Below are positions 1-64,000 of a stretch of DNA of 64,000 nt, piece after piece. The position numbers and the translations under genes are program-made. Positions within the stretch are counted from its first letter, which is position 1. Each line of letters opens with the position of its first letter. The stretch spans positions 1 through 64,000 of the forward strand of contig JAUCBJ010006897.1 of the NCBI GenBank assembly GCA_032718475.1, read 5' to 3'. The stretch comes from Nemertoderma westbladi (taxonomy: Eukaryota > Animalia > Xenacoelomorpha). Under the pieces are notes generated by a model. The model was given only the letters and a program-made list of their open reading frames with translations, did not search any database and was not told the origin of the DNA.

Positions 1-362
1 GTGTTAAGTCTGAGATTTGACAGTGCTGCAGTATGTATTCCAACGAAAAAATACGGCACGGGTCAGCATGTACGGAACTGCAAACTACGCTGCGATATGT
101 TGTACCGGTAGGTACATGTGCTGATGTGCGACATGCCGATTGTACAGGCTGACCGGGGTGCATGATAGCAAGAAAATATCTGAAAATCAAAATGTTAAAA
201 ATTCAAATTTGAATATTAAATAAAAGAATTTAAAAATAATTATTAAGAATATATTTTATACAGTATAGAGCAGTAGAGTAAATAGTTTCTATATCGTTAT
301 AGTAGAAAAGGATATATTTTTAAATAAATAAATTGGAGATGAGCTGTTGCAACTGTAATTAA

Positions 363-731
363 AGGTGTAATATTATGGTTTTGTTCAGAAGTGGAAAAAA
401 ATTAATTTACAAATTTATTTAATTAATATCACCTGGAAGCAATACTCGAGCTGAATATCTACTTATTTGTACTCCCCTTCTGTTTCACTCTACAGTAGCA
501 TACTTGAGGCCGTTAGGTCCGCTGTTAGAGATGGAATATAAGCAACTTAAGACTGCCCGTTCAATAGGAGTGGATTAGGTGGGAGTGTGAGTGTCAGGGG
601 CTAGTGGCTGAGCTGGTTAGTGCTACTGATGAGGCCTGTTAGGCCGAAACGTACGTATAGCGCTGGTTCAACCCCCGGTGACGCGCTTTCTCATTTTTTC
701 CACTTCTGGACAAAACCATAATATTACACCT
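363..731. repeat. 38-bp inverted repeat (363-400 / 694-731) enclosing the hammerhead
   Basis: AGGTGTAATATTATGGTTTTGTTCAGAAGTGGAAAAAA matches the reverse complement of 694-731 with 1 mismatch. Confidence 0.85.
619..664 (+). ncRNA. Minimal type I hammerhead ribozyme (Penelope-like element type)
   Basis: AGTGCTA(619-625)-CTGATGA(626-632)-GGCC TGTTA GGCC(633-645)-GAAA(646-649)-CGTAC-GTA(655-657)-TAGCGCT(658-664). This gives the full hammerhead core, stem I (one G:U pair), stem II and a very short palindromic stem III (ACGTACGT), with a GUA cleavage triplet. Confidence 0.8.
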
Positions 732-1979
732 ATATTTTTAAAAACTTTCAGTTTCGGATATAGTACACGTATTAATACTGATAAAATGTTTTTCCCCTCT
801 TGTATGTCTTTGTTTGTCCCCATTATTTCCCTGAAAGGCGTAGTCAGATAGCCTTCCCTTATACATGGGTCTGACATTCTGACAGTGGCACACAGCTTCA
901 CCGGGCATGGGACCGCCCCTACAGCACGGTTATGGGATGGGTGTGGAGGCGGATTTCCTTTGCCATCATCCGTGGCTCCTCCCACTGCCTGCGTGGCTCT
1001 AGGGTAAGGTGGCGCAGTGGGCTGGGGCTCGAGGATGGGGCGGGTCTCCCGCTCACTACTTGAGATGCGGCCGAACAGTAGTACAGTACTGCCAGACTGT
1101 TTCATTTTTAATTATTTACATTATTTTATATTTACATATCTGTATAGGTGGTGGGCGTTTATTTACATTTTGTTTCGGAAAGTTGTAAAAAAGGTGGTTA
1201 GATTTGATGAATTGTTATTGTATTATAAAAAAAAATTATATTTGACAACTTTATGAAATGAGTAAAAAAGTAACTTGAATTACTGCAATTATACTTAATA
1301 CCTTTATGAAATGAGTAAAAGTAACTGGAAGTAAAGCAATTATACTTGACACCTATATGAACTGAATTCGTATAATTGCATTGTATTTATTATATGTATA
1401 TATGTGAAAATGACAGCACAATTATTTTAAGGTATGAATACGATTTTAATTTAATTATAATTGAAAATTTGCACAGTAAATTTAAGTATTTAAGTGAATG
1501 AAGGCCTACCTGTAAGAATGCTACTAAAACAGTGGCACAGTGGAATAAGAGTAACATCAGTACAGTATGTGAGGTGTGAAAGTACTATGAGCGCTATTAA
1601 AATTAAAATTGAACTACAAGAAATCATACCAGTAACTACCGGGTAGAACTGAGTTATGAGTTCACAACCCAAAGAGACTTAAATGAATGTGTGAAGTACA
1701 GGTACATGGTTTAGATAGAAAGATCGAAGTAGCAATAGGAACCAGCCGCCAAACCAAGGAGGTATCAGTGGTTGAGCAATCTATCAGTTTTTACTTTCCT
1801 TTTCTATTACAAATTTCCAGTTTTTACTTTCCTTTTTTATTAGGCCTACCAGACTTTACTTGCCGTTTTTTCTTACTGGTTTTCTTCCCATTTCTTTATT
1901 ATTAGTTTTTACATTCTTATTTTATCACCAGTTTTTAAATGCCTTTTTTTACCTGGTTTTTACTATTCATTTTTTCTTT

Positions 1980-2270
1980 ATTGCCTATAAAAGTTTTGAC
2001 TTTCCTTTTTAATCCCTACCATGATTTATTTGCCTTTTTCTTACTGTTTTTTACTACCGTTTCTTTTTCTTCAATACCAGTTTTTAATTGCCTTTTTTTA
2101 TTCGTATTGGTTTTTCAACCCTTTTTTTTAATAATGCCTGGACTATCGCTAAGCAGCTTAAGTGCTGCTCCGATTCGCCTCAGATTATAAAAACATTATT
2201 TAATCTCTTGATTGATATAATTATATATATAGATTTTGTAGGTACTGCAGTAGCAGAACCAGTACTGTGG
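1980..2270. repeat. Dispersed repeat; diverged inverted copy at ~48660-48950
   Basis: AATGCCTGGACTATCGCTAAGCAGC...TGCTGCTCCGATTCGCCTCAGATTATA (~2134-2189) is reverse-complemented at ~48753-48810, and the flanks are also similar. Confidence 0.8.
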
Positions 2271-5236
2271 CATTCCACATTTAGTGGCAGTAGTGTTGTG
2301 AAACCGGGATGAGAGTATCTGAAATACAGTAGGAGGTAGCTGTGAGACACGGCCAACTGTTAGTATTACTATTGTAGTATTAATTAGTATAGTACTATTG
2401 CTGCTGTAGTATTACTACAGCTAGCATTACTTGCAATTTAGCTATAATATATATTAGTATTAGTATATAGTAATATAGCTATAGTACAGTAGCTACAGTA
2501 TGTTAAATCATGGAAACCGGGCTTTAGATTAGATAAATTAATTATTATGATTAATTAATAATTAGATTAGATTAATTAGATTAATTTAAAGTACCACCAG
2601 ACCACGGTGAGTGGTCTGGGTGGTTGGGTGCCTTCCAGTGCACAATTCCACTGCTTCCAAACCACAATTCCACTGCTTCCAAACCACAGAACCAATACTG
2701 GTGGCCTAACAGCCTAAGTATTGGCCTACCATGTACTGAACTGATATAGCATAGAAGTGACAGGCTCTATCACATATGGGGACTCTTGCAATCAGCTCAA
2801 CAAACACAAGCCTACAGGCTGACAGGCACTATACTGCAACTGCTATTGCTACAGGTAGGCTATACTGCTATTAGGTATTACCGGTCAGCCGGTACCGATA
2901 CTGTATTATTATAGTCCTAGTATCAGAGTGTGTAGCGTAGCAGTAGCATACAGCAGTACATACAGTCAGTGTTTTTAGACTGATTTTCATATTCCGATAT
3001 TACTGTATTATAATTCTGGATTACCGGTACGTTGATTATGGCGAAATGTACCGGTACCGCTGGTGGTACCTCTAGCTCGGATTGGCCTACAGCACTTTTT
3101 CAATGTCGTGATGAACTTTGCACCTTTGATTGTGTCAAGGACCTTTCTTTGAGGCAACTCTATGAAAGTTTGTCAATTGTCTATTTGGGAGTGGTGGGTA
3201 GCACACAAACTTGGTCCTGTGGTAACACCAGAGTGCAGTGAATTAATCAAATTCGAATTAATAATCAGTTTATATCACCTGATCATATATTCTCAGAATT
3301 TTACTATACAGGCATATAAAAAGACAGGCCTATGTGACAGGTAGACAGGCCTATGTTTACAAAGTACTTACGCTTACACTAACTAAAATCAAAGCAATTA
3401 ATTAATATAAATAAATATAAATGCGGGAGTGGTATTACTATTGTAGTATTAATTAGTATAGTACTATTGCTGCTGTAGTATTACTACAGCTAGCATTACT
3501 TGCAATTTAGCTATAATATATATTAGTATTAGTACTGTAGTATATAGTAATATAGCTATAGTACAGTAGCTACAGTATGTTAAATCATGGAAACCAGGCT
3601 TTAGATTAGATAAATTAATTATTATGATTAATTAATAATTAGATTAGATTAATTTAAAGTACCACCAGACCACGGTGAGTGGTCTGGGTGGTTGGGTGCC
3701 TTCCAGTGCACAATTCCACTGCTTCCAAACCACAGAACCAATACTGGTGGCCTAACAGCCTAAGTATTGGCCTACCGTGTACTGAACTGATATAGCATAG
3801 AAGTGACAGGCGCTATCACATATGGGGACTCTTGCAATCAGCTCAACAAACACAAGCCTACAGGCTGACAGGCACTATACTGCAACTGCTATTGCTACAG
3901 GTACAGAGGTAGGCTATAGGGTAAGGTACCCCAATTCCGGACATTGCAAATTCCGGACAACCTACTCAAATTCCGGACAAACCACTTATTCAACACAAAT
4001 TTGTACCACGAAAATTAAGAATTCTACGGTTTTTCTGTAACATGTCTGTCTGTCTGTACTCTGTACTGCATTGCATTACTTTTATTACTGAATTGATTAG
4101 TAGATTAGGCCTAAATGTGTAAAGGGCCCTCAGAATAGGCGATAGTCAGTTACATAAGTCCTGACTTTTGCTATACAGCTATTGCTATACTATCGTAATA
4201 CTGTAATATAATACAGTAATAGGCCTATTTGAATTTGCTCTAATCTGCTAATTATTTTATACTATAATTGCTCTAATTTTCTCGATTTATAATATCTGAT
4301 TAACCCTACACAATAGTCAATAGGCCTACCTATTTAAATTCGATCAATATCATAACTACGAAACTTACAAATGCTGAAATGGCTATTGATTATAAGAGAA
4401 AGACATTCTATAAATATGACAGGGAGAAGCTAAATGCTGCAGTAAAAGAATATAATCGCGGTCGCCGAGGCAGTAAGAAGGAAAAGGGGCCAACGCTTAG
4501 AGAATTGGAAACCAAATATAATATTCCAAGAAGTACCATTTCTGATTGGGTTAATCTCAGGTTCAAGGGAACTACTAAACGTCCAATGAAGAGGGGAAGA
4601 ACGGATCATTTTAGGAGAGGAGCTCCAACTGTTTTGACTTCAAAAATAGAGAAGTATCTGGTGAGTTCCCTGATATACTTAGGAGCCTGTTTCAAAAAAT
4701 TATGTTGGTAACGGACGGAAAATTCGCATGATTAAACCACAACTATTTTGAGATATTGAATGAATAACAGTAAAATGATATGCTACTCTGAAACTGACAA
4801 CTGTACTTTCATCATGTGAAAAATAAATTAGAAAATTACATTTAAGTATTTAAGATATTAATAGATTTGTTCTGGTAACGGACGGAATCATACATAATTG
4901 AAGAATATATGTAGCTTGGACAATCTGAAATTCCTGCAAATTGGCAATGTTTTCCAAATATTTTTTTGCATTGGAGTATAATTAAATATCCCTAGTGACA
5001 TTGGTTAAAATTATTTTCGCAATTTGTATAAACCACGACTGTGACAGTATAATAAACAAAATAATACACGGTAACGGACGGAAGGTAACGGACGGAATAA
5101 AATACCGCAATGCAATTTGTGATATTTATATACAGTTTAAGTAGAATTAACTTGCTCATAGTGCTCATACACCTCAATAAATGTTTTTCATAGTGTCCTA
5201 AATTGTGCATGAAGTTTAAAATATCCATTGTCTCTA

Positions 5237-7426
5237 TTAAAATTTCAATTCTCTACGGACCGAGCAGAAAAGTTGGAGGACTCGTGAATATTCATTAGCA
5301 TCTAGTGAATGAACCAGTAAACGTTCCGTGCCAGCAATCAGTTGAGGTTGATTAATCACGCAAAGTTTATGCTGATAATTGTATGCATGGATATGATCAT
5401 TTGCTGCTGAGGAAGGAATAAAACGGTTTGGACCAATTACTTTCATAAATCGCACCTCAACCAATGGGCCATTTGCATCTATGACTTTCTCTATACATCC
5501 AGGAATAAAGTTATCATCATAAATAGCAGCTATCCAGCTGCCCACAACAGGAACTTCAGATGTTTCTCGGATAGGATTAGAGTCTTGACTCTCTTCTGAG
5601 TTTTGACATTCTTCCGAATCCACTCCAATATCACTCCCTTGACTATTACCATTAGATGAGCTATAATCACAACAAGCAATCTCATTTATGCAATTGGCTA
5701 ATTCATAAAATATGAGTTTTTGATCTTTACGTATGACTTGATGGATTTTCAAAGTGCGATATATATAAACAGACTCGTCAATACTGAAATGTTCAACACA
5801 TGCATTAGGTATATACAGAATAGTAGGTTTCACAATACCATTTGCATAAGATGCAAAATGCTCTGCATCTCTAATGACCACTCGTCCGGACCTCACATGG
5901 TTATATGTTTGCACTTTTACAGTTGCGCCAATACCGTCATGAGGTCCTTTAAAGTGGCCTGCTTCCCCATATGTCCATGACTTGACTATGTCTGGCATAT
6001 CCATAGCAATTGCTTTAAATACATGTTTGCTACGAAACTGCCCTGAGCATCCATCACTCCAAACATGTATATCAGTAATGTTGGCATTCTTTTCTCGGAT
6101 ATGCCGCATAAGCTGTTTAATACAACTGAAAGCAAGGAACTTATCATGCTCAGTGCAGTTGGAAATGATGGCAACAGATTCTACAATTATACTTGAGTTA
6201 GTGCCTTCTACCATGGATAAATTATCACCAATATCACATTGAGTGCAGTTGGAGTCAGGATCAACAGGAACATATTCTGTAGATGTGCTAGGGCCATCTC
6301 CTCTGGATGAATTATTATCATCATTGGTGTTGCTATCAACAATACTTGATCGGGTGTAACAGGCTGCTGTAAATATACAAAAGTTTTCATGACCAAAATA
6401 GGCACTTTGGACCTCATGCCTTTGCTTATTATCGTAATTCTTTGCAAAATCAATGCTTATTATTGCTTCATTCGGATTTAATTTCGATTTTTGTTCTCTA
6501 AGGATGTTTAGTTGATGAAAAGCTCGATACTGATGTTGTATATAGTCATGAACTTGCTTATTAAGATCTTCAGCAACATCTTCCCCACATTGAATATATT
6601 CTCGTTTCTTAACAATTTTTTCATTGTCTGTTCTGGCCCATTGATAGTAACGAATCTCAGGTATACTTCTAATAACTTCAAAAAGAGGTTCCAAAATTTC
6701 AAAACCAGGGCAATCCTTACATTTAAATTCGCAGCAACTTCTATTTTTGAGAGAACAAACAATTTCACTCACAAACTCATTTTCATCAGGGTAAAATAGT
6801 TCATGGTTGCGAATATTTGTAACTGAGTTTAGGCCATTTAGTAACAGGGTAAGGTTTTCACACTTCTCGCATTTGCAATCATCTTCAGGCATTTTTCCAT
6901 TATAATATAAATGCTTCTTACCAGCTATTATGCGTTGTAGAAGAGCTTTATTGACCTTAATGTCAGGAACTTTTTCATTGGCTAGTGGAACTGTTTCCTC
7001 AAGGGTCCATAACATATAATGTCTAGGTTTATATTTTCTTTCACCATTCTCTTTCCCAACATATACCATATGTTGACGACCGGGACAACAGTACGATATA
7101 TCTGGTGATTCCAGAAATTCTATGACCCGATTTTCTTTCTCGGTTGTTATTCTGGAATGTTTACCCAGTGGCCGTCCTGGCTTTTTAAATAACATTCTTA
7201 CCTTGGCACCACGAAGTACTGTCTTTCGTGTTGCTGGAGACATACTTCCGATATAAGTGCTAATCGTCTCCATTCTTTTACTTGGCGATTTTGGAAGATG
7301 TTTTTTCAATCTATTTATTGACTTCCCTAAACTCTGCTTAGACTTAAATGCCCCAGAACTAGGTGGTGACAATGACCCAGAAGTAGTAGGAGTCAATGGA
7401 GGTTGAGTAGCTATAGTAAATGGCAA
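5237..7426 (-). CDS. Sola2 transposase, main exon (open frame of ~730 aa)
   Basis: Motifs IDFAKNY...HEVQSAYFG, WSDGCSGQFRS and EAGHFKGPHDGIGATVK fit the Sola2 DDD catalytic region. Cys clusters CKCEKCEN and CSLKNRSCCEFKCKDCP. No internal stops. Confidence 0.85.
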   Translation of the reverse strand: MPFTIATQPPLTPTTSGSLSPPSSGAFKSKQSLGKSINRLKKHLPKSPSKRMETISTYIGSMSPATRKTVLRGAKVRMLFKKPGRPLGKHSRITTEKENRVIEFLESPDISYCCPGRQHMVYVGKENGERKYKPRHYMLWTLEETVPLANEKVPDIKVNKALLQRIIAGKKHLYYNGKMPEDDCKCEKCENLTLLLNGLNSVTNIRNHELFYPDENEFVSEIVCSLKNRSCCEFKCKDCPGFEILEPLFEVIRSIPEIRYYQWARTDNEKIVKKREYIQCGEDVAEDLNKQVHDYIQHQYRAFHQLNILREQKSKLNPNEAIISIDFAKNYDNKQRHEVQSAYFGHENFCIFTAACYTRSSIVDSNTNDDNNSSRGDGPSTSTEYVPVDPDSNCTQCDIGDNLSMVEGTNSSIIVESVAIISNCTEHDKFLAFSCIKQLMRHIREKNANITDIHVWSDGCSGQFRSKHVFKAIAMDMPDIVKSWTYGEAGHFKGPHDGIGATVKVQTYNHVRSGRVVIRDAEHFASYANGIVKPTILYIPNACVEHFSIDESVYIYRTLKIHQVIRKDQKLIFYELANCINEIACCDYSSSNGNSQGSDIGVDSEECQNSEESQDSNPIRETSEVPVVGSWIAAIYDDNFIPGCIEKVIDANGPLVEVRFMKVIGPNRFIPSSAANDHIHAYNYQHKLCVINQPQLIAGTERLLVHSLDANEYSRVLQLFCSVRRELKF

Positions 7427-7808
7427 TATTGGTAATGGTCTCTGATTTTTTTATGTTAAATCAGTAATAAAAAATCTATCTAAATATATATATATATGGC
7501 ATGGAGTTCATAAAATTAGGTTCAAACAAAAAAAAATGTCTCTTGTTTTTATTCGAACAATATATTTTCAGTAAATTTACTTAATATTTTAGATTAATAA
7601 AATCAGGAGATACCATACAGATTAGAAACTTTCTTTGAACATGAACAGAACAATATTAATAACTTTCTTCAAATTATATTTTTTCTGATACTATTACAAC
7701 AGGTAATTAAAACAGGATAATAATTAAATTGTAAAATAACTAAGGAACAAAACAAAAATATGCCTTCATTCAAAATATTTCCTCTTCCTTTTAAAAATGC
7801 AGCAGGCT

Positions 7809-8012
7809 CTACCAATATTGCCAACCTTTGCATTTAGATTGTCTCTTTCTGAGACGATCTACACATTTCAGTGCCTCATGCTTATTCGTATCAGCATAAA
7901 CCTCAGCTCTTTTTAAACGCTTTCTTTCTCTATCCTTTGCAAGAAATCCCTCCCGATCAGATGCCTTTTTCCGTTCTCGATAAGCCTTTTGCTTTTTAGC
8001 ATCCTTAGACAT
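7809..8012 (-). CDS. Probable first exon of the Sola2 transposase
   Basis: ATG start and a basic helical peptide (MSKDAKKQKAYRERKK...DRERKRLKR) of the kind found at such transposase N-termini. It is separated from the main ORF by an AT-rich intron-like spacer. The exact splice junction was not resolved. Confidence 0.6.
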   Translation of the reverse strand: MSKDAKKQKAYRERKKASDREGFLAKDRERKRLKRAEVYADTNKHEALKCVDRLRKRQSKCKGWQYW

Positions 8013-10277
8013 TTCTATAAGCCCAGATGGTGCAGACAGTTCCGAGTTTATTCGATGAGTTGATAGTAGAAATTAGATTATTAGTTGATAATGATATAAT
8101 AGGCCTATGGACAACTGGTAGGCCTACTTATTTTGAATGAATAACTTAGGCCTAATGTATTAATAAGTCAATTTAATTTTCAATTCAACACAGCAATTAA
8201 TCTATTTTTAGGAATTCAATTATGTATAAATAAAATAGCTGCACAGTATAATTAACATCTCAGCTTTAGTGGGATAAAAGTCATAATGAAGTTCAGGCTA
8301 TGCAAGGTACATGCAGTAATATCAAGTCTGATTTAGGTAGTTATACTATTATTTCTGTATTGTATGTCAATATGGTGCAGCCCAAGTCAAGCAGTCACAA
8401 TGAAAGCTGTTTTGAATTTCCCTCCTCTGGAATTTGGAATTTCCCATAACTGCAATGCTAATTACAAATGTATGTCTGAGTCAGCATGTAAAAGAGCCGT
8501 CACTTCTACATAATATATATAAGGTACTTCCGGACATTATGTGCTCTATACATTTAAACATATCATACAATCAGTAATAAGAGTATACATAAGATACTTC
8601 AACAGACCACACTATACACACCATGATATATATAATGCATGCAGGACACAGGTACACCATACAAATTATTAGAACAGAAATATTGTGCTTATGGTAATTT
8701 CACAATATGGTAATTAATTAGGTAACGGACGGAAATTAAATAGGTAACGGACGGAATAAAAGTTAGTCGAATTAAAAACAATATTTATTTTGCACCTAAA
8801 TGTTCAACTTCTTCCAGTTTTATTGTTCTAACAATAAATTAGAACTTACAAAAAACCTGGACTATTCTGTGCTACACTACTCCAATTAGGTTGAAAATTG
8901 TAACTCATGGTAACGGACGGAAGTAACGGACGGAACGAGTTTTGGAACTGCTGGCCATGCCTAAATACGTAACGAATTATGCCACAATCATTGAATTTGC
9001 CATTACTAATATTTCAATAAAATTTCTTGAAAAAAATTTTTGTTAATAATATTATTTATAACAAATATATCACACATTTTGCATTTATTGCCATTTTTTG
9101 TGTGAAAATTGAAAAAAATGTAAATTTTAGTACAGCTTGTAATTTGAGATAACTAAACAAAAACCAATAATTATTTTCAATTTTATAGACTTTCAAATGT
9201 AGTCTAATGGTATATACTACTAAAAATATGCAAAACGAAAGTTTATTTTTTACCACATTGGTTGACCATTTTGTGAAACAGGCTCTTAGGTGAATGTGGC
9301 TGGCCATTAAATCGGCCTCAACTACAGCAAGTCGTTAAGAGTTATTTGGATAAAACTAAAGAAGGCAATCCGTTTAGAAGTGGTGTTCCTGGGTATCATT
9401 GGATGAGATTATTTGAACGCCGATGGAAGACAGAACTATCTAAAAGGAAACCGGAATATGTCACTATTGCAAGAGCGAAGGGCCTGTGTCCTGAAGTACT
9501 CAATGAATTTTTCTCCTTAGTAGATAATCTAGTGAAGTCTCTCGGTATTGAAGAACTTCCTAATCGATTTTATAATCTAGACGAAGTTGGGCTAAATGTT
9601 GACCCGAAGGCTTCAAAGTACTTTTATAAAATGGGCTGTCGCGATGCGCAGTATGTTGTTCCTACTGAGGGGAAAACATCATTTACCGTATTATTCTGTG
9701 GAAATGCCTCTGGGACATACGTTCCCCCATATGTAGTATATAAAGCGAAAGCATTGGCGAGTATCACAGCAAGTTGGCTGAATGGAGGACCGCCTGGGAC
9801 TACCTACAACATCTCTAAAAGTGGATGGATGGAGGGTGAAACGTTTGAAGCTTGGTTCATTAATGGGTTCCTACCGTACATTAAACATAAAGCAAAGCCG
9901 GTTGTCCTATTTTATGATGGTCACAACTCGCATATCAGCTATGAACCTGCTTCTCAAGCTAAGAAACAGGGAGTCCACCTTATTGCCTTACCACCCCACT
10001 CCTCCAGTGCATTACAACCACTTGACGTCTCTGTCTACGGGCCAGCCAAGAAAGAGTGGAGGAAAATTCTTGTGAATTTTCTGCGAGAGAGTCGACTTGC
10101 CACAATAAAGAAGGAGATGTTTCCGACTTTGCTGAAACAATTGTTTATGAAGGCCTTTATCAACAGGCCAGACTGGCTTATCTGTGGCTTTCGAAGAGCT
10201 GGATTGTACCCTGTAAATCGTAATGCTGTACCGGCATCCAAAATCATGCTTTCCCAGGTCGTTTTACCAGATAATGA

Positions 10278-10450
10278 GTCCACTGGTTCTGAATCAACCA
10301 CTGACCTAGGCATAGTAGCTTCTCTTCCAACGCAATCCACTGGTTCTGGATCAACCACTGACCTAGGCATAGTAGCTTCTCTTCCAACGCAATCCACTGG
10401 TTCTGGATCAACCCCTGACCTAGGCATAGTAGCTTCTCTTCCAATGCAAT
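10278..10450 (+). repeat. 57-bp in-frame tandem repeat x3 inside the pogo transposase
   Basis: Encodes STGS(E/G)ST(T/P)DLGIVASLP(T/M)Q three times. Confidence 0.92.
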
Positions 10451-11225
10451 CTTCTGTTTCGTCTCTGCCATCGCCAATATTAGGCCTACTTGCAGAAGAT
10501 GATTCACTGGTACAACATGTTAGCTTTGGCTCTACAGAAGATCATAGCCCACTCTCTCCATCAACTACACTGCCCGCAGTTTGTGATACATTGGATGATA
10601 CTTTTATACTACCTGATTTAACTGAATTAGAAGTCGAAAATGAACAAAATATTTATACGCCTACTTGCAGTTCACCACGCAGCCCAAGTACAAATGTAAC
10701 ACAAAGTGATACTTCATTGGTATCATCCGCATCCCAGGCATCTACATCATCTATCTTATCACCTCACTCAGCAATGCGTCATGCTATACTAAGAGCCATT
10801 AGACCCGTGGCATCTAAAGATACAAAATTTGCGATAGATAATGCGAAACGAAAGAGGACAAGAGTGCAGAAGAAGCAGGGGGAAGTGTTAACATCTGATG
10901 TAGCACTTCATCGTCTAAATGAGGAACTCAAAGCACGGGAAGATAAAAAGAAAAGTAAGAAGAATAATCCTAAGGTTGCAAAGTCCAAGTCAAAGACAAC
11001 CACCCAGATTTCCACTACGAATACCAATGCGAATGAGATTGATCTTTCTATATGCTATGCTTGTATGGAGGTGGAACCACCAATCGAGGAAGATCTTGAA
11101 GATGATAATGTGAGTTGGGTGGCTTGCGATTCCTGTAACCGCTGGTATCATGAGTCCTGCCTTGATGATATAACTGACCCCTGCCTATTTTGTTCAATTG
11201 AATAAATATTTAGCTCAGTGCGATC

Positions 11226-11461
11226 CTGTTACCGTTGGAACCCCAGGTTGGGCCTTCCGGGTCTATGATGGGGATCCTTGCCTGTCTCATCATCGAGGTC
11301 GTACAGAGTTGGCTGGTTCTGTCAGTTTGCTGCATCCGTGGCTCTGTTACCGTTGGAACCCCAGGTTGGGCCTTCCGGGTCTATGATGGGGATCCTCGCC
11401 TGTCTCATCATCGAGGTCGTACAGAGTTGGCTGGTTCTGTCAGTTTGCTGCATCCGTGGCT
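11226..11461. repeat. 119-bp tandem duplication
   Basis: CTGTTACCGTTGGAACCCCAGG...GCATCCGTGGCT occurs at 11226 and again at 11345. Confidence 0.92.
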
Positions 11462-11559
11462 CATCTTGCTTAAACTGCTTTGCATCCTCGGTTTCTTCCC
11501 CATGATATATTCCCATATTAAATTTAATATGGTTAGGAAATAGTAAATAATTTTTGCAA

Positions 11560-13165
11560 TTTTTAGTGCATTAATACATTAGTAATAGGGCCTTTTTGGC
11601 TGTTTGTTTTTTAGTTGTTGATATAAATCTTTTTAATCATTATTCTAGAGTATGTACCTGTGTTATTTGTTATTTACATTACCATTAGCCTACTCTGTTA
11701 GGCTATACAAAGATTCTGATATATATATATACTCATAATACAGTAATATATGATGTATTTTACCTACTAACCCTACAGTCTACATGAATAAATAAATAAT
11801 TGTAAATATGCCTAGGTTTTGTTCAAAGTTTTGTCAGCAACTTTTTGGTTGTCTAGCTGGTGTCTATTATCTTTACAGGTAGTAGTAAAATAAACTAGTT
11901 GACCGTACCAAATGCTTGAGTTGGCCATTTAACATTTTTTAAATTCCATCAACATTTTCCCAATTTAGTCAAACAAGGTGACAAAATTAAACAATTATTA
12001 CAGTTGCTGTGTTGTGCTGTCAGAAATGTAAATATTTTTGCAAAATTTTAAGTGCTTTTATACATTAGTAATAGGGCCTTTTTGGCTGTTTGTTTTTTAG
12101 TTGTTGATATAAATCTTTTTAATCATTATTCTAGAGTATGTACCTGTGTTATTTGTTATTTACATTACCATTAGCCTACTCTGTTAGGCTATACAAAGAT
12201 TCTGATATATATATATACTCATAATACAGTAATATATGATGTATTTTACCTACTAACCCTACAGTCTACATGAATAAATAAATAATTGTAAATATGCCTA
12301 GGTTTTGTTCAAAGTTTTGTCAGCAACTTTTTGGTTGTCTAGCTGGTGTCTATTATCTTTACAGGTAGTAGTAAACGAAACTACAGTACAGGCCACCAGA
12401 AAAAGCAGATTTCATCCAATGTGATCACATGTGAACACATTTGTTCAAGTCATCTGATTGGCAGGTTGGTGGGAGTTGGCTTCTAGATCACACACAGCAG
12501 GAGGCTAAACTTGCTGGGACCGACAAAGGCTTTCTGTGCGGTGCGCCTGTATGTCTGATATCAGGTAGATGAGAGAGCCCCCAGGGCGTAACATTGCGGA
12601 CATGGGCTGTATTGGTAGAGAGAGAACTACATACAAGACCACATGGAGGTTCATGGAGTGTATGGGAGTGTATGGGTATGTGGATGGAGGAGCCTAGACC
12701 ATTGAATGGTTAATTTAGTGCAGGGAGATGTCGCGCCATTAGTCTGACACCGAGAGGGCACAGAGAAACACCAGAAGATGCCTTAACATCACTAACTATA
12801 GGCCTGCCTACTAGACACTATTAACCGCACACTATAAAGGTAAACAAAATCCTTATCGCATTTCCAGCTGCAGTGAGTGACAGTTCGCGGCAAACTACAG
12901 AGAGTTTCAAGATTACTAAGCGTTTCAAAAGTATTCAAATGTATCCTTTGGCGAAAAAATTTTGGTTGTTGCCAATTCAATTATGTTCAATTATGTTCAA
13001 TTGTCCCGTTCAACAACATTACATTACACTGGTACACATTTGATAAAATGTGTTCACAATTGTACAAATCTGCGTTTTCTGGTGGCCTGTACTGTAGTTG
13101 ACCGTACCAAATGCTTGAGTTGGCCATTTAACATTTTTTAAATTCCATCAACATTTTCCCAATTT
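11560..13165. repeat. Internal duplication (486-bp offset) in the 3' part of the pogo element; second copy interrupted by a MITE
   Basis: TACATTAGTAATAGGGCC... at 11575 and 12061. The continuation TAGTTGACCGTACCAAATGC occurs at 11896 and 13095. Confidence 0.9.
12384..13094. mobile_element. 711-bp non-autonomous Tc1/mariner-pogo type MITE
   Basis: TIR CAGTACAGGCCACCAGAAAA(A/C)GCAGATTT at both ends. TA duplication at 12382-12383 and 13095-13096. Empty site AAACTAGTTGACC in the duplicate copy (TA at 11896-11897). Confidence 0.92.
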
Positions 13166-13305
13166 TTTAGTTAGTGATATAAATCCTTTTAATCATTATT
13201 ACAGTATGTACCTGTGTTATCTTGTATCTGTGGTATCTGAGATTTATATAATATATTGAATTATTATCAACTCATCATCATTTTACAGTGATTGATAGTT
13301 ATACT

Positions 13306-13970
13306 GCATAGAAATGGCTAGACAGAAAAACGAACAGACAGACAAACGAACAGACAGACAAATGACAGGTTGGTTTACAAATTATTGACATTCTGAGTCT
13401 GACATTAACGAATTGTGTTAGCTTAGAAATTCAACTGCATAGAAATTTAATAGAAATGATAAATATAATTTAATAGAAAATAGAAATTATACAGCATAGA
13501 AATGGCTAGACAGAAAAACGAACAGACAGACAAACGAACAGACAGACAAATGACAGGTTGGTTTACAAATTATTGACATTCTGACATTAACAAATTGTGT
13601 TTGCTTAGAATTTCAACTGCATAGAAATTTAATAGAAATGATAAATATAATTTAATAGAAAATAGAAATTATACAGCATAGAAATGGCTAGACAGAAAAA
13701 CGAACAGACAGACAAACGAACAGACAGACAAATGACAGGTTGGTTTACAAATTATTGACATTCTGACATTAACAAATTGTGTTTGCTTAGAATTTCAACT
13801 GCATAGAAATTTAATAGAAATGATAAATATAATTTAATAGAAAATATAAATTATACAGCATAGAAATGGCTAGACAGAAAAACGAACAGACAGACAAACG
13901 AACAGACAGACAAATGACAGGTTGGTTTACAAATTATTGACATTAACGAATTGTGCTTGCTTAGAAATTC
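13306..13970. repeat. ~182-bp tandem repeat, ~3.6 copies
   Basis: GCATAGAAATGGCTAGACAGAAAAACGAACAGACAG starts at 13306, 13494, 13676 and 13858. Confidence 0.9.
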
Positions 13971-16681
13971 AAAACAAAAAAAAGTTGTGCAAATCGGAAA
14001 ATTGTATGAATTCTGACTTTCATGAACTAGTGTTTTTAAGTGGTGGAAAGACAGACAAACAAACAGGTAGACAAGTGAACAGACCCCCCACCCCCTGGCA
14101 GCATGGTGATACATGTATTCGGGTTTTAGGCACCTTTCTATAATGTAAACTATAGATTTGTATAGCAAACAGACATAGGCAGAGACAAATTTATACTCTG
14201 TCCGGAAATTGGGCACCTGCCCAAATACCGGACAACCCAATCTTGTAAAAAAAAGTGCCCATTTGCGCCCATTAGATGGCGCTGGGCACTCAATGTTAAG
14301 ATTTTATTTTGATGTAGGATAATGTCCTGTACTGTTAGAATCATCTTTTGATTGGAATAAACTATGGTTGAGCTACAATAAAGGAAAAATCGAAATTCTG
14401 TCCGGAATTGGGGTACCCTACCCTACTGCTATTAGGTATTACCGGTCAGCCGGTACCGATACTGTATTATTATAGTCCTAGTATCAGAGTGTGTAGCGTA
14501 GCAGTAGCATACAGCAGTACATACAGTCAGTGTTTTAAGACTGATTTTCATATTCCGATATTACTGTATTATAATTCTGGATTACCGGTACTTGATTATG
14601 GCGAAATGTACCGGTACCGCTGGTGGTACCTCTAGCTCGGATTGGCCTACAGCACTTTTTCAATGTCGTGATGAACTTTGCACCTTTGATTATGTCAATG
14701 ACCTTTCTTTGAGGCAACTCTATGAAAGTTCAGAAGTTTGTCAATTGTCTATTTGGGAGTGCTGGAGTGGTGGGTAGCACACAAACTTGGTCCTGTGGTA
14801 ACACCAGAGTGCAGTGAATTAATCAAATTCGAATTAATAATCAGTTTATATCACCTGATCATATATTCTCAGAATTTTACTATACAGGCATATAAAAAGA
14901 CAGGCCTATGTGACAGGTAGACAGGCCTATGTTTACAAAGTACTTACGCTTACACCTAACTAAAATCAAAGCAATTAATTAATATATATAAATATAAATG
15001 CGGTTACAGTATGCTACCTGGGTTGCTGCCTTAGGCCTAAACAAATATGAAGAAAAGTGGTCCGATCGCGCATCGATCTACACATTGAGGCCATTAGCAG
15101 ATTAGCTATATATAAAATAATGCAATAACACAAACCCAGAACAGTAATAATGTACAGAATATTGTTGTTGGTTTGCTTATAGGCGGCACAGGCAGAACAT
15201 GTAACCAAATGATAGCCAAGAATTTAGTTTCAATCAATGAAGGCCGCTGGAAAAGCTATCTGCTGGTGAGTCATTAGTAGCAGAGTGGAATTATTTGGTG
15301 TAACCATCGAAATTCATAGGCTCTTCATGAAGGTAGAGAAGTTAACTAATATTGGTTAGATGTAATACAACAGGTTCTATAGGGAGATAGTATAGAACAC
15401 ATTAGTTTGGTAGGACAGCTGAGTTTGTGAGAGAGAGAGAGAGATGGGGGGGGGGGGGGGGGGGGTGTGAGACGGCTGTGGGTAGTAGTTATTCACTGAT
15501 TGTCAAAGGATTCGATGGTCCACTAGGATACAGTGCTTTAGATCCACAATAATTGTTTTTGTCCGTGGAATTTACTCATTATGTCCGCTGATTTTGACTT
15601 TTTATGTCCGCGGAAATTTCTACCGGTGTACCGGTAATTGGTAACTGGTAACAGTATATTGTAGGTATAAATAAAGCCTTAGAATTATACTGTATTATAC
15701 TACATTAGATTTGGATTAGAGGATTGGTGGTTCTGAGTTATCAACGATTGATTAATGTATCATAAGTAGTAATGATTTGATTTTAAGGATAGTATTTTTA
15801 TAAAAATATTTTAAAGAATTAGAAAAATTGGAATTAATGATATTATCTGTTATGTTGGATCAACTGTAAAAATTATCTGAAACTAATATACAGTACTACC
15901 AAAGTGAATCAATTTCACGAACCATTTAGGGCTTAAATCTCGTCTGATCGATATATTTTGGAGATACTTCATTAATTTTAAACACTACTCAATTGATAAT
16001 TATTGTAGCTGGACAGTGTATTGCAGCTATATCTTAATGACCTGTTGAAACAATAACTACTATCATCTTCGATGATAGATGATTTTGATTTATACCCATA
16101 GATAACGACGTATAATGCTTTTATTAATACATATTTTATTTCACTTCACATCCACTCTGGCCCTTTTAATACGCATATATTTCATTTAAATTTAATACGC
16201 ATATATTTTATCTCATTCCATATGACATCCAGTCTGTCTCATAATTATTAGCAATGCTCCTGTAATGGAATATTTCTTATCTATTATATTTTTAAATCTA
16301 ACATTAAAATACAGTAATAATTTTAATTCGGTGTATTTTAATGTACTTTATTTATTGACTCACATTTTAAAATATGTATGTTTTTTTTAGGGGGGAAACC
16401 CCATCCATAATACTAAAGTTAATTTGTCAGCATATATTATCTTTGTTCTAAGTTACAGTATGGTGTAAATTTATATAAATAAATAATAATAATATTACAT
16501 TAGTTATTATTTATAAATATAATGTAGAACTTCGATCTTCAAACAGGTGGAGCAGTTCCAACTGACAACTCCTCTAGTAACGATGGTAACAACTACAAAA
16601 CAAATATATTGAATAACTTATTTAAGGGAGTAAAGTGAATCTTTGGGCCAAAACGTCCGACAAACAAATCTTGCATTTCAT

Positions 16682-17162
16682 ACTACTAGGATCGGCATGC
16701 TGCATTGCAGCTGCATTTTTAAGAATGCTGTGCCGGCTTGTCAACAAAATTGCACCGCCACAACTCCCTATCACCCATGACATTTGCTAGATCATCCGCA
16801 TCTTTAAGGCCAGTGTCCTTTAAGATGCGTCTCAAGAAAGTCATGGGCTGTCCACCATGCTTATTCACTCCATGAGGCTGCCAAAGTACAAGATTATGCA
16901 CTGGCTGGTCCTCACGGCGAAAGCAATGTCCTGCAAAGCGGAGGCGATTTTGTTCTAGTGTCAAGCTTGGGGGAACCAATGAGACACCTCCAATGTTATA
17001 TAGTGTCTGGTTGGAGATGTGTGCATTGTACTTGACACAATGTACCCGGCGTAGCATTCTTGTGAATGTGCCATCCAGAGATTTGGTGTCCTCAGCAGTT
17101 AGAGCCCAGCATGGACTCCCGTAGAGGAGTACTGGAACTACTGCTGCTCTAAATAATCGGAC
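16682..17162 (-). mobile_element. 5'-truncated RTE-clade LINE insertion with target-site duplication
   Basis: Encodes LFRAAVVPVLLYGSPCWALT...LDGTFTRMLRRV...LRFAGHCFRR (C-terminus downstream of RTE reverse transcriptase). 3' tail (TAG)n. 12-bp TSD CTTGCATTTCAT at 16670-16681 and 17163-17174. Confidence 0.88.
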
Positions 17163-17570
17163 CTTGCATTTCATTCATTGGGCCGAAACGTCCTAGGCCA
17201 AAACGTCTTAGACCGAAACGTCTGTTACCCAGACTGAAGACAGGTAGGCCTACTTAAATCTAAGTGATTTAAAGAGTGTGGCTGCCGCTACCTTTCGTCA
17301 AATAAACAATGCAGGACAGGTCCAGGATGAGTGACAGCCGCGGTGTCCGCCAACCCCGGATGCCCCAACAGTGCAGTATCTATTAACCATAACTCTTCTT
17401 GACGCCGCTTAGAAATCTAACCAACCGTGATTTATTTTTGAACGGCTTTTCCACCAACCTGGCTATAGAATGTTGTTGGTTGCTACGGTATATGGCACTA
17501 ACATAGTATAGACTAATAGAAGCAGCAATGAGAATGCTAAGGGAATAAACATTCGAACAGATATTGAAAA

Positions 17571-17978
17571 ATGTTTCCGGATCCCAACGATATTACGAGA
17601 CATACAAACTGGAAGAAGGCCCAAGCGTTGGCAGCGCATTGGTGGAGAATCTGGGCCCAGGAGTACCTCATAACCCTCCAGACCAGGAGGAAGTGGAACA
17701 ACACCTACAGCAATGTCGAAGTTGGCGACATGGTACTAGTAAAAGAAGACCTTAAAGACTGCGTCCACTGGCCTGTGGCGCGAGTCGTGGCAATACAACC
17801 GAGTAAAGACGGACTTGCGAGGACTGTGACGATACGAACGGCAAAGGGCCACTACCAACGCCCTATCCAGAGGCTGTGCCTTCTCGAAGGCAATGACAGC
17901 GGTGACTCTACGAGAGGTGATAAGTTCCCTACTCAAGATCCTGCTGCAGACATTGGTGACAATTACAAATGCGTTTAA
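17571..17978 (+). pseudogene. C-terminal fragment of BEL/Pao pol (post-integrase DUF5641-like domain)
   Basis: WKKAQALAAHWWRIWAQEYLITLQTRRKW...VEVGDMVLVKED...WPVARVVAIQPSKDGLARTVTIRT...RPIQRLCLLE is the typical BEL pol ending. Confidence 0.92.
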
Positions 17979-18272
17979 ACCCTTCTCATCATGTTGACAA
18001 ACTCTTTTAAACTGTGATTTATCGACAATGAAAATGGACCCCCCTTAAACCAACTGTAACCACGCAATGGTATTTGTGTTTCCTCGTGTGTTATGTGGAG
18101 TCCAGCGTCACCCTGCAGATGTTTCGACTGACGCAGGGTCGTTTATGTATTGTTTACCCTGATTTTGGTCATCGGGACCAACGATATTGGATTATTGGAA
18201 ATGGTAAAGATTTGAAGTGGAATTCATTGTATTCATCGCAGTATGTTATGTTGTCCGTTGCGTGCGCAGTTC

Positions 18273-18675
18273 GGGGCGTAGGCGGTGTAACTAGTCCAGC
18301 TGTAGATCCCGGATTGCCGCGCAACACCCCCTCTATCCCGTTATTCTGGTGGGTCCATGGTGCATCCACATGACTTCGACGATAGAGGGTTTTATGTTTC
18401 TCAGTCGCGTTATTCTGGTGGGACCGTTGCGTGGATTTTGGGGCGTAGGCGGTGTAACTAGTCCAGCTGTAGATCCCAGAATGTTGCGTAACCCCATCCC
18501 ACATGACTTCGTCGACTGAGCTTTATGTTGTTGGGAGTGTTATTCTGGTGGGTCCCTGGTGCATCCACGTGACTTCACTTCCAGCGTCTTCATTGTCCGT
18601 TACGTGAGCAGTTTGGGGCGTAGGCGGTGTAACTAGCCCAGCTGTAGATCCCAGATTGCCGCGTAACACCCCTTC
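18273..18675. repeat. Three ~170-bp degenerate direct repeats between pol and the extra ORF
   Basis: GGGGCGTAGGCGGTGTAACTAG(T/C)CCAGCTGTAGATCCC at ~18273, ~18440 and ~18615. GTTATTCTGGTGGG also occurs three times. Confidence 0.85.
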
Positions 18676-19266
18676 CACGACAAAGATTTCCCAAAGAAGA
18701 TGATTGAATGTAGTTGGAAATGATGAAAAGGATCAGACAACTCTACTATAAACCTGAATGATGACGCGTATGATGATGAAAATGTAATGATGCGCACCCT
18801 GGTGCTGCGCTTATAACAAATGATGATAGCCGGGGGGCTATAACCCCAATGATGATGTGGAAATAAACAAAATTGAGAATAAATGGTGGAACTAAATGAT
18901 GTGGAAATGTGGAAATAAATGAAATGTGAAATAAATGGTGGAAATAAATGTGTTGAAATATGTTGAAATAAATGAAATGAGATGAAATAATAATGAGAAA
19001 TGAAAAAAGACAAAAAAAAGGTATAAAAAAGTCTAAAGAAAAGAATTGGAAAAAAGAAAGGACATAAAAAGTCATAAAAACTGGTTGGATATTAATGTAT
19101 AGTTATAGTAACTGTAAATGCTGAATGTATTAGCAATAAGATGATAGATGCCTATATAGCAATGTTATTTAATAAACTGAACTGAATTATTCTGCAATCA
19201 CTATAGTTTCAGACTTTCTGGACTTATAATTAACTGATCTAATTTGTAACGGATATAATCGTAAAT

Positions 19267-21216
19267 ATGGACCCAAATCGCCAAATTATCGGCGAATTAC
19301 GTAACACGATAGATCTACTGGAATATTCGCAACCCGGATCCCCTGACTTTGATACAAATTGGAGCACCCTGCTAAATGAGAACGTGCGAGTCGTTAAATT
19401 CACCGGGCGAGAGGGACCGGATTCCAAGAATCTACGAGCCCTCCGGTTAGCCGATGCTAGTACGAGACTGAAAAGAACTCGGAACGCAAAGGCAACCGGA
19501 GGGGACGATTCGTCGTTTTGGGAAACGTTCCGGCAAAGCGTCTACAGATCCCGATGTTTGATCTACGACAACGAGGGAAACGCGACGCCCACCTCGAAAG
19601 CGATTACGTTGGCGAGATGTCAAAGTTTCGTCGACGACAAGAGTACGTACCTCGCCCACTGGGGAAACCTGTCGGAGTGTACGGCGACGCTTCGAGAGGA
19701 ACGTATATCGACCATCCAAAATCGCGACGACTACCAAGAAAAATACGGGGCGAAAGAATACGGTCGATCCTTGGTCGTCGTCCTCGGAACCCTGGACGGT
19801 TTGGTATTGGTGTGTCGAATATTTCCGACACCCAGACAGGAAGTGCAGGCAGCCGGAGCGATCTGGTTGCTACCTCCGGAAATCCAAAAGATCCTCTTCG
19901 ACTTCGACGTCATTAAAATCGGGTCGGATATAAAGGCGGACGTCCGGAACGACTACGCGAACGCTCCTTCAGGAAGAAACCGACGAGACGACCTCAACGC
20001 CCTTAGCCATTGCGTCGACACTCAAACGCTACTAGCCTGGTTACGATTCGCCGAGTTCATGCGAGGATTCCAAGAGGTGAGACCGACGAAATCCGGGATC
20101 GGCTACCTCGCTGTGCTAAACGGCGGCATCGACTTCAAACCCCAGAAATTCCGGGATTATAATAAAATATATGGTGGATACCCGGGATTAGAAATAAAGA
20201 GCGAGCGAGAGGGTCGATGGAAGGACGTTGATCGGAAGTGGACGATACACCAAAGGTGGGAGAATCCCGATCGACGGAACTACGTCTACGTCGTTATGGA
20301 GTGCTACACCGTCGCTAAGTTTATCTGTAAAACTCTCGATAACCTTATTACGGCGGTTCCTCTTTCCTTCGTCGACTACGACTGGAACGAGGTTATAAAC
20401 CACGCGTTCAAAGCGGTCGAGAACATCACACCGGGAGAGACTAAAACACTCGCTGTTATCGATTCCTGGGACGAGAGCGGACCTTACGACATCCCTACGA
20501 TTACCGAACTTCTCGGTGCGGAGGAGCCTCTGATTTCTTCGGAAGGGGAAGAAATATGGCTAAATGAGGGTGTTCTACTCTCCACCCCGAAGCGACAACT
20601 CGAGCCGGAGGCCGCTTACCAACCGGCCGCCAAACGGGTTGCCTCCACCGAACCAACGACGGAAGCGGGCGTTTCCTCACCACTCGGCTTCGGTAGCCCT
20701 GCGAGGGAGTTGGTTACTACCTTTGCGTTAAACGACTTCGGCGATACGTGCCAAAGGTTATCCCCGTATCCTTTCCCGGGTGGCGAAGACTGGTCGTCGG
20801 AGATTCCGAGTACCAGCAATCAACGGACCCGCTCAGCGATATTGGTCGAGAAGGGCCCCAGCGCTGCGCCGACTCCCGACGATCTCCTCGGAATCCCTCC
20901 GTCGAAAACCCCGGCACCTCTTCGCCGACCAGCGGTGGCTACTACACCCTCCGTTCCTCAGGATCCTATGCGACTAACCCGTTGGTACGCCGAGCAAACC
21001 GAATGGATCCACCGCCAGAAACGGTCGTCCGAGTTGAGACCGACGGGACACAAAGAAGGTTATCGTAGCGAGGACCTACTACGCAAAAGCCCAGCCTTCC
21101 GCGGGCTACCGACCACCGCGAATATTCCAGAAGAGCGACCGACGACTCGAGTATTACGTCGGCGTCCCGATTCCGATATTCCCCGGTCGAGAGATGCAAT
21201 TGGAGGTGTGCGGTGA
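19267..21216 (+). CDS. DEDDy (WRN/EXD2/mut-7-like) 3'-5' exonuclease-domain protein carried by the BEL element
   Basis: ExoI-like CLIYDNEG (~19555-19578), LPPEIQKILFDFDVIKIGSDIKAD (ExoII), CVDTQTL, SGIGYLAVLNGGIDFKP and ExoIII-like YVVMEC (20287-20304). A Pro/Ser-rich linker follows. The ORF is 649 aa without stops. Confidence 0.72.
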   Translation: MDPNRQIIGELRNTIDLLEYSQPGSPDFDTNWSTLLNENVRVVKFTGREGPDSKNLRALRLADASTRLKRTRNAKATGGDDSSFWETFRQSVYRSRCLIYDNEGNATPTSKAITLARCQSFVDDKSTYLAHWGNLSECTATLREERISTIQNRDDYQEKYGAKEYGRSLVVVLGTLDGLVLVCRIFPTPRQEVQAAGAIWLLPPEIQKILFDFDVIKIGSDIKADVRNDYANAPSGRNRRDDLNALSHCVDTQTLLAWLRFAEFMRGFQEVRPTKSGIGYLAVLNGGIDFKPQKFRDYNKIYGGYPGLEIKSEREGRWKDVDRKWTIHQRWENPDRRNYVYVVMECYTVAKFICKTLDNLITAVPLSFVDYDWNEVINHAFKAVENITPGETKTLAVIDSWDESGPYDIPTITELLGAEEPLISSEGEEIWLNEGVLLSTPKRQLEPEAAYQPAAKRVASTEPTTEAGVSSPLGFGSPARELVTTFALNDFGDTCQRLSPYPFPGGEDWSSEIPSTSNQRTRSAILVEKGPSAAPTPDDLLGIPPSKTPAPLRRPAVATTPSVPQDPMRLTRWYAEQTEWIHRQKRSSELRPTGHKEGYRSEDLLRKSPAFRGLPTTANIPEERPTTRVLRRRPDSDIPRSRDAIGGVR

Positions 21217-21868
21217 CTGTGGTTCGGAGCAGTGCCCACGCGGTAGAAGGAATCGGGTTACCGATTCGTGCCTCCAGCTCCTCGGGATACTCTATTGCCC
21301 ATACTGCGCGACATCGGGTCACGACGTTTCCGTCTGTCCGATCCTATATAACCTCTGCACCACGTGCGGTTTCCGTGGACATTCCTCTAGCCCCCGCTGC
21401 TATATCAAATGTCCTACCAAAGACGTTACCGCTATGGGAAATATGGTCATGTTTGAAACATATGCAAACAGCCACATAAAGACCAAGGTTCGGAGAAACG
21501 CTCGGAATATCGCGCAGGAGATGGCGTGCGGGTATTTCTCCTTCCCGGAACGCCTCCACACGACGGCCACGCTGCCTTTCCATTACGTGGATTTGTTGCT
21601 GAGCGCTGGATTATTTGGCCCATTCGAAGTCATTAGACGCTTATACTCGTATAAAGAGGAGTTCGGTGACGGAGAGTGGTTCCTCGAGGCTCGCAACTAC
21701 GAGTTGGAACGACGAACCAATATGATCCCGATGCCATCGAAAGGAAGAGCCGCCAGGAGACAAGCCGAAGCGTTGCTCACGATGGATGTTGACGCTCCTC
21801 TACCAGCTATTGCGATCGACGAGAGCCGACGGGCGAAGAGGCGAAAGGCGTATCAGAGAAAGAAATAG
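21038..21868 (+). CDS. Zinc-knuckle (CCHC) ORF; probable frameshifted continuation of the exonuclease ORF
   Basis: Contains CPYCATSGHDVSVC (CX2CX4HX4C), CTTCGFRGHSSSPRC and CGDCGSEQC. The frame is open from 21038 (after TGA at 21035-21037), well before the first ATG at 21194, and overlaps the upstream ORF by ~180 nt. Confidence 0.75.
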   Translation, partial: DRRDTKKVIVARTYYAKAQPSAGYRPPRIFQKSDRRLEYYVGVPIPIFPGREMQLEVCGDCGSEQCPRGRRNRVTDSCLQLLGILYCPYCATSGHDVSVCPILYNLCTTCGFRGHSSSPRCYIKCPTKDVTAMGNMVMFETYANSHIKTKVRRNARNIAQEMACGYFSFPERLHTTATLPFHYVDLLLSAGLFGPFEVIRRLYSYKEEFGDGEWFLEARNYELERRTNMIPMPSKGRAARRQAEALLTMDVDAPLPAIAIDESRRAKRRKAYQRKK

Positions 21869-22032
21869 TGGATCGGGATATTCCAGGAACATTTATCGAA
21901 CATTTATTTTTATACATTTATATATAAACTCTAGGCCAAATTAATTAAAACTATGCAATATTAAATTTGGGTTTTTTATATTGGGAATGACCTACGCAAA
22001 CTCAATCTACCGACAGACTTCACGAAGGTCAT

Positions 22033-22042
22033 TGGGGGGGAC
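22033..22042 (+). other. Polypurine tract
   Basis: TGGGGGGGAC lies immediately before the TGTT LTR start, the usual BEL/Pao arrangement. Confidence 0.85.
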
Positions 22043-22656
22043 TGTTCGCGGTATTTCAACTTTCCATAAAATATGTTGAATATTTTTTGTATTGATTTAA
22101 AATGATTATTCCGATATTACTACTGGGTGCGGGACCATGGGTTTTGGGCACATTCTATAAACTGGGGGCGATTTATGGGCGAACTTTGGGGCGACTTACA
22201 GGGTACGGGACTAATTTCATGTTTATAAGGGCCAACTTCCTGCTGCCTGTAGAGGTGGATTTGGTAACGCGCCAGGCCTAAAGGACAAGGACTGCCCTTA
22301 GCGGTCCCTGGCCAACAGCAGTTATTACGAGCCTGAAAAGGACATCGGAACGCCAGCTGCTTGTGTCAGGGACTTGCGACGGGAAACGACACGACAGACC
22401 CCTAGCCAAGCCGTACTGGTTCTCGATGATCGTTCCCTTCGGGGTTCGTGAGGGGTGGTACGGATACGCGACAGAGTCTACCGACTGGACCGACCCTTAG
22501 CCAAGCCATGCTGGTTCTCGATGATCAATCCCTTCGGGGTTCGGGAGGGGTGGAACGGACACGCGACAGGGTCGACCGACACCGACACTACGGCATCAAG
22601 ACTAGGACCGAGGGAAAATCTGGGGAACATTAGTTAGGCTAAAATCTGAGCGAACA
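22043..22656 (+). repeat. 3' LTR (614 bp) of the BEL/Pao element
   Basis: Starts TGTTCGC and ends GCGAACA (7-bp terminal inverted repeat). TATA-like TTCTATAAA near 22154. Internal ~50-bp duplication at ~22398 and ~22493. Confidence 0.88.
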
Positions 22657-23829
22657 GTGGGTAATTAAATAATATACTGTAGGGATTTATATTGTCGTGT
22701 ATAATTATTGTGAATATTTGGTGTATATTGATTTGGGGAAGCCCAAAATTATTCTCAATCAGGATTGTACATTGTTACAGGATTCTAACAGGATTAACTA
22801 CATTAAAGAATATATCCAACCAATGCAGCTTTTTCTCAACTGCAATCTTGCATCTAAGAAATTCCTCCTTCTCCACAATCAATATCCGGTGACTGGCCGG
22901 GACTCCGTGGTCTGTAAAGCCCCGCCTCCAGCATCGGCGTTTTTCCCCCCTGGTGTCGGGATAACGGCAACACCTAGTCAGTTTACCTTTCACCACTGAT
23001 TGTAAAAGATGGTTACTATGGAAACTATTATAAGGTATTGGTAGTTTGTGGGATAATGGTTTGAAAAATACACCGGTATTAATGAGTCCATTATTGGGGT
23101 TGTGTTTAAGGTTTAGGTCTAGGAAGACTGTATTCGAGTTGGAAAAATCAAAAGTAAAACCAAAGTATTGCTACTATAGTAATAATAGTACTATAGTAAT
23201 TGCCATATTTAATTTATTTTATTTATTTTATTTAATTGCCTACTTTATTTAACCCTTTGCATACTGATTCAAAAATAAAGTGTCCTGCGAGAATCGCTAT
23301 ATTTTCACAGGTGTTATTTTCGAACTAAGTAAAACCTATATATAATACTTTAGTGCATGAAGCTATGGTAGACCAAAAGGAACATATTTTGATAAATTTT
23401 TCTGGGCCATTGCCCTTTGGTTGACATCAAATGTTTGACGTACTAGGTATGTCATGCAGCGCCCTTACATGACATACTTAGTATGTATATCAGAGCCCTT
23501 GCATGACATACATAGTATGTATATTAGTGCTCTTGCATGATATACTAGGTATGCATATCAGTCCTCTTGTATGACATACTTGAGCGCATTCCGATGTCTC
23601 TGATACTACTGTAATACCCCATGTTGTTAGATCAAAAACTAAGGAGAAAATTGCATTATTTTGAATATAATATATTCAAAATAAATATAATATATATAAT
23701 ATATAGCCAACTGAGCCTATCCCAACATATAATATGATAATAATATGATATATTATCAAATGAGTGTCATAAAATAAAACAATACAATTATAAAAAGCCA
23801 TATATTTAACTCAAAAGTATACTAACAAT

Positions 23830-26800
23830 CTGAGGCCGGACAGACAGATGGTCGGACTGTGTAGCCGCGCGACTAGGACGGATTGTCCCAGTAGATCCGG
23901 TGCTACAGAGATCAGAAACTTCGGACATAGAGTCCCCGATATCATCCTGTAGCACTGATGGTGTTTGTTTCCTCATACACGAAATTTCCGGTTAAAATTA
24001 AATTTTGAAAATTAACATTAAATAAATTGAAATCAAAAAATCAACAATACTGTTAATTTTATAGATATGAGATAATGGTGCGGTAATAAAAAATGCCCCA
24101 AAAGAGCGTGAATGGCCCCATACTAGGTATTTATTTTACTAATTGGAATATCAGGATGGTAAATAACTCGCTCGGAATTAAGCCATTTGTTTTGTAATCA
24201 GTTATATAGTAATTAGCAACATAAACTACATAGTAATGTAACCGCATATAGACGAACGCAATATTTATATATATTATAGAAATATATTTAGTGTTCAAAT
24301 TGAATAAGATTTTATTTCTATCAACGGGACTGTGATTGTAATTTCCGCAGGGGCCCCAAGTTATTCGGAACTACTGGATAGGAGTCTATATATATCCAAT
24401 CTATATGCATATCTCGCAATATAATTCAGCTAACTCACCATCCGTACTGGGTCATTCTGGCGGCCGTGCTGGGCAGCACTGCTACCGATTCCTACGTCAA
24501 CGTCTACCATTTCGACGTCCTCTCTAAGTAATCCCTCTCTCTCTCTTTCTATGAGAATACCTTCGTCCATGGTTTGAGTTGTTATATCTATGAGAACGTG
24601 GTATTTTCTCATGACGCATTCTCTGGCGTGGTACTTTTTCTTGCCGCAACGCCCCTGACAGTACGAACAAATACGGCATGGCATCCCTTACGTTTGCGGG
24701 CTTTCTTGAACTGAAAAAAAATAATTTAATGAGTTTTAATTAAATTATTACTTTATGTTTTGTCCCTATATTAATACTGTACTGGTAATGAAAAAAAAGG
24801 ACAGTAACTTTATTTGTTTTACCGAAACTAATTTCTAAAGTAATTTCAGTTACAAGATAAAAAGAAGATGAATTAATAGGTAAATATATAATATATCTCA
24901 CAATCTGGGGGCGGCAATAAGGACGGCTGGACTGGATTGGATCCGCTGCTCTACTTCGCATAGAATCCACGGATCCAAGACTACATCCGAACCTTCGGAC
25001 ATCGATTCTCCTATCTGCGCTATGCGCAGATATTCATTATGCGCGTCGTCTAGAACCGATATGAGTTGTTCCTTCCTGCAGGACGTATCCTGTGCAAAAT
25101 GGTAATAAAGAAATAAATAATGCCGGTACGAGTGAATATATATCTTATTAAATTACAATTACAAAACTATAAAGGAATAAAATAATATACATATTATATT
25201 TAATTGAACATAAGAGACCGGGTATTAAAAACTATAGAGTCTTGCTATTACGTAACCGAGAATCCCTTTATGAACGGCCCAACCATATTTATATTAATAT
25301 TATATTATAAACGTATAAACTTACATCTGGCGGCTGAGGAGCCGAATGGCCCGACACAGTGGGGAGGACAAGCTCAGATACAGCGGTGAAAATCGCTGTT
25401 GCAACCGAAATCTGATCCTCCTCTGTTACAGCAATAGCTTCCTGCAGGACCTAAACAATAATAACATAACAGTAGATAACTACAACGGAGATAAATAACC
25501 AGCAACCCCTTAGTAATATTAGCAGTAGAAGCTCAATGATATCAGCCCTAATATACATATGGTAATTACGTTTCAATAAAATTAATATATAATACTGTAC
25601 CTTAAGATTGTATGAGACATTAAGGCAAATCCGTTAAATTTAATTATTAAATGGTGATAATAAAAATAATAAATATTTTATAAAATAAACAGATAGAAAT
25701 AACATGCCGTAGGGCCTACCGTTATACAAACACTGTATACTCTACCGGAATAGACGGAGTGGGTGGAAAAATTGCATTATGCAAATAGTCGGGGTGGCTG
25801 GAATAAACGTTGTGGGTTGAAAATGTAACATACTTACTTAACATACAGTATACAGTAGGCATACAGGTACAGCAGTACCTACGGCTACCGGTGGTATACT
25901 CGGTACACGGTTTTTGTTTTCTTTCACTTTCAACTCTCAATTATTATGAGAACAAACGTTTATTTACTCATAATAAAAAATGTACTAAATTTTAGAAAAA
26001 ATTAATAGTCGGGGGGTGACATTTTATATGGGATAGTCTACTACTAACCATCGGTTCTGACTCAGTCACGCGGCCGGACTGGGTCGAAATCGACCTCGGA
26101 ACGAACGCGACGTATCGGTCGCCGTCCACTCCGATGTGTATCGCCCCACCTCGTCCCCTTGGGGGGGGGGGGGGGGGGGGGGGGCAGTAACAACTTGGCG
26201 CGGTTCGGTGCTGCGCCCGATGGACCGTGATCTCCATCTCTTCCATATCTCGTATCGCCTCTAGATTGACGTCGTTATACTGGCAATTATCAGACGTCAA
26301 TGAACGTAAATAAGCGGCGAATGATTGCGGCCCTCCAGTACGGAAGTGCCACTGCGGCCGGGAATACTTGGCCGTTCTCAGCGACATGTAGTGCGCCACG
26401 TGCTGCTTAAGATTTGTCCAGGTTCTGGGCTTCGAACTCGTATTCCTCTCCCCTTATATCCGCTTCTCTCTCCGCTGCCTCCCTCCTTTCTCTCCTCGCG
26501 ACCTCCTCCAGTCTCCTCTCCTCGACTCTATCCGCTTCCAACTTCTTCCACCTCTTGTACGGTGTGTCCACCTCTCTGTCCACTAGGTGTCGGCTATCGT
26601 AGTATACCGACTCGCCCTTCAGCCCCTGGTGGTCTGCAAGACCTTCAATGGCCACCTTAACCCTATTAAACCCGGGGGGGGGTCAATATGACCCTCCCCG
26701 TGGTTTTTTTATTATAATTCTGAAACAAACGCAGTTGGGAATCTGAAATTTTATGACTTTTCCTAAAAATCTATTGTCTTCCTAGTAGTGAAAACCGTTT

Positions 26801-28340
26801 TCAAAAATATTGGGTACTTTTCGAGTTATAGCACCATTTTTTAACCCTACTTTTGGCACTTTTTTTGAGACGTTTTTTGAAAATTACATTTCATTAAATA
26901 TGAATTGTAACATCTCTATTTATTATTTACACAGGTTTTTTGGTGTTAGAAATTTGATGGAATTCATATAAATTGATTTAGAAATTTCAAACTTGTTTTT
27001 TTCGGTGGGTGCCAAATTTTGGTGCCAGCACCAAATTTTGAAATAAGTCAATTTTGTAAATTGATCTTTTGAAACTTGTTTTTTACGCAATTGGGGTTTT
27101 TTGGGTTTCTGGATTCGATGAAATATATACAAGTTGCACCAAGCGTATCAAACTTGTATTTTTCGGTGCTGTGTGCAAATTTTGGTGCTAGCACGAAATT
27201 TTGAAAATCCATTCAATAGATAAAATTGCTTGTGACAACTTATTTCTTGCGTTTTAGAGGTTTATGGCTGTTCTGAATTCAATGGAAAATATAATTATCG
27301 AACTAGACATCTCAAACTTGTATTTTTCGGATGTGGGTGCAAAATGTGGTGCTAGCACCAAATTTTGAAAACCATCAAATATATCAATTGATTGTGTCAC
27401 TTTGTTTCTTGCGATATAAGGGTTTGTGATGGTTCTGAATTCAATGGAATCAGTAAAAATGTCATAAGACTTCTCAAACTTGTATTTTTCGCCGGTGGGT
27501 GAAAATTGTTGTGCCAGCACCAAATTTTGGAAAATATGCAAATTGATAAGTAGATAGTATCACCTTGTTTCTTGCGTTATACGGGTTTAGGAGGGTCCTG
27601 AATCCGATGGAATCAATAAAAACAGCACTGGACATCGCAAACTTGTACTTTTTGGTGATGGGTACGAAATTTGGTGCTAGCACCAAAATTTGCCAACAAA
27701 CGCCGAAAAATACAAGTAGCAATGATCTGGCATATTAGAAATGTATTCCATTAGAATCAGCGCCCTCGAAAACCTGATAATGTGAATTTATAGCATCGTA
27801 TAAGTGAATTAAAAATTTTGTGTTCTAACTGAAAAGTGCTGGTTACTTGTTTTTTTCATTTTTTCCTACGCAGAGAGGACTAAACAGCCATTTATAGTAA
27901 TCATATCATTTTTTAATATTTTCCAATGTATTTTGCACCCTAGAAAACCTGTATTGAAAAATAATTAGCCGAAAATGTAACTTTCAAATTTGGTGAAAAT
28001 TGTGCACTACTTGTAATTTTTGTGCTGCAATATAACCACCCCAGTACATTTTTTCGAAATTTTTTTTTTTCGGTCGGATCCAGACAAGTGATACCTACGT
28101 ACAAACAAAAAATCAGACATTTTTGTAAATGTTTGTAGATTTTAGAGGGGGGGGGTCAATATGACCCCCTCCCGGTATTTGTACAACATTTTATAGCCCG
28201 GTACTAATAGGGTTAAAGGCTCTCCTGTGATTCAGAGGTGCTCCTGATAGTAGAAACGCCGTTGGCTCTCTTCCGATAACGTTTCTCTCCTCATATAGAA
28301 TCGCAGTGGAACTTCCAAGCACTTTGCTTAAGTCCGACAT
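23830..28340 (-). pseudogene. Multi-exon gene with a degenerate OTU-like domain, split by a piggyBac-type element
   Basis: ATG at 28340. Removing the TTAA insert joins ...NHRRAFK-VAIEGLAD in frame. After a frameshift near 26410 it reads LKQHVAHYMS...SFAAYLRSLTSDNCQYNDVNLEAIRDMEEMEITVH...IHIGVDGDRYVAFVP, which resembles an OTU helical core and final strands. Further GC-richer exon-like blocks lie at ~25325-25450, ~24900-25090, ~24435-24712 and ~23830-23975. Confidence 0.5.
26661..28212. mobile_element. Non-autonomous piggyBac-type element (1552 bp)
   Basis: TTAA at 26657-26660 and 28213-28216, ends CCCTATTA...TAATAGGG, internal ~120-bp degenerate repeats (TGGTGCTAGCACCAAAATTT). A second, inverted copy lies at 51257-53663. 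Confidence 0.92.
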
Positions 28341-31224
28341 TAGGCAGTTCAGCAGTTAGGATGATAATAATATAAATAATAAATAGCCAAAAGGCACCAA
28401 TAAAGATCACAATGAATGCAAAAAATAAAAGTTATAAAGGCGAGGAACTGTATCTATGAGTGACATTTCCAAACACATAGTGTCGGTCCCTACTTGGCTT
28501 GTCAATCAACAAACAGCTGTGCTTGGACTGTCGACGCCTACTTGGCTTGTCAATCAACAAACGTTGATTTGAACGAATTTCGTCTATTTGAACGTCAAAA
28601 TTAGTCATATGGCTTAGGGAAAAAATCACGACAAAGGTGAGGAAAGCAACATTTTCTCACTATAAATGTAAATTTTTAGGTAGAATCCATTTCGAAGGGT
28701 ATCCAAAGCTGTAGTTGAGTGGATGACATTGATATCGATGGTTTGAGTGAACTTAAAATTATAATTTTTTCTTACAGTAAACATTTTTTTTGTAATAACG
28801 TACAAACAACATGGACTTACGAATTAAAACTTTTTTTATATTTAACTCGTAGATGATATTGCCAAACTGTGAGAAGTATTTGAAGTACGACATTAAAACA
28901 CTTCCATTCACAGTCAAATCTTGATATTATTTCTTAAAACTTGTAACATTACGTTGTTCAATCTATTATTGATAAATTTCATTAACAAACATTTTTATTT
29001 TTATAAATAATGAAGACTTTCCTGTTTAATATTATAAAATACATTCGATGTAAAGAACAACATCAACGAAATTAGAAACTTCTATCATGAACATGGAAAA
29101 TGTTAAGTAAAAAGTCAATCTTTCACATAGTAACTATATTATAGAAATGTTACAGCCACTGTAAATACGTTACATGTATTATTTATCAAATAAGAACACC
29201 ACCATGCACTTGAATGTTATTGTATTATTTCAGTAGTTATTACCGTGCCAAGTGGTTTTATGTTCTAGAATAAATATTTGACCTTTTGACAGCAAGATGG
29301 TAGCTAGTAATTTTGTGATATTGGTACAAGTATTATGTATAACCAGTACTAGTACAGTATGTATGTATACAGCAAATTTGTGTTAATTTATTGTGTTTTA
29401 TGCCATTTTATTATGTTGTAGAACATTGGTGATTGTTCTAGAACCTTAGTAGAAATTTATTAATGGTAGCTCGTTTTTTTTACTAGCTACTATTTTTTTG
29501 AAAATTAAAAAATATAATATTGTTTTATAGTGTTTTTTTTGGATATTGGTGAATGTTCTAGAACCTTAATAGATATTTTTTTATGGTAGCTAGTGTGTTT
29601 TTTTAATAGCTAGTATTTTTTGAAAAAAAAATGATAGATATTTCTATCTTTTCTAGAATTTTCTAGATATTTTATCTAGAAAGAGTTCTATCTAGATTTA
29701 TTATCACGATGTGAGGTTAATTGAGTAACATCGGTTTCTGGTAGTTGTCTAAATAAAACGGCTAGAGTATGTTCGGGTGAGAAGTCGTCAACATTTTCGT
29801 TCGCTCCATTTCTAAGTATATCTAAGAGTTCAGTAGATTTGGGCTTCTTAGCATAATATGTCTGGCAGGTAGTTCAGGGTGGTAATGTATACGAAATTAG
29901 AAATGTAGTGGAGAAACTTAGAAGAAAACCTCGCCAGTTAACATTTTGGGAACTAAATTTTGACACAATTTCCGATAATATAGAACAATTTGTTACAATT
30001 GTACTAGCTAACCAAACAATTATTGGTTCTTGAGTCTTATAACTGATTGCTAACTTGATTGCTTATAACTGATAGACTGTTCGCAAACGTTGGAATATAT
30101 TGTCATAATGATATATTTCATTGTCTTATATATGTAAATGATTTATTGTTCTGCTCATGCAGTATTATTTTTATTACTTGTATTTAAATATTTTTTTAGA
30201 AATATTATTTCACTTCCTTGCTATATTCAGACATCCAAGTCTTGGCGTACACATGGGATTTATTTCATAATTTTGTATATCCTTTTGGTTTCTGGTTGTG
30301 GTCCAAGTTGTTATACATATCGCAACTGTTGCTAATAAATCCAACAAAGGGTGGTGCCGTCAATTAATTACTTACAAAATATACCAGTAAAAATATTCAT
30401 AAAACCTTTTTTTTTATGCTGATATTACAAATTTAGCCTTTCTCATTTCAATGTTACTGGATGTGTGGAGGGGTCGTGTTTTTAGTACTGTATGTAACAT
30501 ATGTTAGATATATCAATAACCAAACATATTAACCCGAAAATAATGAACTGCAATTAATAGGCTAGAGAATAATGCCTGATTTTGTAAGGAATTTATTCTG
30601 CATATTATATGAGGTAGTCTCCCCTATGTCCCATCCACACTCGTGTTGATGGGTCATAGGGGCTATTAAAGTGCACATGATGAAGACATTCTGATAGACT
30701 CCTCCCCTCCCCACCCTGTATATCTTTTTTTTAGTGAGAGATTGTGGTGAACCTTTAAGAAAGCCAGGAAGATGCCAAATTAATAATAATTTTCAGTCGT
30801 TTAAATGTCGTACATTACAATTTACAACAAATAACTTTGACTTACAATAGGAATAGCCTGGGATTAGTTTTTAAATACAGTGTTTCACATTTGTTGATAT
30901 CAATAATTTCAAAATGCCATGAAAGTAAGAAAATTTATTGTACGGATATTGAAATATGCAATGTTGCATGTACATAATATATTTTAAATATCTATATCTA
31001 ATAATTTCTCTATTGAAACTAATTAAAGTTTATCGAATGAATTCAGCATATCCTTGGTCATCGAATTGGCGGTATCATGTACATACTTATCTCTATAACG
31101 ACTATTTTGATTATCTGAATCTCAATGTTATGTTACAAAGTGTGAGAGGGTGGTACTGTAACATTTGTTACAGTACCACTCTTTTACAGACTTAGTTTTT
31201 ACAGTACCACCCAGTTTACAAAAT

Positions 31225-31440
31225 ATTTAATATTTTTTTTGTATTTTGGCACGCATTTTCAATTTTTTTTGGGTTTACAATATATTTTATATTTTTTTTT
31301 GTATTTCGGAACGCATTTTATATTTTTTTGGGTTTACAAAATATTTAATATATTTTTTTTGTATTTCGGCACGCATTGTCTACTTTTTTTGGTTTACAAT
31401 ATATTTTATATTTTTTTTTGTTTTTTCGAAAGTATTTTAT
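31225..31440. repeat. ~60-bp T-rich tandem repeat, ~3.5 copies
   Basis: Recurring TTTTGTATTTCGGCACGCATT...TTTTGGGTTTACAA. Confidence 0.8.
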
Positions 31441-32784
31441 ATATTTATATTTTATATAATTTTTTGAGGTTAACAAAATGTATTGATTTTTTAGTATTTT
31501 TTCCTGATATATATATATATAATTAAAAAAATAGGACAGGGGCTAATGTATGTATACTAGTAAAAGTACTTAACGTAACATAAAAACAAACAATAAATCT
31601 TATATCTCCTCTTATATCTTCCTCTCTTCAATAAACTCATTTACTTTATTGGGCTCTGACGGCCATATATAGGATATATGGGCGTCAGCCTCTGGTGAAA
31701 TAGTTGACTCGCCATCCGCCTGTGTGATGGTACCACACTTAAACCATCCTACTACCGACCAACCACATTCTCTGTTGACCCTTTCTGAAATATCTTTCAC
31801 TGCATCCTTCAAGGCTGGAACCCCGAAATTTCCCAAAGGTAAAGCCAGCCTTGAAGGATTAATAAAAAGTTTTGAAAGATGGAACGAGAATAGCCGGTCC
31901 TCGGCTTCCGGAAATCCTGGAATATCTGGATTTACAAACATTCCAGCACACCAGTTGGTCTGCTGACACACCAGAACGCCTGGTCTTATAATAACAGGCA
32001 CATACTGCCTCCTTAGTGCTGGCACGTTTGTCACAAAGCAGCCCACTACACCTCTCCCCTACAACACACACCCCGGAGATACTGACTTTCACACCCTTGT
32101 AACTAAACATATGAGTGTCAGTATCGCCAGGGTATTTGTTGTAGGGGACGTAGGGAACTTCGTAAGCTGGGCCAGGGGTTAGTTCAATAGGGGATCCTGT
32201 ATGTATTATTGGATTGGCCGAGTCGTTGCTCATGTATTTACAGTTAAAATATGGGGCAGAAATTGATACTCGTGCTCCAACGTATAGGTCACTTGTAAGT
32301 AGTTTCACGGTTGACTCTTCGGAGTGGCCCTGTGTTTGAGTTAATATATAACATGTCATGGCACTGTTAATATCACCAATACATAAGAGCCGGTCATATC
32401 GTCGGTAATTCGACAAAACCCCCTAAGTCGATTTTTGTAGTTTTGAGAAAAACGAAAAAAACTGAATATTTTAAGAAATCTTGAGTAATGCGATCTAATT
32501 TTTGACTAAATATAATCTAAAATAGCGTATAATTTGTTTGGGCACATATTTTTAGAGGTAGATCGCATTTTAGACCATTTAATTTGATATCTGTTGTTTT
32601 GCCAGATTGTGAAACAAAATAGTTAGGTTAGAACATACAATTAAGGGGGGTTATCTTTAGCATCTGGGGTTTTATCAGATACAGTCTGGCCCATTAAATG
32701 ACTTATTAGTGGGTCTAAGGGTTCAATAAAGCAAAGCTCTTATATTAGAAACACTGTAATATTACCATTATTTTTATAATTACT

Positions 32785-33270
32785 ACTTCTATCAGCATGC
32801 TGCATTGCAACTGCATTATTATGTATTACATACTGTATATATTACATCACATCTCCCTACCACCCATGACATTTGCTAGATCATCCGCATCTTCAAGGCC
32901 AGTGTTTAGATACGCCTCTAACAGGCGTCCCAAGAAAGGCATGGGCTGTCCACCATGTTTATTTATTCGCCAAAGCACAATATTATGCACTGGCTGGTAC
33001 TCACGGCGAAAGCAATGTCCTGCAAAGCGGAGGCGGTTCAGGTCAAGTGTCAAGCTAAGGAAGACTAATGGATGTTTCCTCCAATGTTGTATAGAGTCTG
33101 ATTGGAGATGTGTTCATTATACTTGACACAATAAACCCGGCACATCATTCTTGTGAAAGTGCCATCCAGAGATTTGTAATCCTCTGCAGTTAGAAGCCAG
33201 CACACACTCCCATATACGAGTACTGGTTCTACTGCTGCTCTAAAGGGAATCGAACCTTTAGATTCCGTTT
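32785..33270 (-). mobile_element. Degraded RTE-clade LINE 3' fragment
   Basis: RLRFAGHCFRREYQPVHNIVLW...DADDLANVMG; same family as 16682-17162. Confidence 0.85.
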
Positions 33271-33555
33271 TATTCCACGGGACAGCCCAGACTCCCTATT
33301 TTTATAACTGTCTAACTGTCTACTTTATAACTTCTAAAACAGATAAATCTCGATTCGTCATTGCTTCACCGTGAACATCTCCTCAGCTACACTCACTAAC
33401 TGATTGAACATCTCCAGCTAAACTCCATAATCGGCCTGCTGCATTGAAACTGGTCATTGAGATGCTGGCCTAAGAAAAATATTTTGCTACCACCATGCAA
33501 TCCGCAATTGACAAGCCCAATCCAGGGGATTAAGCATTAGCATAATTAATTTGAG

Positions 33556-34695
33556 AATTAAGAATGCTATGCCGGCTTATCTACGAAGATTCATCGCCAC
33601 AAACTCCCTATCCCCCATGACTTTCGCGAGACTATTCGCAACTACCAAGCCAGTGTCCTTTAAGAGGCGTCTCACAAAAGTCATGTGCTGTCCACCATGC
33701 TTATTTTCTCCATGGGGCTTCCAAAGCACAAGATTATGCACAGGCTGGTCCTCACTGCGAAAACAATCTCCTGCAAAGCGGAGTGTTCAAGTGTCAAGCT
33801 TGGGGAAACCAATGAGACACCTCCAATGTTATATAGTGTCTGGTTGGAGATGTGTGCATTGTACATGACACAATGAACCCGGCGTAGCATTCATGTGAAT
33901 GTGCCATCCAGAGATTTGGTGTCCTCAGCAGTTATAGCTCAGCCTGGACTCCCATAGAGGAGTACTGGAACTACTGCTGCTCTAAATCATTGGACCTTAA
34001 GTTTCCCATTAATTCTTGGTGACTTTCAAATCCTGGAAAGCCTATTCAAGGCTGCCCATGCCTTTCCCTTACGTATTCGAAGGTCCTCACCTGACTTCCG
34101 GATCCATGAGCCCAGGTAACAGAAGTCTTCCACTTGCTCAAGCATACCATCCTTTGAGCTTATGCTCATCCGGTCAGAGACTTGCTGAGGACTTTCAAAG
34201 TTAACTGTCAATTTTCTAATGAGCTGAGGAGCTGTTCGGTTCCTTCTAGTGATTATGAGAGTACTCCTAAGTCATCAGCAAAGTCTAGATCAGTGAGGTA
34301 CTTGGCAGGATTTCCCCGACTTCTGGAGCCAGTAGGTGGAGTTACCATCACCCCATCACCATTATGATGATCTAAGGACATTAGTAGAACATAGTCAACC
34401 ACAATTATGAACAAGAATGGCGCAAGTGTGTCTCCTTGGAGGACTCCCCATAACATGTCGAATGGTTCTGTGTCACCGTCAACAGTAGCAGCAATAGCAA
34501 AAATAGTAAAAATGTCTTCGAACCAACCATCTTACTAATCTGATTGCTGCAATAATTCCATCAGGAATCCCACATAATGAAAGTATGCTAAACATACGTG
34601 AGCGAGAGTCTGAATCAAAGGGCTTGACGAAGTCAACAAAGCTAACAGCCAGATGTCTGTCTTTCTTTTTTGACAACTCTTCAATTATCCTTCAA
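33556..34695 (-). mobile_element. Degraded RTE-clade LINE fragment including the RT core
   Basis: FVDFVKPFDS, GVLQGDTLAPFLFIIVVDY, LTDLDFADDL and LEQVEDFCYLGSWI, followed by the same C-terminus as 16682-17162. Several frameshifts. Confidence 0.9.
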
Positions 34696-34743
34696 AGTGA
34701 AAAAATGGGCTCACATGGTCCCACGACATTTATACGGAACCCA

Positions 34744-35215
34744 AATCATCTCCAGCTACACTCACAACTGATTGAACATTGTCAGTTACATTCACTACCG
34801 GTTGAACATCTCCAGCTATACTCACTACCGGTTGAACATCTCCCGCTACATACACTACCGGTTGAACATATCCAGTTACACTCACTACCAGTTGAAAATC
34901 TTCAGTTACACTCAGTACAGGTTGAACATCTTCAGTTACACTCAATAGCGGTTGAACATCTCTAGCTACACTCACTACCGGTTGAACATCTCCAGTTCCT
35001 CTCACTACCAGTTGAACATCTTCAGTTACACTCACTACCGGTTGAACATCTCCAGCTACTCTCACTACCGGTTGAACATCTTCAGTTACACTCACTACCA
35101 GTTAAAAATCTCCAGTTACACTTAGTACTGGTTAAACATCTTCAGCTGCACTCACTAGTGGTTGAACATCTTCAGCTACACTCACTACTGGTTGAACATC
35201 TTCAGCTACACTCAC
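34744..35215. repeat. 30-bp minisatellite, ~16 copies
   Basis: Unit GTTGAACATCTCCAGCTACACTCACTACCG. Two related units also occur at ~33372-33425. Confidence 0.92.
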
Positions 35216-35319
35216 CTAGAGTATATCTACAGTTATATAAAGTAACTTGTAAATGGACCAGTAGACTTGTAAATAATCTTGTACTGAAGTACGCAGTCTC
35301 ATGGAGTGAATACGCATAG

Positions 35320-35497
35320 TGGACAGCCCATGACTTTCTTGAGGCGCATCTCAAAGGACACTGGCCTTGAAGATGCGGATGATCTAGCAAATGTCATGGG
35401 TAATAGGGATTTGTGGCGTTGCAATTTTGTGGACATGCCGGCACAGCATTCTTAAAATGCACCTGCAATGAAGCGTGCCGATCCTAGTAGTAGTAGT
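35320..35497 (+). mobile_element. Short RTE LINE 3' end with (TAG)n tail
   Basis: GGACAGCCCATGACTTTCTTGAG...GCCGATCCTAGTAGTAGTAG is the reverse complement of the 3' end at 16682. Confidence 0.85.
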
Positions 35498-36249
35498 GTA
35501 AATTGACCCCCCTCCCCAGATTTTCACCAAAGGTTAAAATAAGCATTTCAAATTTTCAGCTATTTAAAAATACTGTTAGGTGTTGAGTAGGCAACCTATT
35601 CATTTAATACTAATACCGTAGACCTACTTCAAAACTCACTCTATTAATTAATTCAAAGCCAAATATCCTATCATATTGTGGCAAACGGGCATTTTGGGGG
35701 TTTTATCAGAACGAATTATTAAAAGTCCCTCTGATATTTAACTAATAAGAAACCCCCTAATATCTAATTTAAGGGGTTTTATCAGAAATTAAATCCCATA
35801 TTGAAGGTGCTTAAACAGAGTTTTTTCCTACTTAGGGGGTTTTATCAGATCAAGCGATATTTAGACGGGATCTTATTTTGCGTTTTTCTCCGTTAATAAC
35901 GCTGTTTTAACTTCTGGGCTTTTGTCAGAAGGTGGATATCAATCTAAGGTACCAGAATCACCAAAAACCTGAAAATGGCCAAAAATCGACTTAAGGGGTT
36001 TTACCAGATTACCCACGATATGGCGTCTCAACTAAGCTCCGTTTCGACCCCCCCTTCTTAGTGATATACGCCATCTTATCTTTCCCACACTTCTTTACGC
36101 TAAGTATCCGACCACGCATCTCCTTGTCATCCATTCCCAGCTTGAATCCAGGAGACATTATCTCCATCAGTGAAACTATCTTGAGAGCTGCTTCCATCCT
36201 GTAAATTTATAAATTAAGTATAATAGAACAAATAATGTAAACAAAATGT

Positions 36250-38710
36250 TAGGTTAGTAAAAAATTCAGGTTAGTAAAGGAGCAGGTTACAGAGGCATGT
36301 AGATAGAACCAAAACAATAAACTGTAGTTAACATTTGTTACTACAAGATTATGCAGGTTAGTAAAGGAGCAGGTTACAGAGGCATGTAGATAGAAACAAA
36401 ACAATAAACTGTAGTTAATATGTGTTACTACAAGATTATGCAGGTTAGTAAAGGAGCAGGTTACAGAGGCATGTAGATGGAACCAAAACAATAAATCATA
36501 GTTAACATGTGTTACTACAAGATTATGCAGGTTAGTAAAGGAGCAGGTTACAGAGGCATGTAGATAGAAACAAAACAATAAACTATAGTTAACATGTGTC
36601 ACTACAAGATTATGCAGGTTAGTAAAGGAGCAGGTTACAGAGGCATGTAGATAGAACCAAAACAATAAACAAAAGTTAACATGTGTGACTACAAGATTAT
36701 GCCGGTTAGTAAAGGAGCAGTTTACAGAGGCATGTAGATAGAACCAAAACTATAAACTATAGTTAACATGTGTTACTAAAAGATTATGAAGGTTAGTAAA
36801 GGAGCAGGTTACAAAGGCATGTAGATAGAACCAAAACAATAAACAATAGTTAACATGTGTTATTACAAGATTATGCAGGTTAGCAATGGAGCAGCTTACA
36901 GAGGCATGTCGATAGAACCAAAACAATAAACTATAGTTAAAATGTGTTACTACAAGATTATGCAGGTTAGTAAAGGAGTAGGTTACAGAGGCATGTAGAT
37001 AGAACCAAAACAATAAACTATAGTTAACATGTGTTACTACATGATTATGCAGGTTAGTAAAGGATTAGGTTACATAGGCATGTTGATAGAACCAAAATAA
37101 TAAACGACAGTTTAACATGTGTTACAAGAATATGCAGGTTAGTAATGGAGCAGGTTACAGAGGCATGTAGATAGAACCAAAACAATAAACTATAGTTAAC
37201 ATGTGTTACTACAAGATTATGCAGGTTAGTAAAGGAGTAGGTTACATAGGCATGTAGATAGATCCAAAACAGTAAACGATAGTTAACACATGTTACAAGA
37301 TTATGCAGGTTAGTAAAGGAGTAGGTTACAGAGGCAGGTAGATAGAACCAAAACAATAAACAATAGTTAACATGTGTTATTACAAGATTATGCAGGTTAG
37401 TAAAGGAGCAGGTTACAGATGCATGTAGATAGAACCAAATCAATAAACTATAGTTAACATGTGTTATTACAAGATTATGCAGGTTAGTAACGGAGCAGGT
37501 TACAGAGGCATGTAGATAGAACCAAATCAATAAACTATAGTTAACATGTGTTATTACAAGATTATACAGGTTAGTAAAGGAGCAGGTTACAGAGGCATGT
37601 AGATAGAACCAAAACAATAAACTATAGTTAATATGTGCGACTACAAGATTATGCAGGTTAGTAAAGGAGCAGGTTACAGAGGCATGTAGATAGAACCAAA
37701 ACAATAAACTATAGTTAACATGTGTTACTAAAAGATTACGCAGGTTAGTAAAGGAGCAGGTTACATAGGCATGTAGATAGAACCAAAACAATAAACTATA
37801 GTTAATATGTGTTACTACAAGATTATGCAAATTAGTAAAGGAGCAGGTTACATAGGCGTGTAGATAGAACCAAATCAATAAACTATAGTTAACATGTGTT
37901 ACTACAAGATTATGCAGGTTAGTAAAGGAGCAGATTACAGAGGCATGTAGATAGAACCAAAACAATAAACTATAGTTAACATGTGTTACTACAAGATTAT
38001 GCCAGTTAGTAAAGGAGCAGTTTACAGAGGCATGTAGCCAGAACCAAAACTATAAACTATAGTTAACATGTGTTACTAAAAGATTATGAAGGTTAGTAAA
38101 GGAGCAGGTTACAGAGGCATGTAGATAGAACCAAAACAATAAACAATAGTTAACATGTGTTATTACAAGATTATGCAGGTTAGTAATGGAGCAGGTTACA
38201 GAGGCATGTCGATAGAACCAAAACAATAAACTATAGTTAAAATGTGTTACTACAAGATTATGCAGGTTAGTAAAGGAGTAGGTTACAGAGGCATGTAGAT
38301 AGAACCAAAACAATAAACTATAGCTAACATGTGTTACTACATGATTATGCAGGTTGGTAAAGGATTAGGTTACATAGGCATGTTGATAGAACCAAAATAA
38401 TAAACGACAGTTTAACATGTGTTACAAGAATATGCAGGTTAGTAATGGAGCAGGTTACAGAGGCATGTAGATAGAACCAAAACAATAAACTATAGTTAAC
38501 ATGTGTTACTACAAGATTATGCAGGTTAGTAAAGGAGTAGGTTGCATAGGCATGTAGATAGATCCAAAACAGTAAACGATAGTTAACACATGTTACAAGA
38601 TTATGCAGGTTAGTAAAGGAGTAGGTTACAGAGGCAGTTAGATAGAACCAAAACAATAAACAATAGTTAACATGTGTTATTACAAGATTATGCAGGTTAG
38701 TAAAGGAGCA
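36250..38710. repeat. 87-bp satellite, ~28 copies
   Basis: Unit CAGGTTAGTAAAGGAGCAGGTTACAGAGGCATGTAGATAGAACCAAAACAATAAACTATAGTTAACATGTGTTACTACAAGATTATG. The 29-aa repeats in the ORF track are by-products. Confidence 0.95.
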
Positions 38711-38879
38711 GTATTTGTTCCAGCTGTTCCCTGTCTCTTATTATACCTAACTGATGTGGTCAATGTCGCCTAGAGGTTTTTCGTGCGACTTTTCAATGTA
38801 CTAAATTAGGTATTCATGGGCTCGCTGGTTGGCATGAGTATATAGCATCATGGCTGATTGAGTTATTGAATGTTGTAAT

Positions 38880-40437
38880 TCAGGAGAATCTACAGCAGCT
38901 GATAGTAGCTTTTGCACCTGCTTCCAAATAGGTGCAACTCCTGGATGCGTATCCATGTCGATAGTATGTGTACACAAATATGTTGGAGGACCTTTTTGTT
39001 AGCAAGAACATTCGATAATTCCAACACATTTCTATCACTATCAGTTTTATCAAAATTAAGTCGGCATTTGGCTTTGATGTTTGGAATGGTGGAGGACTTG
39101 CTAACAAGGGCACCGAGCCCTCGTTTCATAACATATCTCAAGTCCATGTATTGTAAATTGCAGTTCATCAGGGCATTGAATACAAAGACAAGGTAATTTG
39201 GATCAGTAGATGTAAGTGAATGGCCACTTAGCAGGCCACCCACCAAGGGTGCGGTTCGGGTGATTCTTCCGGTATTACATTACTTTCACTATCTAACAAG
39301 TGATCTGTAGCTTCTGTTGGAGGTCTGGGAGTTACAAGAACATTCAATGATGACATTTGATCCCAATGTCTAGTACACATAGCCGCTGTACATTCCCCTC
39401 TCTGGGCATCTATGAGTTGACTTTTTATTACAAAGTGCATTTGTCAGCAACGAAGTACAGCAAAGGTAGCCTGAACCACGGAAATATTTCGTTAGGGGAT
39501 ACAAATGTTTTTGGCACTTTGTTTGGATTTCCTCCCATGTACTTACTGTAGGTAATCATCCTGCACCTTTGATTGTATATTGGTGATGGATTTACAATAT
39601 ATAGTAAGCGTCCACTTTCTATTTATCAACACAGTATCTGCGTGAGTAGCTCTCTGCGGGATTATAGATTATAGGGCGTCGGTGTTATAGAATGGTTGAA
39701 GGAATCGGCGAAATACTTCTGTATGCATCCGCCCTTCCTCATAAACTGTATGTCCCTCTCCGAGACGTAATGGGTGTCGCTTTAGAGTCCTAGACACTAT
39801 ATCGCCATCGGTGATGAAACCGATGATTCTATAGATGATTCACCTTCAATGGGTGAATGGACCTGTACATCCGTAAACAGTGGACCAGGGGTGGCTTCAA
39901 TGGTGCCTCGATCCTCCAACAATGATATGAGTCTTTCATACGTTTTGTCATTGAATATGGTTGATGATGACTTGGTGACCCTTCAGGACAGATAATTCCG
40001 ACAGGACAAACAGGGACTGAATCGAACTAAACAATGTTTTGTTTTGGTTCAAAAATGAGTCTAGTCTATATCTCCATCCCCAAATGATTGTTGAGTATTT
40101 GCTGAATATTTCAGCATCCTAGTTACCGTCATGTAACTGAGTAACACACTACATTCTCCAAAGTTGCTAGTTTACCATTATATTTGGAGTGTATAGAAGA
40201 TAATATAAGTTCATATAATTTGACAGCAATAGTTTTAGATCTTTTCGTTTTAGAGGTCGTCAAATCTTTATTGTCCACACCAGTCAGGTCATACAAAAAA
40301 TCCCGCACTTCACCTTCCCGAATCACCTTGTCTGGATCATATTCCAACAAATCATTTAAATCATAGCGCGATCTGTTCAACTGGGTGGCACAAATTTCTC
40401 GCAGCTTGCTTCCTGGTGATTTAGATCCAGCAGCCAC
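38880..40437 (-). pseudogene. Degraded long coding region, possibly the N-terminal part of a divergent Helitron-like Rep protein
   Basis: A chain of same-strand ORF pieces with frameshifts. LTSTDPNYLVFVFNALMN...DLRYVMKRG...DSDRNVLELS loosely resembles the region upstream of Rep motif 1. No HUH motif is visible. Confidence 0.35.
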
Positions 40438-40649
40438 GGTATTATTACAGGTGGTGACTGGAGGGGATTGTGATACAGTAGAAAATATGCTATCAACGAA
40501 ATTACAGAAACAAGATCAACAAGATCTTGTAGATCCCTTCTTTATCATTTAATTTAATCTAATCACACCAATAGTTTAGGCACATATTAGGCCAATTTTA
40601 GCCAATTTGTTGGATAATCTACATATTCAAATTGTACAGGCACAAAGTA

Positions 40650-40815
40650 AAGGAAATTTCTTAATATTGGGTGATTTAAACGGACAAATGGGAACAAGGA
40701 AGACGACACCGCATATAAGTCACAACATTATTGGGCAATACAATCTGACAGATATCAACCAAAATGGAAAAATACTGCTGGACTTCTACCAGGCTTCCAA
40801 TATAGCCATAGCATG
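40650..40815 (+). pseudogene. LINE apurinic-type endonuclease fragment
   Basis: NFLILGDLNGQMG...IIGQYNLTDINQNGKILLDFYQASNIAI matches the GDFNA..G...N.NG..L.DF motif of RTE-like endonucleases. Confidence 0.75.
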
Positions 40816-41520
40816 CTGTTTTCATTATTTGATTGTGGGGCTCTAAATTAAAAGAGCCACTCAGAAATTATATAATAGTGCTTTTACTTTTTTTATAGTG
40901 AGTGTTTAACAGCTGTGAAGAGGGTGTGGTGTAGTGTGGCGTATAACTTGCCTTGGCCAGTAGCCGATAGATGTATACCATGCGAGACAAGAACGTTTCC
41001 TCCCTCAACTCGCTGGCTTAGTGTGCCACCCATCCGAATAGCGGATGTATAGTTGGATAGTTGTATAGACAACTATTTCATTTCTTCATACTTGGAAAAA
41101 AGCACCAAGCAATCATTTAGACATCATTACCTACAGTTTGCTCAATTTACCCTCCTATTTTTAGAAGGCAATGTTTTAATTGTGGGTGGCCAGCCATCAC
41201 AATTAAAGCCCAGGTGCATGCCATCATGCAAAATGGATGTCCAAGGATATGCAATCAAGATACCTTGTTACGTACGATCTGAAATCCAGAATGTTTATAC
41301 AACTGATCAGCGTGATTCAATTTATATCAGTATTCTTAACTAAATAAAGCCTGGCTGACTTCTACCTCTTATGATCTTGTGATGCCACTCAGAACGACCT
41401 CGATTTAATGAAGATGTTTTTCAAGACAGAGGCTACAGTGGCCAGTCAACTTCAGCTCACTAGTTGGTGCTGCTCGCAATAAGTTGGAAAACTACTTGTG
41501 GTATTTATCTGAACGCCTTG

Positions 41521-41935
41521 TAACCCATATACTGTATATTACTGCATTATATCTAAACCCACCCTCGACCCATATAGACTACTGCAACCTGCATATATCT
41601 AAACCCACCCTCCACCCATATAGACGACTGCAACCTGCATATATCTAAACCCACCCTCTACACATATACTGTATATTACTACTACTGCATTATCTAAACC
41701 CACCCTCAACCTATATAGACTACTGCATACTGCATGTATCTAAACCCTCCCTCCACCTATATACTGTACATTACTGCATTATCTATAAATCCACCCTCCA
41801 ACCATATACATTACAACATGTATCTAAACCCACCCTCCACCTATATACTGTACATTACTGCATTATCTATAAACCCACCCTCCACCCATATACATTACTG
41901 CATGTATCTAAACCCACCTTCCCACCCACCCACCC
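41521..41935. repeat. Degenerate minisatellite built on CTAAACCCACCCTCCACC
   Basis: About 10 recurrences of TAAACCCACCCTC with alternating spacers. Confidence 0.8.
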
Positions 41936-43364
41936 TATGTCTAATACTTATTTATTTTACCCACTAAAAACGTTTAACAAATTATTATTGACGTTTTCCG
42001 TCATTTATCTGCCAGCAACATTATTTTAATATAAAAATGTAAAAATAAAAATAGATAGAAGATACCTAGATAGTAGATACCTACAGTCCCAATCCCAATA
42101 AACATTAACTTGGTCGTTTTGGCGGCCAAAATGACCAAAATCACCAAAAAAATGTAGTGTATTCCTATGGGCTACTTGGTCGTTTTGGCGAAGCAATTTA
42201 ACTCGAATCAGCTCAATCCAGACAGTCTGTCTCCTTGGCCATCCATTTGGTGGATCTGACTAAATGTCGGCTCGCTTTCATTTTTATTATTGACAGATTG
42301 TTAACTTACCCGGCGCTGAGCCTTGCAGTACTGGAGTCCGCCCACTGAGGCATTGATAGAGTACACAGTCTTATAAAAGGAGTTGAATGGGGCTTCGTTA
42401 AAGGAGGAGTATGTATAATAATCTGAACGTCCCGAAATTAATTTATGGACGTCCCGAAATTAATCTATCAACCAATCAGAATCGTAATGAAATAACTAAT
42501 TAATGGACGTCCATAAATTAATTTCGGGATGTTAATTTCGGAAATTAATTTCAATAATATTTTTTTTTATAAAAAAATTTTTTAATATTTTTTTACAATA
42601 TATAATTCGCGGACACTGCGGGGTGACTACAAAACAAAGACCCAATTATAAAGACCTGCATAATCTTGTTACATGTATTAATGTTCGTTAATTGTTTTGA
42701 ATCCCCCGTCACGCCTCTGTAACTTGCTCCTTTACAATGCAATGGTACATAACGCTCATTGTGACCTGTACAAAACAAAGAGGTAAAGTCGCGTTACGTC
42801 CCAAAGAGCGTTAGGTTCCAAAGAGCTTTAGGTCCCATTGCCAGAGAGCGTGAGGTCGCATTGCCATTTAAAGGAGCAGGTTAGTAAAGAAGCAGGTTAC
42901 AGAGGCGTGTTGGGGAACCAAAACAATAAACGAAAGTTAACACATGTGTTTTGTATTTGTACAGGTCTTTATTATTTGGGTCGTTGGTCTTTGTTTTGTA
43001 GTCACCCGACACTGCGGTGTTGCGTGGGGGCCACCAATCCACCCACCCACACTCAACTACCAACTTCCTGGACACTAGGATACTGAGTGAAAGCGTCTGA
43101 AACTACTACAGGAACTCCATGACATACTATGGGCTAGCGACTAGGGACTGGCGCCCTTGAACATGTAAACTGTAGTACCTACTGTACCACCTACCTTAAA
43201 GTGACCTGTGGGACCAGCCCATTATTAGTGAGGTCGGCATTTCTCTTTATCCTGCCGCTCTCTTTGTATTACAATAGCATACAGCTAACCAATGGCAATG
43301 GTCTACCCCCAGTGCGGGAAAGACAAGCTGGCTACCATTGAAATGAATAGGGGAAGGATAATGG

Positions 43365-43608
43365 TCACGTTTCTAAAACTCAACAATATGAATGCGGGCA
43401 TTCAGCCTCCCTAATATTTTCTTATCCCACATTTCATCAATGAGTTGTTTGAGTTTCATTCTGAAGACATGGGCGACCAGGTCAGGACGATCTTCAGCAC
43501 CACTCCTTCGAAAAGCGACTGCTGGATTTCTGGCCAGTTGGTGTTGCACGTCATGGTTATAAATCCATCAGGCTTTTTAAATTCGCGTCAGATAGCCATT
43601 GCATCCTG
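43365..43608 (-). pseudogene. Canonical Helitron Rep domain fragment (not in the ORF track)
   Basis: Manual translation gives QDAMAI*REFKKPDGFITMTCNTNWPEIQQSL / EDRPDLVAHVFRMKLKQLIDE...IHIVEF*KR, the DAMA..KPDLFITFTCNP.WPEI..DRPD..EFQKRG signature, with 2 stops and 1 frameshift. Confidence 0.9.
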
Positions 43609-43825
43609 TACTTAAATGAAATGTGGTTATTAAATATATAAATAATGATTATAATTATAAATAAAAATAATTATAAATAATGCATGAGTGAGGTTAAGGT
43701 TTGGTATATTTCCACATTGGGCTATGCGTTTCAAAGCCAAACATTCTATTTGCTCTAGTAAGAGGGTCTATGCAGCTACAAGAGACACCTCCTTTATGCT
43801 GCATGGAGGTGGCAAGTTTTCTTGA

Positions 43826-45021
43826 TCAATGACTTAGAATACCTGACCTGACCCGCAAATTTCCCACATACAACACACATGTCACGTTTCTTACTACAGT
43901 ATCTCCAGTACTGCTCCCATTACCTTCAGATATTCCAGACACCCTATCTGATGTAACCCTTGATTTTACAACAACCTTGTCCCATTTCTCCTTATTCCTT
44001 ATACCCATCACTTCAACTCTACACTGGCTAGAAATCGGCAAATCCGGAAACGATTCCAATACACTGATCTTATATATCGATATATCTGATCCTGATTCAA
44101 TAAAGTCACTATGAGAAATATTCTGCTTTTGACATTTCTTGCAACGCAAAAACCTCTTACCCATAAAATGCTTACAATCCTTATAGCGGTTCTTCACACA
44201 CATAATACACCCACACCCTGACACACCACTAGCTTTGGACACTGACCTGCTACCCACTTCTAACACTGAGCTCTCCATATCCTCTTCCCTTTGGTTCCCC
44301 CCATCCTCATATCTCAAGCTCTCACACGGCTGGACTTGCTCCTGGTGATCCTTAGTTACTACACCCTTCCTAACATTCCGTTCCACTCACAGTTTGCCAA
44401 CAAAAATTTCCATCTCCCTGAACTGGTTCCTTGCTGGGCCTCGGTATCTTCCTAACTTTGGTCTGCCCTCCGGATTTTGACTTCATCGAACGGACACAAA
44501 AACCACAATACTCCCCACCACCTAACATATGGAGATGGCACCTACCACATTTCCCCCAATGATTCCATCCTGCCACATCTTCCCTACTCATCTCTCGCAC
44601 ACAAAACCCACAATACTCCCCTCCACCCAACATCAACTTGCTACACCTTCCACAATTTTTCCAAAGCTCCCCATCAGATCTACTCCCTACAACATTAATC
44701 CTTATCAAGTTAGTTGACCTGAACTTTCTCTTTCTCCTAACCACAGGAATCCAATCTGCTCCCTCACAAACAGGCATCTCCACTTTCTCAACCTCACCAT
44801 TACTCTTTACATTCTGACACCAGAATATCATTCAGATCAGTAGGTTTAACAGTAGGGGTAATTGGGGATGTAACAGTTGGTGTGACAGTCGAAATGTGAG
44901 TATGAGTAGCGACAGGGGTAGGGATAGCAGTAGAACAGATGGGACAAGAGTCAAGCTTCTTACTGTAAAGCTTAGTGCATTTAGAAAAGCGAAACCAACC
45001 TGAAGATTTCCTAGCAGTCAT
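43826..45021 (-). pseudogene. Frameshifted Cys-rich ORF chain of unknown, probably transposon-derived origin
   Basis: Three overlapping ORFs (44800-45174, 44370-44831, 43826-44386) with CTKLYSKKLDSCPIC, two copies of CGRC..MLGGGEYCGFCVR, and CIMC...CKH...CKKC. Confidence 0.45.
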
Positions 45022-45339
45022 TGTTAGTATTACCAATAATATGAGATATATAACTGACAAATGAAAAAAAGTAGAATAAAATGAACAAATAATGACAATA
45101 AAATAGTAACTATTATATAAATTATTATTGTAGTTTATACTTATCCATGCAACAATGTTTTCGTTCACAAACAAAAATTAATTTGAAAAGCTGAAAAAGA
45201 ATTAAATATGTAAACTTAGAGATAAACTAGAAATCAAATATATAACCAAAGGATGCTTATGTATTTATATTCCACTGTGTAGTGTGTAACTTAATGAAAA
45301 TTCAAATCGTGACATACACACAAGGATTTTTACACATAC

Positions 45340-45689
45340 ACACGTGGTATAGTAAGTTACACACGAGATTGAGTATGTTACACACGTAGTACAGTAAATT
45401 ACGTAAATGGTACCGTGAGTTACAAATATGATTGAATAAGTTACACATGTGGTACAATAAGTTACACATGATTGAGAACGTTACACACGTGGTACAATAA
45501 GTTATGCATGCACATGGTTCAGTAAGTTATACATGTGGTTCAGTAAGTTACATTCTGTATTTGGTATGGTACACGGTTAAGTAAGTTACAAACATGATTG
45601 AGTAAGTCACTCACGTGGTACAGTAAGTTACATATGTGGTCCAGTAAGCTACACATGATTGAGTACGTTACACACACACGTGGTACAGT
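45340..45689. repeat. Degenerate ~20-bp minisatellite
   Basis: Recurring ACACGTGGTACAGTAAGTTAC and ACATGATTGAGTA units. Confidence 0.75.
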
Positions 45690-46339
45690 GTTCGCGCTTT
45701 TAGACCTTTAGCAGTTTAACCTGCTAATTTAAGTGTCTTATGATGTCTGACAGCCCGCACAAAATATGAACACAGTAGAAGCCAGCCTAGCGCGGCGTAT
45801 GACCCACGATGTGTGGGAGACTGGATTATATCAGCGAGAGTGGGATATGCTACTTTGTATTATTAGATTGTTCTCTACTATATAATCTATTTTTATTAAA
45901 TTTAGTATGTAGACTTACCCCTTTCAGTGGACTATAAGTCCTGTATTTTCTAATATATAGGATAGATATTCGTGCAGTTATTAGTGTTTATTTCTAGGTA
46001 GGGTTCATTTTTGATAAGGCTGGTTTCTATTTGGTTTTATATTATAATGTAATAATATATATATAATACATAACTAAAACCATCCATAAATGGAAAGCAA
46101 GGTTGAATATTGCGTCATGTGATTACTACATTAGGCAGTATTAGTATTGGCCTGTAAAATTTACTTAAGGAGAAAACAATTATTTTTATATTTTATAAAC
46201 AATTTAAAGTATTAACATAAAGAGTTTAAACGGAGCAATGGATGGGTGGTGTATAGAAAAAACTCAGTTTCTTGCTATATTTCGATCTCCTTACGGTCTC
46301 ATTCCGTCTTCAGGCTGTAATTTAAAACACGTTGGCCTA

Positions 46340-46803
46340 CCAGAAATTATAAATTGCACAAATTTGAAACGTGTCATCGTAATGAACCATCTTTCTATGA
46401 ACCAGCTCATCATCAACTTCGGTGTATCGATGACTACCAAAATGACATAAATTTACAGGACCCCTCACAGACTGGCTTGAATTTCGAATGTTGCCTGAAT
46501 ATGCCCAACATTCCATCATTCCATGTGTATAATAATAAGACATTTGATATCATGCATGACTTTCTTGAATGAATTTGCAAGTATGTCATAAGGGTAGCAT
46601 TTTCTACTCTAATATTTATTGACAAGTTATTCTCAACAAATCAGTTAAATAGACGTATCAAGTCTTTTATATTTGACCATTCATCAATCCCCCCATTTTT
46701 TGATGATGCTAAGTTAAGAAAAAGTAGTTCTCTGAATTTAACTGCAGTGCAGATGTGGAATCTGTGTCTCGGATTGCCTCTCTTAGTAGGTGACTTTGTT
46801 CCA
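46340..46803 (+). pseudogene. EnSpm/CACTA-like transposase fragment
   Basis: QLRCIDDY...TGLNFECCLN...FHVYNNKTFDIMHDFLE*...LNRRIKSF...LNLTAVQMWNLCLGLPLLVGDFVP follows the D.MHD..EG / LN.RI / MW.L...LPL.IGD.VP pattern of animal EnSpm-type transposases. Confidence 0.75.
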
Positions 46804-48027
46804 TTTATTTCCTATTAATATACTATGTACAACATTAGTGCGTTACACCGCAATAATTGATAATTATTTCCTATTAATATAATATGTACAACATTAGTGC
46901 GTTACACCGCAATAATTGATAATTATTTCCTATTAATATACTATATGTACAACATTAATGCGTTACACCGCAATAATTGATAATTATTTCCTATTAATAT
47001 ACTATGTACAACATTAGTGCGTTACACCGCAATAATTGATAATTATTTCCTATTAATATACTATGTACAACATTAGTGCGTTACACCGCAATAATTGATA
47101 ATTATTTCCTATTTATATAATATGTACAACATTAGTGTGTTACACCGTAATAATTGATAATTATTTCCTATTAATATACTATCTACAACATTAGTGCGTT
47201 ACACCGCAATAATTGATAATTATTTCCTATTAATATACTATGTACAACATTAGTGAGTTACACCGTAATATTTGATAATTATTTCCTATTAATATAAATG
47301 TACAATATTAGTGCGTTACACTGTAATAATTGATAATTATTTCCTATTAATATACTATGTATAATATTAGTGCGTTACACCGCAATAATTGATAATTATT
47401 TCCTATTAATATACTATATGTACAACATTAGTGCGTTACACCGCAATAATTGATAATTATTTGCTATTAATATACTATGTACAACATTAGTGCGTTACAC
47501 CGCAATAATTGATAATTATTTCCTATTAATATACTATGTACAACATTAGTGCGTTACACCGCAATAATTGATAATTATTTCCTATTAATATACTATATGT
47601 ACAACATTAGTGCGTTACACCGTAATAATTGATAATTATTTCCTATTAATATACTATGTACAACATTAGTGCGTTACACCGTAATAATTGATAATTATTT
47701 CCTATTTATATAATATGTACAACATTAGTGCGTTACACCGTAATAATTGATAATTATTTCCTATTAATATACTATGTACAACATTAGTGCGTTACACCGT
47801 AATAATTGATAATTATTTCCTATTTATATAATATGTACAACATTAGTGCGTTACACCGTAATAATTGATAATTATTTCCTATTAATATACTATGTACAAC
47901 ATTAGTGCGTTACACCGCAATAATTGATAATTATTTCCTATTAATATACTATGTACAACATTAGTGCGTTACACTGCAATAATTGATAATTATTTCCTAT
48001 TATTATACTATGTACAACATTAGTGCA
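46804..48027. repeat. 59-61-bp satellite, ~20 copies
   Basis: Unit ATTATTTCCTATTAATATACTATGTACAACATTAGTGCGTTACACCGCAATAATTGATA, highly homogeneous. Confidence 0.95.
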
Positions 48028-48169
48028 ACCAAGTCCAACAACAACAACAAGTCCAGCCCATCCAAAGGGAGATGGGGCTGGATTGCTAAGCAAACCGACC
48101 ATTTTCTGCGGCTTTGTCCAGCCCCAATTCAGCTGTCATGGCCAACCCCATTGGGACTGAAAGTTCCTT

Positions 48170-48312
48170 ACTGTTCGCAGGAGGAAGTGGTGAGATCGGG
48201 GCTACTGGGTGACAGAGTGGAGTCTTGCGCCGATCTCCTTCAAGAACTCGGATGTTTCAGGGCCAGGGCGGCCCAAGGTCTCCTAGGCTACCGGATGGAA
48301 GAGGTATGAAGA
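48170..48312 (-). pseudogene. CRE-like non-LTR retrotransposon restriction-like endonuclease fragment (not in the ORF track)
   Basis: Manual translation SYLFHPVA*ETLGRPGPETSEFLKEIGARLHSVTQ*PRSHHFLL matches the F.PVA.ETLG..GP....FL.E.G.RL...T..PR...FL C-terminal signature. Confidence 0.78.
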
Positions 48313-50539
48313 ACCACAATAAAATAAATATTGATATTTATCCCACAATTGTGATCTACAGATTCCTCCTGCTCCAGCTCAGTACCGGTACCTCAAACAT
48401 TACAAAATTTCGAACAAATATCGTAATCCAATATTAGACCAGTTTTCTGTGAAATTACGAAAGGTGCGCCATAGAGAGACTGAAATCCTTGTTTCATATA
48501 TGTCCCATCAGAATAATCTGCACAAATCATATCATCTTCCCTCATGGCACAGTTAAACATGATAGCTCTCACTAATGATTCTGCCGCATCTGCAATTTGT
48601 TTTACATATTGTATTGTCCATTGCGAGAGTTCTGAACAGGGTTTTCTAAACTGCAGTTTTGCTGCAGTACCGGTACTGCTACTGCAATCTGCAAAATCTA
48701 TCTATAATAATTCTGTAATTATATCAATTTATCAAGAGATTAAATAATATTGTATAATCTGAGGCGAATCGGAGCAGCAATAAGGCTGCTTAGCGATAGT
48801 CCAGGCATTATTCAAAAAAATGGAAAGAAAAACCAATACGAAAAAAAAAGGAAATTAAAAACTGGTATTGAAGAAAAAGATAATAAAAACCAGTAAGAAA
48901 AAGGCAAGTAAATCATGATAATTAAAAAGGAAAGTCAAACCTTATATAGGTAATAATGAAAGAGTTTTACGTTTGTACGGTACTGTTACGGTACTCTGAT
49001 TGTAGGAGTACATTGGGGTGCAATTTGCGTTGGATTTCTAATGCTTGTGGGATACATGACATTGAGTGAGTACCTTAGGCCTGCTTTAATTAAAAACCTA
49101 AATTATGCAATAATTACTGATGACCAGTTATGGAGAGTTAATAAGTCGGGAATTAGGGGGTATTTTGCACGGAGCACTCTAACTGTGGAGGGCTTCAGTA
49201 AGGAAGAACTACAGGATATTCATAACGTTGTTTCATCTTATTAAATTCACTCGGTTATTTACAAGAATCGGTTCCCCTTATCGTGGTTATTTTTCATTTT
49301 TTGTGAATTTTCATCTTAAATTTCCATCTTAAATTTCTAACTAATTTTTTTGTTTTTTTTGTTTTGTGTGGTTGAATTTATTTTACCCTCTATTTTTGTG
49401 TTGTTAGTTAGTGTTATAATTACTTTTTTCATCTGTTGTGTGCTCTATTTACATCTTATAGTTACATACTGTACTGCCTATTGTACTACCCTCCTTAGGG
49501 TATGTATATAATAATAATAATTAATAATAATATTATGTATAATAATTACATAATATATGTAATTATAATATTATTTTTATATGATTATATAATTAATTAA
49601 TTTCTTCTTCTCCTGCACGTCCACCTTCGTTGGTGTGACGGGATCAAGGGATCCCGACCGGGTTAAGTTTGTACGCATCACAGCAGGCTGATGGGTGGAT
49701 GTGGAAAAGTTGGAGTTTGATGTTCCTTCATTCATATAATATAAAGAGTAATGATAGCGAAATTGGATAACCGATAATGGTGAATAATAAATCAGTATAT
49801 GACAGCACCGCGATGACGGTAAGACTATAATGCCAGTCTGCACTGAAACTAACAACTGAGTAAACTGAATAGTAAATCAGTATCAAGGGTGGGACAGTAG
49901 AGTCAGGAACTCATACCGGTATCATAAACAATTTCAAAATCAGTTTGGTTATTTTATATTATTTAATTCCCTTGTATGGTTTAAATTTCCCGCCTTTTGC
50001 TCATTTGATAATATAAACAACAAGAGGGTATTAAATCAGTATGTATGAGATAATATACGACACACCAATATTACTTCACTGCTACATTACTTTGGCCTCT
50101 TACCTAGTGGATGCTCTCCCTCGCCCCTATTGGCTAATAACCTACTTCACGCCTCTCCACTCTCTGGGAGTGTTTCCCCCCCCGTCGCTGGCCCCTGCTA
50201 GCTGTCTCCCCTACCGAGGTGGTTTGACCTCTAACCTCCCTTTGTTCGTGGCTTTGGGGTTGTACTGTCCCCGATGTTGGTTGTGATACGAGATTAGTTA
50301 CTGCTAATCTCGTATCTCCGACATATTGCTGAAAATGCCACTTCCCATTTTATGAGGGTAATGCGGCAGAATTGAATCCGCTTACAGTTGGCGTTGGTGG
50401 CGCCAAAATTTGAGAGTGGCGTTGCGGGAAGGATGGCAAAGCAAGACTATATAAATGTTAATTAGTTTGTGTAGGTTTACGCTAGGATAGTGTTAGGTTT
50501 GTCTAGGGCTTGGTTAGCAAGCAAACAGTCAGCTGAAGC

Positions 50540-51010
50540 CGGAGGCGACCAGAAGGCTCCTCTTTCGCTACCGCAAAACTACCGCTACCCGAGAACAAGG
50601 GGATGGTACTCACGAGGCTTCGCAAACTGAAGCAAACACTGAAACGGAGCCCCGAGAAGGATGAGTACATCCATAAGATGATAAAGAAGTACGTTGAGAA
50701 AGGATGAGCTGTGGAGTTGCCGGTCGACGAACCAAACACGGACATGACCTACTACTACTTGCCACTTCATGTGGCTCTATACCCAAAGAAGGGTAAACTG
50801 CGGATGGTGGTTGATGCATCGGCTAAAACCAACGGCAAGAGCCTAAACGACTATCTGCTGGAGGGCCCCAATATCTACAACTCGGGGATAGAGGTCTTGT
50901 TGATATTTAGCACGTCTTCACCTGCGACATCAACGGCATGTTCAACCAAGTCCGTGTGATGGAGGAGGACAGTGACAGCCAGCACTTCCTATGGTACAAT
51001 GGCGACGAGG
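50540..51010 (+). pseudogene. BEL/Pao reverse transcriptase fragment
   Basis: YYLPLHVALYPKKGKLRMVVDASAKTNGKSLNDYLLEGPN, then after a frameshift HVFTCDINGMFNQVRVMEEDSDSQHFLWY. Confidence 0.88.
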
Positions 51011-51256
51011 AACATAGGTCTAACAGCTCAACACGTTCGGAGAATTTACACATCGTGGACAATGTAATGTTTCAAATCCTTTAACAATTCGTCGACAAAG
51101 CATTCAGTTCTCAATATCAAATAAATTAAAAACATACGCGAATAGCACAACACCAGTTCTTCATGTAATTGAAGTAGTTTACTTACTAATTAAAACACTG
51201 ATTGATACCTGGCACATATATTCTAGATCGTATACTCAGTTTTTGTGAGGTCTTAA

Positions 51257-53663
51257 CCCTATTAGTACCGGGCTATAAAATGCTGTACAAATACCGGGGG
51301 GGGGGGGGGTCATATTGACCCCTCCCTCTAAAATCTACAAATATTAACGAAAACGTCTGATTTTTTGTTTGTACGTAGGTATCACTAGTCTGGATCCGAC
51401 CAAAAAAAAAATTTTCAAAAAAATGGACTGGAGTGGTAATATTGCAGCACCAAAATTACAAGTAGTGCACAATTTTCACAAAATTTGAAAGTTATATTTT
51501 TCGGCTAATTGTTTTTCAATACAGGTTTTCTGGGGCGCAAAATACATTGGAAAATATTTAAAAATGATATGATTACCATAAATGGCTGTTTAGTCCTCTA
51601 TGCGTAGGAAAAAATGAAAAAAACAAGTAACCAGCACTTTTCAGTTAGAACAAAAAATTTTTAATTCACTTATACGATGCTATAAATTCACATTTTTAGG
51701 TTTTCTAGGGCGCTGATTCTAATGGAATACATTTCAAATATTCTAGATCATTGCTACTTGTATTTTTCGGCGTAATTTGAAAAATTTTGGTGCTAGCACC
51801 AAATTTTGTACTCATCACCAAAAAGTACAAGTTTGCGATGTCCAGTGCTGTTTTTATTGTTTCCATCGGATTCAGGACCCTCATAAACCCGTATAACGCA
51901 AGAAACAAGATGATACTATCTACTGATCAATTTACTCATTTTCCAAAATTTGGTGCAAAACAACAATTTTCACCCACCGGCGAAAAATACAAGTTTGAAA
52001 ACTCTTATGAAATTTTTACTGATTCCATTGAATTCAGAACCCTAACAAACCCGTATAACGCAAGAAACAAGATGACACAATCAATTGACATATTTGATGG
52101 TTTTCAAAATTTGGTGCTAGCACCACATTTTGCACCCACTTCCGAAAAATACAAGTTTGAGATGTCAAGTTCGATAATTATATATTCCATTGAATTCAGA
52201 ACAGCCATAAACCTCTAAAATGCAAGAAATAAATTGTCACAAGCAATTTTATCTATTGAATGGATTTTCAAAATTTCGTGCTAGCACCAAAATTTGCACC
52301 CACCACCGAAAAATACAAGTTTGATACGCTTGGTGCAACTCGTATATATTTCATCGAAACCAGAACCCCAAAATACCCCAATTGCGTAAAAAACAAGTTT
52401 CAAACAATCAATTTACAAAATTGACATATTTCAAAATTTGGTGCTGGCACCAAAATTTGGCACTCGCCGAAAAAAACAAGTTTGAAATTTCTAAATCAAT
52501 TTATATGAATTCCATCCAATTGCTAACACCAAAAAACCGGTGTAAATAAAAAATAGAGATGTTACAATTAATATTTAATGAAATGTAATTTTCAAAAAAC
52601 GTCTCAAAAAAAGTGCCAAAAGTAGGGTTAAAAAATGGTGCTATAACTCGAAAACTACCCAATATTTTTGAAAACGGTTTTCACTACTAGGAAGACAATA
52701 GATTTTTAGGAAAAGTCATAAAATTTCAGAATTCCAACTGCGTTTGTTTCAGAATTATAATAAAAAAACCACGGGAGGGGTCATATTGACCCCCCCCCGG
52801 GTTTACCCTATTCCACCTGGGCTCTTTTGTCCGAGATTCCACCTGGGGTTGGGCATAATATGCCCAACAGTTTATTATACACTAAAAAGTAATGATAATT
52901 TTATCAAAACTTTCCAAATTTTTGCAGGTTTATAGAAAAATATATAATGCATCTGTTCTGAGTTTTATATATTCATAATTTAAAATAATATATCCATATA
53001 AATTAATTATCATGAAGATAACCAATTATAGTAAAAAGATGAGATAATACTATACATACTCCTCCAAACACCACTGTCTGCCTAACTCTGCCAGACATCC
53101 CAAGTGAAAATTTTGCTTGCAGGGGTGCTGTTATTGAATAGATTTATTCACCTCTGTTTATGTCTGCTGTATTACATTAGGAATATACTGGGTTCAATGG
53201 TGGTTGTTGTTTTATCCTAGTAGACATATTGCTTGCTTATCTGTCAGTTTAGTATTTTGTTATTAAAAAATATTGTGATTGATGTGTACTAATCCAAGCA
53301 GTAGACAATCTAGTGTTTGAATTTAACTTTACAACCCAGCCAAGTGAATGTCCTGGACCGTAATTGGTTGCATTCTAGCTTGTTGACCAGGGGAACTATC
53401 CAACCAGGGATTATCTTTTCTACCAGTTAGGCTAATAAAGATATTATAATAAAAAAATGTGACTATGATATGAAAAACACACCATAGCTCAAAAAGTATA
53501 AATGATAAAAAAATATATTTTGTTACCATCAGAAAGCCAATTAAATTCTAGGAAAAGTCAATGAATTTCATAATAATACATAAAAATCATCATCATGAAT
53601 TTCTAAAAATAATAAGTGTTGGGCAGATTCTGCCCAACCCCAGGTGGAATAGGGTTAATAGGG
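51257..53663. mobile_element. Second, inverted copy of the piggyBac-type element, with another MITE inserted in its terminus
   Basis: TTAA at 51253-51256 and 53664-53667. 51257-52805 is the reverse complement of the 26661-28212 element, with scattered substitutions. Confidence 0.9.
52806..53654. mobile_element. 849-bp piggyBac-type MITE
   Basis: TIR CCCTATTCCACCTGGG ... CCCAGGTGGAATAGGG, followed by TTAA (53655-53658). The left flank reads TTTA. Confidence 0.85.
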
Positions 53664-54537
53664 TTAAACTATCTGCAGTTACCAAGTCTGACTTAAGGGG
53701 GTAAAAGTGATGCTTTATAAGTAGATGGAAATCTGCTTATAGGCCTATTTTGTTTATAATTATTTTGAGTTGACACTTAACATAAGTTTATATAATGTGC
53801 TTTGCAAGCCCAAGGCCACACTTCGTGTATTATGTATAATTTATTGTTGAAAAGGCCCTTCAAAAGTTCTTAAGCCTTGACGATTAGATATTTAACCCCC
53901 CCTAGCGGTAGACTGTGGAATTGCACAATGCCACAAAATGTCCCATTTCGTTGAGACACAGTCCATAGGTCCTTATGAACAGTTTCATCATTATAAGTTG
54001 AAATTATAATGAAATAAACATATAATAATAATAATTATGCGGACCAAAGGAGCTTCATGACCCCCTTGACGTGATATCCAAGACATTTGGGCAGACAATA
54101 TCGGATGCAACAATTATAAAAATGTATTGTTTTATAGAAAATATATATTTTTGTATCAAATTATTGTATACGAACTAAAATTATATACGAATTAAAACAA
54201 AATCAAATTCAATGTAAAATTACAATTGCACACAACCAAGCCCTTTCCAATATATAAAAAAAACTGCCATCCACCCACACCACAAGCACAGCACAATGAA
54301 CAAAACCTAACACGCACCACATTGCACCGAAATATCAATTTTAGCACATATTATTATTGACAACATTTAACAATCGTATTCGCACAGTTATTTTTACAAG
54401 CAAATGATTTAAACAATATTATCAGATTGATTAGCATTATTACCTAGGATTTACATTTTATAGTCAATAATTCATAACTATTCAAAAGACAAATTATTAC
54501 GATATTTCCTCACACTGTATTGCTTTACAGTAAAGTA

Positions 54538-54849
54538 TTACTTCTGGGATGCTTTCCTTTGAAGTTTCATTACATTAAATCTACTTTTAATTTGGGTCAG
54601 TGTCATCTGAGGAAATATGGGTGCTGCAGACCTTAGTCTTCTATCAGTCATGCGACATATGCCTTCTAGCTCCCTAGCAAAATGTTCTTTTAACTTAGAA
54701 TTCTGTGCAGAAGTCCATACCACATTAGATCTCTTGCTTGATCCAACGGTTTGATTTAATACTTTGGAAAGATTTATCTTGGAATTGCCACACTCACAAT
54801 TAGTATTTTCTTCCCTTGACTTAATGAGTGAACCTTCAGAATCACTCAA
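54538..54849 (-). pseudogene. ORF fragment with a Myb/homeodomain-like C-terminus
   Basis: SKRSNVVWTSAQNSKLKEHF...FPQMTLTQIKSRFNVMK has W-T/helix-turn-helix-like spacing. Confidence 0.4.
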
Positions 54850-54854
54850 CTGAT

Positions 54855-54928
54855 ACTACTACTACTACTACTAGGATCGGCATGCTGCACTGCAGCTGCA
54901 TTTTTAAGAATGCTGTGCCGGCTTATCG
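54855..54928 (-). mobile_element. ~75-bp extreme 3' end of the RTE LINE with (TAG)n tail
   Basis: ACTACTACTACTAGGATCGGCATGCTGCACTGCAGCTGCATTTTTAAGAATGCTGTGCCGGCTT is nearly identical to 16682-16740. Confidence 0.88.
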
Positions 54929-55354
54929 ACTCTGTAATTCTCTGCTGCGTTCCACAGCGTTAAAGTAATCTCGTGTTTTGTGGAGTCACGAAGAGTCCAC
55001 TCTAAGAGTTTTAATGCTTCTCCCTTGGCCGATTCTCGCTCTATCTCCTCAACGTCAACCAGAAAGGCCTTTATTGGACCTGAAAGATAAATTAAAAACA
55101 TATTAACAGCCAGGAAATTAACGATTTTCTTTTGATGACAATTTGTAAACTAATGAACTTGCGAATCTTGATATTATTATAGCTACTTGAAAAATAATGC
55201 GAGCAAAATATTGTATATTTCTGATATTATTTCTCGTGATATTTTTCAATACAACCGAATGAAATAAACATGGTGGATAAATAAATATGCTTGCTTACCT
55301 TTTATATACGATCCCACTTTCCGTGTAACAAAGATAGTGAAATCTGTGATGTTC
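54929..55354 (-). pseudogene. RPA70-like OB-fold gene fragment, two exons (~55354-55299 and ~55079-54929)
   Basis: GPIKAFLVDVEEIERE...LLEWTLRDSTKHEITLTLWNAAE resembles the L.D.S...I.LTLW strand of RPA1 OB folds. Donor AG|GTAAGC and acceptor TTTCAG|GT flank an AT-rich intron. Confidence 0.55.
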
Positions 55355-55748
55355 ATTGGGGAACAACTAATTTGATAATATACTGTAAGTAAATAATATA
55401 CACTTTAAATACCTGAACGAAATAAAATTATTTGAATGTTTAGCATAAAAAGTGATATTTATAAGGCCTTGAAGTTGTATGTGCTAACGAATGCCATACA
55501 ATCAGCTGTAGCCAATCAAGATAGCGTCTAATTATCACTTCAGTTGACATCTAGATACATTGGGCAATATTCAATTTGATGGTTTGCTATCATGGTGAAA
55601 CGCGAAATTGGTTGACTTCAGCACATTATCATTATATTAATTTGCTTCAGAGATGCAGAGCAATGGCAAATTATATGGCTAACAACAGTGATATTAGTTT
55701 ATTTGGTTCCAGTAATATGCAATCGAATCCCTCTAAATTAAATTACAA

Positions 55749-56643
55749 GGTAATGGTGAAAAATATCGAGACTTGAAAAATATCGAGAGTAAAAATGATG
55801 AGAATAAAAATAACGAGAGTAAAAATAACGAGTGTTGAAAATTAACGTGATTAAAAAATATCGAGAGTAAAAATAATGCGAGATGAAAAATATCGAAAAT
55901 AACGAGTGTTGAAAAATATCGAGAGTAAAAATATCGAGCTGTCAGGAGTAAAACACTAGAACACATTTTTTTGTACTAGAACATTTTTAGGAAAACAATT
56001 ATCATACAACCCTTATTAAAAATAATTGTTACTATCGATATTTTTACTCTCGATATTTTTCAACACTCGATATTTTTACTCTCGATATTTTTAAACACTC
56101 GATATTTTTCAACACTCGATATTTTTCAACACTCGATATTTGTACTCTCGATATTTTTCAACACTCGATATTTTTACTCTCGATATTTTTCAACACTCGA
56201 TATTTTTACTCTCAATATTTTTACTCTCGATATTCTTCAACACTCGATATTTTTACTCTCGATATTTTTACTCTCGATACTTTTCAACACTCTATATTTT
56301 TCCACACTCGATATTTGTACTCTCTATATTTTGCAACACTCGATATTCTTACTCTCGATATTTTTCAACGCTCGATATTTTTTTTTACTCTCGATATTTT
56401 TTGAACTCACGATATTATCGTTATTTTTCAACACTCGATATTTTTACTCTCGATATTTTCAACACTCTATATTTTTCCACAATCGATATTTGTACTCTCG
56501 ATATTTTTCAACACTCTATATTTTTCCACACTCGATATTTGTACTCTCGATATTTTTTGAACTCTCGATATTATCATTATTTTTCAACACTCGATATTTT
56601 TACTCTCGATATTTTTCATGTCTCGATATTTTTCAACATAACC
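55749..56643. mobile_element. Foldback-type non-autonomous TIR element (MULE- or Merlin-like)
   Basis: Ends GGTAATGGTGAAAAATATCGAGA / TCTCGATATTTTTCAACATAACC (2 mismatches). Opposed arrays of AAAAATATCGAG (left) and CTCGATATTTTT (right). Flanks AATTACAA / AATTAAAA form an 8-bp target duplication with 1 mismatch. Confidence 0.8.
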
Positions 56644-57611
56644 AATTAAAAATAATAATTTATTGGGACAATATTTTTTATTTTTGGAGAGAGTATATAT
56701 TAAATTGATAGTTGATATTTTAATATGCTGCATGCATAAAATAAACTTGCATGAAAGAATCCTTCTAATAACCGAATCAACCCTTCTTGCATGGAAATAA
56801 ACTAGTTATATACATATGTCCATCATATGGTGGGTGGCTTTTTATATTTTAATTTATTTTTAACACGTATTTGTTTTTAATAACACAAGTTTAGACGAGA
56901 TAATGATAATGAAAAGGGCAGACATTGCATTATGAACTGAGAAAGTGAGTAGTATCACATATAATGGGGGCTAAACGTTACACCTACACCTACTTGTAGG
57001 CAGTTTAGTAAAGAAGCAGGTTACAGAAGCGAGTTGAATGTAACCAACACAATAAATGAGAGATAGGAAACATTTATTTAATTGATAATCAGCAGTTTGA
57101 GGATCAACAGTGAGATGTATTGGCTTACCGGCAGACAGGTATATGTACTGTATGTGTAGGCGTGTCTAGGCATTTGCTGTAAGAGTAGGCGTAGAGTTTA
57201 CCCCCCATATAATGGGGTTCTTGGAAAACACGCAACGCAACGCAATGGCGCAATATAACTTAACATAGTTTATTTAATTTCGCGCCATTTAATTATACTG
57301 AAGATCGTACTGCACCTTTGCGATGAATGAGGTGAGATTTTGGCCACTCGGGGATCCAGATTTAGTTTACGGGGTAGGTAACCGAACATACAAATTATAT
57401 TATTTGTGATATATTGTTTTTAAGTACAGTATAGGATAGGCACAATGGGTCAAGGCCCGGTGAAATGTAAAGAATAATAATAGTTGTATCGGTACGTTTT
57501 ATAATTCATTAATTAACTTGTATATTATAATAGTATGATAGCAAAATATAATCATTTAAGTATTTTAATTAAGATTATTTCATAAGAGTTTAGAACTATA
57601 AGATAATCAAG

Positions 57612-58272
57612 TCAAGACAATTTTGTGAGATCATTAAGTCGATCAATTTCTCTAGACTGTTCTTTTAGAGGTTTATACTTCATTGTAAATTTCCGACTCA
57701 ACTCTATTAGAAGGTGAAGGCCACGCAAAGATTTTACACGTGATAATGCAACATATGCCCCCCTGTCCATTGAAGGAGCTCCAGCCGGATTCACCCCAGT
57801 CTCTATATCTATTATAATGGCTTCCAAGGTAAGACCTTGCACATTGTAAACAGTTAGAGCATACGCTGGACTTATGGGGATTTGCTTTAAATTGACAGAG
57901 AAGGTAAATGATTTTGTTACCTTGATTCTAACAGTTTGTTTGGAAAAAGTTAAAGGAAAACATCCTAAACGTACGATCTCGAACTCAACTGTACATTTTT
58001 GAAAGATAGGTTCGATAATTATGAATTCGGGAACACGAGATGCGCGTTTCACAATTGTAGAGCTGCCTGGAGCATAGAATTCATCAATAAATGTTGTATC
58101 CTTTGGGAATTGAACGCCCTTCACTCTGCCAATGGTTCCATTTGCTATCCCTATTTCAACGGCAATGTTTTGAATTACAATAATTGGCATATCATAAAAT
58201 ATATCAATAAGCAGTGGTAGGCCTTCGCATTGGTCATCGCGCATGTACTGGAGAAGTTTCTTTTCAATGTTT
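57612..58272 (-). pseudogene. PIF1-family (Helitron-type) SF1B helicase, C-terminal fragment
   Basis: MPIIVIQNIAVEIGIANGTIGRV, QIPISPAYALTVYNVQGLTL and AYVALSRVKSL correspond to PIF1 motifs IV-VI. The 5' part is replaced by the 19-bp satellite. Confidence 0.88.
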
Positions 58273-61200
58273 AGGATCTAAGTTCACTTCCAGGATCTAA
58301 TTTCGCTTCCAGGATCTAAGTTCGCTTCCAGGATCTAAGTTCGCTTCCAGGATCTAAGTTCGCTTCCAGGATCTAAGTTCGCTTCCAGGATCTAAGTTCG
58401 CTTCCAGTATCTAAGTTCGCCTCCAGGATCTAAGTTCAGATCTTGGTTCGTTCAATTCCAGGATCTAAGTTCGCTTCCAGGATCTAAGTTCGCTTCCAGG
58501 ATCTAAGTTCGCTTCCAGGATCTAAGTTCGCCTCCAGGATCTAAGTTCAGATCTTGGTTCGTTCAATTCCAGGATCTAAGTTCGCTTCCAGGATCTAAGT
58601 TCGCTTCCAGGATCTAAGTTCGCCTACAGGATCTAAGTTCAGATCTTGGTTCTAAGTTCATTTCCAGGATCTAAGTTGGCTTCCAAGATCTAAGTTCACT
58701 TCCAGGATCTAAGTTCGCTTCCAGGATCTAAGTTCGCTTCCAGGATCTAAGTTCGCCTCCGGGATCTAAGTTCGCCTCCGGGATCTAAGTTCGCTTCCAG
58801 GATCTAAGTTCGCCTCCAGGATCTAAGTTCACTTCCAGGATCTAAGTTCGCTTCCAGGATCTAAGTTCGCTTCCAGGATCTAAGTTCGCCTCCGGGATCT
58901 AAGTTCGCTTCCAGGATCTAAGTTCGCCTCCAGGATCTAAGTTCACTTCCAGGATCTAAGTTCGCTTCCAGGATCTAAGTTCGCTTCCAGGATCTAAGTT
59001 CGCCTCCGGGATCTAAGTTCGCTTCCAGGATCTAAGTTCGCCTCCGGGATCTAAGTTCGCTTCCAGGATCTAAGTTCGCCTCCGGGATCTAAGTTCGCTT
59101 CCAGGATCTAAGTTCGCCTCCGGGATCTAAGTTCGCTTCCAGGATCTAAGTTCGCCTCCGGGATCTAAGTTCGCTTCCAGGATCTAAGTTTGCCTCCGGG
59201 ATCTAAGTTCGCTTCCAGGATCTAAGTTCGCCTCCGGGATCTAAGTTCGCTTCCAGGATCTAAGTTCGCCTCCGGGATCTAAGTTCGCTTCCAGGATCTA
59301 AGTTCGCCTCCGGGATCTAAGTTCGCTTCCAGGATCTAAGTTCGCCTCCGGGATCTAAGTTCGCTTCCAGGATCTAAGTTCACCTCCGGGATCTAAGTTT
59401 GCTTCCAGGATCTAAGTTCGCTTCCAGGATCTAAGTTCGCCTCCAGGATCTAAGTTCAGATATTGGTTCTAAGTTCACTTTCAGGATCTAAGTTCGCTTC
59501 CAGGATCTAAGTTCGCCTCCAGGATCTAAGTTCAGATATTGGTTCTAAGTTCACTTTCAGGATCTAAGTTCGCTTCCAGGATCTAAGTTCGCTTCCAGGA
59601 TCTAAGTTCGCTTCCAGGATCTAAGTTCGCTTCCAGGATCTAAGTTCGCTTCCAGGATCTAATTCGCCTCCAGGATCTAAGTTCAGATCTTGGTTCGTTC
59701 AATTCCAGGATCTAAGTTCGCTTCCAGGATCTAAGTTCGCTTCCAGGATCTAAGTTCGCCTCCGGGATCTAAGTTCGCTTCCATTATCTAAGTTCGCCTC
59801 CGGGATCTAAGTTCGCTTCCAGGATCTAAGTTCGCTTCCAGGATCTAAGTTCGCTTCCAGGATCTAGGTTCGCCTCCAGGATCTAAGTTCAGATCTTGGT
59901 TCGTTCAATTCCAGGATCTAAGTTCGCTTCCAGGATCTAAGTTCGCTTCCAGGATCTAAGTTCGCCTACAGGATCTAAGTTCAGATCTTGGTTCTAAGTT
60001 CACTTCCAGGATCTAAGTTGGCTTCCAGGATCTAAGTTCACTTCCAGGATCTAAGTTCGCTTCCAGGATCTAAGTTGGCTTCCAGGATCTAAGTTCACTT
60101 CCAGGATCTAAGTTCACTTCCAGGATCTAAGTTCGCTTCCAGGATCTAAGTTCGCTTCCAGGATCTAAGTTCGCCTCCTGGATCTAAGTTCAGATCTTGG
60201 TTCGTTCAATTCCAGGATCTAAGTTCGCTTCCAGGATCTAAGTTCGCTTCCAGGATCTAAGTTCGCTTCCAGGATCTAAGTTCGCCTCCAGGATCTAAGT
60301 TCAGATCTTGGTTCGTTCAATTCCAGGATCTAAGTTCGCTTCCAGGATCTAAGTTCGCTTCCAGGATCTAAGTTCGCCTACAGGATCTAAGTTCAGATCT
60401 TGGTTCTAAGTTCACTTCCAGGATCTAAGTTCGCTTCAAGGTTCTAAATTCACTTCCAGGATCTAAGTTCGTCTTTAGGATCTAAGTTCGCTTCCAGGAT
60501 CTAAGTTCAGATATTGGTTCTAAGTTCGCTTCCAGGATCTAAGTTCGTTTCCTGGATCTAAGTTCGCTTCCAGGATCTAAGTTCGCTTCCAAGATCTAAG
60601 TTCGCTTCCAGGATCTAAATTCGCTTCCAGGTTCTAAGTTCACTTCCAGGGTTTAAATTAACATCAAGGATCTAAGTTCGACTTTAGGATCTCAGTTCGC
60701 TTCCAGGATCTAAGTTCAGATCTTGGTTCTAAGTTCACTTCCAGGATCTAAGTTCGCTTCCAGGATCTGAGTTCGCCTTCAGGATCTACGTTTACATCTA
60801 GTTTCTAAGTTCGCTTCCAGGATCTAAGTTCGCCTCCGGGATCTAAATTCGCTTCCAGGATCTAAGTTCGCCTCCAGGATCTAAGCTCAGATCTTGGTTC
60901 GTTCACTTCCAGGATCTAAGTCCACTTCCAGGATCTAAGTTCGTCACCAGGATCTAAGTTCAGATCTTGGTTCTAACTTCACTTCCAGGATCTAAGTTCG
61001 CTTCCAGGATCTAAGTTCGCTTCCAGGTTCTAAGTTCGCTTCCAGGATCTAAGATTGCCTCAAGGATCTAAGTTCAGATATTGGTTCTAAGTTCACTTAC
61101 AGGATCTAAGTTCGCTTCCAGGATCTAAGTTCGCTTCCAGGATCAAAGTTCGTTTCCAGGATCTAAGTTCGCTTCCTGGATCTAAGTTCGCTTCCAGGAT

Positions 61201-62626
61201 CTAAGTTCGCTTCCAGGATCTAAGTTCGCTTCCAGGATCTAAGTTCGCTTCCAGGATCTAAGTTCGCTTCCATGTTAAAAGTTCTCTTCCAGGATCTAAA
61301 TTAACATCAAGGATCTAAGTTCGTCTTTAGGATCTAAGTTCACTTCCAGGATCTAAGTTCAGATCTTGGTTCTAAGTTCACTTCCAAGATCTAAGTTCGC
61401 TTCCAGGATCTAAGTTCGCTTCCAGGATCTAAGTCCGCTTCCAGGATCTAAGTTGGCTTCCAGGATCTAAGTTCACTTCCAGGATCTAAGTTCGCTTCCA
61501 GGATCTAAGTTCGCTTCCAGGATCTAAGTTCGCTTCCAGGATCTAAGTTCGCTTCCAGGATCTAAGTTCGCTTCAAGGTTCTAAATTCGCTTCCAGGATC
61601 TAAGTTCAGATCTTGGTTCTAAGTTCACTTCCAGGATCTAAGTTCGCTTCCAGGATCTGAGTTCGCCTTCAGGATCTACGTTTACATCTAGTTTCTAAGT
61701 TCGCTTCCAGGATCTAAGTTCGCCTCCGGGATCTAAGTTCGCTTCCAGGATCTAAGTTTGCCTCCAGGATCTAAGATCAGATCTTGGTTCGTTCACTTCC
61801 AGGATCTAAGTCCACTTCCAGGATCTAAGTTCGTCACCAGGATCTAAGTTCAGATCTTGGTTCTAACTTCACTTCCAGGATCTAAGTTCGCTTCCAGGAT
61901 CTAAGTTCGCTTCCAGGTTCTAAGTTCGCTTCCAGGATCTAAGATTGCCTCAAGGATCTAAGTTCAGATATTGGTTCTAAGTTCACTTACAGGATCTAAG
62001 TTCGCTTCCAGGATCTAAGTTCGCTTCCAGGATCTAAGTTCGTTTCCAGGATCTAAGTTCGCTTCCTGGATCTAAGTTCGCTTCCAGGATCTAAGTTCGC
62101 TTCCAGGATCTAAGTTCGCTTCCAGGATCTAAGTTCGCTTCCAGGAACTAAGTTCGCTTCCATGTTAAAAGTTCTCTTCCAGGATCTAAATTAACATCAA
62201 GGATCTAAGTTCGTCTTTAGGATCTAAGTTCACTTCCAGGATCTAAGTTCAGATCTTGGTTCTAAGTTCACTTCCAAGATCTAAGTTCGCTTCCAGGATC
62301 TAAGTTCGCTTCCAGGATCTAAGTCCGCTTCCAGGATCTAAGTTCGCTTCCAGGATCTAAGTTCGCTTCCAGGATCTAAGTTCGCTTCCAGGTTCTAAGT
62401 TCACTTCCAGGATCTAAATTAACATCAAGGATCGAAGTTCGTCTTTAGGATCTATGTTCGCTTCCAGTATCTAAGTTCAGGTCTTGGTTCTAAGTTCACT
62501 TCCAGGATCTAAGTTCGCTTCCAGGATCTGAGTTCGCCTCCAGGATCTAAGTTGACATCTAGGTTCTTAGTTCGTTTCCAGGATCTAAGTTCGCCTCCGG
62601 GATCTAAGTTCGCTTCCAGGATCTAA
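58272..62626. repeat. 19-bp satellite, roughly 230 copies
   Basis: Unit CCAGGATCTAAGTTCGCTT, with recurring variants such as CCTCCGGG and CAGATCTTGG. Confidence 0.97.
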
Positions 62627-63086
62627 AATATAGCCATATCAACCAGATTGTCATACATTGCTTTATTCATGGAGATGAGCCATATATGCTTATTTCTAAT
62701 TTATACACTACACTATATTGTTCTTATTTAAGTATAATGTTCAGGTTGTCAAATGTAAACTTTGTTAATTTATATTTTAATAAATTTTCCCAACTGCAGT
62801 CAGCAGTCAGTCCGATTCAAGTACGATATCTAGGCCTACCCATTACAGTAATTGTTAATTAATACCTACTTCTGATAATAATACAGTAATATATATACCT
62901 AATAAGTTAATACATGTAATACCTAATCTGATAGTAATATTTAGTAAAAGGCATAGGAACTGATTCTTCACTATTGCTGTATTGCCAGCCGGACAGCCAG
63001 ATTGTACAGCTGTACAGTATTATTACATTACTCCAGTTCCAGTTCAAATATTGGAATACCATATACTGATATAACAGTATAACGAA

Positions 63087-63190
63087 CAGGTCAGGTCAGG
63101 TAATTCTAGGTCATTGATCAAGAAAACTTGCCACCTCCATGCAGCATAAAGGAGGTGCCACCTGTAGCTGCATAGACCCTCTTACTAGGT
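63087..63190. repeat. Dispersed repeat; inverted copy at ~43755-43853
   Basis: GGTCAGGTCAGGTA...TTGATCAAGAAAACTTGCCACCTCCATGCAGCATAAAGGAGGTG...GCTGCATAGACCCTCTTACTAG is reverse-complemented at ~43755-43853. It begins a GC-richer block that runs to the window end, possibly a retroelement 5' region. Confidence 0.8.
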
Positions 63191-64000
63191 CAAATCTGGT
63201 CCTGTAACTAGGACCCCCTTCGTTCTGGGATAAGGATGCCCTTGGTCCTGGATTAAGGACCCATATACTTGGCTGCAGGGGTATTTGGCCTGGCCAGGCA
63301 GATGGTGATCTACCAATGGCTGGTCAGGAGTAGAGTATTCTCATGTCCACTCTGAGTGCACTTCACTGCGACCTGTACCTGGCAGCAGGGGTACAGGGCA
63401 TGACCCAGCAGATGAGCTGCACAGCCAATGGTGGGTCATGTGTGCGAGAGTAGATATAGGTGATGGGCCTCATATCTGACTCCACTGCGACACCCACCCT
63501 GTGGAATGGCAAACCAGGGTGTGGTATTTGCCCCAAGAGCTGACTCGGCAAAAAAGCACCCCCCGACCCCCACTATGGATTACATTAGTAATGCGGAGGT
63601 CCAGCCACTAGAGGCCAGTGGAATGACTGGACACAATCGGCCTCACAGGCGTCAGTTATCTCCTGACCGGCTGCCTGTCTCACCCCCTACTGGAGAGAGA
63701 GCGGCAAACAATTCTTTGAGTCCCTTTCCTGATGACCTTTCTGGCCTAAACCCTGGGTCACCAGGGAGGCCAGATTATGAGGGGGAGAGGGATTCTGGAG
63801 TTGGAGGCTACTCTCATGTTCCACCGCGACCAACAAAGCCATTGGTGAATCTGAGGCAAGTCACTAGACTAGCCTCAGTAAACACCCTAACACTCGGGTC
63901 CCCAATACGACAAGGTGTGCTGACTGCCTTGGCAGATAAGCTTTCTCTTAGTGCAGTGGGTGTTCAAGAGCACCGAATGCAGACTGGACAGACTGTGATG

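Follow-up and report, generated by a model that had tools for sequence, protein, structure and literature searches.

The analysed window, i.e., the whole stretch of 64,000 nucleotides from Nemertoderma westbladi, contains the 3' portion of an LTR element whose 5' part is cut off, consisting of a pol tail, a spacer, a third gene, a polypurine tract and one LTR (Table 1). For this BEL/Pao-like element we slightly favor the reading that the third gene encodes an exonuclease-linker-knuckle protein trimming the 3' ends of single-stranded RNAs, most likely those of the host. The evidence comprises the layout of the element, the residues and profile matches of the predicted domain, a fused homolog and the variation between the copies of the family.

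Table 1. Features of the truncated element in the window.
Feature	Positions	Strand	Basis or content
3' tail of pol (integrase C-terminal region, DUF5641)	17571..17978	+	Pfam PF18701
Three 83-nt repeat units with the same predicted long hairpin	18251-18333, 18418-18500, 18593-18675	+	
AT-rich stretch before the third gene, short repeats	18850..19266	+	sequence
Third gene, first frame (ORF1), 649 aa, ATG to stop: N-terminal segment, DEDDy-like domain, linker	19267..21216	+	
DEDDy 3'-5' exonuclease-like domain, aa 81-368	19507..20370	+	motifs, profile comparison
Overlap zone with the frame break of this copy	21038..21216	+	variants; fused homolog P0001
Knuckle domain	21209..21868	+	one degenerate and two intact CCHC-type knuckles (21296-21337, 21356-21400)
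Polypurine tract	22034..22041	+	sequence
3' LTR, TGT...AACA, probably 930 bp	22043..22972	+	depth, contigs; 3' end inferred

Layout of the element and its 3' end

The frame 17568-17978 matches DUF5641 at E 1e-30 over 93/94 positions, in agreement with the BEL pol C-terminus that had been proposed for this place. A pol ending in DUF5641 is a feature of BEL/Pao, and it is by this 136-aa pol tail alone that the element was assigned as a likely member. BEL/Pao is further characterised by its RT phylogeny, the order PR-RT-RH-IN and a long DD(~49)E spacing. In complete BEL/Pao elements Gag carries a triple Cys-His box and the primer-binding site lies 3' of the 5' LTR (PMC554778). No 5' LTR was found within the 64-kb window, and none of its ten frames of at least 170 aa resembles a gag or RT protein. 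Public DNA runs (X1-X4) were used for depth, joints and variants; they place the upstream cut of this copy near 17570, where the depth falls upstream and a contig of run X4 departs from the window. The original prediction of a BEL/Pao LTR retrotransposon thus stands for the pol tail, the purine tract and the start of the LTR, but not for a complete element.

The purine tract comprises 8 purines, which was counted as agreeing with the approximately 10 nt that precede the 3' LTR in BEL/Pao. Both the tract and the TGT start of the LTR at 22043 were correctly predicted, but not its end at 22656. A 7-bp inverted repeat is present at 22650-22656; however, repeat-level depth runs on to approximately 22970, one contig spans 22656, the hexamer ATTAAA occurs solely beyond it (22664, 22802), and near 22963 a flank contig starts. 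The LTR therefore probably ends with the AACA at 22969-22972, an end that is only inferred because a second LTR is absent from the window. With this extent, the length and the TG...CA ends of the one LTR fit the BEL/Pao range of 0.2-1.2 kb (PMC8742986). The LTR moreover contains a TATA-like sequence at 22156 and a 95-nt tandem duplication at 22387-22576; its repeats and its end fold no better than shuffles.

The three hairpin units of the spacer have folding z values of -3.3, -1.9 and -4.2, with 73/73 cells paired and three pairs changed on both sides, a score reached by 42/500 shuffles, and they have no match in Rfam at E 1. The AT-rich stretch downstream of them is possibly a putative internal promoter or splice acceptor; a strict splice-acceptor pattern has no match within it.

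A probably single, broken third gene with a predicted exonuclease domain

It had been proposed that the element carries an intact 649-aa ORF and a knuckle ORF. Both frames exist, though not as two separate genes. The knuckle frame (21038-21868), which encodes the two CCHC-type knuckles as well as a conserved extension also present in P0001 and a basic tail, overlaps the final codons of ORF1, whose linker is acidic and rich in Pro, Ser and Thr. In the homolog P0001 exonuclease and knuckles are located on a single chain (BLASTP 6e-16 and 5e-11), three listed variant sites that the two frames have in common towards the ORF1 terminus are silent in the knuckle frame but not in ORF1, and the ORF1 stop codon is missing from 81-100% of the depth in 4/4 runs. 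The two frames are therefore very probably one exonuclease-linker-knuckle gene that is broken in this copy. An indel variant in the overlap is in the majority in X2, X3 and X4 and reaches only 2% in X1, so that split copies may be common. Programmed frameshifting was rejected: the overlap contains no slippery heptamer and 0/4 +1 motifs.

The protein has three homologs (P0001-P0003) of approximately 30% identity. A single-protein homolog search found none among 7,995 candidates, and profile searches of longer proteins yielded nothing beyond the query members. Related loci were found neither in JGI metagenomes nor in IMG/VR, where one match (alignment A5) fell within the 3'-5' exonuclease part of a frame recognised by eye as a phage-type family A DNA polymerase. 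A tblastn search against phages and plasmids gave no match, and 1/61 bacterial genomes gave a weak one.

The six motifs that had been noticed in ORF1 were located at aa 99, 202, 250, 276, 287 and 341. The domain contains D101 and E103 (ExoI), an insertion of approximately 50 aa, D225 (ExoII), and Y341 and E345 (ExoIII). IYDNE as ExoI was borne out by a block profile from the three homologs, which scores 20.7 at this site and -1.3 at the runner-up, with 0/1000 shuffles reaching it. The same test overturned an ExoI near aa 141-155, taken from the MAFFT alignments A1 and A2, with which the protein looked dead; A2 began downstream of the true ExoI, so that searches and the fold built from it were weakened.

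The window protein alone has no match in Pfam, NCBIfam or PDB sequence. As a profile, it matches a profile of 40 PF01612 proteins in hhalign with a probability of 91.8 (P 7e-7, 119 columns) and a score of 49, the maximum in 20 column shuffles being 24; with the three homologs alone the probability is 94.6. The profile alignment to RNase D extends over 152 columns from ExoI through ExoIII, with D101-x-E103 aligned to the RNase D motif and D225 to the ExoII Asp. Moreover, an Atlas search with aa 80-400 returned PF01612 clusters at 0.92, and the best Atlas match of P0001 is a PF01612 plus zf-CCHC cluster (0.86). EXD2 is the top PDB sequence match, although a weak one (E 0.89 and 0.47). These comparisons place the predicted domain among the DEDDy 3'-5' exonucleases of the PF01612 group, as originally proposed, with Glu and not Asp as the ExoIII acid. 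The Foldseek comparison suggested with that proposal gave no match at E 0.001, but the AlphaFold models (pLDDT 32 and 38) are too poor to inform on the fold; with them the best VIA-align Z was 3.5, and EXD2 appeared only at noise level in structure searches. The knuckle profile matches retroviral nucleocapsid structures (E 6e-5) and, weakly, structures of Trypanosoma brucei RNase D (TbRND; E 2.1 and 9.5).

ExoI D-x-E is retained in 4/4 family members despite their low identity, as are the Tyr and an acid at ExoIII. The latter motif reads YxxxE in the window protein, P0001 and P0003, with Asp only in P0002, and P0003 carries Glu at ExoII as well. MAFFT gives an alternative ExoIII register with a two-residue gap, and bulky residues precede the fourth acidic position in place of the usual small ones. 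With Glu in the place of Asp at ExoIII, activity is not certain; we consider a catalytically active predicted domain somewhat more probable than an inactive one.

The protein does not look like env, as had been noted before. Judged by Pfam and hydrophobicity, it shows neither a signal peptide or transmembrane anchor nor a likeness to viral fusogens: it has no Pfam match, and only one 19-mer is strongly hydrophobic (2.08, aa 168-186). This 19-mer lies inside the protein, where it aligns to the beta-hairpin that follows ExoI; the maximum in the knuckle frame is 1.24.

Copies of the family and selection

The depth of the third gene is about that of the pol tail in 3/4 runs, suggesting that the gene is regular cargo of the family. 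In X1, X2 and X3 the depth is of the same order from the pol tail to the knuckles (12,000-39,000 in coding bins compared to approximately 20-145 in the downstream flank); in X4 the coding parts are covered several-fold less than the spacer and the LTR. Close to the start of the gene, individual contigs reach a depth of 4,500-5,600 compared to 12-13 in flank contigs. Among the 15/22 joints listed none of high depth skips the third gene; joints skipping most of it (depth 26-45 in X1 and 96 in X4, with sides of less than 30 letters) were set aside as apparent chance similarity or single deleted copies. Depth and joints thus show the gene across copies, which speaks against the one-off insertion that the original prediction had set as its counter-case. 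The family has roughly a few hundred copies as estimated from depth, which is no copy number, and the copies in the runs go down to 85% identity.

Of the two variant lists, one gives the 40 best-supported of 662 rows and the other the 40 best-supported of 292; they have 38 listed sites in the gene and do not amount to a full dN/dS. Among the variants listed, 11/11 at aa 150-400 are silent compared to 28% expected, next to 6/13 in the linker and 6/8 in the knuckle frame. This supports purifying selection on the third gene in a multi-copy family, as the earlier proposal had suggested checking.

Proposed function, rival readings and known counterparts

The zinc knuckles would grip single-stranded RNA, which the predicted DEDDy domain would then trim from its 3' end. 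RNA would be the substrate by analogy to TbRND, whose knuckles raise RNA binding and cleavage (PMC7797062). Targets might be small silencing RNAs of the host, the precursors of these RNAs, or surveillance tails, the trimming of which may help the element to evade host silencing. That host silencing or decay RNAs, and not the element's own nucleic acid, are the target is a tentative part of this reading. Mature piRNAs are 2'-O-methylated and PIWI-bound and would therefore resist such an enzyme.

Alternatively, the protein could be an RNA-binding pseudo- or weak nuclease that binds element RNA, perhaps the spacer hairpins, and thereby transports, packages or protects it. This is rather unlikely, although Glu as the fourth acid in 3/4 family members, the bulky residues before it, the insertion directly after ExoI and the three fully paired hairpins just upstream are in line with it. 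Such DEDDy-fold proteins working by RNA binding exist: Egalitarian binds stem-loops via its DEDDy domain with dispensable catalytic residues (bioRxiv 10.1101/2025.08.03.668247), and EXD1 is inactive yet binds RNA (PMC4712191). Purifying selection would also find a simpler explanation in an advantage for the element's own RNA than in a shared anti-silencing advantage. However, no result ties the protein to the hairpins, and D-x-E, the ExoIII Tyr and four acids are retained in 4/4 members, whereas EXD1 lost the acidic residues (PMC4712191). Both Egalitarian and EXD1 are host genes without knuckles. An active enzyme might instead serve replication by trimming tRNA primers or RNA/cDNA 3' ends, or by proofreading in the particle via nucleocapsid-like knuckles. 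The nucleocapsid matches and the basic C-terminal tail are compatible with this, and PMC5408684 describes WRN/EXD2-type relatives as acting on DNA too and proposes 3'-end processing of element RNA for the rotifer ORF. We regard it as quite improbable, since gag and pol suffice for the replication of most BEL/Pao elements (PMC8742986) and the 85% identity of the most diverged copies, although no test of proofreading, gives no hint of it.

That third gene and LTR derive from a non-BEL or chimeric element, with the DUF5641 tail joined in part of the family, is very unlikely. The window indeed lacks gag, protease and RT, no single contig covers the pol tail through the LTR, and X4 has an excess of spacer and LTR; but depth is even from the pol tail to the LTR in three runs, contigs cross the gene start, the listed joints and loose ends include no deep one at the borders of the gene, and all element parts lie on the same strand in canonical order. 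Neutral drift of a gene fragment captured from the host would fit the break and the private-looking amino-acid changes of this copy. The silent listed variants at aa 150-400, the lack of introns, the failure of the homolog searches to find a close host homolog and the same layout in the 30%-identical P0001 make it hardly credible.

The preferred reading of an RNA-trimming enzyme finds its closest known counterparts in the bdelloid rotifer elements Juno and Vesta, whose ORF3, also present on Terminons, is a DEDDy-type exonuclease gene (Rodriguez, Kenefick, Arkhipova 2017, PMC5408684), as the original prediction had stated for some rotifer retroelements. As far as the available part of that paper goes, theirs is likewise a putative DEDDy 3'-5' exonuclease in the env position without transmembrane segments. 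In contrast, Juno and Vesta have a dUTPase and GPY/F-type integrase ends, neither BEL nor Pao is named, the motif is DEED and not D-E-D-E (compared by description), knuckles are not reported for ORF3, and the variation of the nuclease ORF looked neutral. TbRND also combines a DEDD exonuclease with tandem CCHC knuckles, on one chain as in P0001 and presumably in the gene of the window. TbRND is, however, a cellular enzyme of the mitochondrion, in which a 28-aa linker joins a canonical DEDD domain to four knuckles (PMC7797062), compared to two intact and one degenerate knuckle, a linker of approximately 250 aa and a mobile element here, and the comparison concerns only the way of working. With EXD2, WRN-exo and mut-7 (Nibbler) the protein shares order and spacing of ExoI-III and an LP-x(6)-L-x-D-x(2)-V-x-K-x-G segment; it differs by a family-specific insertion that separates GxDFKP from the ExoIII helix, by the Glu at ExoIII and by the fused knuckles, and the EXD2 match is below significance.

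Among BEL/Pao (Belpaoviridae), elements with env-like genes such as Roo, Tas and mosquito elements with Chuviridae glycoproteins resemble the element in the position of the third gene, the purine tract and the LTR length, but their described third genes are fusogen-like (PMC8742986, PMC13524379). The word exonuclease is absent from the BEL/Pao survey and from the 2026 envelope survey (PMC13524379). In agreement with the original prediction, which knew of no such BEL/Pao lineage, neither a BEL/Pao nor a knuckle-fused DEDDy third gene was found in the literature searched (main texts, mostly of open journals). The element files of PMC3118150 might contain such ORFs.

The third gene of an LTR retrotransposon is generally assumed to be env, and within the literature searched a nuclease cargo was previously described only for the bdelloid rotifer elements. 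The capture in another superfamily is apparently independent of the rotifer case, from which it differs by purifying selection, a high-copy family and an added RNA-binding module. A further-reaching version, which we consider unlikely, is that a BEL/Pao lineage of distant hosts carries a TbRND-like silencing suppressor whose zinc knuckles catch U-rich small RNAs, piRNA precursors or uridine tails for degradation, with the spacer hairpins as cis-acting partner. If true, an animal retrotransposon would encode its own enzyme for suppressing RNA silencing, enabling the rise to hundreds of copies. The predicted soluble protein offers a test of whether animal retrotransposons carry anti-silencing or RNA-processing enzymes.

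The element and its multi-copy family

The BEL pol C-terminus, the 649-aa frame, the knuckle frame, the purine tract and the LTR start of the original prediction were all located in the window. DUF5641, matched by the pol tail, presumably represents the terminus of BEL/Pao pol, the remainder of which is absent from this copy. No second LTR was found in the window by BLASTN, and no candidate for gag or RT was present among its 10 frames of at least 170 aa. Six public sequencing runs match part of the stretch, none of them recorded as RNA; runs X1, X3, X4 and X6 were aligned over 15500-24500 and X1-X4 over 17400-23100. X1 and X2 derive from a single sample, and the best-matching run may be the window's own source. 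The window copy is 5'-truncated near 17570, as shown by an X4 contig that departs from the window at 17570 and by a drop in depth upstream of about 17590.

Features of the window (X1 and X3, public sequencing runs)
Feature	Position	Strand	Remarks
Pol tail, 136-aa frame	17568-17978	+	DUF5641 match, 93/94 positions, E 1e-30
Spacer, 1.3 kb	between pol tail and 649-aa frame	+	
Three 83-nt units, similar long hairpin	18251-18675	+	z -3.3, -1.9, -4.2
Third gene, first frame, 649 aa	19267-21216	+	
Knuckle frame, 276 aa	21038-21868	+	overlaps first frame
Purine tract	22034-22041	+	
LTR, first letters TGT	22043 to likely end 22972	+	closes with AACA
737-aa open frame	5237-7450	-	nothing significant in Pfam; Cys-rich and acidic motifs seen by eye suggest a DNA transposase
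642-aa frame	9277-11205	+	DDE_1 transposase (E 2e-22), PHD finger at C-terminus; presumably pogo/Tigger-like
LINE 3'-end-like fragment, very high copy	16681-17174	-	depth >1 million in X1 and X3
Piece related to the LINE-like fragment	near 35293-35457		
Inverted duplicate, ~1.5 kb	26667-28154 and 51319-52805		identity 89-96%
Helicase C-terminal fragment	57612-58277	-	UvrD_C_2 E 2e-4; presumably Helitron/Pif1-like
Satellite, 19-bp unit	about 58130-62000		about 194 overlapping matches

The LTR had been predicted to end at 22656. However, positions 22748-22938 still show a depth of 32,000-73,000, an X6 contig from 22498 to 22763 crosses the predicted end, an X1 flank contig carries 264 unlike letters before matching from 22963, and ATTAAA hexamers occur only at 22664 and 22802. 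This points to an end at 22972 and a length of probably 930 bp, inside the 0.2-1.2 kb range of Belpaoviridae LTRs (PMC8742986); the 7-bp inverted repeat at 22650-22656 exists but is probably internal to the LTR.

The summed depth of X1-X3 is 12,000-39,000 over pol tail, third gene and knuckle region compared to about 20-145 in the downstream flank, and individual contigs close to the start of the gene have a depth of 4,500-5,600 compared to 12-13 in flank contigs; in X4 the excess is only about ten-fold. The family would comprise roughly a few hundred copies, bearing in mind that depth is not copy number. Because multi-copy depth runs evenly across the gene and none of the listed joints (15 of 22) is a deep one that skips it, the cargo belongs to a multi-copy family and is not a one-off insertion. 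We infer linkage of pol tail, third gene and LTR from even depth and overlapping contigs, as no one contig covers the element. In X4 only, spacer and LTR (17973-18927; 22175-22556) exceed the coding parts in depth by a factor of about 3-18, and this might reflect a non-autonomous derivative or an internal-repeat effect.

Within the three spacer hairpins 73/73 cells pair and both sides change at 3 pairs, a count as high in 42 of 500 shuffles, the control being weak at n=3. Units 1 and 3 show 7 differences, i.e., 4 in two compensatory pairs, 3 unpaired and 0 pair-breaking (simulation P about 0.003). The units have no match in Rfam; they are possible packaging, export or protein-binding signals.

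The nuclease-like domain

The window protein alone gives no significant match in Pfam, NCBIfam or PDB, the top PDB sequence match being EXD2, below significance. Searching 1.84 billion representatives with phmmer resulted in 3 matches at about 31% identity (P0001-P0003), all single-member ENA clusters without names. A block profile of 20 columns built from these homologs selects aa 84-103, ending with D101-N-E103, at a score of 20.7 compared to -1.3 for the next-best place (0/1000 shuffles); an alternative ExoI placement by MAFFT, with which the protein looked dead, was dropped after this test. About 50 additional residues follow ExoI in the window protein. The corrected four-sequence profile was compared with the DEDDy 3'-5' exonuclease group PF01612, represented by 40 of 150 listed places in 61 bacterial genomes picked by frame length, and matched with a probability of 91.8 (P 7e-7; score 49, while 20 column shuffles gave 24 at most); the homolog-only profile, excluding the window protein, reached 94.6. 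Subsets give lower probabilities, 51-53 for RNase D-like sets and 5 for five Pol I domains. In the protein-cluster resource Atlas, PF01612 clusters appear at 0.92 with 156 shared features, under the 170 typical within a family. Unnamed Atlas clusters of 213-214 aa, mainly from Basidiomycota where known, stand at 0.93 relative to the exonuclease domain.

The six motifs originally quoted are all found in the window protein, and the predicted DEDDy ExoI-II-III arrangement is partly supported by the PF01612 profile match and by ExoI at D101/E103; its likeness to EXD2 stays below significance and the fourth acid is Glu. The acidic set comprises D101, E103, D225 and E345, plus Y341, and the homologs carry D-E-D-E (P0001), D-E-D-D (P0002) and D-E-E-E (P0003). 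Because this set is partly non-canonical across the four proteins, exonuclease activity appears plausible but not assured.

A probable single gene and its conservation

Two separate ORFs had been proposed. P0001, a single 648-aa chain with three knuckles, has a match to each of the two frames (first, E 6e-16; second, E 5e-11). Moreover, each of the three listed variant sites near the first-frame end leaves the encoded protein unchanged in the knuckle frame and changes it in the first frame; one of them is the first-frame stop codon, which is lacking in 81-100% of the depth in 4/4 runs. The two frames are most likely one gene, broken in the window copy. An overlap indel variant is listed in 4/4 runs and is the majority in X2, X3 and X4 but amounts to 2% in X1. 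Split copies may thus be common as well; no slippery site was found in the frame overlap. The knuckle profile matches retroviral nucleocapsids (E 6e-5) and, weakly, the Trypanosoma brucei RNase D TbRND.

Two sets of variants were considered, the 40 best-supported rows out of 662 and the 40 best-supported out of 292; the third gene contains 38 distinct sites from these. At aa 150-400 all 11 listed sites are silent compared to 28% expected (about 1e-6); elsewhere silent sites number 3/6 (aa 1-149), 6/13 (linker) and 6/8 (knuckle frame). None of the sites in these partial lists hits the five catalytic codons. At the two non-silent knuckle-frame sites and at two pol-tail sites the window letter is contradicted by almost the entire remaining depth, as fits a decaying copy.

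Known cargo and proposed role

DEDDy third genes are carried by the rotifer elements Juno, Vesta and Terminons (PMC5408684, PMC6431247), with a DEED motif and no demonstrated activity there, whereas the window protein has D-E-D-E. The word 'exonuclease' is absent from the accessible portions of a BEL/Pao survey (PMC3118150) and a 2026 envelope survey (PMC13524379), and no BEL/Pao element with an exonuclease third gene appeared in the main-text literature searched, whose coverage is incomplete. The nearest characterised layout is that of TbRND, a DEDD domain joined to CCHC knuckles that bind RNA and boost U-rich 3'-end cleavage (PMC7797062). P0001's nearest Atlas cluster shares this layout (0.86, a lead only).

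By analogy to TbRND, the third-gene protein would act as a single-strand RNA 3'-5' exonuclease, and its targets would be host RNAs involved in silencing or surveillance. Such an enzyme should have little effect on mature, methylated piRNAs, and therefore precursors or tails are likelier targets. In the main alternative, the protein would have an RNA-binding role and bind the element's own transcript; Egalitarian (bioRxiv 10.1101/2025.08.03.668247) and EXD1 (PMC4712191) offer precedents. Trimming of cDNA or primers ranks third. The third gene is a real accessory gene kept by selection, and that it serves this family as an enzymatic suppressor of small-RNA silencing would be an unlikely reading.
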